Source of the DNA: an uncultured delta proteobacterium
GTDB lineage: Bacteria; Myxococcota; Myxococcia; Myxococcales; Myxococcaceae
Length of the DNA stretch: 64,000 nt
Reading direction: 5' to 3'
Assembly (NCBI GenBank): GCA_963771175.1
Contig: CAVYSY010000011.1
Location: forward strand, 145,032-209,031
Each line of letters opens with the position of its first letter. The stretch's first letter is position 1. The notes beneath the pieces are model-generated. The model did not search any database. It saw nothing but the letters and a program-made list of their open reading frames with translations, and had not been told where the DNA came from. The position numbers and the translations under genes are program-made. Below, piece after piece: positions 1 through 64,000 of the stretch.

Positions 1-953
1 AGCTTTTCCCTGAACTTCTCCTGCTTCACCTTGGCCTTCTCCAGCTGCACCACCACGCGCTGGAGTGAACCCGCCTTCTTCTTGCACCCGGCGGCGACGG
101 CTTTGAGCAAGGTCGGGCGGCCCTTCACCTGGATGGGGCCCTTCGCCAACTCGGGCACCTCGGTGAGCAGCTTCTCCGCCTCTTCTCCGCAGCGGACGAA
201 GCGCTCGCGCGCGTCCGTGTACAGCGAGAGCCGTGCCTCCAGGTCACGCTCCCGCTTCGCCTTCTTCTCCAGCTCGGGTGCCTCCTGGCTCGCGCCGAGT
301 GGCCCCGAGACGAACTCGATCACCCGCTGCGCCAGCCGGAGCCGTGTCTCCGCCTGGTTCAGGCGACGCTCGGTGCTTCGCGCGGAGGCCTCATAGTCCT
401 CGCTCTTGGCCTCGAGCTCCTTGCCCGTCTTCAGCCGCTCCCGGGTGCGTTTGATGGCCTCTTGCACCGCCTCCACCTGCGCACGGCCCGCGTCCTTCTC
501 GTCGAGTCCGTCGAGCGCCGTGGAGACCTCTGACATCGCCTGTACGACGTCGTCCCGCTGCTTCTCCACGGCGGTCTCGAGCGTCTTCCGCTCGGCCTCC
601 TCCCGGGACGTGCGCTCCCGCCGTGCGCGCTCCTCGCGAACCTTGGGAACGAGCGCCTGGAGCTCCGCGAGCTGCGAGCGGCACATCTCGGCCTCGGGAG
701 AGAGGTCGACATCCGGGTGGGCGAGGACCTCCTTCGCCTTCGCGAGGATGGGCTCGGCGCGTTCCGGGTTCTGGTTGCGCAGTTCCTGCTCGGCCTCGTT
801 GAGCAGCAGGGTGGCTTCGTCGGTCCGACTGTCTCCGTAGGCCTGGCGCTGCTGCTTGGTTCGGGGGCCGCAGGCGGTCACCACCACCGCGAGCAGGAGA
901 ACGGTCACCCAGGTTCGAGAGGTCGTACGTGCTGGAGTCATGTGGGTCGCCAT
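1..953 (-). CDS. Putative lipoprotein with long coiled-coil/helical region (3' end runs off window)
   Basis: Not in the ORF track. Manual translation from ATG at 953: MATHMTPARTTSRTWVTVLLLAVVVTACGPRTKQQRQAYGD..., a hydrophobic stretch ending in a lipobox-like VTAC, followed by an E/K/R/A-rich helical sequence that stays open to position 1. Confidence 0.7.
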   Translation of the reverse strand, partial: MATHMTPARTTSRTWVTVLLLAVVVTACGPRTKQQRQAYGDSRTDEATLLLNEAEQELRNQNPERAEPILAKAKEVLAHPDVDLSPEAEMCRSQLAELQALVPKVREERARRERTSREEAERKTLETAVEKQRDDVVQAMSEVSTALDGLDEKDAGRAQVEAVQEAIKRTRERLKTGKELEAKSEDYEASARSTERRLNQAETRLRLAQRVIEFVSGPLGASQEAPELEKKAKRERDLEARLSLYTDARERFVRCGEEAEKLLTEVPELAKGPIQVKGRPTLLKAVAAGCKKKAGSLQRVVVQLEKAKVKQEKFREK

Positions 954-1055
954 CCACCCCAAGTCGGGGCAGGGGAGAGCATGGTCCGAATGGACCACCG
1001 GAGGGAAGCCCGCCCTCGACCGCGAGTCCATGTCCGACCGCTTGAAGGCCCTGCT

Positions 1056-1424
1056 TCAGACGAGCGACTCGCCCACGATGCGCAGGAAGTCGTCGATGTC
1101 CAGCGGCTTGTGGACCAGTCGCACGCCCTCGGGAGGCCGGACCCGTGGATGAGCGGTGATCATCACCGCGCCCATGCCGCGCAGCCGCTCCTCGCGCGCC
1201 GCCTGCTCCAACATCCACCCGCCGCTCTGGCCGGGCAGCATGTAATCGGTGATGACGAGGTGGAAGGACTCCGATCTCAATCGGTTCAGTCCCTCTTCCG
1301 CCGAACCGCTGCCGGCGACCGAATAGCCCTCGCTTTCCAGCAGGTCGGTCAGCCCTTCGCGGATGTCCTCGTTGTCCTCTACCAGGAGAATCTTCACGTT
1401 GTGTCCGGACGATACGGAGTCCAT
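1056..1424 (-). CDS. Single-domain response regulator (receiver)
   Basis: C-terminal end of track ORF 1056..3113: KILLVEDNEDIR...LVITDYMLPG...MITAH...KPLD. Start is ATG 1424 or GTG 1397. Confidence 0.85.
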   Translation of the reverse strand: MDSVSSGHNVKILLVEDNEDIREGLTDLLESEGYSVAGSGSAEEGLNRLRSESFHLVITDYMLPGQSGGWMLEQAAREERLRGMGAVMITAHPRVRPPEGVRLVHKPLDIDDFLRIVGESLV

Positions 1425-1544
1425 CTCTCGGAGAACGGGAGTCTCCCGCGTCCGGCCACGTCCAGGAAGCCCTCTCGATGCCGGGGTCGCCGGGAGCTGT
1501 TGACTACCGTATTCCCGGACCCGGGGGCGTGACAGGATGGAGGC

Positions 1545-3284
1545 GTGTCGCTCGCCTGGCTCGCCCTGATCGCCGCGCCGCTGCTGGTCGCGACCCCCAC
1601 CGCGCCCGCCGAGGGCTACGAGGATGCGCTCGTGCAGTGGGGGCTGGCTCAGCACGGCCACCCGCTCGAGCCCGCCCCCGAGGGCAAGCGTCTGGAAGAG
1701 GTGCTGGTGGCCTCCGAGGACGTCGTCGCCCAGAGCGACCCGTACCCGTCGCTGCTCAACATCTTCCACGCGCGCACCCGGGATGTGGTCGTCCGGCGCG
1801 AGGTGCTCCTGGAGCCGGGCAGGCCCTACGTGCCCGCGCTCGCGGAGGAGACGGCGCGCAACCTGCGCAAGCTGGGCATCTTCGCGGTGGTGCGCGTGCT
1901 GCCAGTGCGGGGCTCCACGCCGGACACGGTGTCGCTGCTGGTCATCACCAAGGACCTGTGGTCGCTGCGGCTCAACCAGGACGTCCAGTTGGTGGGGCCC
2001 CTGGTGCAGGCCCTGCGCCTGCAGGCCACCGAGCAGAACTTCCTCGGGCTCAACAAGAAGGTGGCGTTGGATTTCCTGCTGCGCCGGGACTCGCTGAGCC
2101 TCGGGCAGACGTACGTGGATTCCCGCCTGGGTGGTAGCCGCTGGTCCCTCAACGAGAACGCCAACCTCATCCTCGGGCACGAGAACGGTGGGCTCGAGGG
2201 CACCCGGGGCAGTGTGCTGCTGTCGCGGCCCTTCTTCTCGCTCGATACGCCTTGGAGCGTCCAGGCGCAGGCGGTGTGGCGCGTGCAGCCCGTCCGCATC
2301 TTCCGTGGCGCCGAGGTGTGGGCGCTGCCGTACCCCGGTGGCGGGACGGTGCCTTATGTCTACGACGCTCGCGAGCTCAGCGGCAGCACGCTGTACCTGC
2401 GCTCCTGGGGCGCGCGGTACAAGCTGGACGCCGGAGGGGGGCTCGGCGCGTACCACCGGCGTTATGGGGCTCCGGCGGACTCCGCGCTGGACGAGGCCCA
2501 GCGCGCCTGGCTGCGTGACACCCTCCTGCCTCGCAGCGAGGACGCCACGTATGTCCTCGGCTATGCGCGCGTCTGGGAGACCCGCTACGAGGTGATGCGC
2601 GACGTGGACTCGTACGCCCTCTCCGAGGACTACCAGGTGGGGCACTACGTCACCGCCACGGCGCGCTACGCGCCCGCGTTGCTGGCCTCCGCGGGGAACT
2701 TCGCCGAGGTGGGCCTCACCGGCCGCTACCGCATCCGCCTGGGCGATGCCCTCTCCTCGGTGGCCGCCGCCGCCTCCGTGCGCCGGGTGCTCGGTGGGGA
2801 AGGGCAGGGGCGGTGGGTCAACCGCCGCTGGGCCGCCGAGGTGCAGCAGGTGTCTCCGAAGGTGCTCGGCGGGCGCTTCGTGGTCCGCGGCCTGCTGGAC
2901 GTGAACATCGACGACCTGAACGAGCGCGTGCTGCTGCTCGGTGGCGGCAATGGCCTGCGAGGCGCTCGGCCCGAGGCGTACTCGGGGAAGCGAGTGGCCC
3001 TGGTCAACGTGGAGTACCGCACCGCGCCCCTCGTCATCCACACGGTGCACCTGGGCGGCGTGCTGTTCTACGACACGGGCTCGGCGTTCGATGAGCGCCC
3101 GAGCGTCGTCCACTCGGTGGGCCTGGGCCTGCGGCTGCTCTTCCCACAGTTCAACACCTACCCGTTCCGGCTCGACTTCGGGTACGTCATCAATGATGAC
3201 CGGCCCGCGTTCTCCGGACGCTTCTCCTTCAGCGGCGGGCAGGTGACGGAGTTCCGGCCCGCGTTCCTCGATGCTCCGCTCTAG
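1545..3284 (+). CDS. Omp85/BamA-TamA family outer-membrane beta-barrel protein with POTRA-like N-terminus
   Basis: Signal peptide; POTRA-like TRDVVVRREVLLEPG...EETARNLRKLGIF; EQNFLGLNK; barrel motifs GGGNGLRG, NVEYR, FYDTGSAF, SVGLGLR, FRLDFG. Confidence 0.8.
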   Translation: MSLAWLALIAAPLLVATPTAPAEGYEDALVQWGLAQHGHPLEPAPEGKRLEEVLVASEDVVAQSDPYPSLLNIFHARTRDVVVRREVLLEPGRPYVPALAEETARNLRKLGIFAVVRVLPVRGSTPDTVSLLVITKDLWSLRLNQDVQLVGPLVQALRLQATEQNFLGLNKKVALDFLLRRDSLSLGQTYVDSRLGGSRWSLNENANLILGHENGGLEGTRGSVLLSRPFFSLDTPWSVQAQAVWRVQPVRIFRGAEVWALPYPGGGTVPYVYDARELSGSTLYLRSWGARYKLDAGGGLGAYHRRYGAPADSALDEAQRAWLRDTLLPRSEDATYVLGYARVWETRYEVMRDVDSYALSEDYQVGHYVTATARYAPALLASAGNFAEVGLTGRYRIRLGDALSSVAAAASVRRVLGGEGQGRWVNRRWAAEVQQVSPKVLGGRFVVRGLLDVNIDDLNERVLLLGGGNGLRGARPEAYSGKRVALVNVEYRTAPLVIHTVHLGGVLFYDTGSAFDERPSVVHSVGLGLRLLFPQFNTYPFRLDFGYVINDDRPAFSGRFSFSGGQVTEFRPAFLDAPL

Positions 3285-4662
3285 ATTCCTTGCAGACCCC
3301 GCGAGGCTCGCCGCGCTGGGGGCGTTCCTCTCGGTGCTGGTGGCGGCGCTCGCGCGGGGCCGCGTCCACCCGGATGAGGTCTTCCAGTTCCTGGAGCCGG
3401 CTCACGGGCTGGCCTTCGGCTACCGCGTGGTCGCCTGGGAGTGGGTGGAGGGCCTGCGCAATTGGGCGGTGCCCGGAGTGCTCGGGGGGCTGCTCGTGCT
3501 GTGCCGGGCCATCGGGCTCGAGCACCCGTGGGCGATGGCCGCGCTCGTGTGGTGCGTCTGCGCCGGAGTGCAGGCCGCGGGGACGCTGCTGCTGTTCCGG
3601 CTCGTGGAGGAGCGGGACGGTCGCGAGGCGGCGCTCCTGGCCGCGGGGGTCCACGCCACCTGGGGCGGGTTCCTCATCTATGCCGCGAGGCCACTCGGAG
3701 ATGTGCTGAGCGTGGTGCCCCTGCTGGGCGCGCTGCTGTGGGCCCAGCGTGCTCGCGACCGGGGCGGGCTCTGGGATGGGCTGTGGAGTGGCGTGCTGCT
3801 GGGGCTGGCGTTCGTCATCCGCTATCCCTCGGCGGTCTTCGGCGTGCCCCTCGCCGTGAGCCTGCTGGGGGCCCGGCGCTGGCGCTCGCTCGCGGGCCTC
3901 GCGGTGGGGACGGGCGCGGTGCTGCTGGGGCTCGGGGTGCTCGACTGGCTCACCTGGGGAACGCCCTGGTTCTCCGGCTGGCGCTACTTCGACTTCAACA
4001 TCGCCAGCGGCTCCTCGGCGTCTCAGTTCGGCCGGCAGCCGTGGTGGTGGTACGCGCCCATCTTCGCCGGCATGGCGCCCCTGCTGCTCGTCTGGCACTT
4101 CCTGCGAGGGCTGGCCCGGAGAGACCTGCTCGTGGGGGCCTTCGTCTTCTACCTCGGGGTGGTGAGCGCGCTCGGGCACAAGGAGGCGCGCTTCCTGGTG
4201 CCACTGCTGCCCCTCTTCGTCGCCCTCGCGGCCGGCCCCGCCGCGTACGACCTCTCCCGTCTGTCCGGCAGGAGCGGGGTGCCGAGACTCCTGGTGGGCC
4301 TGTACGTGCTCTCCTCCGTGGCGGCGGCCACCGTGCTGTTTCCGCTCGGGCTGCGCCAGGGCGTGATCGATGCCACCGTCTCCGCGGGCAGGGACGCTTC
4401 ACTCACCGGGTTCATCATCGCCGGCCCGCCCGAGTGGAACACCGGCGGTCGCTTCTACCTGCACCGGGACGTGCCGCTGTTCGTGAGCGCCGGACGCCCC
4501 GAGGAGGAATTGCGCGAGCGGCTCGCGGATGCGCGATTCTCCCATGCGCTCGTGGATGGCAAGGCGGTGGACGAGGACGCTCTGCGCTCGGCCGGGTTCT
4601 GCCTCCAGCGGCGCTGGGGCTCGGTGGCGCTCTGGAAGCGCTGTCCGGCCCCGAGCCCCTAA
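3271..4662 (+). CDS. GT-C fold mannosyltransferase of the Alg9/PIG-B (GT22) type
   Basis: HPDEVFQFLEPAH...FGY...WEW...GLRNW and HKEARFLVPLLP, plus QPWWWY, match the conserved PIG-B/Alg9 blocks; many TM segments; overlaps the upstream gene by 14 nt. Confidence 0.75.
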   Translation: MLRSRFLADPARLAALGAFLSVLVAALARGRVHPDEVFQFLEPAHGLAFGYRVVAWEWVEGLRNWAVPGVLGGLLVLCRAIGLEHPWAMAALVWCVCAGVQAAGTLLLFRLVEERDGREAALLAAGVHATWGGFLIYAARPLGDVLSVVPLLGALLWAQRARDRGGLWDGLWSGVLLGLAFVIRYPSAVFGVPLAVSLLGARRWRSLAGLAVGTGAVLLGLGVLDWLTWGTPWFSGWRYFDFNIASGSSASQFGRQPWWWYAPIFAGMAPLLLVWHFLRGLARRDLLVGAFVFYLGVVSALGHKEARFLVPLLPLFVALAAGPAAYDLSRLSGRSGVPRLLVGLYVLSSVAAATVLFPLGLRQGVIDATVSAGRDASLTGFIIAGPPEWNTGGRFYLHRDVPLFVSAGRPEEELRERLADARFSHALVDGKAVDEDALRSAGFCLQRRWGSVALWKRCPAPSP

Positions 4663-6473
4663 CCGTTGATCTGATACTTCCGGGCGATCTCCGTCACCTC
4701 GCGGGTGACGGCCTGGAGCGTCTCGGTGGCCTGGAGCGTGGTGTCCAGCCGCTTCAGCGTCTCGTCCATTCCGGACGAGATGTGGGCGATGGCGTTGAAG
4801 ATGTGCGAGATGCCCGCGTTCTGCTGGTTCACCGCGGAGGCGATCTGCCGCACGGCCGCGGCGTTCTCCTGGATGATGAGCGACATCTCGCGCAGGTTGT
4901 TGCCCGAGGACTTCACCATCTCCAGGCCTCCCTCGACCTGTTTGGCTCCCTCCTCGCTCATGGAGACCACGTCCCGGATGGCGGTGCCGATGTCCAGCAG
5001 GCTCTTGCGGATGAGGGCGTTCTCCCGGATGGTCTGGTCGGCCAGCTTGCGAATCTCACTGGCGACCACGGCGAAGCCCGCGCCCTGGTCTCCGGCGCGC
5101 GCGGCCTCGATGGAGGCATTGAGCGCCAGCAGGTGGGACTGGTCGGCCAGGTCCTTCACCGTGACGGCGATGCTGGCGATCTTCGTGGCGCTCTCCTGCA
5201 GCCGCAGCACCTTGCCGCGGATGCCGTTCACGAACTCGCGGATGGTGTTCAGCCCGGAGAGGGTCTGTTCGATGGCCTCTTCGCCGTAATGGCCGAGCTT
5301 CTCGGCGTGGCCGGCCACGCTCAGCACGCTCTCGGCCTTGTGGGACGCCAGCTCGGAGGTGGTGCGGATCTCCTCAGAGGTGAGGTGGGCCTCCTGGAGC
5401 ATGGCGGCCTGCTCGGTGAGGCTCTGGCGCTGCTGGTTGCTCGCGGAGCCGAGCGCCGTGCCCGCGGAGAGCAGCAGCCGGGAGGAGGCATGCAGGCGGG
5501 TGGGAATCTCCTGGAGCCGCTCCAGGACCGTGACCATGCCCGCGGCGAGGTCCCCAATCTCGTCGGTGGAGGCCCAGCGGGGAGGGAAGGGGGTGCCGTT
5601 GGCCAGCGCCTCGATGGCCTCCTGGAGCGCCGCCGTGGCCCGCACCTGTCGGCGTGCCAGCATCCAGGCGGAGATCGAGGGGACGAGGAGGATGAAGGCC
5701 CCCAGCGCCAACAAGGGGGGTCCCAGCGTCGAGAGCAGGGTGTCGCTGAAGCCCTGGAGCTTCGCGGTGAGCAGCTCGGCCTGGGCGGGGGTGAGGGTCG
5801 GGTCCGTGAGGATGGCCTTCACCTGCGAGTCGCGCACGTCGAGCGTCTGGATGAAGATGACCAGCCCCGTGAGCAGCAGGGTGCTCGCCAGGGAGGCGCC
5901 GAACGCGTAGGGCAGGTACCAGCGCTGCCTGGGCCAGAAGACTCCGTGGCCGCTGGCGCGCACGCGCAGGCGGTTGCGCTCCTCGAGCACGTAGGGCATC
6001 AGCAACTGCTCGAGCTTGATGCCCACGGGGATGGACAGCACCAGCCCGAAGGTGGCGGCGACGAGGAGACCGAATCCCGCCATCAGGGGGTTCTTGTCGA
6101 ACCAGAGCACCTGGGGGATGGCGAGGAGGACTCCGCCCGCGAGGGAGGTGACCTGGGTTCCCATGAAGGCGAGCTTCCAGGGCAGCATCTGCAGGCGGAT
6201 GAGGCGCTCTCGTGGGGGCTCGTTGGGAACGGCGCGGAAGCCGCGTCGGAGCATCGTGGACAGGCCCATCCAGGGCAGGAGGACGCCCGCCACCACGAAA
6301 GCGGGAGGCACCAGGAGGAGGAGGGGCCCGATGATGTCCTGTGCCGACAACCCGAGCGACAACCCGAGGAGGTAGGCCGCGATGGGCGTGGAGGGGGCGA
6401 TCCACGACATCACGGTGAGGAGGGTCCGTCGGAGGAGCTGAGAGGGGACGGTCTGCGGGGGGGAGCCGTTCAT
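4659..6473 (-). CDS. Methyl-accepting chemotaxis protein with multi-TM sensor region
   Basis: Hairpin-tip motif LADQSHLLALNASIEAARAGDQGAGFAVVASEIRKLA; HAMP-like STDEIGDLA; about 6 hydrophobic segments at the N-terminus; likely start ATG 6473 (MNGSPP). Confidence 0.9.
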   Translation of the reverse strand: MNGSPPQTVPSQLLRRTLLTVMSWIAPSTPIAAYLLGLSLGLSAQDIIGPLLLLVPPAFVVAGVLLPWMGLSTMLRRGFRAVPNEPPRERLIRLQMLPWKLAFMGTQVTSLAGGVLLAIPQVLWFDKNPLMAGFGLLVAATFGLVLSIPVGIKLEQLLMPYVLEERNRLRVRASGHGVFWPRQRWYLPYAFGASLASTLLLTGLVIFIQTLDVRDSQVKAILTDPTLTPAQAELLTAKLQGFSDTLLSTLGPPLLALGAFILLVPSISAWMLARRQVRATAALQEAIEALANGTPFPPRWASTDEIGDLAAGMVTVLERLQEIPTRLHASSRLLLSAGTALGSASNQQRQSLTEQAAMLQEAHLTSEEIRTTSELASHKAESVLSVAGHAEKLGHYGEEAIEQTLSGLNTIREFVNGIRGKVLRLQESATKIASIAVTVKDLADQSHLLALNASIEAARAGDQGAGFAVVASEIRKLADQTIRENALIRKSLLDIGTAIRDVVSMSEEGAKQVEGGLEMVKSSGNNLREMSLIIQENAAAVRQIASAVNQQNAGISHIFNAIAHISSGMDETLKRLDTTLQATETLQAVTREVTEIARKYQING

Positions 6474-6607
6474 GAGGCGTGGCCATTCTCCCAGAGGGAG
6501 GGGTGGCGGGGGGAACCACGGGGGGGGACAAGCGCGGCGCCTGCCTGGGTACTCGTCTGGCGAACAGATGGTAGCGCGGCTCGGCCTCGAAGTGTGGGGC
6601 GCGAGCG

Positions 6608-7372
6608 CTAGGGAGGCACCGTTCCCAGCAGCTCCCGGAAGAGAACCTCCGCCACGTCCCGGAAGAGCTCCCCCGAGGCCAGGAGCCCACCGCAGTGGTG
6701 CGGCTCCCTCGCCAGTGTGAGTGCCACGCACTTTCCGAGTACCTCGTCCCAGAAGGATTCCGAGTCGGGTGGGAGGAGGTACTCCCGGATGATGTTTCGG
6801 GGCCAGGGCAGCACCGTCGTCGGATCCGCGTCGCTCAGGCTGGTGAAACAGTCCAGGTCCACGTCCAGCAGCACCCGCTCGGCCGCCTCCAGCACCTCGC
6901 GCACCGCGTCACCGGGCGCGGGCGAGCGGAAGGCCACCGCCGCCCGGTCCACCGTGGGCACCACCACCAGCCGGTGCGAGCGTCCCCGCGTGTCCACGTA
7001 CACGTCCCCCGCGAACGTGCCCCGGGGCCGCCCCCGGGCGAGCACCAGCGCATCTCCCACGAGCCCCGCCTCCATCGCCGCCAGCACGTGGTCGTAGTTG
7101 CGCACGTCCAGCGCCCACCGCGCGTGCTCGTCCAGGGCCCTCAGCCCCGCCGAGCGGTCCGGCACCGCCTCGGGCGCCGCCGGCACCACCAGGTCCAGGT
7201 GCCGGTCCAGCGTCACCAGCAGCGCCGCCGGCCCGTCCTCCAGCGCGCAGGCCCATGCGGGCAGCGCCAGCCGGTGCGGGTCGAACACGTACGCGTCCGT
7301 GGGGCCCCGACCGCCGCCGAGCGACAGCCGGATGACGCCCGCGAGGCGGAGATGTCTCTGCGAATCATCCAT
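6608..7372 (-). CDS. UPF0489-like protein (arginase/deacetylase-like metal-binding motifs)
   Basis: FDPHRLALPAW, LVTLDRHLD, LLDVDLDCF and LAREPHHCGG motifs; start ATG 7372. Confidence 0.6.
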   Translation of the reverse strand: MDDSQRHLRLAGVIRLSLGGGRGPTDAYVFDPHRLALPAWACALEDGPAALLVTLDRHLDLVVPAAPEAVPDRSAGLRALDEHARWALDVRNYDHVLAAMEAGLVGDALVLARGRPRGTFAGDVYVDTRGRSHRLVVVPTVDRAAVAFRSPAPGDAVREVLEAAERVLLDVDLDCFTSLSDADPTTVLPWPRNIIREYLLPPDSESFWDEVLGKCVALTLAREPHHCGGLLASGELFRDVAEVLFRELLGTVPP

Positions 7373-7491
7373 CACCGGGAATATCCGTTCCCGCGCCGCA
7401 CTTTGCGGGCCGCGCGCCGTCAGGAGTGTAGGCTGCGCGCGGCTCCTACCCAAGAAGGAGGCATCGCCCGTTTCACGGGCGCCCGTCCCGC

Positions 7492-9713
7492 ATGCGCATC
7501 CTGCTCGCCGCGCTCCTCGTCCTCGTGAGCGCCTCCGTCCTCGCCCAGCCGCAGCAGACCCCAGCCAAGACCATGAACGCCTCGCAAGACGCCTTCCTGC
7601 GGGACTACGCGGAGACGCGCCGCTTCATGAGCGGACGTCCCGTCAGCCCCCGCACTCACCCCCGACGAGAAGACCGTCCTCTTCCTGCGCGGCCAGCCCC
7701 GCGCCCCCATCCAGACCCTCTTCGCCTTCGACGTGGCCACTGGTGAGACGAAGGAGGTCCTCACCCCCGAGGCCATCCTCAAGGGCACCGAGGAGACGCT
7801 CTCTCCCGAGGAGAAGGCCCGCCGCGAGCGCATGCGCGTGAGCGCCCGGGGCTTCACCAGCTACCAACTCTCCGAGGACGGCTCGCGCATCCTCGTGCCG
7901 CTCTCCGGCAAGCTCTACATCGTCGAGCGCGCCACCGGGAAGTCCACCGAGCTGAAGACGGGCGCGGGCGTCATCGACCCGCGCTTCTCCCCCGACGGCC
8001 AGCAGGTGGCCTACGTCCGGGACAACGACGTGTTCCGCATCGAGCTGGCCTCCAACAAGGAGCGCCGTGTCACCAGCGGCGGCTACGGAGGCGAAGACCC
8101 ACGGCCTGGCCGAGTTCGTCGCGCAGGAGGAGATGAGCCGCTTCTCCGGCTGGTGGTGGAGCCCGGACGCGAAGTCCATCGCCTACACCGAGTCGGACAC
8201 CTCGGGGGTGGAGAAGCTCTCCATCATCGACGTGATGCACCCCGAGCGCGGCGCCGAGGACTCCTCCTACCCGCGTCCGGGCAAGGCCAACGCGAAGGTG
8301 CGCCTGGGCATCACTCCCGTCACCGGCGGGAAGACGGTCTGGGCGCAGTGGGACGCGGAGCAGTACCCGTACCTCGCCACCGTGGTGTGGCCGAAGAAGG
8401 GCCCCCTCACCGTGCTGGTGCAGAACCGCACGCAGACGGAGGAGAAGCTGCTCGCGGTGGACGTGGCCACCGGCAAGACGCGCGAGCTGCTCACCGAGAA
8501 GGATGACGCCTGGCTGGAGCTGGAGCAGACCTTCCCCCTGTGGCTGGAGGATGGCGGCGGCTTCCTCTGGTACACCGAGCGCAATGGCGGCCCCGAGGTG
8601 GAGCTGCGCAACGCGGACGGCAGCCTCGCGCGCTCGCTGGTGAAGCCGGACGCGGGCTTCCGCAACCTCGCCCGCTACGTGGAGAAGGACCACACCGTCT
8701 ACTTCGTGGGCGGCCCCATCCCCTCCGAGAGCTACCTGTGGCGCGTGAAGGACGGCGGGGCCCCGGAGCTGGTGCGCCCTGGCACCACCGGCCCGGCCGA
8801 GGAGGCGGGCACCGTCTCCAAGTCCGGCGGGCTGTTCGTCATCACCCACTCGAGCCCCACCTCCATGCCGCGCACCTACGTGGTGCGCGCGGACGGCACC
8901 CGCGTGGGCGAGCTGCCCTCGGTGGCGGTGGAGCCCTCCTTCACCCCCGTGGTGGAGTTCCGCGAGGTGGGCCCGCTGAAGTTCCAGTCCTCGCTGGTGC
9001 GCCCGCGCAACGCGAAGCCCGGCCAGAAGCTGCCCCTCGTCGTCGAGGTGTACGCCGGCCCCACCGTCACCGTCGTCCACAAGAGCATGGCCCCCCACCT
9101 CCTCTCGCAGTGGATGGCGGACCAGGGCTTCCTCATCGTCCGCTTCGACGGCCGAGGCACCCCGCTGCGCGGCTCGAAGTGGCAGCGCGAGGTGCACCTG
9201 GACTTCTCCGGCGTGACGATTGAAGACCAGGCCGCCGCCGTCCAGGCGCTCGCCGCCGTGGTGCCCGAGGTGGACCTGCAGCGCGTGGGCATCGAGGGCT
9301 GGAGCTTCGGTGGCTACGCCTCCGCGCTCGCCGTCCTCAAGCGCCCGGACGTCTTCAAGGCCGCCGTGGCCGGCGCCCCGGTGGTGGACTGGCTCGACTA
9401 CGACACCCACTACACCGAGCGCTACCTCGGCCTGCCCCAGCAGCACCCCGAGGCCTACGAGAAGAGCTCGCTGCTCACCTACGCCCAGGACACCGGCAAG
9501 CCGCTGCCTCCGCTGCTCCTCATCCACGGCACCGCGGACGACAACGTCTACTTCTTCCACACGCTCAAGCTGTCCGACGCGCTCTTCCGCGCCGGCAAGC
9601 ACCATGAGTTGCTGCCCCTCAGCGGCCTCACCCACATGGTGCCGGATCCGCTCGTCACCCAGCGCCAGTACGAGTGGGTGATGAACCACTTCAAGCGCAA
9701 CCTGGCGAAGTAG
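7492..9713 (+). CDS. S9B dipeptidyl-peptidase IV-like serine peptidase (two apparent frameshifts near 7650 and 8085)
   Basis: Signal peptide; beta-propeller repeats (FSPDG, WWSPDAK); catalytic GWSFGG, DDNV and His in LTHM. Reconstructed from ORFs 7492, 7733 and 8067. Confidence 0.9.
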
Positions 9714-9733
9714 CGGCAGGCGCCCGCAAAGAG

Positions 9734-9770
9734 AAAGGCCCGGCTCCCTCTGGGGAGACCGGGCCTTTTT
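9734..9770. terminator. Bidirectional intrinsic terminator
   Basis: AAAGGCCCGG-CTCCC-tct-GGGGAG-ACCGGGCCTTTTT between the convergent peptidase and cold-shock genes. Confidence 0.75.
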
Positions 9771-9805
9771 CCGAGGCCACTATCCGTGAGGAGTGGCTCG
9801 GGACT

Positions 9806-10009
9806 TCAGGCGGCGCGAACGTTCTGCGCCTGCAGGCCCTTGGGGCCGCGGGCGACCTCGAACTCCACCTTCTGTCCCTCGGCGAGGGTCCGGAACCCAT
9901 CCATGTTGATGGCGGTGTGGTGGCAGAACACGTCCTCGCCACCGCCGTCCTGCACGATGAATCCAAAGCCCTTCGCGTCGTTGAACCACTTCACGGTACC
10001 AGTCGCCAT
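9806..10009 (-). CDS. Cold-shock protein (CspA family)
   Basis: [18 protein letters not shown]...DVFCHHTAI...[10 protein letters not shown] with RNP1/RNP2 motifs; 67 aa. Confidence 0.97.
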
Positions 10010-10154
10010 TGTGCTTCCTCGTCAAAAGCTGGCTTGTGGCCAGCTGATCTCCCGTCCCCCGACTGCCGGGTGACACGAGGAAGGGTAAGCGGGCAGCCGA
10101 GCGCCTGTCTAGCCGGCTGCCCTGTTTTTCCTGGGTGGTCCGTTTAACCGGTTT

Positions 10155-11365
10155 TCAAATTTCCAACAGGAGCCGAGTGGGGTCCTCGATGCAGTCCTTG
10201 ATGCGAATGAGGAACTGCACCGCCTCGCGACCGTCGATGAGCCGGTGGTCGTAGGAGAGGGCGAGGTACATGATGGGGCGGATGACGACCTGGCCGTTGC
10301 GGGCCACGGGGCGCTCCACGATGTTGTGCATCCCCAGGATGCCCGTCTGCGGCGGGTTGAGGATGGGGGTGGAGAGCATCGAGCCGAAGATGCCGCCGTT
10401 GGTGATGGTGAAGGTGCCGCCCTGCAGCTCGGCGAGCGTGAGCTTGTCGTTGCGAGCGCGCACGCCGTAGTCGCCGATCTTCTTCTCCATGTCGGCCAGG
10501 GACAGGCGTGTCCGCGTCGCGGACGACGGGCACCACGAGGCCGCGCGAGCCGCTCACCGCCACGCCGATGTCGTAGTAGTGCTTGAAGACGACGTCGTCG
10601 CCGTCGATCTCCGCGTTGACCTGGGGGAAGGCCTTGAGGGCCTCGACGGCCGCGCGCACGAAGAAGCTCATGAAGCCGAGCTTGACGCCGTGCTTGGCCT
10701 GGAACTTCTCGTTGTACTGCTTGCGCAGGTCCATCACCGCGCCCATGTCCACCTCGTTGAAGGTGGTGAGGATGGCGGCGGTGGACTGGGCCTGGAGCGA
10801 GGCGCTCGGCGACGCGGCGGCGCAGCGGCGTCATCTTCACGCGCTCCTCGCGGTCGGCGCGCGGGCGCGGGCCGGAGGGAGCGGGGGCCGGAGCCGGAGC
10901 GCGCTGGGCGGGAGCCTCGGCCGGGCGGTTGAGCTGACCGAGCACGTCCTCCTTGGTGATGCGGCCGCCGGTGCCGGAGCCCTTGAGCTGGCCCACGTCC
11001 ACCTTGTTCTCCTCGGCGATCTTCCGGGCGGTGGGCGTGATGCGCGCATCGGTCGCGGCGGACGCCGCGGCGACGGGGGCGGGAGCAGCGGCGGGAGCGG
11101 GAGTGGCCGTCGGAGCAGAGGCAGCGGCCCCGGCCTCGATGGTGCCCAGCACGTCGCCCACGCGCACCTTGTCGCCCTCCTGGAAGGCGATGGTGAGCAG
11201 GGCACCGCCGGCGGGAGAGGGCACGTCGACGGTGACCTTGTCGGTCTCGAGGACGACGAGCGGCTCGTCCGCGGTGACGGCGTCACCCTTCTTCTTGTTC
11301 CACTTTCCGACGACGGCTTCAGTGATGGACTCGCCCAGGGGCGGGACTTTCAGTTCAACGGCCAT
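10155..11365 (-). CDS. sucB: 2-oxoglutarate dehydrogenase E2, dihydrolipoyl succinyltransferase (apparent frameshifts near 10800 and 10505)
   Basis: Lipoyl motif ETDKV; E3-binding [13 protein letters not shown]; catalytic [13 protein letters not shown]. Pieces lie in ORFs 10109, 10144 and 10155. Confidence 0.95.
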
Positions 11366-14246
11366 TCTTGGTTCCTCGGAGGATGGCTTCCTCGACGATG
11401 AGCTGCTGCTCCAGGTTGTGCGTCTGGTAGAAGCCGGTAGCGGGGCTCGCGGCTTCCGCGCGCCCGATGTAGCCCACCTTCAGCGGGTTCTGGCCTCGGG
11501 CCGCGGCCAGGTCATGCAGGCGGGGGTACATGAAGTGCCAGGCGCCCGAGTTGCGAGGCTCCTCCTGGACCCAGAGGAGCTCGGTGAGCTTCGGCATCTT
11601 CGCGACGAGGCCTGCCAGCTCGTCGACGGGGAAGGGGTAGAGCTGCTCCACGCGCACGATGGCGATGGAGTTGTCCTTGCGCTCGTCCCGGGCCTTGACC
11701 AGGTCGTAGTAGACCTTGCCGGTGCACAGCAGCAGGCGCGTCACGCCGGCCGGGTCCACCTTGTCGAGGATGACCTCCTGGAAGGTGCCGGTGGCGAGCT
11801 CCTCCAGCTTGCTCGTCGCCTCGGGGCGGCGCAGCAGGCTCTTGGGCGACATGATGACGAGCGGCTTGCGCAGCGGGCGCAGCACCTGGCGACGCAGCAG
11901 GTGGAAGATCTGCGCGGGCGTGGTGGGGTAGACCACCTGGATGTTGTCCTCGGCGCACAGGTCGAGGAAGCGCTCCAGGCGGGCGCTGGAGTGCTCCGGA
12001 CCCTGGCCCTCGTAGCCGTGCGGCAGGAGCAGCGTGATGCCGCTGAGCCGCCGCCACTTGGTCTCCGCCGCGGCGATGAACTGGTCGATGATGATTTGAG
12101 CGCCGTTGGCGAAGTCGCCGAACTGGGCCTCCCAGATGACGAGCCCGTCCGGCACGTCGAGGCTGTAGCCGTACTCGAAGCCCAGCACGCCCATCTCGGA
12201 CAGGGGGCTGTTGATGACGTCGAAGCGAGCCCGGCCGGTGGAGAACTGGTTCAGCGGCGTGAACTTCTCATTCGTCTTCACGTCGTGCAGCACGGCGTGG
12301 CGGTGGCTGAAGGTGCCGCGCTCGCAGTCCTGGCCGCTCAGGCGGATGGCGTAGCCCTCGGAGAGCAGCGTGGCGTAGGCCAGCGACTCGCCCTCGCTCC
12401 ACTGCAGCTCCTCCGTCTGCAGCATGCCCTGGCGCTTCTTGAGCACCGTGCGCTCCACGTCGCGGTGGACGTTGAAGCCCTCGGGCACCTCGGCCAGCCG
12501 CTTCAGGGCGCCGCGCAGCGTCTCCTTGTCCACCGCGGTGGACACCTGCGGCGCGCCCTTGTGCTGCCCGCCCTTGTAGGGCTTCCACAGGCCCTCCAGC
12601 GCGCTCGGCTCCTTGAACTGGCTCTCCGCGCGGGCGCGGGTGAGCGCCGCGTCGAACTCCTGCAGGCAGCGCTGCTTGAGGGCCTCGGACTCCTCCGCGG
12701 GGATGCGGCCCTTCTCCGCGAGCTGCTGCGCGTAGAGCGTCCGCACCGTCGGGTGCTTGCGGATGATGTCGTACATCTGTGGCTGCGTGAACGAGGGGTC
12801 ATCGCCCTCGTTGTGGCCGTAGCGGCGGTAGCAGACGAGGTCGATGACCACGTCGCTCTTGAAGGTCTGCCGGTACTCGGCCACCAGGCGCGCCACGTGG
12901 ATGCACGCCTCCGGATCATCCCCGTTCACGTGGAAGATGGGGACGTCCAGCATCTGCGCCAGCGCCGTGGAGTAGATGGAGCTGCGCGACTCCTCGGGGT
13001 CGGTGGTGAAGCCCACCTGGTTGTTGATGACCAGGTGCATCGTGCCGCCCGTCTCGTAGCCCTTGAGGCGCGCCATGTTGAGCGTCTCGGCCACCACGCC
13101 CTGGCCGATGAAGGCCGCGTCGCCGTGGATGAGCACCGGCATCACCTTGGTGCGCCCGGTGTCACCGCTGCGGTCCTGCTTGGCGCGAACGCGCCCCTCC
13201 ACCACCGGGTCCACCGCCTCCAGGTGGCTGGGGTTGAAGGCCAGCGACAGGTGGATGTTCTGCCCGCCGCGCGTGGCGTGGTCCGAGCTGAAGCCCATGT
13301 GGTACTTCACGTCGCCGCGGCCCATGTGCTGCTTGGGGTCCTGCGGGCCCTCGAACTCGCTGAAGATCTGATCCGGCTTCTTGCCCAGGATGTTCGTCAG
13401 CACGTTGAGGCGGCCGCGGTGGGCCATGCCGATGACGACCTCCTTGAGGCCCATGTCACCGCCCACCTCGAGCACGGTGTCCATCATGGGCACCAGAGCC
13501 TCGCCGCCATCGAGCGCGAAGCGCTTGGCGCCGACGAACTTGGTGTGCAGGAAGTTCTCGAAGCCCTCGGCGTAGGACAGCTTGGTGAGGATGTGGCGCT
13601 GCTCGTCCACCGAGAAGTCCGTGCGGTTCTCGGTGTACTCCATGCGCCGCATCAGCCAGCGCCGCCGCTCGCTGTCGAGCATGTACATGAACTCGACGCC
13701 GATGGAGCCGGTGTACGTGCGGCGCAGCCGGACCATCAGCTCCTTGAGCTTCACCCGGGCCTCGGGGAAGACGCCGGCGCTCTCCACCATCTGCTCCTGC
13801 TCGGTGGAGGAGAAGTGCGCGTCGTCCACCAGGCCGATGTCCGCCATGTGCTCCAGCGGCGGGCGCGGGCGGCCCAGTGGATCCAGCTTCGCGCGCAGGT
13901 GGCCGCGCAGGCGGAAGGCCGAGATGGCCTGGTCCACCCGGGCCTGCAGCTTCATGTCCTGCTCGAAGGCCACCGTGGGCGCCGTCTGCGGGGCCAGCGC
14001 CACCGCGCCGCCGCTGCTCTCGGCCTTGGGGGCCTTGCCGCCCTTGCCCTCCTTGCCGGGTAGGACCGGCGCGGGTGGCTCGATGAGGGTCTTGTTGTAG
14101 ATGGGTCGGCCGGCGCCGTCGTTGCGGTCGAACACCTCGCGCCAGCTCGGGTCCACGCTGGTCGGATCCTCGAGGTAGCGCGCGTAGAGCCCCTCGATGA
14201 AGTCGATGTTTCCGCCGGAGAGGTACGAGTCCTGGAAATTCGCCAT
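11355..14246 (-). CDS. sucA: 2-oxoglutarate dehydrogenase E1
   Basis: GMAHRGRLN, GDVKYH, HGDAAF, RYGHNEGD, WEAQFGDF, PHGYEGQGPEHSSAR; start ATG 14246 (MANFQDS). Confidence 0.98.
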   Translation of the reverse strand: MANFQDSYLSGGNIDFIEGLYARYLEDPTSVDPSWREVFDRNDGAGRPIYNKTLIEPPAPVLPGKEGKGGKAPKAESSGGAVALAPQTAPTVAFEQDMKLQARVDQAISAFRLRGHLRAKLDPLGRPRPPLEHMADIGLVDDAHFSSTEQEQMVESAGVFPEARVKLKELMVRLRRTYTGSIGVEFMYMLDSERRRWLMRRMEYTENRTDFSVDEQRHILTKLSYAEGFENFLHTKFVGAKRFALDGGEALVPMMDTVLEVGGDMGLKEVVIGMAHRGRLNVLTNILGKKPDQIFSEFEGPQDPKQHMGRGDVKYHMGFSSDHATRGGQNIHLSLAFNPSHLEAVDPVVEGRVRAKQDRSGDTGRTKVMPVLIHGDAAFIGQGVVAETLNMARLKGYETGGTMHLVINNQVGFTTDPEESRSSIYSTALAQMLDVPIFHVNGDDPEACIHVARLVAEYRQTFKSDVVIDLVCYRRYGHNEGDDPSFTQPQMYDIIRKHPTVRTLYAQQLAEKGRIPAEESEALKQRCLQEFDAALTRARAESQFKEPSALEGLWKPYKGGQHKGAPQVSTAVDKETLRGALKRLAEVPEGFNVHRDVERTVLKKRQGMLQTEELQWSEGESLAYATLLSEGYAIRLSGQDCERGTFSHRHAVLHDVKTNEKFTPLNQFSTGRARFDVINSPLSEMGVLGFEYGYSLDVPDGLVIWEAQFGDFANGAQIIIDQFIAAAETKWRRLSGITLLLPHGYEGQGPEHSSARLERFLDLCAEDNIQVVYPTTPAQIFHLLRRQVLRPLRKPLVIMSPKSLLRRPEATSKLEELATGTFQEVILDKVDPAGVTRLLLCTGKVYYDLVKARDERKDNSIAIVRVEQLYPFPVDELAGLVAKMPKLTELLWVQEEPRNSGAWHFMYPRLHDLAAARGQNPLKVGYIGRAEAASPATGFYQTHNLEQQLIVEEAILRGTKNGR

Positions 14247-14736
14247 GGCGTGCTGTCTTTTACTGGAAGGCCGCCCCGTTGGGGGGTTTTCGGCGTAATT
14301 TGTTGAAAGGGGAGCCCTGGCTCCCAGTCTTTCGCCGCCGGGGTGAGCAGCAGGATTCATGCGCCATGTGAGCGCGCCTTCATCCCCTGTTTTTTCCGGG
14401 CCTCCGCACGAGCCAGGGCTCCTGCTTCCCCGTTGCAGGCAGGGCCCGTCGTCAGCGGGCCGCTGATGTAGTTAACGCGTTGCTCCCAAGGAGAAAAGGA
14501 GGCTCTTGGGACGCTGCCCCGCCCAGCGTGCGGGCATGCCGACCCTCGGAACGTCCCCGCCCTTCCAATCGACTGGAAGTGATGTGGGGGGAGGTGCGGT
14601 GCTTCTGGTTGACGAGAAGTGGAGTCCCCTGGCCCGTCTGGCGGCGCGTCACCCGGTGACGGAGGGTGTCTACCTGCCCCGAGCGGGGAGTGGGCCCTGC
14701 GTGCGGCGGCCTTCCACCCCACCCACGTGGAGGCGG

Positions 14737-15123
14737 TCATGATGTGACCGGGCGGGGCGGGTCTCCTTTCTTGGGCGCGGTGTCGAACACCTTCGCCAGG
14801 TGCTCCAGCACGCGGAGCTTTCCCGGCGGCAGTCCGTGCAGGTTCGCCAGGAGGCGCCGCAACTCCGGAGACTCCTCCGGGGGAGCCTGGGGAGGGGGTA
14901 CTTCCAGCGGGCCGAGGCCGAGGAGCGCGGTCGCGGAGACGTTCAGGACGGCGCACAGCTCCTGCAGCTTGTTGACGCTGGGCAACCCGCTGCCGCGTTC
15001 GAGTCGCCCGTACACCGCTGGGACGAGCCCCACGGCCTGGGCGACCTGCGCCTGGGTGAGTCCCTGGTGCTGCCGGGCCACACGAAGTCGTTTGCCCAGG
15101 CAGGGTTGCAGCTCTTCATTCAT
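14737..15123 (-). CDS. XRE-family helix-turn-helix regulator
   Basis: LGKRLRVARQHQGLTQAQVAQAVGLVPAVYGRLERGSGLPSV...LNVSATALLG. Confidence 0.85.
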   Translation of the reverse strand: MNEELQPCLGKRLRVARQHQGLTQAQVAQAVGLVPAVYGRLERGSGLPSVNKLQELCAVLNVSATALLGLGPLEVPPPQAPPEESPELRRLLANLHGLPPGKLRVLEHLAKVFDTAPKKGDPPRPVTS

Positions 15124-15371
15124 GCGGAGCACCCAAGAAAGAGGAGAGCGCCGGCCTGGATGGACGATGCTTTCCCTCTGCGTACTCTACCTCGCCGGAC
15201 ACCCGAGCGTCAGCGACCTACGGCGTTTCCTCGGAGGCTCGGTGGGTGCTCTCGGGGGCGGCCCCTCCGCTCCTCCTGCGCGACCGGCTATCTTCCGTGC
15301 TGCCCCTGACCTCCGGGAGTGGTAAACCGCCCGGACTTCCACTCTTCATTCCTACCCGGAAAGGCCTTCGC

Positions 15372-16208
15372 ATGCTGTTGCAGGGCAAGAAGCTCCTCAT
15401 CACCGGAGTGCTCACCCCCCAGTCGCTCGCCTACGGCGTGGCGGAGCACGCGCTGGAGCAGGGAGCGGACATCGTTCTCACCGGCTTCGGCCGCGCGCGC
15501 TCGCTCACGGAGCGCAGCGCGAAGCGACTCAAGGCGGGCACCGAGGTGCTGGAGCTGGACGTCACCAACCCCGCGCACTTCCCCGCCCTCACCGAGGCGC
15601 TGCGCCAGCGCTGGGGCCGGGTGGACGGCGTGCTCCACTCCATCGCCTATGCCCCCGAGGACGCGCTCGGCGGCAACTTCCTCAACACCCCCTGGGAGAG
15701 CGTCCAGACCGCGTTCCGCATCTCGGCCTTCTCCCTCAAGGAGCTGGCCGTGGCGGCGATGCCGCTGATGACGCAGGGCGGCTCCATCGTCACGCTGGAC
15801 TTCGACAACCGCGTGGCCTGGCCCATCTACGACTGGATGGGGGTGTGCAAGGCGGCCCTGGAGGCCACGGTGCGCTACCTCGCCAGGGACCTGGGCCCCA
15901 AGGGCATCCGGGTCAACGCCCTGGCCGCCGGCCCGCTGGCCACCATTGCCGCCAAGGGCATCCCTGGCTTCAAGTCCCTCGAGAAGGGGTGGGGGGCCCA
16001 GGCGCCTCTGGGGTGGGATGCCCGCACCAGCCACGACATGGTGGCTCGCACCGCGTGTGCGCTTCTCTCCGACTGGCTGCCCTCCACCACGGGGGAGATG
16101 GTACACGTGGACGGCGGCTACCACGCCATCGGGGCGCCCCCGGTGGATTCCACCGCCGATGAGAAGGAGGGGGGCGGCGAATCAGGAACCCCGCCCTCGG
16201 CTGGCTGA
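15372..16208 (+). CDS. fabI: Enoyl-ACP reductase (FabI/InhA-like)
   Basis: GKKLLITGV, DGVLHSIAYAP, YDWMGVCKAALE (Y-x6-K), TGEMVHVDGG. Confidence 0.93.
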   Translation: MLLQGKKLLITGVLTPQSLAYGVAEHALEQGADIVLTGFGRARSLTERSAKRLKAGTEVLELDVTNPAHFPALTEALRQRWGRVDGVLHSIAYAPEDALGGNFLNTPWESVQTAFRISAFSLKELAVAAMPLMTQGGSIVTLDFDNRVAWPIYDWMGVCKAALEATVRYLARDLGPKGIRVNALAAGPLATIAAKGIPGFKSLEKGWGAQAPLGWDARTSHDMVARTACALLSDWLPSTTGEMVHVDGGYHAIGAPPVDSTADEKEGGGESGTPPSAG

Positions 16209-16355
16209 CCGCTTCCCGGCGGGACGGGCTTGGTTTTCCGTCCCGTCCCAGAGTTTCGATCGCCCCCGCTTTTGCTGGATGGCGGGGTCAAGATACAGTC
16301 TCATCGTTTCCTTCACCCGGGTCCCGATCTTCGTGCCCCGGCAGGAGCCCTGGGT

Positions 16356-16733
16356 TTGAGCGCCAACATCCTCCTCGTGGATGACAGCCCGACCGTACGC
16401 AACATCCTCAAGATCTATCTCATGAACCTGAAGATGGGGTTCGTCGAGGCAGAGGATGCGACTCGGGCGTTGCAGCTCCTCCGGCTGGTGCCGGTGAAGC
16501 TGGTCATCGCGGATATCAACATGCCGGGTATGGACGGCATTACCTTCGTGAAGCAGGTGCGCCAGAGTCCTCTGTCGCACGTGCGAGACGTTCCAGTCAT
16601 CCTGCTCACGGGCGAGCGGGGCGGCGACCTGCGGCAGCGGGGCGTCGAGGCCGGAGCCAACGCCTTCATCAACAAGCCGGTTTCCCATCACGACCTGACG
16701 GAAACCGTGCGCAAGTTCCTGGCCCAGAACTGA
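16356..16733 (+). CDS. CheY-like response regulator
   Basis: TTG start after CAGGAG; ILLVDDS, ADINMPGMDG, ILLTG, FINKP. Confidence 0.9.
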   Translation: MSANILLVDDSPTVRNILKIYLMNLKMGFVEAEDATRALQLLRLVPVKLVIADINMPGMDGITFVKQVRQSPLSHVRDVPVILLTGERGGDLRQRGVEAGANAFINKPVSHHDLTETVRKFLAQN

Positions 16734-16743
16734 GAGCCGAGCC

Positions 16744-17610
16744 GTGAGCCTCCCGTCCCTGCTCCTCGTCGATGACAGTGATGCCATCCTGGCGCTCGAG
16801 CGCGCCATCCTCTCTGGTCATTACGCGCTGAACACCGCGAGTAATGGCAAGGAGGCGCTCGAGAAGGTCAGCCGCGTCCAGCCCGCCGCCATCCTGTTGG
16901 ATCTCTCCATGCCGGAGATGGATGGAGATGAGGTGCTCAAGCGGCTGAAGGCGGACCCCGCCACGGTCCACATCCCGGTCATCATCATCTCCTCGGAGGC
17001 GGCGCGGGCGGAGGCGTGCCTGTCGCTGGGCGCGGAGCTCTTCCTGGCCAAGCCCTTCCGCGCCGACGAGCTGCTGACGGCGGTGGAGAACGCGCTGGAG
17101 AACGCAAGGCGCCGGGCCCGGGTGGGCTCCATGGCCCTGCTGCGGCTCACGGTGGGGGGCCTGGAGTTCTCCATCCCCCTGGAGGCGGTGCGCCAGGTCA
17201 TCCTCCAACCCGCCACGCGCCCGCTGCCGCTGGGGCCGGCGTACATGTCCGAGTTCTTCGAGCTGCGCGGCCAGCCCGTGTGCGTGCTGGACCTGGCGCG
17301 CCGGCTGGACGTGGAGCACCGCGAGGTCGTCGAGGAGCGCAAGCTGGTCATCCTGGAGATCGACGAAGTGCTGCTGGCGCTGAGCGTGGATGCGGTGCAG
17401 GACCCGGAGGAGTACCAGGCCTCGGACATCGAGCGGCGCGAGCGCGTCGGAGGCTCCGGACACGGGGTGTTGCGTGACACGCTGCTGGGCATGCTCCGGG
17501 CCGGAGAGCGTTCGGTGCCCATCTTCGATCCGAGGGCCTTCGCCACGCAGGAACTGCTGCGCGAGGCGATCGAGGCGCTCCGGCCGGCGGGGGTGGAGCG
17601 CAGCGCATGA
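16744..17610 (+). CDS. Receiver-CheW hybrid protein
   Basis: N-terminal LLLVDDS...LDLSMPEMDG...LAKPF; C-terminal CheW (FSIPLEAVRQVI, FELRGQPVCVLDLARRL). Confidence 0.88.
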   Translation: MSLPSLLLVDDSDAILALERAILSGHYALNTASNGKEALEKVSRVQPAAILLDLSMPEMDGDEVLKRLKADPATVHIPVIIISSEAARAEACLSLGAELFLAKPFRADELLTAVENALENARRRARVGSMALLRLTVGGLEFSIPLEAVRQVILQPATRPLPLGPAYMSEFFELRGQPVCVLDLARRLDVEHREVVEERKLVILEIDEVLLALSVDAVQDPEEYQASDIERRERVGGSGHGVLRDTLLGMLRAGERSVPIFDPRAFATQELLREAIEALRPAGVERSA

Positions 17611-18818
17611 GTACGGGGGTGGAGCCGCAGCAGCTGCTCGCGCGGGCGCGCGAGGTCGTCTCGTCGTGCACGGGTTTCCGCGACACGGCCATCTCGCCCA
17701 CGGCGGTGGATCGCGTGATGCGCGCGGAGCTGGCGCGTGGACGTTCCGTCGCGGAGCTGATGGCGGAGCTGCAGCGGCCCGGCGCGCCGCTGGCGCGGGC
17801 GCTGCTGGATGCCGTGCTGGTGGGCGAGACGTACTTCTTCCGCCACCCGGAGCAGTTCCGCTTCCTCGCCGCCGAGGCGGCGCCCGCGGCGTTGCGCCGG
17901 GGCAACTTCGTGCTGCGCGGCTGGAGCGCGGGCTGCGCCTCCGGTGAGGAGGCCTACTCCATCGCCGCGTGCCTGCTGGGCATGGCGCCTTCGGGCGTGC
18001 GCGTGGAGGTGATCGGCACCGACCTGCACGAGGGGCGCCTGGAGTACGCGCGCCGGGGAACCTACGGGAACTGGTCCCGCCGCGAGGCCGGGCCGCTCCT
18101 CTATCCCGTCTACCACGACATCGGCGAGGGACGGGTGAGCGTGCTGGAGCCCGTGCGCGCCGTTACCCGCTTCGCCCAGGGCAACCTGCTGGAGCCCTTG
18201 GCGGAGAGCTTCGGCCGCTTCGACGTCATCTTCTGCCGCAACGTGCTGACGTACTTCTCGCCGGAGGCGGTGCGCACGGCGCTGGGGCACCTGGCGAACG
18301 CGCTCGTTCCGGGCGGCTTCCTGCTGCTGGGCACGGTGGAGGTGGACCATCCGCCCGCGGGGCTGGTGCGCGTGGGGCCTCCGGAGCTGCAGGCCTTCCG
18401 TCGGCCGCTGCCGCAGGAGCTGGCGCCTCCGCCCCGTCCCGCCCCTCGCGAGCCCGAGCCGGTCCGTGTGGCCATGCGCGTGCCGCCGCCCGCGCCCACC
18501 CCGCCGCCCGCTCCCTCTCCCGTGCGCCTGCACCTCGAGGCGCTCCAGAGCATCGAGAGCGGTGACGAGGCCGGCGCCGCCTCCACCCTGGAGACGCTGC
18601 TGGAGCAGTTCCGCGACTACATCCCCGGCATGCTGGAGCTGGCCCTGCTGCGCGAGCGCGCGGGGGCTCGCGAGGCTGCCTTCGCCCTCATGCACACCGT
18701 GCGCGACATCGCCTCCCGGCTTCCGCCGGATCTGACCATCGAGGGGCCAGAGCCGTTGCCTGCCCGATTCTACCGGGCGTCCGCTGACGCCTTCCTCACG
18801 CTGGGAGCCATCGAATGA
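17607..18818 (+). CDS. cheR: Chemotaxis methyltransferase with Pro-rich linker and C-terminal helical (TPR-like) extension
   Basis: ETYFFRHPEQF, WSAGCASGEEAYS, FDVIFCRNVLTYF. Confidence 0.93.
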   Translation: MSTGVEPQQLLARAREVVSSCTGFRDTAISPTAVDRVMRAELARGRSVAELMAELQRPGAPLARALLDAVLVGETYFFRHPEQFRFLAAEAAPAALRRGNFVLRGWSAGCASGEEAYSIAACLLGMAPSGVRVEVIGTDLHEGRLEYARRGTYGNWSRREAGPLLYPVYHDIGEGRVSVLEPVRAVTRFAQGNLLEPLAESFGRFDVIFCRNVLTYFSPEAVRTALGHLANALVPGGFLLLGTVEVDHPPAGLVRVGPPELQAFRRPLPQELAPPPRPAPREPEPVRVAMRVPPPAPTPPPAPSPVRLHLEALQSIESGDEAGAASTLETLLEQFRDYIPGMLELALLRERAGAREAAFALMHTVRDIASRLPPDLTIEGPEPLPARFYRASADAFLTLGAIE

Positions 18819-19360
18819 ATTCCAACCCACGCGGCCCCGAGGAGATTCAGGATCCCGAGGTCCGTACCCTCCTCGACGAGCGTGCGACGCGCCTGCGGGG
18901 ACGCGCCGAGGGGACGGTCGACGAGTCCGTCATCATGGTGGCCGAGTTCCCCCTGGGTGAGGAGCGGTACGCGCTGCCGCTGGATTCACTGCGCTCGGCG
19001 CTGCCGCTGCGCCTGGTGACGCCGGTGCCCCTGTCCCAGCCGCACGTCATCGGTGTGCTGCGCTACCAGGGCTCCGTGCTCTCCGCGCTCAGTCTCGCGG
19101 CGCTGCTCGGTGGCCACGGCTGGCGGCAGGATCCCGCCGTGCTGCTCGTGGTGGAGCGCGGTGACGGGGAGCTGTGCGCCCTGGACTGCGAGGCCATTCC
19201 GCGCCCGCTCAGCCTGCCCGCCGCGGCGGTGGAGGCCGCGCGCACCCACTCCGAGGGGCCGGTGATCGAGGTCCCCCTGAGCAACAACCGTCAGATCATC
19301 CACCTCATTGACCTGCCGCGCCTCTTCGCGCGCGGCGCCGGGGCGCGCAATGCCGGTTGA
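18815..19360 (+). CDS. cheW: CheW-like coupling protein
   Basis: FPLGEERYALPL, VTPVP...HVIGVLRYQG, HLIDL. Confidence 0.85.
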   Translation: MNSNPRGPEEIQDPEVRTLLDERATRLRGRAEGTVDESVIMVAEFPLGEERYALPLDSLRSALPLRLVTPVPLSQPHVIGVLRYQGSVLSALSLAALLGGHGWRQDPAVLLVVERGDGELCALDCEAIPRPLSLPAAAVEAARTHSEGPVIEVPLSNNRQIIHLIDLPRLFARGAGARNAG

Positions 19361-21512
19361 CCCCATGCTGCAGAGCCTCGTCGCCGGTTTCTCGGGCGAG
19401 GCGCAGGAAGTCTGTCAGAAGGTCACCCTGGACCTGCTCGAGCTGGAGCGGGAGGGGATCGATAACGAAGCGTTGGCGAAGGTGTACACCCGCCTCGCGC
19501 GCCACCTGCACACCCTCAAGGGCAGTGCGGCCAGCCTCGGGTTGCAGGACCTGAGCTCCATCGCCCACAAGCTGGAAGATGCCCTCGCGCCGCTGCGCAA
19601 GGACATCACGCCCATGCCGCGGTCCATGGTGGACATGCTGCTGCACGGGTTGGACCTGTTCCTGCTGCGTGCCCAGGCGCACGCCGAGGGGCGAGGGGAG
19701 TCGCTGCCGGATCCGACGGCCGCCCTGGCCCAGCTCGTGGCGGAAGCGCCGGCCCCGGAGGAGGCCGCTGGCGCTGATCACTCCGCCGAGGCCGCTGCGG
19801 CCCACGCGCCCGCGAAGGCCGCGCCCGCCGCCGCTCCGTCGCAGTCCGCGGTGTCCCTGGCGGACGACTCCGACGTGGACGCGGGCTGGCGCGTGGCCGC
19901 GCACCAGGTGACGGCGCTCATGCGCGAGGTGGAGCGCATGCGCGAGTTCCGCATGCGCCTGGAGGACCGGCTCCGCGACCTCGCCAAGGCCGTGGAGCTG
20001 CTGTCGGCCCGCGAGCTGCTGGCTCCTACGGCCCGGGCCCGCGCGGTCCTGGCGTCCGTGAACGCCGGCGTGCGCTCGGACGGTCATGAGGCCTCGGACA
20101 TCGTGGACAGCCTCGAGGAGGGCCTCAAGTCCATCACCACGCGCCCGGTGCGCACCATCCTCGAGCCGCTGCAGCGCATGGTGCGCGACCTGTCGCGCCA
20201 GCTCGGCAAGCAGGCCCGGCTCTCCGTGGTGGGCGCCGAGGTGTCGCTGGACCGCCGCCTGTTGGAGAAGCTCAAGGGCGCCATGGTGCACCTGCTGCGC
20301 AACGCGGCGGACCACGGGATTGAAATGCCCGACGAGCGCGAGCGCGCCGGCAAGCACCACGAGGGGGCCCTCACCCTGCGCGTGGAGCAGCAGGGCAACA
20401 TCCTCATGATGGAGCTGAGCGACGACGGGCGCGGCATCGACGTGGCGCAGGTGCGCGCGTCGGCCGAGCGCAAGGGGCTCATCACCGTCGACGAGGGCGC
20501 GCGGATGCACGAGGCGCAGCTGCGCGACCTCATCTTCCGCCCCGGCTTCAGCACCCGCACGGACGTCACCGACACCTCGGGCCGCGGCGTGGGCCTGGAC
20601 GCGGTGCGCTCCTCGGTGGAGTCCATGCAGGGCCGCATCGAGGTGGTGAGCACCAAGGGGTCGGGCACCCGCTTCATGATGACGATCCCCATGGAGCTCG
20701 GCAGCTCGCCGGTGCTCACGGTGCGCGCCATCGACACGGCGGTGGGCCTGCCCATGCTGGCGGTGGAGTCCACCCAGCTGGCCTCCAAGGACAACCTGCG
20801 CATCGGCCGCGCGAAGACGCAGCTCGACTACAACGGCCAGCTCGTGCCGGTGGTGGACCTGGGGGCCCGCCTGGGCCTGCGCGCCTCGGCGCCTCCCTCC
20901 GAGGGCCAGCCGCTCATCATCGTCCAGAGCGGTGGCAGGCGCATGGCGCTCGCGGTGGACGCGGTGGTGGGTGACCGCGACCTCGTCATCCGTCCGCTGC
21001 CCGCCGAGGTGCGGGACGTGCCCGCCTATCAGGGCGCGGCCATCCTCAGCCGCGGCGAGCTGCTGCTCATCCTGCGCCCCGGCTGGGTGGTGACCGAGGC
21101 CACTCCGGCCGCCGTCGCCATGCCTCAGAGCCGCAGGGCCCTGGTGGTGGACGACTCGCTCACTGCCCGCGCGCTGCACCGCGCCATGCTGGAGGCCGGT
21201 GGCTTCACCGTGCACCTGGCCGCCAGCGGCGCCCGCGCCCTGGAGCGGTTGCGGACGGAGACCTACGACGTGATCATCTGCGACCTGGAGATGGAGGAGA
21301 TGAACGGAACCGAGCTCATCGCGAAGCTGCGCACGCAGCCGGATACGAGCAACGTCCCGGTCATCCTCGTCTCCGCCAACGACAGTGCGGGTGCGCGTGC
21401 TCGGGGTCTGTCCGCGGGCGCGGACGGCTACCTCAGCAAGCGTGAGTGCGCCGCCGGCCGTCTGCTCACCGAGGTGCTCGACGTGATGAGCCGGAGGGGG
21501 GCACGGGCATGA
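19350..21512 (+). CDS. cheA: Hybrid chemotaxis histidine kinase CheA with C-terminal receiver
   Basis: Hpt HTLKGSA; HLLRNAADHGIE, DDGRGID, IFRPGFST, SGRGVGLD; CheW domain; C-terminal LVVDDS receiver. Confidence 0.95.
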   Translation: MPVDPMLQSLVAGFSGEAQEVCQKVTLDLLELEREGIDNEALAKVYTRLARHLHTLKGSAASLGLQDLSSIAHKLEDALAPLRKDITPMPRSMVDMLLHGLDLFLLRAQAHAEGRGESLPDPTAALAQLVAEAPAPEEAAGADHSAEAAAAHAPAKAAPAAAPSQSAVSLADDSDVDAGWRVAAHQVTALMREVERMREFRMRLEDRLRDLAKAVELLSARELLAPTARARAVLASVNAGVRSDGHEASDIVDSLEEGLKSITTRPVRTILEPLQRMVRDLSRQLGKQARLSVVGAEVSLDRRLLEKLKGAMVHLLRNAADHGIEMPDERERAGKHHEGALTLRVEQQGNILMMELSDDGRGIDVAQVRASAERKGLITVDEGARMHEAQLRDLIFRPGFSTRTDVTDTSGRGVGLDAVRSSVESMQGRIEVVSTKGSGTRFMMTIPMELGSSPVLTVRAIDTAVGLPMLAVESTQLASKDNLRIGRAKTQLDYNGQLVPVVDLGARLGLRASAPPSEGQPLIIVQSGGRRMALAVDAVVGDRDLVIRPLPAEVRDVPAYQGAAILSRGELLLILRPGWVVTEATPAAVAMPQSRRALVVDDSLTARALHRAMLEAGGFTVHLAASGARALERLRTETYDVIICDLEMEEMNGTELIAKLRTQPDTSNVPVILVSANDSAGARARGLSAGADGYLSKRECAAGRLLTEVLDVMSRRGARA

Positions 21513-22579
21513 GCAGCGAGAAGGCTCCCATCCGCGTGCTGGTGGTGGACGACTCGCCCACCATGGCGGACGCCGTCAGCGCGCTGCTGACGGACGATCC
21601 GCGCATCGAGGTGGTGGGGCGAGCCAATACCGGCAGTCGGGCGGTGACGCTGGCGCGCCTGCTGCGCCCGGACGTCATCACCATGGACCTGCTGATGCCG
21701 GACCTGGACGGCCCGGCGGCCATCGCGGCCATCATGGCGGAGGCGCCCGCGCGCATCCTCGTGGTGAGCGCCGTGGCGGATCAGCGCAATCTGGAGGTCT
21801 GCTTCCAAGCGATGAGCGCGGGAGCGCTGGAGCTCATCGGCAAGCCCACCGTCTCCAGTGGCGAGGAGCTGCGCCGCTGGGGCCGGCAGCTCGCCGAGTC
21901 GGTGTGCCTGATGGCGGAGGTGCCGGTCATCTCCCGCCGGCTGCGCATCGCCACGCCGCCGCCGCCCGCCACCGGGGCCCGGGTCGACATCTTCGGCCTG
22001 GCGGCCTCCACCGGTGGCCCGCCCGCGCTGTCCGAGGTGCTCTCGCGCCTGCCAGGGGACCTGCCCGTTCCCATCGTCATCGCGCAGCACATCACCGAGG
22101 GCTTCACCCCGGGTATGGTGCGCTGGCTGTCTCAGGTGACGCCCCTGAAGGTGGCCATCGCCCGCGAGGGCGAGCGGCTGGAGCCGGGCCGGGTGTACTT
22201 CCCGCTGGACGGGCATGACATGACGGTGGAGGGCAACGGGGTGGTGCGGCTGACGCGCACGCGCGGGGGGCCGTGTCCCTCGGGGGACCTGTTGCTGACC
22301 TCGCTGGGACGCACCTACGGCAGCCGCGCCGGGGGCGGCGTGCTCACCGGCATGGGCGAGGACGGGGCGCGCGGCCTGCTGGACATCAAGAAGGCCGGCG
22401 GCGTCACCTTCGCCCAGGACGAGGCCACCTCCGTCGTCTTCGGCATGCCCCGAGTGGCCATCGAGCTGAAGGCTTCCGACCGGGGAGTGCCCCTGTCCGC
22501 CATTCCCGACATCATTCGCGTGAGCTGCCGCCGCGGCCCCACGCCCAACCGCCCTGCCGGTTCGGAGGGCATCGCTTGA
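21509..22579 (+). CDS. cheB: Chemotaxis methylesterase (REC + CheB)
   Basis: VLVVDDS; catalytic AASTGGP, AQHI, LTGMGEDGA; QDEATSVVFGMP. Confidence 0.95.
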   Translation: MSSEKAPIRVLVVDDSPTMADAVSALLTDDPRIEVVGRANTGSRAVTLARLLRPDVITMDLLMPDLDGPAAIAAIMAEAPARILVVSAVADQRNLEVCFQAMSAGALELIGKPTVSSGEELRRWGRQLAESVCLMAEVPVISRRLRIATPPPPATGARVDIFGLAASTGGPPALSEVLSRLPGDLPVPIVIAQHITEGFTPGMVRWLSQVTPLKVAIAREGERLEPGRVYFPLDGHDMTVEGNGVVRLTRTRGGPCPSGDLLLTSLGRTYGSRAGGGVLTGMGEDGARGLLDIKKAGGVTFAQDEATSVVFGMPRVAIELKASDRGVPLSAIPDIIRVSCRRGPTPNRPAGSEGIA

Positions 22580-22638
22580 ACCATTTTCCGTGCAAGGCCG
22601 CTGGCGCTGGCCTCGACACTTCCCGCTGAGGAGCTTCC

Positions 22639-24234
22639 GTGAGCCCCAACGCCAATTCGAATCAGTCCTTGGGTATTGGCCCCAAGTTCATCCTCGTCAT
22701 GGCGGTCGTCAGTGTCGCCATCGCGCTCCTGCTCAGCGCGGTCGCCGCTCAGCGACTGGAAAGCAACCTGCTCGAGAGCACCGTGAGCGAGGGCAAGTCG
22801 CTTGCCCTCGGCTTCTCGGCGGCCGCCGAGCGGGTCTCCTCCGACGGTGCCACCTCGCTCCAGCCCCTGCTGGAGCAGTTCCGCGACGCCGAGGGCGTGC
22901 GCTACCTCTACGTGGTGGACGGTGCCAACAACGTGCTCGCCCACACCTTCTCGGGCGAGTTCCCCAAGGCGCTGCTCGAGGCCAACACCGTGAAGCCCGG
23001 TGATCTCACCAGCGGCCAGCAGGTGAAGGTCCGCGAGTCGGTGGAGGTGACGGTCGACGGCAAGCGGGTGAGCGCCGTGGACGTGGCCGCGCCCCTGTCC
23101 GGCGGTCTGCGCGGTGTGCTGCACGTGGGCCTCAAGGCCGAGCGCATCAGTGGCCAGGTGGGCCGACTGTGGCTCACCATGATGCTGCTGGGCCTGCTCA
23201 TCGTTTCGGCCGGGATCGCCGCAGTGTCCTTCCTCAGTCGCTCCATCGTGAGGCCGCTGCGCGAGCTGACGGACGCGGCCGCCCACATCGTCGAGTCCGG
23301 CGACCTCACCCGCCCCATCCAGGTGCAGGGTGGTTCCGAGGTGGGCCAGCTCGCCCACTTCTTCGCGCAGATGGTGGAGCGGCAGCGCACGGTGGTTCAG
23401 AACCTCCAGCAGGCCGCCGAGGCCCTCAACGCCTCCACCGAGCAGCTCAACAGCTCCGCCGCCGATCAGTCGCAGACCGTCTCCCGCCAGGCCTCCGCGC
23501 TCCAGGAGACGCAGGTGACGGCGCAGGAGATCCGCCAGACGAGCCTCCTGGCCGCCCAGAAGGCCGACTCGGTGCTCTCCGTGGCCGAGCACGCCGAGGA
23601 GCTGGGCCGCGCCGGCGAGGCCGCCCTGGAGCAGACGCTCACCGGCCTCAACGACATCCGCACCCAGGTGCAGGAGATCGCCCAGAAGATTCTGGAGCTG
23701 GGCGAGCGCACGGTGCAGATCGGCAGCATCACCCAGACGGTGAAGGACCTGGCCGACCAGTCCAACATGCTGGCGCTCAACGCCGCCATCGAGGCGGTGC
23801 GCTCGGGCGAGCACGGCAAGGGCTTCGGCGTGGTGGCCCGTGAAATCCGCGCCCTGGCCGACCAGTCCATCGAGTCCACGGACCGCGTGCGCGAGCTGCT
23901 GGACGATATCGGCAACTCGGTGGGCATGGCCGTGCGCATCACCGAGCGCGGCTCGCAGCGCATGGAGGCGGGCCTGGAGCAGGTGCGCACCTACGGCAAG
24001 AACCTGCGCGAGCTGTCCGGCATCATCCAGGACAACGCCTCCGCCGTGCGGCAGATCGCCGCCGCCGTGGGCCAGCAGAACGTGGGCATCAACCAGATCA
24101 CCACCGCCGTGAGCGACCTGTCCAAGATGATGGACGAGACCGTCTCCCGCATCGGTGCCACGGGTGAGGCCGCTACCACGCTGCAGATCATCGCCGACCA
24201 GCTCAGCAGCGCGGTGAAGAGCTACCGCGTCTAG
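22639..24234 (+). CDS. Methyl-accepting chemotaxis protein (2 TM, extracytoplasmic sensor, HAMP)
   Basis: Two TM segments; LADQSNMLALNAAIEAVRSGEHGKGFGVVAREIRALA. Confidence 0.95.
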   Translation: MSPNANSNQSLGIGPKFILVMAVVSVAIALLLSAVAAQRLESNLLESTVSEGKSLALGFSAAAERVSSDGATSLQPLLEQFRDAEGVRYLYVVDGANNVLAHTFSGEFPKALLEANTVKPGDLTSGQQVKVRESVEVTVDGKRVSAVDVAAPLSGGLRGVLHVGLKAERISGQVGRLWLTMMLLGLLIVSAGIAAVSFLSRSIVRPLRELTDAAAHIVESGDLTRPIQVQGGSEVGQLAHFFAQMVERQRTVVQNLQQAAEALNASTEQLNSSAADQSQTVSRQASALQETQVTAQEIRQTSLLAAQKADSVLSVAEHAEELGRAGEAALEQTLTGLNDIRTQVQEIAQKILELGERTVQIGSITQTVKDLADQSNMLALNAAIEAVRSGEHGKGFGVVAREIRALADQSIESTDRVRELLDDIGNSVGMAVRITERGSQRMEAGLEQVRTYGKNLRELSGIIQDNASAVRQIAAAVGQQNVGINQITTAVSDLSKMMDETVSRIGATGEAATTLQIIADQLSSAVKSYRV

Positions 24235-24258
24235 TCGCACTCGAGCGGCGGATGCACG

Positions 24259-24296
24259 AAGGGCCAGGGGAGGGGAGACCCTCCGACCTGGCCCTT
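24259..24296. terminator. Hairpin between convergent MCP and clpA
   Basis: AAGGGCCAGG-GGAGGG-gaga-CCCTCC-ga-CCTGGCCCTT; U-tract weak. Confidence 0.55.
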
Positions 24297-24321
24297 GGTG
24301 TTTCTACGTTCCGACCTGGCG

Positions 24322-26636
24322 CTACGCCGCGGGAGCGGACTCCGGGGTGGTGACGGTCTTGAGCTTCAGGCCGTCGCCCTCCACGTCGAAGCGCGCGGTG
24401 CCGCCGTTCTTCAGCTCGCCGAAGAGCAGCGCCTCGGCCAGCGGCTTCTTGAGCGCAGTTGTCCACCAGCCGCGCCATGGGCCGCGCGCCGAAGGCCGGG
24501 TCGTAGCCGTGCTCGGCCAGCCACGCCGCGCGCCGCCGGCGTCAGCTCCAGCTTCACGCGCTTCTCGTCCAGCATCTTCTGGAGCAGCCCCACTTCCTTG
24601 TCCACCACCTTGAGGATGACCTCGGGCGGCAGGCCGGAGAAGAGGACCCACCCGTCCAGGCGGTTGCGGAACTCGGGCGTGAAGGTGCGCTCGATGGCCT
24701 TCTTCGCGCGCGCGCGCGTCCGCCGGGGCGCTGCTTGTCGCCGAAGCCGATGCGACTTGGTGCTCATCTCCCGCGCGCCCGCGTTGGTGGTGAGGATGAG
24801 GATGATGTTGCGGAAGTCCGCCTTGCGGCCGTTGTTGTCCGTCAGCGTCGCGTGGTCCATCACCTGGAGGAGGATGTTGAAGAGGTCCGGGTGGGCCTTC
24901 TCAATCTCGTCCAGCACCAGCACCGCGTAGGGGTGCTTGCGGATGGCGTCGGTGAGCAGCCCGCCCTGGTCGAAGCCCACGTAGCCCGGAGGCGCGCCGA
25001 TGAGCCGGCTCACCGTGTGCTTCTCCGAGTACTCGCTCATGTCGAAGCGCAGGAACTCCACGCCCAGCACCGTGCGCGAGCTGCTTGGCCAGCTCCGTCT
25101 TGCCCACGCCCGTGGGGCCCGAGAAGAGGAAGGAGCCGATGGGCTTCTCCGGCGCGCGCAGGCCCGCAGCGCGCCAGCTTGATGGCGTCCACCAGCTCGC
25201 TTGATGGCCGGGTCCTGCCCGAAGATGACCGTGTTGAGCTCGGGCTCCAGGTTCTTGAGCTGCACGCCCTCGCTGGCGGACACGCTCTTGGCCGGGATCT
25301 TCGCCATCTTCGCGATGACGCTCTCCACGTCCGCCACCGTCACCAGCCGGTGCGCTTGCCCTCGGGCTTGAGCCGCTCGGCCGCGCCCGTCTCGTCGATG
25401 ACGTCGATGGCCTTGTCCGGCAGGAAGCGGTCGTTGATGTGCTTGGCGCACAGCTCCGCCGCCGCCCGGAGGGCCTCCGTCTGCGTACTTCACCCCGTGG
25501 TGCTCCTCGTAGCGGCTCTTGAGCCCCTCGAGGATGAGGATGGTGTCCTCCACGGTCGGCTCGCCCACTTCGATCTTCTGGAAGCGGCGCGACAGCGCCC
25601 GGTCCTGCTCGAAGGACGCCTTGAACTCCTGGTACGTCGTCGAGCCGATGCAGCGCAGCCGGCCGCTGGCCAGCGCGGGCTTGAGCAGGTTGGACGCATC
25701 CATGGAGCCGCCGCTGGTGGCCCCGGCGCCGACGATGGTGTGGATTTCGTCGATGAAGAGGATGGCGTCCGGGTGCTCCTGCAGCGCCTTGAGCACGCCC
25801 TTGAGCCGCTCCTCGAACTGGCCGCGGAACTTGGTGCCCGCCAGCAGCGCGCCCATGTCCAGCGAGAAGATGACCGCGTTCTTCAACGCCTCGGGCACCT
25901 TGCCCTCGTGGATGTGGAGCGCGAGGCCCTCGGCGATGGCCGTCTTGCCCACGCCCGTCTCGCCCACGTAGAGCGGGTTGTTCTTCCGGCGCCGGCAGAG
26001 CACCTGGATGGTGCGCTCCAGCTCCTGCTCGCGCCCGATGAGCGGGTCGATCCGGCCCTGCTTCGCCTCCTCGTTGAGGTTGGTGGTGTAGGCCTCCAGC
26101 GGGCTTTTGCGCGGGCTGCCCTCACCTTCCTCGTCGTCACCCGCGGGCACGCTGCCCCGGGGCGCGCTCTCGCCCTCGCCCTCTCCGGACTCGTCCTTGG
26201 AGATGCCGTGGGAGATGTAGTTGAGCAGGTCCAACCGGGTGACGCCCTCCTGCTGCAGCAGGTAGAGGGCGTGGCTCTCCTCCTCGCGGAACAGGGCCAC
26301 GAGGATGTCCCCGCCGTCGATGAGCTTCTGGTCGGCGGACAGGGCGTGCATGGCGGCGCGGTGGAGGACCCGCTCCACGCCGATGGTTTGCTGCGGCTCG
26401 GCCTCCACCCCCTCGGGCAGACGCTCGACGGTCTCCTCCAGGAAGCCCTCCAGTCGTTCCTGCAGCCGCTTGACGTTGGCCCCGCAGCCCTTGAGCACTT
26501 CCCGGGTGCGCGGGTCCTTGGTGAGCGCGAGCAGGAGGTGCTCGAGCGTCAGGTATTCGTGACGCATCCGGTGCGCCTCCTCCAGCGCGTTCCGGAAGCT
26601 GGCCTGCAACTCCTTGGCGATCAGCGGTCCTGCCAC
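24322..26636 (-). CDS. clpA: ATP-dependent Clp protease ATPase subunit ClpA (multiple apparent frameshifts between 24450 and 25490)
   Basis: [28 protein letters not shown], second Walker [36 protein letters not shown] start 26636; directly downstream of clpS. Confidence 0.95.
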
Positions 26637-26640
26637 GGTT

Positions 26641-26967
26641 TCAACCTTCCTCTGGTTCCATCGAGAGGCGCAGCGGGAAGCCATTCTCCCGCGCCGCCGC
26701 CTCCACGGTCCTGACCTTCGTCTCGGCGACCTCGAATGTATAAACGCCTGCGACGCCGATGCCGTTGTAATGGACGTGCAGCATGATCTGCACGGCATCC
26801 GCCTCGGATTTGTGGAAGACCTCCTTGAGGACGGCCACCACGAACTCCCGAGTCGTGTAGTTGTCGTTGTGCAGGAGCACCTTGTAGAGCGTGGGCCGCT
26901 TCAGCTTCTTCTGCGGCACCGTCTCCGTCGCGACGTTCGAATCCGGGTCGTACTTCTCTCGGGACAT
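26641..26967 (-). CDS. clpS: Clp protease adaptor ClpS
   Basis: YKVLLHNDNYTTREFVV...MLHVHYNG...GFPLR. Confidence 0.95.
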   Translation of the reverse strand: MSREKYDPDSNVATETVPQKKLKRPTLYKVLLHNDNYTTREFVVAVLKEVFHKSEADAVQIMLHVHYNGIGVAGVYTFEVAETKVRTVEAAARENGFPLRLSMEPEEG

Positions 26968-26976
26968 GTTCTCCCT

Positions 26977-28155
26977 CTAACGAGTAGGGGGCACCAACGG
27001 CCCCCGCTTGAAACCTGTTTCGGCACGCCACTGGGGCAGGCCAGCCAACACGGCCGCCCGCTCGTGCTCCAGGAAGGAGCGTACCGCTCGATCGACCCCG
27101 GGGTGGAAGAGCAAGTGAGCGCTCCATGTGAGGCTCGGCTCGAAACCCCGGGTGAGCTTGTGCTCCCCGCCCGCGCCCGGCTCGAAGCGCTCCAGCCCGC
27201 GCGCGATGGCGTCGCGCACCGGGTGGTAGAGGCAGACGTTGAAGTGCAGGAAGGGGTGCTCCTCGAAGCAGCCCCAATAACGGCCGTACAGCACGCGCGG
27301 ACCCACCAGGTTGACGGCCCCTGCCACCAGACGGCCCTCCCGGCGGGCCTCCACCCACTCGCAGGAGTCGCGGAAGGTGGACAGCATGCGCGCGAAGAAG
27401 TCCGGGGTGAGGAGGCGCCGGCCCCATGGGTACTTGTCCACCGTGGAGGCGTAGATGCGGTGGAGCTCGCCCGGGTCCACCTCGGCCAGCGCCTCGCCGC
27501 GCAGGGTGCGCAGGGTGATGCCCTGGGCGGCCGGAGCGCGCAGTTCCCGGCGGAGCTGGTTGCGCCGTTTGGCGTGGAAGCGGGCGAGGAAGTCCTCGAA
27601 GGAGCCGTAGCCGGCGTTGTGCCACTGATACTGCACGCCCAGGCGCATCGCGAAGCCGGCGGCCTCCAGCGCGGGTGTTTCCTCCTCGGTGGCGAAGTGG
27701 ACGTGGACGCTGGAGATGCCCTCGGCGCGGGCGTACTCCAGGGCGCCGCGGGCGAGCTCCACCTCCCGGGCGGCCCGGTCCTCGCCGGGGGCCACCAGGA
27801 GGCGCCGGCCGGTGACGGGGGTGAAGGGCACGGCCAGGAGCAGCTTCGGGTAGTAGCACACGCCGAGGCGCTCGGAGGCGGTGGCCCAGGACCAGTCGGA
27901 GACGAACTCGCCGTGGCTGTCGTCCTTGAGGTACGCCGGCGCCGCGGCCACCAGGCGGGAGCCCCGCCACAGGGTGAGGTGGCGCGGGTGCCAGCCGGCG
28001 GGGGCCCCCACGCTGCCGCTCTCCTCCAGTGCCGCCAGGAAGGCCCACTCGGAGAAGGGCCGGGCCGCGTCGTCGAGCAGCGCGTCCCAGGCTCCCCGGG
28101 GGACCTCGGTGATGGCGCGATGGATGCGCAGGGTGGATGGCAGCGGGTCGGACAT
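26977..28155 (-). CDS. GNAT/FemAB-like protein (DUF482-type)
   Basis: SHGEFVSDWSWA, YYPKLLLAVPFTPVTG, LYGRYWG, LHFNVCLY, FEPGAGGEHKLTRGF. Confidence 0.85.
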   Translation of the reverse strand: MSDPLPSTLRIHRAITEVPRGAWDALLDDAARPFSEWAFLAALEESGSVGAPAGWHPRHLTLWRGSRLVAAAPAYLKDDSHGEFVSDWSWATASERLGVCYYPKLLLAVPFTPVTGRRLLVAPGEDRAAREVELARGALEYARAEGISSVHVHFATEEETPALEAAGFAMRLGVQYQWHNAGYGSFEDFLARFHAKRRNQLRRELRAPAAQGITLRTLRGEALAEVDPGELHRIYASTVDKYPWGRRLLTPDFFARMLSTFRDSCEWVEARREGRLVAGAVNLVGPRVLYGRYWGCFEEHPFLHFNVCLYHPVRDAIARGLERFEPGAGGEHKLTRGFEPSLTWSAHLLFHPGVDRAVRSFLEHERAAVLAGLPQWRAETGFKRGPLVPPTR

Positions 28156-28220
28156 CGTCGGCGGGCGGAGCCTATAACGAGCAGCTCCCGGGCCCGCCAA
28201 CCCGCTCGGTCTCCGACAGT

Positions 28221-28661
28221 CTAGCGACCGCGGGTGAGCTCGGCGGCCAGGAAGCGGCCCACCTCGGCCAGTCCCAACTGTGCTCGCTGCCGGCCCTCGG
28301 GCGACTCCATCACCCGGCGCGCGGCCTCGCTGGCGGTGCCGACCTCCAGGTCCGCCAGCACCAGGAAGGCGCTCCACGCGGGCGTCAGCTCCGCCACGCG
28401 CCCGGGACGCTGGGGCCGGTCCTTCAGCGTGGTGGCCACCTTCTCCACCAGCCCCTCGTCATCGAGCCGCTTGGACTTGCCGCGCATGGCCGTCCACGCC
28501 TCTTCCAGGAGCGAGGTCAGCAGCCGGCCCTGGAGGGCCTGCGAGAGGCGCTGCGCGGCCTCCTCCTCGTCGATGTTGTGGGCGCGCGCGTAGGTGGGCG
28601 TCAGCTTCGCCACCACCACCGAGCGCGTGGCGAGGTGTCCCAGTCGGGGAGGGTAGGCCAT
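28221..28661 (-). CDS. Hypothetical protein
   Basis: 146-aa ORF with genome-typical codon use, co-oriented and tightly packed with its neighbours. Confidence 0.7.
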   Translation of the reverse strand: MAYPPRLGHLATRSVVVAKLTPTYARAHNIDEEEAAQRLSQALQGRLLTSLLEEAWTAMRGKSKRLDDEGLVEKVATTLKDRPQRPGRVAELTPAWSAFLVLADLEVGTASEAARRVMESPEGRQRAQLGLAEVGRFLAAELTRGR

Positions 28662-28677
28662 GGGCTCCTTCTACCAG

Positions 28678-29250
28678 TTACCAGCGCACGAGGAGGCGGA
28701 AGCCCAGGTGCGAGCGCTCTTCCACGGTGATGATGGGCTGCACGTGGGCCCGCTCCAGCGCCACCTCCAGCGCGCCGGCGATGAACTCCGGGCGGTTGTG
28801 CATGTCCGGAATGGAGATGCGCCGGGCCCGCTCGCCCTGGGGGATGAGCTGCACGTCCAGGTCCGGCCGGCCCATCATTGACAGGTAGCGCGGCAGCCGC
28901 TCCACCACCCGTGCGGCGCCGATCATGGGCAGCGCCACGGCGGCCACCCGGCCCACCAGCGTGTCGGTGAAGCCCTCGGTCAGCTTGCGGCCGAGGGTGC
29001 GATAGGCGTCCGCGTCGTCCAGCTCGGCGTAGGCGAGGTCCCTCGCCAGGGCCACGCACCGCTTCCACACCTGCACGGGGTAGTCGACCTCGGGGCACTT
29101 CGGCTCGTAGCCCTCGGCCCGCAGTGCTTGCATGAGCTGGCTGTTGGGCTCCAGGCCTCGCACGAACAGGCCCTCGAACACACTCGAGGGGATGCGCGGC
29201 TGCGCTGTCGTGAGGGGGGTCCTTTGCACCACCAGACTCGGGCTTTCCAT
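28678..29250 (-). CDS. Myxobacterial DUF2378-family protein
   Basis: VFEGLF...YPVQVW...AYRTLGRKLTEGFTDTLVGRV pattern typical of this family. Confidence 0.75.
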   Translation of the reverse strand: MESPSLVVQRTPLTTAQPRIPSSVFEGLFVRGLEPNSQLMQALRAEGYEPKCPEVDYPVQVWKRCVALARDLAYAELDDADAYRTLGRKLTEGFTDTLVGRVAAVALPMIGAARVVERLPRYLSMMGRPDLDVQLIPQGERARRISIPDMHNRPEFIAGALEVALERAHVQPIITVEERSHLGFRLLVRW

Positions 29251-29436
29251 GGGACATCTCCCCCGGCTGGGAGTCCAGCCGTTTTCACAGCTTAGCATGT
29301 TCCACCAGCCAATCAGTAAAGTCAGGTAAGAATCTGATTGTCCGATAGAGCATTCCAGGGGGAGCGCTTCCCCGCACCTCCGGGTTGCCAGGGGAGGGCG
29401 GGCGGCTTAGAGGAAGGGGCACAGGAGAGATTTCGA

Positions 29437-29997
29437 ATGTCGGTGAACATCCAGCTCGAGTGGACGCCCAACCCCAGCACGCTGAAGTACGTGGTGGATC
29501 GGCGGCTGTTGTCGTCGGGAGCGGTGAACATCACGAGCAAGCAGGCCGCGGAGGAGAAGTCCCCGCTGGCGGTCAAGCTCATGGGCATCAAGGGCGTGAC
29601 GGCGGTGATGGTGGGCAGCAACTTCGTCACCGTCACCAAGGGGGACGAGGGCGAGTGGGACGAGCTGAACGACGCGGTGATGGCCACGCTGGACGAGCAC
29701 CTGGGCGCGGACCTGCCGGCGGTGAACGAGGAGGCCCTCGCGGCGTCGCGCGCGGCGACGGGTGCCAGCGGCTCGGTGGAGACGCGCATCCAGGACATCC
29801 TGGACGCGGAGATCCGCCCGGCGGTGGCGCAGGATGGCGGTGACATCACCCTGGACCGCTTCGAGGACGGCATCGTCTACCTGCACATGAAGGGCGCGTG
29901 CGCGGGCTGCCCCTCTTCCACGGCGACCCTGAAGATGGGCATTGAGTCGCGCCTGCGCGAGCTCATCCCCGAGGTCACCGAAGTGGTGTCCGTCTGA
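29437..29997 (+). CDS. NifU/Nfu-type Fe-S cluster carrier protein
   Basis: N-terminal EWTPNPSTLKY; C-terminal IRPAVAQDGGDI...GACAGCPSSTATLKMGIE. Confidence 0.93.
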   Translation: MSVNIQLEWTPNPSTLKYVVDRRLLSSGAVNITSKQAAEEKSPLAVKLMGIKGVTAVMVGSNFVTVTKGDEGEWDELNDAVMATLDEHLGADLPAVNEEALAASRAATGASGSVETRIQDILDAEIRPAVAQDGGDITLDRFEDGIVYLHMKGACAGCPSSTATLKMGIESRLRELIPEVTEVVSV

Positions 29998-30020
29998 GGC
30001 GGCAGGTCAAGGGCAAGCAG

Positions 30021-30851
30021 GTGAAGCGGGAGCTGCTGCCGGAGCAGTCTCCGGCGCTGCTGCGCGAGCTGCACCTGCTCACGCGCGAGGGCAACCTCAA
30101 CGCGGACGCGCTGCGCAAGCTCAAGCAGGTCAACCACCTGGTGGGCCTGCTGCGGCCGGCGATGGACGAGCTGCAGGAGCGCCACGGCGCGCCCGTGGTG
30201 GTGGACGCGGGCAGCGGCAACGCGTACCTGGGCTTCATCCTCTACGAGGTGTTCCTCAAGGACGCCGAGGCGGGCTCTCTGCTGAACATCGAGGGTCGGC
30301 CGGAGCTGACGCAGCGCGCGAAGGAGCGCGCCGGGCGGCTGGGCTTCTCGCGGATGGAGTTCCAGACGGCGCACCTGGAGCAGGCGCAGTGGCCGGAGCG
30401 CATCCACCTGCTCACCGCGCTGCACGCGTGTGACACGGCGACGGACGACGCGCTGGCGGTGGCCATCCAGAAGGGCGCGGACCACGTGGCGGTGGTGCCG
30501 TGCTGCCAGGCGGAGGTGGCCGCGCAGCTCAAGGAGTCGCGGCAGGGGGTGGACCCCACGCTGGCGATGCTCTACCAGCACCCCTGGCACCGGCGCGAGT
30601 TCGGCAGCCACCTCACCAACGTCATCCGCGCGCTGACGCTGGAGGCCTTCGGCTACCAGGTGACGGTGACGGAGCTGACGGGCTGGGAGCACTCGCTGAA
30701 GAACGAGCTGATTCTGGGCCGGCGGGTGCACAAGGAGAACCGGCCGGCGCGCGCGAAGCTGGAGTCGCTGCTGGGCACCTTCGGCGTGCGGCCCAAGCTG
30801 ACGCGGGTGCTGGGCGTGGAGCCCTCGCCGCGGGCCTCGCCCACCGTCTGA
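30021..30851 (+). CDS. Class I SAM-dependent methyltransferase
   Basis: VVDAGSGNAYLGF, ALHACDTATDDAL, VPCCQ. Confidence 0.88.
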   Translation: MKRELLPEQSPALLRELHLLTREGNLNADALRKLKQVNHLVGLLRPAMDELQERHGAPVVVDAGSGNAYLGFILYEVFLKDAEAGSLLNIEGRPELTQRAKERAGRLGFSRMEFQTAHLEQAQWPERIHLLTALHACDTATDDALAVAIQKGADHVAVVPCCQAEVAAQLKESRQGVDPTLAMLYQHPWHRREFGSHLTNVIRALTLEAFGYQVTVTELTGWEHSLKNELILGRRVHKENRPARAKLESLLGTFGVRPKLTRVLGVEPSPRASPTV

Positions 30852-30980
30852 GCGCGAGGGACACCCCGTGTGTCGCACCTCCCACGTCCGTGGGAGCCCG
30901 GGTCCGACGCGTGACGCGGGGTGACGTTCGCGGTAGGGTGGGGCGCCGAACCTCCGCCGTCACCCTGGAGCCCGCACCTC

Positions 30981-31848
30981 ATGGAATGGTTGCCATCCTT
31001 CTCCACGCGCCTGGACCTGCTCGTGCGCGGTGTCCTCTTCGTGTTGATACTGGGCGCGCTGCTGTGCGTCATCGCCGTGCTGCTGGAGGTCCCGCACCGA
31101 GTCCGGTGGTTCGGCACTGCCACCGTGCCGCCTACCTGCTGCGAGTGGTGGGAGGGACCGAGCGGGCGGAGCGGCTCTTCCGGAGGGTGGCGCGATGGTC
31201 GTACGGGACCGCCCAGACGGTGTCGCTCGCGGGATTGGCGGTCTGTCGCATGCGCCAGGGCAGGTACGCGGAGGCCGCGGCCATGTTGGAGCCACTCATG
31301 GAGCGGCAGATGCCTCGCTTCATGCGGACGGACGCTGTCTCGCTGCCCGGGTTCCTCTCGCTGTGCCTGTCCATGCTGGGAGACACCCGGCGGGCGAAGC
31401 ATTGGCTCGACGTGGCCCGTGCTCGCTTCGGCGGGATGGTCACCTTCCTGGTGCTGCCCGAGGTCGCCATCCTCTGCCGGGAAGGGCATATGGGCGCGGC
31501 GTTCGAAGCTGATGGAGGACTGCTGGCCGCTGATGATGGCCGACGGCACCCTGGGTCCCCGGCTCCGGCTGTTCCGGGCCTTCGCGCAGAGGAAGGTGGA
31601 CCCCGAGCGCGATGCGGGCTTCGTCACCATGACGCTGTTGTCGCTCGCGCCCTTCCCGCCGGGGAGAGCTGGCGTTCTGCCGGGAGCACTGGCCGGTCCT
31701 CGCGGACTTCATGCAGATGGGGGAGGACCTCGTGGCCCGCCGCGAGGAGGAGCGGGTCAGGAGGCTGGCCGAGTGGGAGCGGAAGCGCGCGGAGCGGATG
31801 ACGGCGCCCGGGAACACGTCCGCACCGGAGGACGACACGTCCGGGTGA
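30981..31848 (+). CDS. Hypothetical membrane-anchored helical (TPR-like) protein, several apparent frameshifts
   Basis: N-terminal TM (GVLFVLILGALLCVIAVLL). Reading continues by switching frames (LAVCRMRQGRYAEAAAMLEPL...; LRLFRAFAQRK...; EHWPVLADFMQMGE) to TGA at 31846-31848. Confidence 0.5.
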
Positions 31849-31860
31849 TGCGCGCGCCGC

Positions 31861-33829
31861 CTACTCCTCTTCCTCCTTGCGCGGCTCCTTGAAGACGAAG
31901 CGCTTCACGGCGGTGATGGGGACCGCGCGCGAGATGTGGGCGGCACCCGGCTGGGAGCCCGGGAGCTTCTCCAGGCCGTCCTCGGCCTCGTTCCCCAGGG
32001 TGAAGCAGACGGGGTACGTCTTCCCGTCGGGCGTCTGGGCCCGGTCGTACCGGCCATAGACGTTCTCCGCTTCGGTGAACAGCTCGCCGAAGAGCAGGGT
32101 GCCCTTCGGAAGCTGTCCATAGGCGGTGTACATCCTGCTGATGATGGGGCCGGAGCGGACGATGGCGTGCGTCTGGTCCTCGGTCGGGCCCGGCTGACCC
32201 TGCTGGATGTCGGTGATGATGGTCGGTCCATCCCCCCAGTACATGCCGAGCTCCTTCATCACGGCGCGCGACTCGGCGGGGCAGTCCGCGTTGGCGGGGC
32301 GCACCTGGGCACCGGAGCAGGCCAGGCCCACGCAGAGGGCGGTGGTACCGAGGGCCTTGCCCACGGGGCCGGGCTCCCGCTGGGCGGGCGATGCGTCAGG
32401 GGTTGTCTGCTGGGGCTTCTTCTTCAAGGGGGCGCCTTTCGTGGCTCGTGCCTCCGCGGGGGCGGCAGCCGCGGGGGTTGACTCCACAGGTAGTGGCGCC
32501 GGCGGCCGACCCAGCTTCGAGGAGTTCCGGCGTCCGCGCCACTTCGGCGCCTCCGGGCGGGAGGGACGTGGAGAGAGACGGTGGGGACCGCGTCGGCTCC
32601 GAGAGGGCTCGCGGGCTGTAGGAGTGAGCGGCCATCAGCCAGAGGCCGGGGAGCACGAGTCCGGGCCCCGAGCGCCACGGCCAGTGCCCTCCCTGGGAGT
32701 GCCGGGCGAGGTGCCGGGTTCCCCTCCGGCGCGGGTGCGTGTGCCCTGGCCCGTTGCCCGTGTTCCATGCGCCCGGCGAAGGAGACACCGGGGATGAGCC
32801 TCACCGGGGGCGCGATGGGTGTCACCGGGCGGGTGGGGAACGCGGGCCGGCGGATGCGCCGCCCGGGAGCGTCGCCCTCTTTTCGTGCCGGTCTGTCCTC
32901 CCAGTCGAAGAGGCTCGCCTCCCACGAGCTCCGCCCGCCGAAGGTCGCCGCCGCCATCAGCGCCGCGTGCACCTCCGCGCCGCTTCCGTAGCGCTCCTCC
33001 GGCGCCTTCGCCAGCATGCGCGACAGCACGTCGCTCAACGCCCGTGGTACCCGGCGGTTGAAGTCCCGAGGCGCGTGCGCTCGTCGGGTGCAGATCGCCA
33101 CTCCCACGAGGTCTCCCAGTATGTCGGGAGGGAAGGGGTAGTGCCCCGTCGCCGCGCGGTACAGGCTCACCCCCAGCGCGTACAGGTCATCCGCCGCCCC
33201 CATCTCATATGTTTCACAGGAGCCCCCGCCCCGCTCCATCCAGAAGCGCATGGCCTCGGGGCTGCGCAGGTGCGAAGTCCCTGGGGGCAGTGGGGTGGTC
33301 GTGAGCGGGACCGCGCCCGCGTAGTCCCCCACGCCGAAGTCCACCAGCACCGGCTCTCCGTCTGGCTCCCGGATGAGGATGTTCTCGGGCTTCACATCCC
33401 GGTGAAACACGCCCCGGCCGTGGAGCTCGCCCAGCGCCAGGGCCATCTTCGCCCCCACCTCCGCGAACTGGAGGAAGGACGGATTGCGCGTCTCGGCCCA
33501 CACGTCGAGCGGGAGGCCGGGCACCTTGTCCATGACGTGGTAGGTGTGGCCCTCGACGGGGTCCGGCCAGCGCCCGCAGCCGTGGAAGCGCACCACGTTG
33601 GGGTGGACCGCCTTGTCCATCAACAGCACCACCTCACGCTCGGCCGCGCACGTCACCGGGGCGCAGCGCCAGCTTGAGGGCGAGGGCGGCGCCGGGCTGA
33701 TGGATGTCCTCCACTCCGTAGACGGCGCCGTAGCCGCCCACGCCCAGGCGTTCCATCTACGCGCCAGTGGCCCACCACCGTCGCGGGTGGCAGGGCCTCG
33801 GGATGGAGGACGGGGGTTGCTCCATGCAT
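31861..33829 (-). CDS. Myxobacterial Ser/Thr protein kinase with TM segment and C-terminal extracytoplasmic domain (several apparent frameshifts)
   Basis: Reconstructed [51 protein letters not shown]-terminal part is ORF 31861..32487. Confidence 0.85.
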
Positions 33830-33837
33830 GGGTCACC

Positions 33838-34712
33838 TCAGGGCGTGAAGGGGGTGAGAGACACGCCGCGCTCGCCGTCCCTCTCGCGCAGCTCCAGGCC
33901 CCAGCGCTGCTCCGTGTCCTCCGAGGGTCGCTCCAACTCCACGGCGAGGGGGCGGACTTCTCCCGGATGTAGCTGCGCTCCGTCCATCCACACGGGCAGC
34001 CGCCGGACCACGCGGCCCGTCGCGTCCCGCAGCCAGGCCTCGCTGGGGAGTCCAGGGCCGGGCACCCAGGGTTCAGCCTGAGCCCCACGGACACCACTGC
34101 ATGGGTGCGCGTGCGGTAGATGCTCCTGCCTGACAACCGTCAACTCGCTCCACGAGGGCGCGACTTCCAGTCGCTGCCAGCGTCACGCCTCCCGCGCAGC
34201 GTCCCCGAGAGGGCCAGCTTGACGAAGTTGCCGGCCTCGCACCGGGCGAGCACGGCCTCCAGCTCGGACTCCAGCGCCAGGACCGAGCGCGGCCGGCGTA
34301 TCACCCGCGCCTGGACATCGACCTCCGAGGTGGCCGGGACGAGCGCGAGCGTGGCGTGGGTGGGTGGCAGGCCATCGGCGAAGCCCACCTTCAGCAGCAG
34401 GGGCCTGTCCTCGGGGAGCGGGAGCGCTGGCCGCAGCACCACCAGCCGGGTCGTGGGCTCCAGCAGGGCGAAGCGCTCCTCCCGACCTTCCACCGAGACC
34501 GAGTCCGGATCGATCGACGCATCGAACTCCAGCACGGTGTCGTAACCGGGGGCGGCACGCACCACCGGCGGGGGAGCGGTGGGGCTGTCGGGGAGCACCA
34601 GTTGGCGCGCCTTCAGCTCGGGGCCGGAGACAAGACGGGGCTGGGCCGCCGCCGAGGCGGCACCCATCAGGGGCAGCAGACACAGGGCACGGCGCGGAAG
34701 GGCCAGGCTCAC
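33838..34712 (-). CDS. DUF2381-family protein (apparent frameshift near 34190-34100)
   Basis: Signal peptide; [19 protein letters not shown]...ALVP...[15 protein letters not shown]-terminal PWVPG...LHPGE...LELRE; immediately upstream of the kinase. Confidence 0.75.
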
Positions 34713-34826
34713 TCGGGAAGTTCCTCCGGCCACAGAACCTAGCAGGTCAGGGCGTGGAACTGACCAGTCCCGTGGGCACGGAGCTGCTGTTATGCTGGCG
34801 CTTGCTCGGAAGACGGAGGCCTCATC

Positions 34827-35063
34827 GTGAAACGGCTCCTACCGCTGGCGCTATTCATCCCTTGGGCAATGGGGTGTGGAGATACGTGGGGCAGGCAGAG
34901 CGCTGTCGAAATCCCTTTGCACAGGCATGTCATGGGGATCGATTCCCAGCCAACGTCATGTCAACTCGACGAGAAGCAACTGAAGGAGCTTTGCAACGAG
35001 GAGAACTTCCACGAGCTCTGTCCTCCAGGGTGTCCTCCCTGGATACCACGTGGAAAGCACTAG
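34827..35063 (+). CDS. Small putative lipoprotein (78 aa)
   Basis: GGAGG RBS, GTG start, MKRLLPLALFIPWAMGC lipobox-like signal, four further Cys. Confidence 0.6.
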   Translation: MKRLLPLALFIPWAMGCGDTWGRQSAVEIPLHRHVMGIDSQPTSCQLDEKQLKELCNEENFHELCPPGCPPWIPRGKH

Positions 35064-35069
35064 TCCGAG

Positions 35070-35957
35070 GTGGCGCGGCTCATGCGATGGCGCATCCCGC
35101 TGGATGTCCTGACTTGTATTCTCGTTCTACTTCCAATGGGTGGGTTGCTCTTCGTGGCGATGCTCCCGCGAGGCAGGCCAGCAGCGCAGGAGGCGGTCAT
35201 CCTTCCCGTTCTCTCCCTCGACGTGCGCAGGTCGCTGCTGACATACCAACGGGATTGCCGTTCTGATGCGGACTGTGAGCCCCCGCTCGGCTGTTTCATG
35301 GCGGGGCACTCCGGGGTCTCCTACTGCACGGACAGCACGTGCGCGCAGAACACGGATTGCCTGGAAGGCTTCGCCTGCATTCCCCTCAAGAGCACCACGG
35401 GCAAATCCCTGGTGCGCAGGTGCTCGCTCGTCGGACATCGAAAGGAAGGAGAGGTGTGTCGGGTTCCCGCCCACGGCCTCGAGGACGCTTGTGAGCAGGG
35501 CCTGAGTTGTCAATGGCGGTGTGGCCGGCTGTGTCGCTTGAATGACCCGGCAGGTTGCCCGGACGGTTTCTTCTGCTTGGAGGGCCGGGAAGGTCCTCCT
35601 TCGTGCATGCCTACATGTGAGGGCCGCCCCTGCCCCGCGGGCCAGCAGTGCATTCCACGTGGAATCGAGGAAGACGGCGTCTCGGTTTGCGGTCGGGTAG
35701 AGGGACCGGACTGTCGGCGGGATTCGTGCCCTCGGGGGCAGTACTGCGATGTCTTCGAGGTTCCCCAGCGCCCCTGGGAAGTGCGGACGCGATGCATGCA
35801 ACTCTGCAAGAAGGAGTCTGACTGCCCGGAGGAAAGTACCTGCCTCGCCCACCAATGCCGCAAGCCTTGCGACCCGCGGGAGCCCTCGGCCTGTGGACCC
35901 GGGCTCACCTGTGGACACTACCAACCAGCGGACCCCTGGTACTGCATTCCGGGCTGA
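35070..35957 (+). CDS. Membrane-anchored cysteine-rich repeat protein
   Basis: N-terminal TM, then 32 Cys arranged as eight 4-Cys modules. Confidence 0.8.
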   Translation: MARLMRWRIPLDVLTCILVLLPMGGLLFVAMLPRGRPAAQEAVILPVLSLDVRRSLLTYQRDCRSDADCEPPLGCFMAGHSGVSYCTDSTCAQNTDCLEGFACIPLKSTTGKSLVRRCSLVGHRKEGEVCRVPAHGLEDACEQGLSCQWRCGRLCRLNDPAGCPDGFFCLEGREGPPSCMPTCEGRPCPAGQQCIPRGIEEDGVSVCGRVEGPDCRRDSCPRGQYCDVFEVPQRPWEVRTRCMQLCKKESDCPEESTCLAHQCRKPCDPREPSACGPGLTCGHYQPADPWYCIPG

Positions 35958-36034
35958 AAGGCCGGAGTCCATACCACCCAAGTGGCGCAGCCGTTTTCTC
36001 GGGGCGCTCCCATGCTGGGCAGTGGTCTCGTCGG

Positions 36035-36919
36035 CTACCCGTACGACTCCCGCTTGATGCGCTTGTCCTCGATGCCGAGGTCATGGAGATGGCCGAGCAC
36101 CGTCTCCATGAAGCGCGGCGTGGCCGGCGTGCGCGTCTCCAGCGCCTTGCGCCGGTCCCACGGGGTGATGGCCGGGCCGCACACGTAGACGAGGCACTTC
36201 TCCCGGTCCGGGATGAGCTCCGCCAGCAGGGCCTCGCTGACGCGGCCCTTGCGCACGCTCGGGCCGAAGTGGGACTCGTCCGTCTCGCGGGTGAGGGTGT
36301 GCACCACGCGCAGCTTGTCCGGGTGCGCGCGCTCGAGCGCCTCGAAGGCCTCCCGGTAGAGGATGTCGCCCCACGTCTTGTTGGAGAAGAGGACGGTGTG
36401 GCGCGGCTTGAGTCCCCGGTGCAGGGCGTCCTTGACGATGGCGAAGTTGGGCACCGCGCCCGAGCCGGCGACGACGTGGACGAGGTGGTCCGTGCGCTCC
36501 TCCACGTCGTCCGGGAGGACGTAGGGCCCCATGAAGCCGAGCACCTTGATGCGCGCGCCGGTGAGCCGGCCGTGGACGAGGTAGGGCGAGAGCAGGGGCG
36601 GGTACTTCGTGAAGCCGGGGATGTAGTCCTCGTCCTTCACGGTGATGGACACCAGCGGCTCGTGTGGCGCGGAGGCCATCGAGTAGGAGCGCGCGGGCTC
36701 CTTGCGCGCCTTGTGCTCCTGGAGGTAGGCGGAGAGCCGGCCGAGCGCGGGGAACTGGTGCGGGTCGATGTTGATGAACTGGCCGGCGCGGTACTCGGGG
36801 CGCTCGGGGCCGAAGTCCAGGTAGAGGGTGGCGGTGTCGTGCGTCTCCAGGCGCACGTCGGCCACCGTCACCTCGTACTCCTTGGGGCGGTTCCGGGCGG
36901 TCGTCACGGTTGCGCTCAT
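36035..36919 (-). CDS. FNR-like FAD/NAD(P)-binding oxidoreductase
   Basis: YRAGQFI, RSYSMAS, VAGSGAVP, YVCGP, C-terminal ESYG. Confidence 0.88.
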   Translation of the reverse strand: MSATVTTARNRPKEYEVTVADVRLETHDTATLYLDFGPERPEYRAGQFINIDPHQFPALGRLSAYLQEHKARKEPARSYSMASAPHEPLVSITVKDEDYIPGFTKYPPLLSPYLVHGRLTGARIKVLGFMGPYVLPDDVEERTDHLVHVVAGSGAVPNFAIVKDALHRGLKPRHTVLFSNKTWGDILYREAFEALERAHPDKLRVVHTLTRETDESHFGPSVRKGRVSEALLAELIPDREKCLVYVCGPAITPWDRRKALETRTPATPRFMETVLGHLHDLGIEDKRIKRESYG

Positions 36920-36990
36920 GGCGTCCTTCGTACCAGCCCGGTGGACGTTCTTTCGAGGAAAGCGTTGCGGCCGGGCGTCGGGCGCGGACA

Positions 36991-38155
36991 ATGCCGTTTC
37001 AGGTGACGACCGTCCAACAGAGGGATCAGGTGTTCGTCTCGGCGCTGCCGGGACTGGAGCCGGCCGTGGAGGCCGAGGCCGAGGCGTTGGGCTTCTCGCC
37101 CCGGAGGGTGGAGGGCGGGGTGGAGCTCACCGGCGAGCCGGGGCTGCACCAGGAGGCCAACCTGCGCCTGCGCACGGCGAGCCGGGTGCTGCTGCGGCTG
37201 GGGCGCTTCGCCGCGCCGGACGCCGGGGCCCTGGCGAAGGGCCTGGCCGGGCTTCCCCTGGGCAAGGTGTGGGACGGGAAGTCGGCGCCGAGGCTCTCGG
37301 TGGCCCTGCACGGCGCGCGTATCAAGGGGCAGGACGCGGTGCTGTCCGCCGCCGCGCGAGCCTGGGGACTGCCCTCGGTGGAGCGCGCGGGGCCGCTGGA
37401 CGAGGAGTCCTCCGAGGGCCTCACCCTGCTGGTGCGCCTGGAGGGCGACACGTGCACGGTGAGCGCGGACACCAGTGGTGAGCCGCTGCACCGGCGCGGG
37501 TATCGGCAGGAGGTGAGCCGGGCGCCGCTGCGCGAGACGCTCGCCGCGGGCATCCTGGTGCTGGCCGGGTATGACGGGGTGGAGCCGCTGGTGGACCCGA
37601 TGTGTGGCTCGGGCACCTTCCTCATCGAGGGCGCGTGGATGTCCCAGCGGCGGCGCGCCGGGCCTGGCGCGCTCGTTCGCCTTCGAGCGCTTTCCCGGCT
37701 TCGACGCGGCGGGCTGGGCGGCGCGGAAGGCAAGGGCGGAGGCGGAGTCCCTGCCGGCCCCGCGCGCGGTGTTGAGGGGCCACGACATCAACGCGGGCTC
37801 GCTGGGCACGGCGAGGCGCAACGCGCGGCGGGCGGGGGTGTCGCTCACGCTGGAGCGCCAGGACGTGCGCACGCTGGCGCTCCCGGCGGGACTCGGGCCT
37901 GGGCTGGTGGTGGTGAACCCGCCCTACGGCAAGCGGGTGGGGGAGGCGGAGGACCTGCCGGGGCTGTACCGGGCGATGGGGGCCACGTTCCGGCGAGCCT
38001 TCGCCGGCTGGCGCGCGGCACTGCTCGTCCCGGAGGACACGGGGTTGATTCGCGCGCTGGGACTGCCCGAGGGGAGGAGTCTGCCGGTGCGCAACGGCGG
38101 CCTGCGCTGCCGCCTGCTGTTGTGCTCGCTGCCCTCGTCCCAGTCCCGCGTGTGA
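36991..38155 (+). CDS. THUMP-domain RNA methyltransferase (RlmL/Trm14-like), apparent frameshift near 37655
   Basis: ANLRLRTASRVL, DTSGEPLHRRGYR, APLRETLAA, DPMCGSGTFLIE, NPPYGKR. Confidence 0.88.
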
Positions 38156-38200
38156 GGCGCTCGCGACGTCGGTTCGCGAGCGCCTGGCGACCCGGAGGAC

Positions 38201-39763
38201 CTACCGACCCACGGCGAGCCGCGAGGGCTTCGCCGAGGTGCCGTCCATGGCGAGCGCCCGCGCGACCATGACCTGGGCGGCGAGCACGGTGGAGCGCACC
38301 ACATGGAGGGGCCGGTAGAGGCCCTTGGCGATCCACAGCTTGGGGTGGATGTCGGAGGGCTCGCTCCCGTCGTAGGGCGCGAGGTAGGCGGTGCCCTTGG
38401 CGAGGATGCCGGCGTCGACGCTCAGGCCGGCGAGCCGCGCGGCGGCCAGGGCATGGAGGGCATAGGCGGTCTCCTCGGGCGAGCTGCGGCCGAACCAGCC
38501 CCAACCGCCGTCGGTGCGCTGGTTGGCCTGGAGCCACTGCACGGAGGGCACCACGCAGGAGGCATCCCAGCGCAGCAGCGCCCGCGTCGCGCGGCTGGTG
38601 ACGTAGTACACCGAGGCGTGCCACTTGTCCGTCCAGAAGCCATCCTGGCGGCGCTGGCTCAGCAGGAAGCGGGCGGACTTGTCCACCGAGTCCTGGCCGC
38701 CGGGGTACGGCCGGCCTTGGATGGCGTCCAGCACGTGGGCGTTCGCACTCACCGAGGCGCCGCGCTCCACGAGGAAGCCGACGAAGCCGTCTGGCCGCTC
38801 ATACTGCGCCAGCAGCTTCCAGTTCACCTCGTAGCCGTGGTCGTGCAGCAACCCGGAGGACACGGAGGTGTCATCCGAATCGCCGTAGGCGACCTCCGAG
38901 GACCACGCCAGCCCGAAGGCCTGGGTGTGCGAGCGGATGGCCTCCAGGTGTGGCTTCAGCTCCGGCTGGAGCTCGGGGCTCATCCCCGCCATGTGCAGGT
39001 GGTAGGCGATCCACAGCCGCTGCCACAGCTCGGTTCCCGTTCCGAAGGGGATGCTGCGGGGCCCGCGGCGGTCCACCAGTTCCCGCAGGCCGCGGAGCGC
39101 GCGCTCATCGCCGCTCTTCTGCACGAAGTGGGCGGTGGTCGCCACGCTCGCGCCCACGAGCCCGTTGGCCGTCTGCAGCTTGCGAGCCTGCTCCACGTCC
39201 AGCTTGTCGCGCAGGAACTCGAGCGAGAAGCCCAGGCTGAGATGGGGCGCGTACAGCATCTGGGGCGGCACCCGCGACATCTTCTCCTTGTGCAGGGCCT
39301 CGGCCGCGGCGCTCAATGCGTGGAGGTTGCTGAAGCCCCGCTCGCATACCTCCGCGAGCAGCGGGGCGGCCACCAGCTCGAAGCCGATGGTGAGATCCGG
39401 CTCATCCTTGAGCCGCGGCCAGCTCTTGAGGACGAAGGCCGCGGCGCGATCCGCCCGCGCGCGCGCTTCCGGCCCGTTGTCGAACTCGATCACCGCCAGC
39501 ATGGAGGAGAGCGTGGCCAGCAGCCGCGCGGAGACGTAGTCCACCTCCGGCGCCCAGCCACCATCCTCGGCCTGGGTGGTGCGCACCACCTCCAGCACCT
39601 CGGGGAAGGCCGGCTCTCGGGTGCCCGGCTTCGCCACGCGAGCCAGGAAGCCCGCGTCGTACTCCGAGTGCCCCACGTCGGCCATGTCGGGCTGGTCGAG
39701 CAGGGCGCGGGCGCGCTCCAGGAGCTGAGCCTTCGAAGGCAGGTGCGGGTCGATATCGGGCAT
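38201..39763 (-). CDS. Class II terpene cyclase (copalyl-diphosphate-synthase-like, beta-gamma didomain)
   Basis: YDAGFLARV (YDTAWVA-like); QW repeats QAEDGGW, QRRQDGFW, QRTDGGWG; IGFELV; catalytic DxDD = DSDDT; ERGASVSANAHVL; DKWHASVYY; EETAYAL; LWIAKGLYRP. Confidence 0.9.
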   Translation of the reverse strand: MPDIDPHLPSKAQLLERARALLDQPDMADVGHSEYDAGFLARVAKPGTREPAFPEVLEVVRTTQAEDGGWAPEVDYVSARLLATLSSMLAVIEFDNGPEARARADRAAAFVLKSWPRLKDEPDLTIGFELVAAPLLAEVCERGFSNLHALSAAAEALHKEKMSRVPPQMLYAPHLSLGFSLEFLRDKLDVEQARKLQTANGLVGASVATTAHFVQKSGDERALRGLRELVDRRGPRSIPFGTGTELWQRLWIAYHLHMAGMSPELQPELKPHLEAIRSHTQAFGLAWSSEVAYGDSDDTSVSSGLLHDHGYEVNWKLLAQYERPDGFVGFLVERGASVSANAHVLDAIQGRPYPGGQDSVDKSARFLLSQRRQDGFWTDKWHASVYYVTSRATRALLRWDASCVVPSVQWLQANQRTDGGWGWFGRSSPEETAYALHALAAARLAGLSVDAGILAKGTAYLAPYDGSEPSDIHPKLWIAKGLYRPLHVVRSTVLAAQVMVARALAMDGTSAKPSRLAVGR

Positions 39764-39939
39764 GGTCGGGATTCCTGTCTGGACCTCTCAGGGAGGAGGA
39801 GGTCTTGGCGGGAGGAAGTATCGCCGCTCGTCCACGGGAGGAAAAGACGTCCCGAGGTGGCGGGGCGGCCTCCTCACGGCGGGTAGAGGAGACTCATGAC
39901 GCGTGGTGCGCGCGAGGGGCCGTGTTGGTGGCGGCGCCC

Positions 39940-41361
39940 TCAAGCGCTCTTGGCGGTGGCGTGGGGCGTGCGCCTGCGCACCCGGAGCCACACGCCGTTG
40001 CGAGGCCGGGTCGCCCCGGCGACGGTCGCCTCCATGGGGCGGCCGGGCACGGGCTCGAGCTCGAAGCGCGACAGCAGCCGCGTCAGGACGAGCTGCCCCT
40101 CCATGAGCGCGAAGTCCCTGCCGATGCACAGCCGCTGGCCATTTCCGAAGGGAATCCAGGCCAGCGGGTGCCTCCCGGCCGAGCGCTCCGGAGTGAACCG
40201 CCACGGATCGAACTGGTCGGGCTGCTCCCAGAATTCGGGGTGCCGATGGATGACGTAGGTCATGACGCCGATCATCGAGCCAGCGGGGATGCGGTAACCG
40301 TCGATGACGTCATCCTCGACCGCCGTGCGCGGCACCCAGTAGGTGGGCGGGTACATGCGCAGGCCCTCCTGCAGCACCATGAGCACCTTCTGCAAGCGGG
40401 GCAGGTGCATGAGGGTGGGAGTGCTCTGTCCGAGCACCTGGTCGCATTCGTCCCGCACCATCTGGGCGAGGTCCTGCCGCTCGGCCAGGCTGCCGCAGGT
40501 GAAGGCCAGGGCGGTGGACGTGGTCTCGTAACCCGCCAGCAGCAGCGAGATGGCCTCGTCGCGGAGTTGGTGGTCCGTCATGCGGCCGCCCTCGTCATCC
40601 ACCGCGTCGATCAACATCCCCAGCAGATCGCCTTCGGAGTTGGAGCCCTTCTCCCGGCGCCGGGCGATCAGCTCGAAGATGATCTGGTCGATGTTGCGCA
40701 TGGCCTGCTCGAAGCGGCTGCGCCCCGGGGCGGGCATCCACTGGGGCAGCTTGCTGGTGAAGAGGCTGGAGAGCACATGCTGGACGACGTAGTCGAACTC
40801 CCGGCTCACCTGGGTGGCGGCTTCGGGCGAGATGTCGGCGCCGAACAGCGTCTTGACCACCACGTTCATGGTGAGGCGGGCGAACTCGTGGAAGCTGTCG
40901 AACGGCTCACCCGATTCCGCGGCCCGGTCCCAGCTCTCCAGGCTCTCGTCGATGGCCTTGAGCATGACGTCGAACAGGGTGGTGATGCGCTCCCGGTGGA
41001 AGTGCGGTTGGATCATGCGCCGTTGCCGCAGCCAGAAGTCGCCCTCGCTGGTGGGCAGCCCGTTGCCGACGATGCTTCGGATGGCGCCCCAGATGGGGCC
41101 ACCCTTGATGTAGCGGCGGGGATGGTCACGCAGCACGTGCTGGGCATGGCGCGGGTGGTTGAGCGCGATGCAGCGGGTGATGCCCAGGTCGAGCGTGTAG
41201 ATGTCCCCGTGTCGGGCTCTGGCGGAGAGGACATAGCCCAGGGCATCCCGCGCGAGGCCCGGCAGTGCTCCCACCAGGGGGAGTCCCGCACGGGGCGGCA
41301 GGGGCAGCGTCGAGTCGCTGGAGGAAGGCGCGGGGGGAGCGGGGGGATCGCGATCTGGCAT
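39940..41361 (-). CDS. Cytochrome P450
   Basis: I-helix AGYETT, EGLR (ExxR), FDPWRF, heme motif FGNGQRLCIG; start ATG 41361. Confidence 0.96.
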   Translation of the reverse strand: MPDRDPPAPPAPSSSDSTLPLPPRAGLPLVGALPGLARDALGYVLSARARHGDIYTLDLGITRCIALNHPRHAQHVLRDHPRRYIKGGPIWGAIRSIVGNGLPTSEGDFWLRQRRMIQPHFHRERITTLFDVMLKAIDESLESWDRAAESGEPFDSFHEFARLTMNVVVKTLFGADISPEAATQVSREFDYVVQHVLSSLFTSKLPQWMPAPGRSRFEQAMRNIDQIIFELIARRREKGSNSEGDLLGMLIDAVDDEGGRMTDHQLRDEAISLLLAGYETTSTALAFTCGSLAERQDLAQMVRDECDQVLGQSTPTLMHLPRLQKVLMVLQEGLRMYPPTYWVPRTAVEDDVIDGYRIPAGSMIGVMTYVIHRHPEFWEQPDQFDPWRFTPERSAGRHPLAWIPFGNGQRLCIGRDFALMEGQLVLTRLLSRFELEPVPGRPMEATVAGATRPRNGVWLRVRRRTPHATAKSA

Positions 41362-41476
41362 GTCTACTTCCGTTGCAAGAATCCAGCTTTCCCAGCATGC
41401 ACCATCTGCCGGGCCTTGCGTAGTGCGTCGAGCCGGGCGCATGGCCAGGGTGGGTAAATGCCCCTAGTATTCCGCC

Positions 41477-42424
41477 ATGTCCAATCCCTCAGTGCCCTCG
41501 GAGCCCTCCGACCCCACGGAGGCGGTAGTCCACTTCATCGAGACGAACGCCGTCACGTTCGAGCGAGGTGAGCCGCGGAAGTACTTCGCCAGGTTCACCA
41601 AGATGAATGGGGGGCTCACTCTGCCCATCGTGGACCCGGAGCACCTGACCAAGGTCATCCGGCTCAAGAATTTCTACGCCCTCTGGAATTTCCTGGTGGA
41701 CGATGAGATGGACCGGGATGGGCGCTCCACCGGACTCGACGACAGCATGATGATGCTGATGCATTACTCGCGGGGGGCACCTCTTTCGTCCCAGGTCTCC
41801 GTCGCTGCGCGGCTGCTCGAGAAGATCCTGCGGGAGGTGAAGGCGCTCTCCACCGCGAATGACCCGACCAAGGCCCGCCTGCGCGAGATGTTCTACTTCG
41901 ACCTGTGGGCGCTGATGACCGGGTTCAAGCACGAGGCCTGTATCAACGACATGAAGGAGGCGGCCAACCCGATGGAGTACATCAAGTACACCACCCTGGT
42001 CGGCTCCATCGAGCACCTGCTCGACCTGGACTGCCTCTTCGCCACCAGCACGCTGCCGCCCCCCGTCTACAACCGCCTGCGGGTGGCCTACGATCATCTC
42101 GGACGGGCGCTCAAGTTCTCCTCGGACGTCGGGTCGCTGAAGCGGGAACTGATGGAGGAGGACAACCTCAACCTCATCCGGATCCTGGCCGGCGGCGAGA
42201 ACATCACCGGCCTCGAGAAGAAGCTGTCGGAGGCGGAGTTCGAGGCCCTTCGCTCCGACCTCGAGCCCATCGTGAAGAAGGTGCGCGACATGGCCCGGGA
42301 GCACCTGGAGAAGGCGAGCAGTCTGCTGTCCGGCCTCTCGGGGGTGGATACCGGGCGGCTGCTGGGGACGGTCTCCTCCATCGTCCAGGAGTACTTCAAG
42401 GGCGACGTGTTCTTCCAGAAGTAA
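41477..42424 (+). CDS. Atypical class I terpene synthase / isoprenoid-synthase-fold protein
   Basis: DDxxD = FLVDDEMD; NSE/DTE-like SDVGSLKRE followed by NLNLIRIL; all-helical character, 315 aa; divergent from the P450-class II cyclase pair. Confidence 0.7.
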   Translation: MSNPSVPSEPSDPTEAVVHFIETNAVTFERGEPRKYFARFTKMNGGLTLPIVDPEHLTKVIRLKNFYALWNFLVDDEMDRDGRSTGLDDSMMMLMHYSRGAPLSSQVSVAARLLEKILREVKALSTANDPTKARLREMFYFDLWALMTGFKHEACINDMKEAANPMEYIKYTTLVGSIEHLLDLDCLFATSTLPPPVYNRLRVAYDHLGRALKFSSDVGSLKRELMEEDNLNLIRILAGGENITGLEKKLSEAEFEALRSDLEPIVKKVRDMAREHLEKASSLLSGLSGVDTGRLLGTVSSIVQEYFKGDVFFQK

Positions 42425-42435
42425 GCGGTGCTCGC

Positions 42436-42462
42436 GGGAAGGCGGGGGGAGCCCGCCTTCCC
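42436..42462. terminator. GC-rich hairpin between convergent terpene synthase and MCP
   Basis: GGGAAGGCGGG-gggag-CCCGCCTTCCC, a perfect 11-bp stem; no U-tract. Confidence 0.5.
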
Positions 42463-42475
42463 ACAGCCGCGGTGA

Positions 42476-44321
42476 CTACTCCGGCCTGTTGTTGGCCGGT
42501 GTGCCGGGCTGCTCGGCCGGCGCGGAGCCGTCCTGCATCCAGCCGTACTGGCCGACGAAGCCAGTCACCTGCTGGGCCACGTTGCGGACCACGGAGATGG
42601 CCTCCTCCGAGGCACGCAGCTGGGTCATCGTCTGATCCATGATGCGCGTCATGTCGGTGACGGCCTGGGTGATCTGCACGATGCCCGCGTCCTGCTGGGT
42701 CACCGCGGCGGCGATCTGCCGCACCGAGTTGGCGTTGTCGCGCACGATGGCCGAGAGCTGCTGCACCTGTTGGCTGAAGCTCTGGATCTGCACCAGGCTG
42801 CTCTCGACGCGCTTGGTGCCCTTCTCCGTGAGCGTGGCCGCGCTGGCGATGGCGGTGCCGATGCCCTGGAGGATGGAGCGGATGTTGTGAGTGGCGCGGA
42901 TGGACTGATCCGCCAGTGAGCGGATCTCCTTGGCCACCACGCCGAAACCCTTGCCGCTCTCGCCGGAGCGCACCGCCTCGATGGCGGCGTTGAGCGCGAG
43001 CATGTTCGACTGGTCGGCCAGGTCCTTCACGATGGCCGTGATGCGGGCGACCTGCCGGGCCTGCTCATCCAGGGACTTGATGCTGGTGGCGATCTCACGC
43101 ACCTGCGCGCCGATATCCGACAGGCCCGCCATGCCCTCCTGGATGGCCGCCTCGCCGGAATGGCTGATGTCCTGGGCCTTCTCGGCCTGCTTGAGGATGT
43201 TGTTGGCCGTCTTCGCGGCGAGCTGCGAGGTCTGGGTGATCTCCTCGGTGGTGACCTGGGTCTCCTGCAGCGCGGTGGCCTGGACCGACAGCACCTCCGT
43301 CTGCTTCGTCGTCGACAGCCCGAGCTGCTGGGCCGAGTCCTGCAGCGAGAGGGCGGAAGCGCGCAGCGACATGGAGAAGGAGCGCAGCTGCTCGAAGACG
43401 CGGGCGGTGGCGGCCGACAGGTCGCCGATCTCATCGGTGGAGATCCAGTTGGGCAGCCGGGGCTGACCGCTGGCCAGGCCCACCAGGGCGTCCTGGATGC
43501 TCATCGCGCCCTCCTGCTGCCGACGGGCGAGCACCCACGCCGTCGTGCCGGCGATGGCCAGGAGGTAGCCACCCAGGATGACGAGGGGGATCATCGAGTC
43601 CCGGGCCAGCTTGGTGAGCATCTGCTGGATGAGCGCCTGCACCTCGGCGGTGCTGACGGCGGCGCTCTTGGCCAGCAGCTCATGGTAGGTGTCGTAGCCC
43701 TGCCGGCCGATGATGGTGAGCGTCATCGCCAGGGTGCAGGCCACGAAGAGCGCGAGCGTGTAGGGCAGGAACCACGACTGGCGGGGCCACAGGAAACCCC
43801 TGCCCTTGGGCGTCAAGGTCCCCGCGAGGATGGAACTGCTTGACCGCGTAGGGGCTGAGGATCCGCTCCATCTGGTACTGCTCCACCACCATCAGCAGCG
43901 CCAGGTGCAGTCCCGTGGCGACCAGCGCCCATAGGATGAGCAGCGGATCCCGGCCGAACAGCACGACCGAGCCACCGACGAGGAAGCTCACGCCCGGCAC
44001 GAACGTGGCGAAGATGGCGATCACGATGGTGCCGGGAACCTTGAGGATGCTCTCGAGCTGGACATCAGGTGGCGTGCTCGCCGGCACATCGAAGGCGCGC
44101 TGCACGGCCCGGCGCGTGACCAGGTAGGGGATGAGGATCGTCAGCACCGTGCTGGAGATGGGCGCCAGGTAGCCGAAGATGGTGATGGCCTCCTTGCGGT
44201 TGAGGCCCATGATGACCGCCAGCAGGTACAGCATGGCTGGGGAGCCGATGACATTAGAGACCTGCCGGGCATTCCACAGCTTCTTGAAGACCTTGGTGGC
44301 TTCTGGCGAGAGAGAACTCAT
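42476..44321 (-). CDS. Methyl-accepting chemotaxis protein with multi-TM sensor region (apparent frameshift near 43825)
   Basis: N-terminal half in ORF 43680..44345, C-terminal half in 42476..43816; LADQSNMLALNAAIEAVRSGESGKGFGVVAKEIRSLA; STDEIGDL. Confidence 0.88.
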
Positions 44322-44740
44322 GTGTATTCGCTGGGGTACTCCCAAAGAGGCTTGACGGCCAGCTTACACGCCATGGGCGCGATCTCCAAGGTTCGGAGTC
44401 AAGCGGATTTCCCGGGACTCATGCACCTCAGGAGCGCAGGCAGGCTGGCTGGCGCGGGACCTGACGGGCGGCTCGAACCGCGCCAGGTGCACTCCCAGTC
44501 CGTGCTGCCCCCTACCTCCGAGGGGGGTGCCCTCCGTTGTGCTCCCTACCCGCGGCACGAGCTGACGCCATTTTAAAAATCTTCAATAGGGATGTGCGGG
44601 GAAGTGTCTTGTACTGAACGGATACGCGATTTTCGAAGGGAGAAGTGCTCGACACCTCACGATGATGGCTAGGCTCTCGCCCCCACCCGCATCCATCTCA
44701 ATGACAGTCACATTCTGTCGCATCCACCGAAGGGGGAACC

Positions 44741-45976
44741 GTGGGGAGCGCAGCCCGGCAGCTCGTCATCAATCCAGTCAGTCCCGAGAACCTTCTCGAT
44801 CCAGTCCCGCTCTACGAGGAGATGCGCAAGAACGCCCCGGTCTTCTGGTCTGACCTGGTGCAGGCCTGGTTCATCACGCGTAACGAGGACGTGATGAACT
44901 GCTTCCGCGACAGCCGGCTGAGCGCCAACCGGACGAGGTTCTACGAGGCGCAGCTCCGAGGCATGGACGTGGAGGTCATCCGGGAGCTGATGCAGAGCCT
45001 CAGCCACCAGGTGGGCATGAAGGACGGCGCGGAGCACCAGCGCCTGCGCCGGCAGGTCAACCCGGGCTTCACACCACAGATGCTCGACTCCTGGCGGCCC
45101 GCCATCCGCCGCATCATGGAGATGTTGGTGGACCGGGTCGAGCCCATGGGCCGCATGGACCTGTTCCTGGATATCGCGCACCAGTTGCCTGTGCTCGTCA
45201 TCGCGGAGATCCTGGGCATCCCCGCAGAGGATCGCGAGCGCTTCCAGGCGTGGGTGCAGCCGATCGCCGAATTCACGAGCCCCTCCCTGGGGGTGGACGT
45301 GGCGGCGCTGGCCCGCCGGGCCACCGCGTCCATGAAGGAGTTCAATGCCTACCTGCTCGGGGTCATCCAGGAGCGCCGCCGCACCCCCGGTGACGACGTG
45401 CTCAGCCGGATGATCCACAATCAGGAGGGGGGTGGGATGTCCGAGGATGAGCTGGTGGCCAACGTCAACCTCATCCTCTCGGCCGGGCATGTCACGACCA
45501 CCGACCTGCTCAGCAACACCGTCCATGATCTGCTGGCGCACCCCGACCAGTACCAGAAGCTCCGGGAGGACCGCGGTCTGCTGGCCTCGGCGGTGGAAGA
45601 GGCCATCCGCTTCACCCCATCGATGCCTTTCATCCACCGGATCGCCGTGGAGGACGTCCAGCTCCATGGCAAGACCATCCGCAAGGGCGACGTCGTCTTC
45701 CTCGGCCTGTCGTCCGCCAATCGCGATCCGGAGGCTTTCCCGGACCCGGATACCTTCGATATCACCCGCAGTCCATCCCCGCAGAAGAACATGGCCTTCG
45801 CCTTCGGGCCGCACTACTGCCTGGGCTCGGGGCTGGCCCGCCGCGAAGTGGAGATAGCCCTCGACGTGCTCCTCGAGCGTCTGCCCGGCCTGCGCCTGGA
45901 CGAGCGGATCCCGCCGCGCGTCAAGTGCCACACCTTGCTCTTCCGGGGCTTTGATTCGCTGCCCGTGCGTTGGTAG
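44741..45976 (+). CDS. Cytochrome P450
   Basis: HQRLRRQVNPGFTP, I-helix SAGHVTT, EEAIR, SANRDP, FAFGPHYCLG. Confidence 0.96.
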   Translation: MGSAARQLVINPVSPENLLDPVPLYEEMRKNAPVFWSDLVQAWFITRNEDVMNCFRDSRLSANRTRFYEAQLRGMDVEVIRELMQSLSHQVGMKDGAEHQRLRRQVNPGFTPQMLDSWRPAIRRIMEMLVDRVEPMGRMDLFLDIAHQLPVLVIAEILGIPAEDRERFQAWVQPIAEFTSPSLGVDVAALARRATASMKEFNAYLLGVIQERRRTPGDDVLSRMIHNQEGGGMSEDELVANVNLILSAGHVTTTDLLSNTVHDLLAHPDQYQKLREDRGLLASAVEEAIRFTPSMPFIHRIAVEDVQLHGKTIRKGDVVFLGLSSANRDPEAFPDPDTFDITRSPSPQKNMAFAFGPHYCLGSGLARREVEIALDVLLERLPGLRLDERIPPRVKCHTLLFRGFDSLPVRW

Positions 45977-46107
45977 GGACCTGGCGGTCGCCCCGGACCC
46001 TGCTTCATCGTCGGCCAACCCCCCTGCTTCGTCCGTGCTCGACAAGCAGGTGGGGTGGCACTAGCGTCGGGGCCGTGCAAGATCCGGCCAATGAAACGTC
46101 TACCGGG

Positions 46108-47349
46108 GTGACGGGCTCCACCCAGAGCCAGCGCTTCAACTTGGTCTCCCCTGAGAACCTGCTCAATCCCATTCCCGTCTACAAGCATCTGCGGGAGAAC
46201 GACCCGGTTCATTGGTCCGACGTACTGCAAAGCTGGTTCATCACCCGTCACGACGACGTGGTGAACGGCTTTCGTGACCCGCGCCTGAGCGCCGACCGCA
46301 GCCAGTTCCTGGAGCATCAGGTGCGGCTGCTGGGACTGACCCCTGAGATCATCGGGAACATCATCGAGAGCCTCCGCCGACAGATGGTGAACGCGGATGG
46401 TGCGGCACACCTGCGCCTGCGCCGACTGGCCAGCCCGGGCTTCACTCCCCAGCTGCTCGACACCTGGCGCCCGGCCATCCGCACCACCATGAACATGCTG
46501 ATGGAGCGGGTGCAGGGGCGGGAGCGCATGGACCTGGTGAAGGAGCTGTCCTACCAGCTGCCACCGCTCATCATCTGCGAGCTGCTCGGCGTGCCCGCCG
46601 AGGATCGCGAGCGCTTCCAGGAGTGGGGGCGAACCATCGTCCAGTTCAACAGCCCCACGGTGGGCGTGGACCTGGTGGATCTGGCCCACCGGGCCAACGA
46701 GGCCATGGGGGAACTCACCCGATATCTGACGACGGTCATCGAGAAGCGCCGCCACTCCCCGGGCCAGGATGCACTCAGCTTGATGATCCAATCCCAGGCG
46801 GAGGGGGGGTTGTCCGAGGAGGAGGTGCTGGCCAACGCGGTGCTCCTGCTGTCGGCTGGGCACCTCACCACCACCGATCTGCTCAGCAATGGCGTGCACG
46901 ATCTGCTGTCGAACCCTGAGCAGTTCCAGAAGCTGCGCGAGGATCCCGCCCTGATCAAGTCGGCCGTGGAGGAGATCCTCCGCTTCCGCCCGGCGGTGCC
47001 TTTCATCCACCGCGTCGCCGCGGAGACCTTCCAACTGAGGGGTCGGACCATCAAGAAGGGGGACATCGTGTTCCTCGGGATGGCTTCCGCCAATCGCGAC
47101 CCGGCGATCTTCCCCGACCCGGACACTTTCGACATCACGCGCGACCACTTCCACCTGAAGCACATCGCCTTCGGCTTCGGGCCGCACCACTGCCTGGGCG
47201 CGGGCCTGGCTCGCCGTGAGCTGGAGATCGCGCTCGAGGTGCTCATCGAGCGTCTGCCGGGCCTGCGGCTGGACGAGACGCAGGCGCCGCGGGTGAAGTG
47301 CAGCAGCCTGCTCTTCCGCGGCTTCGATTCGCTCCCCGTGCGCTGGTGA
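46108..47349 (+). CDS. Cytochrome P450 (tandem paralogue of the preceding gene)
   Basis: SAGHLTT, EEILR, SANRDP, FGFGPHHCLG. Start uncertain: GTG 46108 chosen by alignment with the paralogue, GTG 46075 also possible. Confidence 0.95.
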   Translation: MTGSTQSQRFNLVSPENLLNPIPVYKHLRENDPVHWSDVLQSWFITRHDDVVNGFRDPRLSADRSQFLEHQVRLLGLTPEIIGNIIESLRRQMVNADGAAHLRLRRLASPGFTPQLLDTWRPAIRTTMNMLMERVQGRERMDLVKELSYQLPPLIICELLGVPAEDRERFQEWGRTIVQFNSPTVGVDLVDLAHRANEAMGELTRYLTTVIEKRRHSPGQDALSLMIQSQAEGGLSEEEVLANAVLLLSAGHLTTTDLLSNGVHDLLSNPEQFQKLREDPALIKSAVEEILRFRPAVPFIHRVAAETFQLRGRTIKKGDIVFLGMASANRDPAIFPDPDTFDITRDHFHLKHIAFGFGPHHCLGAGLARRELEIALEVLIERLPGLRLDETQAPRVKCSSLLFRGFDSLPVRW

Positions 47350-47367
47350 CGGGGTAGGGGCTCCTCG

Positions 47368-48999
47368 TTAGCGCGGGCCCTTGCCGGACGGAGTGGGGAG
47401 CAGCGGCCGAGGCAGCACCTCGAGCGGCAGCCGCAGCTCGAAGCGCGCGCCGCCTCCGGGCCGCTGGCCCACCGACACCGTGCCGCCATGGGCGAGCACC
47501 ACCCGGCGCACCACGGCCAGCCCCAGACCCGTGCCCGTGGTGCGCGTGGTGAAGAAGGGCTCGAAGACGCGCTGGGCATCGGCCGGGGCGACTCCCGGGC
47601 CCTCATCCTCCATGGTGAGGCGGACGCCCTCCGGCACGCGCCCCACCGCCATGCGCACCAGCCCTCCCGAGGGCGAGGACTGCACCGCGTTGCGCATCAG
47701 GTTCTCCAGCGCGAGTTGCATCAGCGTCTCGTCCGCCTGGAGGAGGGGCAGCTCCGGCTCCTCGTCCAGCGTCACCCGTACGGTGCCGAGCTGACGCCGC
47801 TCGTGGAAGAGCTCCAGTGTGCGCCGGGCCAGCTCGCCCAGGTGCAGCGGGCGCGGCCGGGGCTCCAGCGGACGCACCACGTCCAGCAAGTCCCTCACCA
47901 TCGCGTCCAGCCGCGTGGCCTCCTCCTCCAGCATCTCCACCGCGCTGGTGCCCACGGGGCCCAGCTTGTCCCGCTTGAGCACCGCCACGGCGTTGAGGAT
48001 GGCACCCAGCGGGTTGCGCACCTCGTGGGCCACCACACCCGCGGCCTCGCCAAGCACCGTCAGTCGCTCCTGCGCCACCAGCTCCGCCTGCAGCCGCGAT
48101 AGCTCGGCCAGGCGCGTGGCGGCGAGCCGGTGGTGGCGCACGTTCTCCAGTGCCCCGCCCACCTGCCGCGCGAACAGCTCCAGCGTGGCCGCGCTCGCCG
48201 GCGTCAGCGCCTCGCCCTGGATGGACAGGATTCCGTAGGGCTCCTCCTCCACCAGGATGGGGGCATCCAGGGCCCGGACCATGGGGTAGGCGCTCCGCAT
48301 CCGTGCCAGCAGCTCCGCGTCCTGGGCGCCCACCAGTGCCCGGAGGAAGTCATTGTGGAACGCCGCCTTGCGTCGGGCGAAGACCTCCTCGAGGTGCGGC
48401 AGGCTGGAGCGGGGGAAGCGCACCTCCTGGATGGGGCGTCCGTAGAGCAGCTCGCCCGCGGCCACCTGGGCGGCGTCCTGCCGCATCGGCCCATGGACGA
48501 GCACGTCCCCCTCGAGCAGCAGCACCGTCACGAAGAAGCCCTGCCGGTGGATGGCCTCGACGGCCGTCTCCAGCACGGCCTGCTCGTCGCGGCAGCGCAC
48601 CAGCTCCCCGGCGGCCGCCACCAGCGCCTCGGTGAGCCGCCGCATGCTGGCCTCGCCCTCGGCGTCGAGCAAGAGGAGCAGCGTGTCCTCGGGACGCAGC
48701 CCGCTGCCCCGGCGCATGCAATAGGTCCGCTCCTGGCCTCCCGCCACGCGCACGCTCGTCCACAGCGTGTCGGGGACCGCCTCCCCGCGCGTGTGCTCCT
48801 CGTGCAGCGGCTTCAGCCACGAGCAGTCCTGGGGGAAGAAGCGGGCCAGCAGCTCCGACACCGTGGCGGCGCGCACCACCTCCTCGATGCCGAGCAGCGT
48901 CAGCAGCGCCGGGTTGGCGTAGATGACCTGGTCGCCGCGCACCACCAGGGCCGGCACCGGGAGCCCATCGAGTGGCCGGTACTTATCCGTGTCGGACAC
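47368..48999 (-). CDS. Cytoplasmic sensor histidine kinase (PAS-like, GAF-like, HisKA, HATPase)
   Basis: VIYANPA (PAS-like), AHEVRNPL, NLMRNA, EDEGPG, FEPFFTT, GTGLGL. Confidence 0.92.
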   Translation of the reverse strand: MSDTDKYRPLDGLPVPALVVRGDQVIYANPALLTLLGIEEVVRAATVSELLARFFPQDCSWLKPLHEEHTRGEAVPDTLWTSVRVAGGQERTYCMRRGSGLRPEDTLLLLLDAEGEASMRRLTEALVAAAGELVRCRDEQAVLETAVEAIHRQGFFVTVLLLEGDVLVHGPMRQDAAQVAAGELLYGRPIQEVRFPRSSLPHLEEVFARRKAAFHNDFLRALVGAQDAELLARMRSAYPMVRALDAPILVEEEPYGILSIQGEALTPASAATLELFARQVGGALENVRHHRLAATRLAELSRLQAELVAQERLTVLGEAAGVVAHEVRNPLGAILNAVAVLKRDKLGPVGTSAVEMLEEEATRLDAMVRDLLDVVRPLEPRPRPLHLGELARRTLELFHERRQLGTVRVTLDEEPELPLLQADETLMQLALENLMRNAVQSSPSGGLVRMAVGRVPEGVRLTMEDEGPGVAPADAQRVFEPFFTTRTTGTGLGLAVVRRVVLAHGGTVSVGQRPGGGARFELRLPLEVLPRPLLPTPSGKGPR

Positions 49000-49079
49000 C
49001 GCGCTTCCTCCTCTCCGGATGCAATCAACCCCGGGGGGGCTCCGTATATCGGAGCGTAGTCCTCAAGGGGGAATTGCAC

Positions 49080-49190
49080 ATGCGCTTCGCCAATATGATG
49101 GACCGGGACGATCTGGAGCTGAAGGCGGTTGCGGCGGTGGCGGCCAGCTACCTCCTGCTGGCCACGGTGTTCCTCAGCGGGCTGTTGTAG
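49080..49190 (+). CDS. Small putative membrane peptide (36 aa)
   Basis: AAGGGGGA RBS; MRFANMMDRDDLELKAVAAVAASYLLLATVFLSGLL; G/C-rich third codon positions. Confidence 0.45.
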   Translation: MRFANMMDRDDLELKAVAAVAASYLLLATVFLSGLL

Positions 49191-49713
49191 GGGCCACGGC
49201 GCGGGTGGTGCGGAGGAACTCGTCGAGGAAGCCGCGCTCCTCGGTGCGGAGATCCGCCAGACCGAGCCCATAGCCGCGCGGCTGCTTGCCGTCGTTCAGC
49301 GTGTACTCCCAGATGACGGAGCTGCGCAGCTTGATTTGACGCTGCGGCTGCTCGAAGTTGAGCACCAGCTCCACCCGCGTCCCCAGCTTGAGCGGCTTGT
49401 CCGTGGGGATGAAGAGGCCGCCGGACTGCAGGTTGATGATGCGGTGGTCGGTGAAGATGCCCGCGTTGCGTGTGGACACCTTGATGTCGACCTGGAGCCG
49501 GTCGTTGCGCGTCATCTGCAGCCCGACGAACTCCTCGGCCGAGTAGGTGTAGGCGGGCGCCTGCTGCACGGCGGCGCGCCCGTGGGAGGGGGTCGCCGTC
49601 TGGGCCACGGGCGCGGCTCGCGGGGTGAGCTGGGCCTCCACCTCGCGCATGCGGCGCGCGAGCAGCTCGAAGATCTCCGTGTGGGCCTTGCGCAGCTCGG
49701 GGTTGTTGTGGTC
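49174..49713 (-). CDS. PilZ-domain protein, 5' end lost at the chimeric junction
   Basis: RNDRLQVDIKV...INLQSGGLFI...LKLGTRVELVL...VIW...GYGL; frame stays open (DHNNPELRKAHTEIF) up to the GC shift. Confidence 0.8.
   Translation of the reverse strand, partial: DHNNPELRKAHTEIFELLARRMREVEAQLTPRAAPVAQTATPSHGRAAVQQAPAYTYSAEEFVGLQMTRNDRLQVDIKVSTRNAGIFTDHRIINLQSGGLFIPTDKPLKLGTRVELVLNFEQPQRQIKLRSSVIWEYTLNDGKQPRGYGLGLADLRTEERGFLDEFLRTTRAVAPTTAR
49706..49713. other. Junction between high-GC myxobacterial and low-GC clostridial sequence
   Basis: Abrupt composition switch; genes on both sides are truncated; no mobile-element ends visible. Confidence 0.95.
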
Positions 49714-50377
49714 TATTATTAGGATTAATTATTTGTGCCATTATATTTCCACCAAAGGCTGGTCTTATTTGAATTAAATCTGTATTTTCTTTCATACCAA
49801 GGATAGTACAATCTGCTGTTAATCCTGTTCTAAATCTAGCTGCAATTCTAGGAGCTAAGGATCTTCCAATTGTTGTTGCACCAACTAATATAGTTGAAGG
49901 CTTATTGTTATTTATAAAATCTTCAAAGGCCTTTGTATAAGGTTCTATCCTAAAATATTTAAACTCTTTATCATCATATACAAACACTTCATCAACTCCA
50001 TAATGAAGTAATTCTTCTGCTTTCTCTTTTATGTTTTCTCCAATAAATACTGCATAAACTGGATGATTTATTTTACTTGCAAGCTCTTTTGCTTTTCCAA
50101 TTAGCTCATATGTAACTGGATGTATATCTCCATCTACATGGTCAACATATACTGCTATTCCTCTCCAAAGACTTTTATCTATTAATACTTTCTTGTCTTC
50201 TACAAATTCAACAACTCCAGCTGGTCCTTTCTTAACGCATAATCTACACATTTTACATCCAGCTGAAATTTCAAGCTTATTTTCTTTTCTTTCCATTGCA
50301 CCAAATGGACATATTTTAACTAATTCTTCTATAACTTCATCATTTAATTTATTTTCATTAATAACTAACTTTCCCAT
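49706..50377 (-). CDS. etfA: Electron transfer flavoprotein alpha subunit with N-terminal ferredoxin-like domain, 3'-truncated at the junction
   Basis: CPFGA...CKMCRLC; ELIGKA, GATTIGRSLAPRIAARFRTGLTADCT, RPAFGGNIMAQI...NRPQ; AGGAGG RBS. Confidence 0.93.
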
Positions 50378-50412
50378 TATAGTTCCTCCTAACACTAAAT
50401 CTTTCTACTTTT

Positions 50413-51201
50413 TTAAACAAATTTCATCTCTTTTAACTTATTAAATAATTTGCCTGAAAGCTCATCGCTATTTCCATTCCATATTTCTTTATCTGAATTT
50501 ACAGATGGTGGAAATATCCTTTCTACTTGAGTTGGTGAACCATTTAATCCATACATATTTTCATTTTTATCTTCAAAATCACTTAATCCATATACTTTTA
50601 TTTCTCTGTCTTTTGTTTCTATTTTCTTTTTGTAAGAAGGAAGTCTAGGTTCAAAAATATCTTTTTCTACTGTTAGTAAACAAGGATATTTTACATCTAC
50701 AACTTCTAAAGTATTTGGCATGTCCATTTCTACCACTATTGATTTTTCTTTTACTTCTATGATTTTTCTAACATTAGCTATATGTGGTATTTTTAGATAC
50801 TCAGCCATTTCTGGGCCAACTTGTGCTGTATCTCCATCTGTAGTTTGTTTACCACATAAGATTAAATCAAATTCTCCAGCCTTTTTAATTCCTTGAGATA
50901 TAGTATATGATGTTGCTAAAACATCAGCTCCTGCAAACTTTCTATCTGAAAGCAATACCCCTTCATCAGCTCCCATCATATAGGCTTCCTTAATAACTGC
51001 CTCAGCTTGATTTGGTCCCATGCTAATAACTGTGACCTTTCCTCCTTTTTCTTCTTTTATCCTTAAAGCTGTTTCTAAGGCATATAAATCATAAGGATTC
51101 ATCTTTGAATCCACACCATCTCTTTTAAGCACTCCTGTTTTTTCATCTACTTCAACTTTGTTTGTTCCTGGAACTTGCTTAATACAAACTAATATTTCCA
51201 T
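50413..51201 (-). CDS. etfB: Electron transfer flavoprotein beta subunit
   Basis: [51 protein letters not shown]. Confidence 0.97.
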
Positions 51202-51234
51202 TTAATAGTACCTCCCATATTTTATTTACTGGTC

Positions 51235-51251
51235 TAGTGGTCTGACCACTA
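51235..51251. promoter_or_regulatory. GntR/FadR-type operator palindrome upstream of etfB
   Basis: TAGTGGTC-T-GACCACTA, a perfect 8-bp inverted repeat with an extra TGGTC half-site at 51230-51234; lies just downstream of a minus-strand TATGAT at 51262-51267. Confidence 0.8.
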
Positions 51252-51421
51252 TATTTAAAATATCATACTTTCCTAAATATTTCTATAACTACCTTTGATT
51301 TCACATACTTTTTTGTAAAAATTATATATTCCACTTATTTAAATATTAATTTAATAATTTTTCTCCATTATTTTGTAATTATTGAAAATAGTATGGACAT
51401 TTGATAATTGTACAAAAAATA

Positions 51422-51458
51422 AAAGAAAGTATGCCAGCTTAACTAACATACTTTCTTT
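51422..51458 (-). terminator. Intrinsic terminator of the GntR gene
   Basis: AAAGAAAGTATG...CATACTTTCTTT stem followed by a T-run on the minus strand. Confidence 0.75.
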
Positions 51459-51461
51459 ACA

Positions 51462-52157
51462 CTATTTTTTTATATTATATTCATAAATCAAATCTAAATG
51501 CTCACTCATGGCTTTTGAAGCTGCCTTACTATCATGATTCTTTAAACCTTCAAGTATAGTTTTATGCTGTTCCGTCAATATACTTCTATTTTCTTCTATC
51601 ATTAAAATTTTACCTCTAGCTTCACTGATAAAAGAATCCATCAAGGAAGAAACTGCATTTAGCATATTAAGTATTAAAATATTTTTTGAAGCTTTTGCTA
51701 TGTTATAGTGAAACTTCTTATCATATTTAACCTTTTCCTCTTCAGCATCTACTTCATTTAATTTGTTTAGACACTCTTTAAGCTCTTCTATTTCTTCATC
51801 TGTGATTTTTTTTGCAGCTAATGCAGCTGTTTCAACCTCTATAACTCTTCTTAATTCTAAGATTTGTTCTTTATCACTTCCATTTAGCATGAAAATAAGC
51901 AAAAATGGATCTATTAAACTCTCTTCAAAATTTTCTCTTATAAAGTTACCTTCACCATGTCTTGATTCAACAAAGCCTATCATTTGAAGTGCACTTAAAG
52001 CTTCTCTTATAGCTGATCTACTTACTCCAAGCTGATTAACAAGTTCCCTTTCAGAAGGTAATTTATCTCCCTTTTTTAATATGCCCTCTGCAATCATAGC
52101 TTTAAATTGATCTATTATCTGTTCATATACTTTTGTACTTTTAACTTGCGTAAACAC
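51462..52157 (-). CDS. GntR/FadR-family transcriptional regulator (LldR/LutR-like)
   Basis: GDKLPSERELVNQLGVSRSAIREAL...GEGNFI; FCD domain DKKFHYNIAKASKN. Confidence 0.95.
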   Translation of the reverse strand: MFTQVKSTKVYEQIIDQFKAMIAEGILKKGDKLPSERELVNQLGVSRSAIREALSALQMIGFVESRHGEGNFIRENFEESLIDPFLLIFMLNGSDKEQILELRRVIEVETAALAAKKITDEEIEELKECLNKLNEVDAEEEKVKYDKKFHYNIAKASKNILILNMLNAVSSLMDSFISEARGKILMIEENRSILTEQHKTILEGLKNHDSKAASKAMSEHLDLIYEYNIKK

Positions 52158-52547
52158 TAAAACTTCTATCTCCTAACTGACCTTTTATTATCTAATTCTC
52201 AAATTAATTGTACTCTATGAAATAAATATTAACAATAACTAATTAGACAAATTTTTCATATAAACTATTATCTAAATTCCATCTCCCTAGTAATTTTCTT
52301 CTTTTCCTTCTAGATAACTTGCTCTACTAATGTATCACTTTTGATTTAAAATGATATATTATATTACTTAATTAGAACTTTTCCATCAGTAATAGAAGTT
52401 ACTACTACAAATGGACAAAATAAAATTATAGATTACTTTGATAAAAACGTTGGTTTAGTTAAAACTAGTTTTTATTCTGATAATACTTCCTTAATATAAG
52501 TTTAGGCAGTATAATGAGGAGCTTAATTAAAATCCTCTTTTACACCC

Positions 52548-53733
52548 TTATTCCTCTTCACTTTCAGTTATTTCCTTTTTTCTTTTAGCAACCATTACAA
52601 ATATAATAAATAAAATTATAAGTATAGAAACAATAATAATATGCAATTTATACGATCCTAAAACCTTAAAACTTATAGTATTTGATAATATTTGATCTCC
52701 CATTTTAATATTATACTCAGCTGTGTACTCACCAACAGTTACATTAGTTGTATCCCACTGACTCTCTATATTTCCTTCATCTCCACAACTTATCTTTATT
52801 TGTTTTTCATCCTTAAAAACTTCTTCTCCTTTGCTATTTTTAATAGTTACATTAAAAATTACTGGAAGAGTTAAATTACCTACATTGTTCACTTTAGCAG
52901 ATGTTTTTACAGTGTCTCCTTGATACGTATCCTTTATATCAACACTTTTTAATTCACCTTTCATTTCTCCTACTACAAAGAGGTCTTTCACCTTCTATTA
53001 CTTCACCATCGGATTTTATAGCTTTATATTTTAAGATATAATCTCCCATATTAACATCTTTCGTATCCCAATTAAATTTCATAGTTTTGTAAAACCCACT
53101 ATTAGGATATGGTTGCATTTTTGAGTTTTCATTGAAATTAGCTACTTCTTTACTATCTTCTTTTGATATAATAGTTACATTTGTATTTAATGTTTGTTCT
53201 TTATCTGTATAATTTCCAAACATTATATGAAATTCAGCTTTAGCAGGTTTATTTACATCTGTAACATTTACACTAGTAACATCAATACCTTCCTTAATGA
53301 ATTCTAATCTCAAAGAATTAGACGTATTAGTATAAACTGAAGTACTATTATTACTAGTTTCATTTTTTTTTGAAAAAGTTATTGATAAATCATAAGGACA
53401 TGGTGTTAATTTATCACTATTATTTATGTTTATTTTAACTTCTTTGCTTTCCCCTTTACCAAGCTCAAAACTTTCAGGCTCAAAACTTATAAAATCTTTA
53501 CCATTTCCCTCTACATTAGCTTTAAATGTGCTTTGTTCGCCATCATTGGTAACAGTAGCTGTAGTACTTATTATATTATTAGACATTCTCCCTAAGTTTA
53601 CCAAAACCGGCTTAACCAAAATATTATTAGATTTATTATCATCAGCTTTTACTGAAATCGGAAAGAGGTAATTAAAAATCATAAAAGATATCAGGAACCC
53701 TATACATAAACTTATTTTTTTAATTTTATTCAT
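52548..53733 (-). CDS. Secreted/surface protein with beta-rich Ig-like domains and C-terminal TM anchor (apparent frameshift near 52985)
   Basis: Signal peptide (..ISVKA-DD); repeated WDT..V..G.Y motif (WDTKDVNMGDY, WDTTNVTVGEY); C-terminal TM followed by KRKK. Confidence 0.7.
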
Positions 53734-54062
53734 TACTTAAACCTTTCATTAATTATTATAAAAGTATTAGATATTAATAATTATGAAATCACAAAAACTT
53801 GTATTACACTTAAATATATATAATGTACTTAAATTAATATATAATATTTAAATTTCAATGCCATGCACGCCCTGTTGCTGCATGTAAAGGCATATCTATA
53901 AGTGTATCTAATTGCATGGTTGAATTCGTCGCGCCCTCATTAAACTCAATATATTTTTCTGTTCCTATATTATATTCTGAAGAAAAAACAACGTATTCAT
54001 CTGTTTTAGTATTTGTAGCAGCGCCCGTAGTTACATTATGACTAGTACTGGAAATGAAAGCA

Positions 54063-55970
54063 ATCGAGTAGGAGCTGAATAATTATTTTATTCAGCGACC
54101 TCTCACACCACCGTACGTACGGTTCCGTATACGGCGGTTCCTCAGTTTATGCTCTTACAGTTTTGTAATAATCCAAAAGAAATGTATAACCTGCATCTCT
54201 TAACCTCTTATCGGTTATAGTGCAGTTTAGTATTTGGCTATTGGCTATGCGCCAGTAGCCTTTTCTAGTACATGAATACTTTCTAGCATTATTGTGGTTT
54301 AATCCAAGTTTTCTAAGCATTTTATATCTTGTTTTTACTTTCTTCCATCTCTTCCAAATGTACATTCTTATTCTTCGTCTTAACCATTGGTCAGTAACTG
54401 TTAAGTATATTTTTCATATCTGCTAGTTTAAAATAATTTATCCATCCTGTTACGTATTCTTTTAATTTCTTTTTAAGATTTTCGTAACCTAGAGCATTAT
54501 TTCTAGCAGTTATTTCTTTAATTCTATTTTTCATTTTTGCTATACTTTTTGAATGTACTCTGGCTTTAATTCCTGCTTTACTAGGATAGAATCCATATCC
54601 AAGAAATTTTATCTTTCCAATATATGATACACTTGTTTTCTCTCTATTAACTTTGAGTTTTAACTTGTTCTCAATATATGGGACAATATTTGTTAGAATC
54701 CTTTCTGCACTTCTTTTGCATTTTGCAAATAGAAGCATATCATCAGCATACCTTACAAATCTTATTCCTCGCTTTTCAAGTTCCTTATCTAGTTCATTAA
54801 GCATTATATTACTGCATAATGGACTGATATTTCCTCCTTGTGCTAATCCAATGTCTGTTTCTTCAAACCTTTTATCTACAACTACACCTGCTTTAAGATA
54901 TTTGTTAATTAGTGATACAACTCTTCCATCTTTGACTGTTCTTGAGATTATTTCAATCATCTTAGATTGGTTTACCACATCAAAGAATTTCTCAAGGTCC
55001 ATATCTACGACATAGGTATAGCCCTCATTCGCATATTCCTTACTTTTCTTAATAGCATCATGTGCACTTCTTTTTGGTCTGAATCCATAGCTAGTTTCAC
55101 TAAACTGTGGTTCAAACATTGGTGATAATATTTGCATTGTGCTTGTTGGATTACTCTATCAACTGCTGTTGGTATTCCTAGTTTTCTCATTTTTCCGTTG
55201 TCTTTTGGTATTTCTACCCTTCGGACTGGATTTGGGCGTATATTTCCCTCCCTTATAATTGCCCTTAAGCTCATTCCCATTGTCTTTGAGATATTGTAGA
55301 AGTTCTCTACTTTCATCCCATCAACTCCGTGTGCTCCTTTATTTTTCTTAACTTGCTTATATGCTTTATTAAGATTTTCTGCACTTAGAATTTGCTCAAG
55401 AATCCTATTCTCTTCTACTGTCGGCATTGGTGATGTTGTTTTCAGTTATCCTCTTTTCAGTAAACGCTCCGCATACTCTTCATGTTCCGCATTATCTCTT
55501 TGGCGGTAGCCATTGCTCTTGCAATGTATTCTGCTTTTATTTATCCCATTTCGGTAACTTTCATTTACTTTCACCTCCTAAGGTTCAACCCTTCCATGAC
55601 ATCGTCGACTATGTCTAGTACTATGGCATCTGCTGACTTCTCATGATAAATCTTGTTTCAACCATGATTTCACAAATTCGTTCCATATGTCCATGAGACC
55701 TCCCCAGGTAAGAACGCAGTCTTTCCTTCCATCTATCTGCCACATTTACACCGTAGACTTCCGGATAGTTTTGGGCTTTAGTTTGTTATGCAACCTTACC
55801 CAGTCTACATATGCCTGATGTGATTTCTGTTCGTCAGACCAGAAGTTTGCCTCCGGCTTCCTTCAGATTCCACCTCACCGATGGACACCCTTGCCTTAGG
55901 CTATGCGTTTGGCACTATCAACCCATGCTCGGGACTTTCACCCGTTAGACTGCGCCCATGCTGGGCGCAC
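54063..55970 (-). mobile_element. Group IIC intron
   Basis: 5' GTGCGCCCAGCATGGGCG at 55970; domain V GAACCGCCGTATACGGAACCGTACGTACGGTGGTGTGAGAGG; domain VI ending CTACTCGAT at 54063; RT ORF inside; inserted just after a terminator hairpin. Confidence 0.95.
54147..55564 (-). CDS. ltrA: Group II intron reverse transcriptase/maturase, no endonuclease domain (several apparent frameshifts)
   Basis: AGGAGGTG RBS then MKVTE at 55564; GAHGVDG, RRVEIPK...RKLGIPTAVDRVIQQA, SYGFRP, QGGNISPL, RYADD, FLG, GWINYF. Confidence 0.92.
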
Positions 55971-55973
55971 ATT

Positions 55974-56018
55974 AAAAAGATAACGAGTCAAGGTATAACT
56001 TGACAACATTATCTTTTT
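55974..56018. terminator. Intrinsic terminator hairpin forming the intron's 5' target site
   Basis: AAAAAGATAA-cga-GTCAAG-gtataa-CTTGAC-aaca-TTATCTTTTT, ending 3 nt before the intron GTGCG on the minus strand. Confidence 0.8.
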
Positions 56019-56292
56019 TTGCAGTTAGTTTTATAAATAAAAAGTGTTTAAGTCATAAATTATCTTTAAACACCTTCGTTCTTATTAATAAAAAGTATAA
56101 TTGATTTTACCTATTTTAGCAATTTAAAAAAGCCTCATATATTCTTAAAAATAGTTATCAAATTCATTTATTGACAATATGCTAAACTTTTCATATGAAT
56201 TCATAATAATGAATATATCACTTACTAAATAGACACAAGGACTTAAAGCACTATTTTTATTTCATATAATTATTACTTATTTATTAAATTCG

Positions 56293-56321
56293 TTTACAAA
56301 TGTCATATTTATCATTAAAAT
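56293..56321 (+). promoter_or_regulatory. Possible sigma-A promoter of the GH5 gene
   Basis: TTTACA-17 nt-TAAAAT; the AT-rich background makes a chance match possible. Confidence 0.35.
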
Positions 56322-56411
56322 GTAGATTAATCTTATTAAATAATATTTAAAGAAAACTTTATATACTTATAAAGGAGGACAAAATTTTAAAAAACATAGG
56401 GGGACAAGATA

Positions 56412-58034
56412 ATGATTAAAAGAAAAAAAATATTGATTTTAGCACTAACCTTTTCTGCAATAACTTTATTTAGAGGTATTAATACTTCAGCTTCAACTGC
56501 TTATACAGGAATGCGTAATATTACTGCACAACAACTTGTTGATGACATGAAAATTGGTTGGAATTTAGGAAATACACTTGACGCTGATGGTCGTGCAGGC
56601 TCAGATGCTTTATCCTCTGAATGGAGCTGGGGTAACCCTAAAACAACACATGCCATGATTGATAAAATAAAAGCAGCAGGTTTTAACACTATACGAATTC
56701 CAACAACATGGTATGATCATATGGGCTCTTATCCTAATTATACTATTGATCCTAACTGGCTTATACGGGTAGAAGAAGTTATGAATTACGCTTTTGATAA
56801 TGACATGTATGTTATACTTAATCTTCATCATGAAAATTCTTGGATAGTACCAACTTATGCGAAGCAAACTGAAACAACAAACCAACTTACAAAGGTTTGG
56901 ACTCAAATTGCAAGTAGATTTAATAAATATGGTGACCATTTAATTTTCGAAACAATGAATGAGCCAAGACCAGTTGGCGCAGCAAATGAATGGACTGGTG
57001 GATCTTCTGAAAATCGTGATGTAGTTAATAAATATAATCTAGCTGCTGTAAATACTATTAGAAATACTGGTGGAAATAACAAAACTAGATGTATTATGGT
57101 TCCAACAGTTGCTGCTTCTGCATCTTCTGTTACAATAAACGACTTAATCATCCCAAATAATGACAATAGAGTTATTGTCTCTCTACACATGTACTCACCA
57201 TATTCATTTGCTATGGATCAATACGGTACATCATCCTGGGGAAGCGCTGCTGACAAAATTTCTTTAGATGCAGAGCTAGAAGCAGTATCCAATAAATTTG
57301 TAAAAAATGGTCATCCTGTTGTTGTTGGTGAATTTGGTACAATTAACAAAAGCAATCAATCAGCCAGATCAACACATGCAGAATACTTTGTTAAAGCAGC
57401 TAGATCAAGACATATAACTCCTGTATGGTGGGATAATGGGATTTCTACTGCTAATCAAGCAGAAAGTTATGGTATATTAAATAGAAATAAACTAACTTTC
57501 AACTGCCCAGAAGTAGTTCAAGCTCTTATTAAAGGCGCTAATGCTACAAGTAATAATACTAATACAAACATAAAAAGTACAGTACTTTATAACTTTGATT
57601 CTAACGTTGATGGGTGGTTTGGAAATAACCTAGCTAGAGGACCATGGTCAGTAAATGAATGGAAATATAATGGTAGAAATTCTCTAAAGGCTGATATTAA
57701 TTTATCTAATGGTAAACAGTATTACTTATCACGCTATGTAAATCAAAACTTAAGTGGCAAGTCTCAAATTAAAGCTGTAGTACGACATTCAACTTGGGGA
57801 AATCAGGGAAGTGGAATGGGAGCTAAACTTTATGTTAAAACAGGTAGTACTTATCGATGGTTTGATGGTACATGGGCTAATATAAATTCTAATTTAGCTG
57901 GTACAGAACTTACTTTTAATTTATCTAGTGTTTCAAACCTTAATGATGTGAAGGAAATTGGAATTCAGTTTACTGCTGGAGCCAACTCGTCGGGTAGCGC
58001 TTCTATTTATGCAGACTATATAACTATTCAATAA
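56412..58034 (+). CDS. Secreted GH5 endoglucanase (GH5_4-like) with C-terminal carbohydrate-binding module
   Basis: [28 protein letters not shown], acid/base FETMNEPR, nucleophile VVGEFG, WWDNG; N/T-rich linker; C-terminal beta domain LYNFD...GPWSVNEW...KLYVKTGS. Confidence 0.93.
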
Positions 58035-58050
58035 TTTTTTAAAGTTACTG

Positions 58051-58091
58051 AAAAAGACAATGGTGTTCATATTTATACACATTGTCTTTTT
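58051..58091. terminator. Bidirectional intrinsic terminator
   Basis: AAAAAGACAAT-g-GTGT...ACAC-ATTGTCTTTTT between convergent genes. Confidence 0.8.
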
Positions 58092-58109
58092 CTCCTCTAT
58101 TTATTACAC

Positions 58110-58862
58110 TTATTTAATTGGAGCTTTGTAAAACTTGACATTATTATCATCATACTGTAAATAATATTTTCCATCCTTAAATCCAATAACATCATATTTT
58201 CCCCAAATATCATCCCTAGAATAGCTTTTCCTATGAGCTTCCAATGGATCAGTATATCCACCATTTTCTCTGTTTAATCCAAATACTTGCCATGGCAATA
58301 GAAGTGTACCAGTTGCACTTAAATATGGAATTATATCAGCATTATCTCCTAGTCTTTTTACGGTACCTTCTCGTCCAAAAGGATTTATAAGTGGCGACCC
58401 AAGAGTAACTACATTTAAAACATTATAATTATCTTTAATTTTTGAATTACCTGATAGTTGCTGGGCAATCATTCCACCAAGACTGTAGCCAGAAATTATG
58501 AGATTTGAGTTTTTAGGAATATTATCTACTATAGCATTTACAACAGCCACCAAATATGGGCTATCTAATTCAAAACCAGATTTTATATCTGTCCATATAT
58601 CTGTAGCTTGATTCTTAATGAATTCCGTGCCAGACAAGGCTATTAGATATGCAGGCACACTGCTTGTCCCATCTCTAACTAAAGTTACAGGTACAATTTG
58701 AATAGGACCTAAAGTTCCATTGTTATGACCTTTAGCAATAAAATTTCTGAGATTTGGAATACTAGTCATTTTTACTGATGCTCCATATGCATTATAAGGA
58801 ATAAGTAAAATAACCATTGATAATAACATAGTAATAATAGCAATTGATTTTCTATTTTTCAT
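58110..58862 (-). CDS. Secreted lipase-like alpha/beta hydrolase
   Basis: Signal peptide; nucleophile elbow GYSLGG; VVTLGSP; DIIP (Asp); EAHRKSY (His). Confidence 0.8.
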   Translation of the reverse strand: MKNRKSIAIITMLLSMVILLIPYNAYGASVKMTSIPNLRNFIAKGHNNGTLGPIQIVPVTLVRDGTSSVPAYLIALSGTEFIKNQATDIWTDIKSGFELDSPYLVAVVNAIVDNIPKNSNLIISGYSLGGMIAQQLSGNSKIKDNYNVLNVVTLGSPLINPFGREGTVKRLGDNADIIPYLSATGTLLLPWQVFGLNRENGGYTDPLEAHRKSYSRDDIWGKYDVIGFKDGKYYLQYDDNNVKFYKAPIK

Positions 58863-59039
58863 AATTTAAACGTCCTCCCTCATTCACTAATATTCAAAAA
58901 TATTCATAATAAATTCACATTATTATTTTACCATACAATTCCATAATAATATATTTTTATTTTCCTATCTCTTTAAGACTATCGTATGTTTTTGTTTTAT
59001 CTTACCAATATATTTGTTGAAATTTTTAACAATATCCTA

Positions 59040-59067
59040 TTGACAGATCATATTTAAGTAGTATAAT
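59040..59067 (+). promoter_or_regulatory. Sigma-A promoter of the tyrS leader
   Basis: TTGACA (59040-59045), 16-nt spacer, TATAAT (59062-59067). Confidence 0.8.
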
Positions 59068-59082
59068 GAATTATAAATTGTT

Positions 59083-59365
59083 AAAGCGTTGAAGAGAAAG
59101 AGTAGAATTAATGTAGTTTTACAGAGAAATCCCGGTTGGTGAAAGGGATAAAACAATTTAATTTGAATACATCTCTGAGCAGCACTCCGAAAGATAACCA
59201 CTAGTAGGCAGATGCCGGATTTGCACCCGTTAGAAATGCAAAGGTATAAGCAATTAGTTTTATTGTCGTACCTTTAGAGGTTACTATTGTAAAATAGTAA
59301 TAAAATTAGGTGGTATCACGTGAGCAATACTCTCGTCCTTTTATATGGACGGGAGTTTTTTTATT
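59083..59365 (+). ncRNA. T-box riboswitch (tyrosine-specific)
   Basis: Stem I with AGTA, AGAGA and GGTGAAA elements; specifier GAA-TAC (59168-59170); T-box AATTAGGTGGTATCACG; terminator CTCTCGTCC...GGACGGGAG-TTTTTTT. Confidence 0.93.
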
Positions 59366-59426
59366 TTAAAAACAAAACGGCGCCGTTTTTAATATAATAC
59401 CAAATAGTTGAATGGAGGATAATTAA

Positions 59427-60620
59427 ATGATAAGTGTAGATGAACAAATAAAAGTAATTATGAAAGGTGTAGATGAACTAATAGGTTTAGAAGACTTAAA
59501 AGAAAAGTTAGCTAAAAAGAAAATACTAGTTGTAAAGTTAGGATTAGATCCTAGTGCTCCCGATATACATTTAGGCCATACTGTTGTTCTTCGAAAACTA
59601 AAACAAATTCAGGACTTGGGTCATAAAATTGTAATAATAATTGGAGATTTTACTGGTAGAATTGGAGATCCAACAGGAAAATCCAAAACCAGAAAGTCTT
59701 TAACAACAGATCAAGTTCTTGAAAATGCCAAAACTTACGAAAATCAAATTTTTAAAATACTGGACAAATCTAAAACAGAGGTTAGATTTAATAGCGAATG
59801 GTTATCTAAAATGAACTTTGAGGATGTTATTATGTTAGGCTCAAAAATAACAGTTGCTAGAATGCTAGAAAGGGAGGATTTTAAAAAAAGATACGAAAAT
59901 CAAATGCCCATATCAGTCCATGAATTTTTCTATCCGTTAATGCAAGGATTTGATTCAGTAGAAATAAAATCTGATATTGAAATTGGTGGGACTGATCAAA
60001 GATTTAATGTTTTAATGGGAAGAATGCTTCAAAAAGAATTTGATTTAGAGCCTCAGGTAACCTTATTTATGCCTTTACTTGAAGGTCTTGATGGAAAAAA
60101 TAAAATGAGCAAAAGCTTAGGAAATTACATTGGCATTGATGAATCCTCATCTATTATGTTTGAAAAAGCTATGACTATTCCAGATTCACTTATAATCAAA
60201 TATTATGAATTAGTAACTGATGTTCATCCTGATGAAATAGAGAAAATTAAAATTTCTCTTTTTAGTAGCACTGTAAATCCTAGAGATATAAAAATGAATC
60301 TAGCTAAAGAAATTGTAAGATTATATCACGGAGAAAAAGAAGTTGAAATGGCAGAAAATAAATTTAGAAAAATATTTCAAGAAGGAAAAATTCCTGATGA
60401 TATTAAAGTACTGAAAACTAAACATGAAGATTTTAATTTAGTAAATCTAATTGTAGATAACAACATTGTAACAAGTAAAAGTGAATTCAAAAGATTAATA
60501 TCACAAGGTGGAATTAAAATTAATGGTGAAAAACTTTTAAACATCGAAAGCTTAAAATTATCAAGTGAATTAATAGTACAAATAGGTAAAAGAACATTCT
60601 TAAAGATAATTGTAAATTGA
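59427..60620 (+). CDS. tyrS: Tyrosine-tRNA ligase
   Basis: GLDPSAPDIHLGH (HIGH), YPLMQGFD, GGTDQRFN, KMSKS, C-terminal S4-like domain. Confidence 0.98.
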   Translation: MISVDEQIKVIMKGVDELIGLEDLKEKLAKKKILVVKLGLDPSAPDIHLGHTVVLRKLKQIQDLGHKIVIIIGDFTGRIGDPTGKSKTRKSLTTDQVLENAKTYENQIFKILDKSKTEVRFNSEWLSKMNFEDVIMLGSKITVARMLEREDFKKRYENQMPISVHEFFYPLMQGFDSVEIKSDIEIGGTDQRFNVLMGRMLQKEFDLEPQVTLFMPLLEGLDGKNKMSKSLGNYIGIDESSSIMFEKAMTIPDSLIIKYYELVTDVHPDEIEKIKISLFSSTVNPRDIKMNLAKEIVRLYHGEKEVEMAENKFRKIFQEGKIPDDIKVLKTKHEDFNLVNLIVDNNIVTSKSEFKRLISQGGIKINGEKLLNIESLKLSSELIVQIGKRTFLKIIVN

Positions 60621-60648
60621 GTAATGTTGAAATGTTATATAAATTAAC

Positions 60649-60667
60649 GGGTGAATTATATTCACCC
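60649..60667. terminator. Hairpin after tyrS
   Basis: GGGTGAAT-tat-ATTCACCC; no strong U-tract. Confidence 0.4.
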
Positions 60668-60724
60668 ACTAACACGTTTTTAGAAGATTGCGTTCTAACT
60701 AATATTAAAGTTTACGGTTTAAAT

Positions 60725-61255
60725 TTATGATATTCTTTTATTCTCCAATATCAAACAAACACTAAATATAATTTCTATTAAAATCATCATGCCCGCAAGT
60801 ATATAAGGTTCAAAGTTTATACCAACTATAAGTGATAAAATTGGTACTAAAATAGCAAACACTATATAGGACTTAGATTTATATAGCCAACCATACGGTA
60901 ATAAATGTCCTCCAAAAATTATTGCTATTACCATTAACATTTTTTCAGGTATTGTTGGATATACCCACATAGCAATCAGTAGATATATCATTTCATTTGC
61001 AGAAAAAAGAATTCCTAAATTAGTTAATGGATTTTCTTTGTTTTGAAAATCAACCTTAATTATTCTGGATATGCAGAACGCTAAAGGCATTAGTGGTGTT
61101 GTAAAACAAAATGTATATAAGTTCTTTTCTAGAATAGGCAATGATGTTAAATGAATAATTAGTACAGCACACCAAATAATAATAGAGGCTAATATAAAGT
61201 GTAACCCTTTCTTTTGTTTAATTGCACAACTTAATCTTAATTCTTCTAAATTCAT
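60725..61255 (-). CDS. Hypothetical integral membrane protein
   Basis: About 6 TM segments; KKGLHFILAS, NPLTNLG, GGHLLPYGWLYKSKSY; GGAAGGA RBS. Confidence 0.8.
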   Translation of the reverse strand: MNLEELRLSCAIKQKKGLHFILASIIIWCAVLIIHLTSLPILEKNLYTFCFTTPLMPLAFCISRIIKVDFQNKENPLTNLGILFSANEMIYLLIAMWVYPTIPEKMLMVIAIIFGGHLLPYGWLYKSKSYIVFAILVPILSLIVGINFEPYILAGMMILIEIIFSVCLILENKRIS

Positions 61256-61549
61256 AATCAATTCCTTCCTTTTTGGAAATCCTTTATTTTTCCCATGTTT
61301 TAATTATATCTTAACGGGAAACGATTTTCTACATTTTTAGACGATGTTGAAATTTCAAAACAAAAATATACATATTTATTTAATTGATTAATATTTCCTG
61401 CTGTTACTTCAAATCCTAAAATAAAATTATTGTCATCACACCTATTGTGTGCTAAATATACAAAATACTTTTCTTCTTAAAACAGCTTTGCTAACATCAC
61501 GTAATAAATATGATATAATTATAAAAATCAATTACAAGGAGGAAAACTT

Positions 61550-62238
61550 ATGAAATACGAAATTCTACTTTTTGATGCAGATGAAACCTTGTTTGACTTT
61601 AAAAAGTCTGAAAAGGAAGCTCTTAAAAATGCTATGCGTGAATTAGGCCTAGACTATGATGAAAATTATCATTTAAAAATATATCATGATATAAACACTA
61701 TAATATGGAAAGAATTTGAATATGGGGATATTACTCAAGATAAGTTAAAAGTTGAAAGATTTAAAAGATTTTCTGATAAAATAAATATTAAATTTGATGA
61801 AGTTGCCTTTGCGCTAAAGCCTATATGAACTATTTATCCAAGTCATCATTTTTATTTCAAGAAAGTGAAACTCTAATAAAAAAACTTCATAAAGCTTACA
61901 GACTTGCTATGATTACTAACGGACTTAATTCCATACAAGATAGCAGAATAAAAAACTCTTCTATAGCTAAATATTTTGAAATTATAATAGTATCTGAAGA
62001 AATTAAAGTTTCAAAGCCTAACCCTCAAATATTTGAGATTACTTTAAATCAACTTAATTTCACTGATAAGGATAGGGTAATTATTATTGGAGACAGTTTA
62101 AGCTCTGATATAAAAGGAGGCATAAATTTTGGTATAGATACTTGTTGGTATAACCCTAACAACTCAATAAATAGCACAAAACTTACGCCTACTTATGAAA
62201 TCTCTAACTTAATGGATATTCTAGCTATCCTTCAATGA
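61550..62238 (+). CDS. yjjG: YjjG-like HAD-family nucleotidase (apparent frameshift near 61815)
   Basis: FDADETLFDF, ITNG, SKPNPQIF, IGDSLSSDIKGG; AGGAGG RBS; TGaTATAAT upstream at 61511-61519. Confidence 0.88.
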
Positions 62239-62268
62239 AAAAAGCCGCACCAACTAATGGTACGACTT
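62239..62268 (-). terminator. Probable terminator of the ABC permease gene
   Basis: Minus strand AAGTCGTACCA-ttagt-TGGTGCGGCTT-TTTT with two G-U pairs. Confidence 0.5.
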
Positions 62269-62273
62269 ATTAT

Positions 62274-64000
62274 TTATTCTGCACTTTTAAGTGATTCTAT
62301 CATATCAATTTTATCAAATCTATTATACATAGCTAAATTTACTATTACAGAGAATGCAATAGTAAGTAATATTGAAAATAGAAATAAATTGGATCTAATC
62401 TTCTCAAAAACATCATGATATTTGTTTCTGCAGTAGAAATTACAAAATTATTAAGAAAATACCTATAAATATTCCTGCTATACTTCCTATAACTGTTAGA
62501 ATCATATTTTCTCTGTATATATAAGCTGCTAATTCATTATTATAAAATCCTAAAAACTTTATTGTGGCAAGCTCTCTTCTTCTTTCATTAATATTTATAT
62601 TTGTAAGATTGTATATTACAACAAATGCTAAAACACCAGCTGATACTAATAAGTATTAAAACAACTGAATTAATACTATCTATAGTCTTACCAAAATCTC
62701 CATGTACTGTACTTTTAAAGCTTATAGAATTTACTTTATCTACTTCTTTTAATATCTTTGCTGTAGCTCTTCACTATCTTCACTTGTATCATTTAAAAGA
62801 CCATAGAAATTATTAACCACTGGTTCTTTCCCTATTATATTTCTATAATAGTCTGGACTCATATAAATGAAATGTTGAATATAGTGTTCAGTAATTGCAG
62901 AAATTTTAACTTCGTAAACTTTATTATCTATAGTTAAGATTAAATGTATCTCCAACTTTTTTATTTATAAGTTTTGCAAACTTTTGAGTTAATATTACTC
63001 CATCATCATCTAATGTCAAAGCTTTATCCTTATAAGATAAATCAATATAATCATTTATCTTATCTTTATCTTCTGGCACTACTAACGATATGCATCTTCA
63101 CTAGAAGAATTTGGCTTATCTGCTGAACTATTTTTTGAATAATAAAATAACTCGGAATTTATATTGGAATCCTTACCTATCTTTTCCTTTATGCTTTCTT
63201 TCTCCTCATATGATACTGAATCTTTAAGTGATGTTGTCATATCATATTTGTATATCTTATTAAATTGCTTTTCAGTAGCTCCAGTTATACCATCCTTTAG
63301 TCCAAAACCTGTTACCATTAATCCTGTGCAAGCTCCTATTCCTATAACAGTCATGAAAAATCTTTGCTTGTATCTAAAGATATTTCTAGCAGTAACCTTC
63401 CTTGTAAAACTTTAATCTTTTCCATATGAAAGTTATATCATTCAAGGAATATCTTCTTTCCTGCTTTAGGTGGTTTTGGTCTAAGTAATGATGCTGGTAC
63501 TTCCCTTAATTCTCCAAAGCTGGCTCCAACTGCTGCAATGGTAGTAAATAATATAGCTACCAATGATGCTTGTAGTGCTATACTTGTATTAAAGAAAGCT
63601 ATTTTATTTGGAATGGTATATAGCGTACTATACGCATTCATTATAAGCGGTGGGAACAATTTAAATCCAAAGGATATTCCAATTAAGCTTCCAATTAAGC
63701 TAGCTGTTAAAGAATATATTAGGTAATGTGATACTATTGCAGCTCTTGAATATCCTAAAGCTTTAAATGTACCTATTTCAATTCTATTCTCTTGAACCAT
63801 TCTTGTCATAGTAGTAAGACTTACTAAAGCTGCTACCAAGAAGAATACTAATGGAAATGCTTTACCTATGTTGTCTATTCTATCACTATCTTGTCTATAG
63901 GTTTCATATCCAACATTTGCACTTCTACCAAGCACATAAAATTCTGGCTTTTTTATATCCTTAAGCTTTTCTTTATTACTATTTAATTCAGCTTCACCAT
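62274..64000 (-). CDS. FtsX/MacB-like ABC transporter permease, 5' end outside window, multiple apparent frameshifts
   Basis: FPLVFFLVAALVSLTTMTRMV...EIGTFKALGY, PASLLRPKPP, ARNIFRYK, LAFVVIYNLTNININERRRELATIK, C-terminus DMIESLKSAE. Confidence 0.88.

Follow-up and report, generated by a model that had tools for sequence, protein, structure and literature searches.

The genes packed between positions 38201 and 47349 raise the question of whether they form a terpenoid pathway, what such a pathway would make, and whether the chemoreceptor gene lying among them belongs to it. The window, i.e. the whole stretch of DNA analysed, has a length of 64,000 nucleotides.

Gene content and related loci

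All six genes named in the first-pass annotation were found between 38201 and 47349, and its statement that no unrelated gene separates them was borne out (Table 1). Third-position GC was high in the six listed ORFs (GC3 0.87–0.96), as expected in a genome of about 69% GC. The claim of a terpenoid biosynthetic cluster with class II and class I enzymes and three intact-looking P450s was supported. The histidine kinase flanking the cluster is probably a neighbour rather than a member; the L001 contig ends in a stretch 91% identical to its last 33 aa, and the kinase side lies outside what L002 shows.

Table 1. Features of the terpenoid locus and its flank, in window coordinates.
Feature	Coordinates	Strand	Characteristics
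Class II cyclase	38201-39763	-	520 aa; GC3 0.94; Pfam SQHop_cyclase_C/N; DSDD at residues 295-298
P450a	39940-41442	-	500 aa; GC3 0.88; Pfam p450 7.5e-84
Putative class I synthase	41477-42424	+	315 aa; GC3 0.91; Pfam Terpene_syn_C_2 2.2e-08; DDEMD 75-79; SDVGSLKRE 216-224
Chemoreceptor (MCP), C-terminal part	42476-43816	-	446 aa; GC3 0.96; MCPsignal 3e-32; TM helices 5-6
Chemoreceptor (MCP), N-terminal part	43830-44321	-	TM helices 1-4; other frame than C-terminal part; in-frame GC3 0.89
MCP frameshift site	43810-43830	-	net +1 base relative to L001 and L002; four-G run at 43820-43823
P450b	44741-45976	+	411 aa; GC3 0.90; Pfam p450 3.8e-36
P450c	45970-47349	+	459 aa; GC3 0.87; Pfam p450 7.7e-37
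PAS-GAF histidine kinase	47368-48999	-	Pfam HATPase_c, HisKA, GAF, PAS; flanks cluster

Of the two related loci, both in Archangium MAGs, L001 had the gene order cyclase (-), P450a (-), synthase (+), MCP (-), P450 (+) and kinase (-), while L002 had P450 (+), cyclase (+) and synthase (+), followed by MCP (-), ribD, nrdR, glyA and fab genes. The cyclase and synthase genes of L002 are co-directional and separated by 58 bp. Cyclase, synthase, MCP and P450 were thus together in both loci despite rearrangement and differing flanks. Since the gene set recurs in two other loci, chance is an implausible explanation, but as the three loci share one lineage, common descent may account for part of the conserved order. 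When 185,579 species-representative genomes were scanned by motif, the class I family turned up in two loci only, both of Archangium MAGs, and in no cultured Archangium or Cystobacter genome. For four of 15 class I family proteins the longest contig was identical in length to that of a class II match. The 44 ORFs scanned in the 49.7-kb myxobacterial part of the window included neither a GGPP or FPP synthase nor a ferredoxin or an Rv3378c-type transferase; a GGPP synthase of their own is common in bacterial diterpenoid clusters.

The earlier claim of a multi-TM MCP stands insofar as the gene is that of a membrane chemoreceptor, but the listed ORF of 446 aa is only its C-terminal part. The N-terminal half lies in a separate overlapping ORF in another frame (43680-44345, real start about 44321), and four TM segments were predicted in the N-terminal and two in the C-terminal part. 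The window gene is read as frameshifted because its two ORFs jointly match single intact proteins of L001 (665 aa) and L002 (614 aa), both of which are tiled by the window fragments. On these alignments the predicted product is a single six-helix membrane protein of about 610 aa, split by a +1 frameshift near 43820-43823. With tblastn the halves fell into frames -3 and -1, the break lying between 43830 and 43810, the DNA alignment to the related loci included one extra base in the window gene, and in a three-frame reading GC3 of the N-terminal frame dropped from 0.89 to 0.52 beyond the break. Over about 440 aa the C-terminal part shared 77% identity with L001 and 65% with L002, and the N-terminal part was 51% identical to residues 44-214 of the L001 protein. 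The MCP gene adjoins the class I gene, in convergent orientation, in all three loci examined, and its presence in the cluster is therefore that of a conserved neighbour and not an accident of one genome. The signalling role put forward in the first-pass annotation is not readable from the window copy, the frame of which is broken; that the receptor would function in signalling is what we infer.

The enzymes and the proposed route

The cyclase matched the Pfam families SQHop_cyclase_C (2.3e-10) and SQHop_cyclase_N (2.1e-08). Its closest solved relative was 6vpt_A (E 1.3e-48, residues 31-500 covered), which is MtHPS/Rv3377c of Mycobacterium tuberculosis, and weaker matches were PtmT2 (5bp8; 6.8e-26) and Tpn2 (7xkx, so named in its published description; 4.8e-25). 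By this comparison the predicted beta-gamma cyclase belongs to the Rv3377c/MtHPS clade. In the alignment D295, H341, Y479 and A475 of MtHPS correspond to D297, H343, Y483 and A479, the cyclase thus retaining the catalytic Asp (D297, the middle Asp of DSDD), the activating His, and the Tyr/Ala pair that marks the halimane-forming enzymes of the clade. Also a D-x-T-x-G-F-E stretch near residue 123 is conserved, whereas the DxDT of MtHPS is replaced by canonical DSDD and its Y328 by Phe. JGI labels five of the 15 closest relatives (at least 45% identity) halimadienyl-diphosphate synthase, which is automatic annotation.

According to Stowell et al. 2022, Y479 is 92% conserved in the Rv3377c family and position 475 is non-basic, 'consistent with most members forming a halimane skeleton', and a type I synthase is present in 33% of the BGCs with Rv3377c homologues. 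These residues do not fix the product, because Tpn2 is reported to have the same Asp/Tyr/non-basic machinery and yet to make a clerodane. The host of the window, a myxobacterium, falls outside the 'terrabacterial' membership reported for the Rv3377c subfamily. In the Rv3377c-Rv3378c (1-TbAd) locus the partner of the cyclase is the prenyltransferase-fold enzyme Rv3378c, whereas in the window it is a predicted class I-fold synthase, and the window also has P450s and an MCP, unlike that locus.

The class I synthase scored 34.6 bits with Terpene_syn_C_2 (cut-off 23.7), but matched no NCBIfam model and, by sequence or by profile, no PDB entry. Its AF2 model (pLDDT 89.4) resembled class I terpene synthases in the Foldseek search (TM 0.55-0.66, identity 12-20%), these being the top ones among the matches listed of the 145 at E<=0.001. 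On the modelled fold, the product of 41477-42424 is a divergent class I (alpha-fold) terpene synthase of putative activity. Its clade is small and uncharacterised, with 15 close proteins and, at E<=1e-30, 37 representatives; two distant relatives are fusions, P0166 with a polyprenyl synthase and P0147 with a P450. The DDxxD metal site is kept, with D75 and D76 present in all 47 relatives and D79 in 46 of them. In the NSE motif Ser replaces Asn, as in all 16 close relatives, the motif check found no RY pair, and a Lys occupies what we take to be the position of the pyrophosphate-sensor Arg. The synthase differs from canonical bacterial enzymes in three of four motifs, which speaks against the main reading, and because of these departures it may not be an ordinary cyclase.

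The haem-cysteine motif FxxGxxxCxG is kept in all three P450s (FGNGQRLCIG at residue 432 of P450a, FAFGPHYCLG at 353 of P450b and FGFGPHHCLG at 401 of P450c). P450a was 69% identical to its L001 homologue from residue 34 onward, and its true start probably lies downstream of the ORF start. Its best NCBIfam matches, below cut-off, were albaflavenone monooxygenase (8.9e-75) and pentalenene oxygenase (7.4e-71), and its closest PDB entries 7wzl (1.1e-70) and then 3dbg (3.7e-53), presumably CYP170A1. P450b and P450c are tandem paralogues with 62% identity over 404 aa, P450c resembling P450b only from about residue 56. P450b was 61% identical to the sole L001 copy and 55% to that of L002, and its PDB neighbours were generic bacterial P450s, such as PksS (4yzr; 1.1e-68).

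In the proposed route the cyclase would start from a linear prenyl diphosphate, GGPP being the most likely one, and by protonation yield a bicyclic diphosphate, probably rearranged (halimane- or clerodane-like). The class I enzyme would ionise this, followed by further cyclisation or elimination or by transfer of the terpenyl cation to an acceptor, and the P450s would then oxidise the terpenoid product. The same logic of two terpene synthases with P450s (two of each) appears in the terpentecin (tpn) cluster with Tpn2/Cyc1, as described, and Tpn2 and the window cyclase have the class II fold and DxDD chemistry in common. The same source gives tpn a GGPP synthase and a ferredoxin, with mevalonate genes close by, none of which was found in the window, while the window, in contrast to tpn, has an embedded MCP and a synthase with no detectable sequence relative among solved structures. 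Among diterpene synthases of myxobacteria, the tetraisoquinene synthase TiqS of Melittangium boletus was reported to be the first one characterised (Nat Commun 2025, PMC12009305), type I diterpene synthases having been unknown from them before according to its authors. TiqS is likewise a myxobacterial class I enzyme with a C20 substrate, the likeness being one of description; as described there, it stands alone, belongs to the type I subfamily IPR034686 and uses GGPP directly, whereas the window synthase is paired with a class II cyclase.

Alternative readings of product and chemoreceptor

The first-pass annotation considered the layout possibly new, but a similar core is already in print as the candidate sora cluster (Okoth et al. 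2020, Molecules 25:2676, PMC7321100, Table 4). This core comprises a P450 of 457 aa (sora7; P450c has 459 aa), a type II protein of 518 aa (sora8; 520 in the window, 518 in L002), a type I cyclase of 333 aa (sora9; 315 and 311, respectively) and a 'sensory transducer' of 609 aa (sora11; the L002 MCP has 614). In L002 the P450, type II, type I and MCP genes also follow one another as sora7-8-9-11 do in the published numbering. The sora hosts (Vitiosangium cumulatum MCy10943, with versions in Archangium and Cystobacter) are of the same bacterial family as the window host, and a 2025 preprint lists the cluster as conserved across the genus Archangium. Differences include a second type II gene (sora12) and the hypothetical sora10 in the sora cluster, P450a and the P450 duplication in the window, and the flanks (MetE/MetH and others in sora; methyltransferase, FNR-like protein and kinase in the window). 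Likened by gene sizes, order and descriptions, the locus and this candidate 2-hydroxysorangiadenosine cluster are probably of one kind. By metabolome correlation the sora cluster is linked to a sesquiterpene-adenosine rather than to an acid or alcohol of the labdane diterpenoid type (PMC7321100); with this link, the route from GGPP to a diterpenoid is weakened to one of two live readings. The lack of a GGPP synthase among the 44 scanned ORFs also counts against that route.

The other reading, which we consider rather unlikely but worth weighing, is that the locus makes a terpenyl-adenosine of the sorangiadenosine or 1-TbAd type instead of a free oxidised diterpenoid. The class I-fold enzyme would then move the cyclised terpenyl group to adenosine in the role of Rv3378c or, following Okoth et al., the class I enzyme would make a sesquiterpene to which the class II-like protein adds adenosine; in both variants the P450s would hydroxylate the product. 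Besides the similarity in core and gene sizes, the sora cluster was picked by comparison of producers and non-producers in Vitiosangium, Archangium and Cystobacter, and sora7-9 and sora11 were retained in the truncated Cystobacter version (PMC7321100). Its assignment is nevertheless in silico with metabolome correlation, the authors calling for genetic confirmation (PMC7321100), and a literature search gave no later paper confirming it. Rv3377c, the closest characterised relative of the cyclase, serves a terpene-nucleoside pathway, and the adenosine-prenylating Rv3378c is reported for 44% of the BGCs with Rv3377c homologues, but no Rv3378c-type gene was found among the 44 scanned ORFs. The altered diphosphate-site motifs of the class I enzyme and the lack of a GGPP synthase among these ORFs would suit a terpenyl-adenosine, whereas Sora9 is described with the canonical NSE triad and RY dimer, both missing in the window synthase. 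We know of no precedent for a class I-fold adenosine terpenyl transferase.

Also improbable, in our view, is that the MCP is dedicated to sensing the membrane-soluble terpenoid which the cluster itself would make, and steers motility or development. Its adjacency to the class I gene holds though order and flanks differ between L002 and the other two loci, and the 609-aa transducer is retained in the truncated sora version, but the three loci come from one lineage and effectively amount to a single evolutionary observation of this adjacency. The sensor part is predicted to lie wholly in the membrane as six helices, with no periplasmic domain of appreciable size, which would suit a lipid ligand; however, a 36%-identical six-helix paralogue at 4659-6731 adjoins unrelated genes, so that terpene clusters are not the only setting of this architecture. 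Divergence of the sensor part is close to that of the enzymes (51% and 33% against 46-58% identity) and the signalling part is better conserved (77% and 65%), but faster divergence is in any case usual for the N-terminal domains of MCPs. In favour of a sensor, a complete set of che genes is present 14 kb off, at 16744-24234. Against the sensor reading are further the frameshift in the window gene and the fact that the MCP forms its own transcription unit.

Decidedly improbable is an ordinary FPP-derived cluster, in which a class II enzyme would form a drimane-type diphosphate to be tailored by P450s resembling sesquiterpene oxidases, a reading favoured by the missing GGPP synthase (44 ORFs scanned), by the sesquiterpene oxygenases that are the best, below cut-off, family matches of P450a, with 3dbg as its second PDB match, and by the sesquiterpene-derived sora product (PMC7321100). 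The characterised relatives Rv3377c, PtmT2 and Tpn2 use GGPP according to their descriptions, as do the copalyl diphosphate synthases among the matches listed for the cyclase, and the automatic halimadienyl label of five of the 15 closest relatives points the same way. Since no allylic diphosphate remains in bicyclised FPP for class I ionisation, the pairing of class II and class I enzymes fits C20 better.

The substrate, the product and the order of the reactions are what we infer for the cluster. From its sequence, the locus is fairly likely to be a working-type terpenoid biosynthetic cluster of an Archangium-like soil myxobacterium (Archangiaceae), in which the product would be built along the proposed route from cyclase to synthase to P450s.

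Gene content of the locus and composition of the window

The GC content of the window was about 69-70% up to approximately position 49,712 and about 29-30% from there on, the change spanning about 50 bases. The junction (49,650-49,760) cut the ORFs on its two sides, a PilZ-domain ORF and an ETF subunit, and the window has the look of a chimeric assembly, or a concatenation, of two unrelated sequences. The terpenoid locus was situated entirely inside the high-GC portion. This portion included the domain families DUF2381 and DUF2378, which we take to be typical of myxobacteria, and the loci closest to it carry the label Archangium sp. The low-GC portion (49,713-64,000) included ETF beta and alpha, a GntR/FCD regulator, a GH5 mannanase with a galactose-binding domain, tyrosyl-tRNA synthetase, DUF7010, a HAD hydrolase, an FtsX permease and a fragment of a group II intron reverse transcriptase/maturase, and these genes bear no relation to the terpenoid locus.

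Because GC-rich DNA is open on both strands almost throughout, frames were chosen by third-position GC content (GC3) and then confirmed with Pfam. GC3, Pfam domains and motifs agreed on six genes at 38201-47349, just as the first-pass annotation had described them: a class II cyclase, three cytochrome P450s (P450a, P450b and P450c), a class I synthase and a chemoreceptor (MCP).

Features of the window discussed in the text (GC3, third-position GC content)
Feature	Position	Strand	Length (aa)	GC3	Domain or remark
Second MCP	4659-6731	-	690		
che gene set	16744-24234				
FNR-like oxidoreductase	36035-36991	-		0.97	NAD_binding_1
Class II cyclase	38201-39763	-	520	0.94	SQHop_cyclase domains; DSDD at 295-298
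P450a	39940-41442	-	500	0.88	Pfam p450, 7.5e-84
Class I synthase	41477-42424	+	315	0.91	Terpene_syn_C_2, 2.2e-08, above curated cut-off
MCP ORF	42476-43816	-	446	0.96	MCPsignal, 3e-32
ORF overlapping the start of the MCP ORF	43680-44345		221		No Pfam match
P450b	44741-45976	+	411	0.90	Pfam p450
P450c	45970-47349	+	459	0.87	Pfam p450
PAS-GAF histidine kinase	47368-48999	-			Right flank, after P450c
PilZ-domain ORF	49174-49650	-			
ETF subunit	49713-50395	-			
Group II intron reverse transcriptase/maturase fragment	54391-55137	-			

The apparent transcription units were P450a with the cyclase (minus strand), the synthase (plus), the MCP (minus) and P450b with P450c (plus). A promoter and terminator scan of 38000-49200 gave no promoter-like and two terminator-like sites; shuffled sequences gave no fewer, so the scan was uninformative for the host organism. 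The left flank of the locus was formed by an RNA-methyltransferase-like gene and the FNR-like oxidoreductase. At 34,300-36,000 the GC content was lower (0.665 in the 34-36 kb bin) and competing ORFs had weak codon bias and no Pfam match.

All three P450s had the Pfam p450 domain and the FxxGxxxCxG haem-cysteine motif, and P450b and P450c are tandem paralogues with 62% identity. Their redox partner could be the FNR-like protein, whose gene is 1.2 kb away from that of the cyclase, on a side that neither of the two related contigs compared below reaches. No ferredoxin was seen among the 44 ORFs scanned in the high-GC portion.

The class II cyclase and the class I synthase

The first two aspartates of the DSDD motif of the cyclase were present in all 14 close relatives (at least 47% identity, aligned), and the last one differed in two of these database proteins (DSDN in P0023 and DSDV in P0026). 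Both SQHop_cyclase_C and SQHop_cyclase_N scored above the Pfam cut-offs, and the protein had 17 PDB sequence matches, among them Rv3377c, PtmT2, Tpn2 and plant CPS enzymes. The DxDD motif and the full-length homology to solved class II enzymes argue for a class II cyclase. The best chain was 6vpt_A (E 1.3e-48, residues 31-500), followed by the next chain at 1.9e-29 and no better value for any other. The available sections of PMC9585517 describe PDB 6VPT as MtHPS (Rv3377c), the halimadienyl (tuberculosinyl) diphosphate synthase of M. tuberculosis.

When residues of MtHPS were mapped onto the cyclase via the HMMER alignment, the general acid D295 corresponded to D297, the activating residue H341 to H343, the catalytic base Y479 to Y483, and A475, a non-basic position, to A479. 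The second active-site tyrosine examined by mutagenesis, Y328, was replaced by Phe, and the acid motif DxDT of MtHPS by the canonical DSDD. As DxDT and Tyr328 do not define the whole Rv3377c subfamily, the identity of the cyclase product is not fixed by their absence. According to the parts of Stowell et al. 2022 available (PMC9814783), Y479 is conserved in 92% of the subfamily and position 475 is non-basic, a pattern taken there to mean that most members form halimanes; by the same source Tpn2, which shares these residues, produces a clerodane. The nearest characterised relative, the tyrosine base and the non-basic 475 position place the cyclase in the Rv3377c/MtHPS subfamily, and the residues point to a rearranged labdane-type product without fixing it.

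The same source reports a type I synthase in 33% of the biosynthetic gene clusters with Rv3377c homologues and an equivalent of Rv3378c in 44%, so the pairing of class II and type I enzymes present in the window has already been counted in a survey. No characterised example of a pair of Rv3377c homologue and type I synthase was found in the literature searched. The source also identifies PDB 7XKX as Tpn2 (PMC9814783). About 22 cyclase relatives were found at 40% identity or higher, mostly metagenomic, and several of them bear the automatic JGI annotation halimadienyl-diphosphate synthase. Some relatives were longer than the window protein: the cyclase gene (68-2257, minus strand) of L001, one of the two related loci compared below, has an in-frame insertion of about 169 aa at 305-811, near the C-terminal end and without a Pfam domain, and the metagenomic P0021, P0024 and P0025 have 663, 731 and 780 aa, respectively.

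The class I synthase matched no NCBIfam model, and against the PDB only chance-level matches (E at least 0.19) were obtained, both by phmmer and by a profile of 16 sequences. In the absence of a sequence match the protein was placed by fold comparison only. The AF2 model (pLDDT 89.4, pTM 0.88, alignment of 10 sequences) gave 145 Foldseek matches at E≤0.001; those listed were class I terpene synthases, with TM up to 0.66 and 12-20% identity. The modelled structure thus has the alpha-helical terpene synthase fold.

The DDxxD motif is DDEMD (75-79), with D75 and D76 present in all 47 full-length relatives and D79 in 46 of them. The second metal motif, SDVGSLKRE, agrees with (N/D)Dxx(S/T)xxxE at the D, S/T and E positions. 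Ser occupies the first position in all 16 close relatives and in 33 of the wider 47; another seven of the 47 have Asn. No RY pair was present anywhere in the protein. Tyr306, presumed to align with the RY pair, occurs in all 16 close relatives; none of these has Arg just before it, and of the wider 47 three do. At position 170, the presumed site of the pyrophosphate-sensor Arg, 14 of 16 close relatives have Lys, and 16 of the wider 47 have Arg. The synthase thus lacks the RY pair and would lack the pyrophosphate-sensor Arg of bacterial class I enzymes, and its motifs depart in part from the canonical set.

The family of the class I synthase is small. A single-query search passed 10 proteins of 3,040 candidates and a profile search of a collection of 5.8 billion clusters 15 proteins of 8,000; among 1.84 billion representatives there were 119 matches at E≤0.001, 60 at ≤1e-10 and 37 at ≤1e-30. 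No characterised member of the clade was found. Two distant members are fusions, P0166 (630 aa) with a polyprenyl synthetase domain and P0147 (711 aa) with a P450 domain, which supports a role of the family in isoprenoid metabolism.

Related loci and the embedded chemoreceptor

A motif scan of one genome per species (185,579 species) matched 31 stretches, of which only two encoded relatives of the class I synthase, both on contigs of Archangium sp. MAGs. The 8.5-kb contig L001 had the cyclase (-), P450a (-), the synthase (+), an intact MCP of 665 aa (-) and a single P450 (+), and it included the tail of the histidine kinase that flanks the locus in the window. L002 had a P450 cut by the contig start (+), the cyclase (+), the synthase (+) and an intact MCP of 614 aa (-), followed by ribD, nrdR, glyA, fabF, an ACP, fabD and fabH.

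Identity of the proteins of the window to those of the two related loci
Protein	L001	L002
Class II cyclase	52%	58%
P450a	69%	None within 13.9 kb
Class I synthase	49%	46%
P450b	61%	55%
MCP, signalling part	77%	65%
MCP, sensor part	51%	33%
Histidine kinase tail (33 aa)	91% (8381-8479 there)	

The layouts indicate that the cyclase, the synthase, one P450 and the MCP stay together through inversion and changed flanks. These four were present in all three loci, and P450a was not seen in the 13.9 kb of L002. The co-conservation is limited evidence, since all three loci come from one lineage. Indirect support for co-location was given by four of the 15 class I family proteins, which matched a class II hit in longest-contig size (209031, 8479, 11730 and 6188). 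The kinase tail was 91% identical to that of L001 and the enzymes 49-69%, so the terpene genes seem to diverge much faster than their neighbour on the same site of the chromosome.

In the window the frame of the MCP is broken. When the intact MCPs of L001 and L002 were compared with the window by tblastn, their N-terminal parts fell on 44348-43830 (frame -3) and the remaining residues on 43810-42491 (frame -1), and the DNA alignment showed one extra base. The two fragments tile the intact proteins, only a loop of six residues between them being unaccounted for. Up to the break the N-terminal fragment had an in-frame GC3 of 0.89; immediately beyond it this value was 0.52, and the other frame, at 0.96, took over. 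The break is placed between 43810 and 43830, at or beside a run of four G (43820-43823). The two pieces are best read as one gene with a +1 frameshift, not as an uninterrupted frame. Either a genuine mutation or a sequencing error in the homopolymer could account for the frameshift; the N-terminal fragment has no sign of decay.

The signalling domain (PF00015) covers residues 235-392 of the C-terminal ORF and is present also in L001 and L002. The joined fragments give an MCP with six predicted membrane helices, of which four come ahead of the break and two behind it, and without a sizeable periplasmic domain by prediction. The sensor module had no Pfam family even at E≤10, and its model (pLDDT 75.1) gave no Foldseek match in the PDB at E≤0.001. 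Atlas gave a weak MASE10 lead (score 0.83), all leads being below 0.9 except one unnamed cluster at 0.90. The module matches none of the described families and folds.

A second MCP of the window has a similar multi-helix membrane N-terminus, with five to six helices. Along most of the length of the L001 and L002 cluster MCPs it shares 36% identity with them, and it adjoins a GT22-type glycosyltransferase and an Omp85 gene, and by this paralogue the multi-helix sensor architecture forms a paralogous family in the host genome. A complete che set is located 14 kb from the locus, consisting of a CheY-CheW fusion, CheR, CheW, a CheA-CheY hybrid, CheB and an sCache_3_2/HAMP MCP. It could serve orphan receptors; nothing ties it to the cluster MCP.

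Proposed pathway, the candidate sora cluster and biological meaning

What the analyses demonstrate of the mechanism is which folds and catalytic motifs the enzymes have, that the haem sites of the P450s are intact, and that the gene neighbourhood is conserved. In the proposed pathway the cyclase would protonate GGPP to give a bicyclic, probably rearranged, diphosphate, which the class I enzyme would ionise, and the P450s would oxidise the product. GGPP is favoured as substrate because the characterised relatives Rv3377c, PtmT2 and Tpn2 use it, and because a bicyclised C15 diphosphate has no allylic diphosphate left for a class I enzyme to ionise. Against the GGPP route counts that no GGPP synthase was present among the 44 ORFs scanned in the high-GC portion. 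A gibberellin-type operon was rejected, as no SDR, ferredoxin or GGPP synthase was found and the cyclase is nearer to Rv3377c than to the ent-CPP synthase PtmT2.

The main rival reading is a terpene-nucleoside pathway. It is favoured by the unusual motifs at the diphosphate site of the class I enzyme, by the role of Rv3377c itself in the synthesis of 1-TbAd, and by the terpene-nucleoside product proposed for the published sora cluster. The sections of Okoth et al. 2020 available (PMC7321100) describe a cluster of 22 genes in Vitiosangium cumulatum as the candidate for the synthesis of sorangiadenosine and 2-hydroxysorangiadenosine, with, at its centre, a P450 (sora7, 457 aa), a protein counted by antiSMASH as type II cyclase and named 'eudesmadiene transferase' (sora8, 518 aa), a type I cyclase (sora9, 333 aa), a hypothetical protein (sora10), a 'sensory transducer' (sora11, 609 aa) and a second type II protein (sora12). 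Similar clusters are reported there from several Archangium strains, and a truncated version in Cystobacter keeps sora7-9 and sora11. The link to the compounds was based on feeding experiments, retro-biosynthesis and a comparison of producers and non-producers, genetic confirmation being outstanding by the authors' own statement (PMC7321100). A 2025 preprint, in the text available, names the cluster as one that is conserved across Archangium as a genus (PMC12224551). No later experimental test was found in the literature searched by compound names, and the available sections of PMC11476799 (terpene-nucleoside evolution) and PMC12800573 (metabologenomics) contain nothing on myxobacterial homologues.

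Both clusters have a P450, a type II and a type I protein and a transducer side by side, and compared by description the composition, the protein sizes (Table 4 of PMC7321100) and the taxon fit the locus well, L002 especially. However, Sora9 is described with an NSE triad and an RY dimer, which are absent from the window synthase. The class I family was not matched in any cultured Archangium or Cystobacter representative genome in the motif scan, and among NCBI-named proteins the profile search found none beyond the L001 MAG protein. The Sora9 motifs and the absence from cultured genomes count against simple identity with the sora cluster; all these observations would fit a variant of sora type whose class I enzyme has been exchanged or has diverged strongly. 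The novelty claimed in the first-pass annotation is thus weakened, the locus being very like a cluster already in print, itself an unverified candidate, in content, sizes and taxon. Its reading as a class II/class I/P450 terpenoid locus with a conserved MCP stands, except that the MCP frame is broken. Judged from its sequence, the locus would best be filed as a cluster of an Rv3377c-family class II enzyme, a type I synthase and P450s.

The MCP may be functionally linked to the product of the cluster. In all three loci it has kept its place beside the class I gene, in convergent orientation, a transducer of the same size is present in the published sora cluster, and the all-membrane sensor of the MCP diverges about as fast as the enzymes. 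On the other hand, the MCP is frameshifted in the window, the 36% identical paralogue has unrelated neighbours, and the three loci are phylogenetically close. The available sections of Okoth et al. give the counterpart just as 'sensory transducer' in a table (PMC7321100), and those of PMC6997564 mention MCPs and terpenes in Archangium sp. and not the window locus. No remark on the conserved position of the MCP, or on MCPs in myxobacterial terpene clusters, was found in the literature searched. A joint reading, improbable when taken as a whole, would be a make-and-sense module, in which an Rv3377c-type cyclase, a terpenyl transferase of class I fold with an altered diphosphate site and a P450 would make a membrane-active terpene conjugate such as a terpene-nucleoside, and the MCP would detect this lipid product in the bilayer and feed a che pathway for gliding or development.

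According to a 2025 survey, in the sections available, no type I diterpene synthase had been known from myxobacteria before it (PMC12009305), and the literature searched gave no characterised pair of class II and class I enzymes for the phylum. The locus offers a candidate for such a pair, and its cyclase shares a clade with a virulence-lipid enzyme of tuberculosis. Of interest are also an uncharacterised class I clade with an unusual metal-site motif and a conserved MCP of undescribed sensor type; if none of these holds, the locus is one more cryptic terpene cluster. The comparison also bears on the sorangiadenosine proposal, which gives a class II-like protein an unprecedented 'transferase' role. 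If the joint reading were true, this would be the first natural-product cluster with its own chemoreceptor for its product, and the MCP offers a concrete case for the question of whether bacteria have dedicated taxis receptors coupled to a specialised metabolite.
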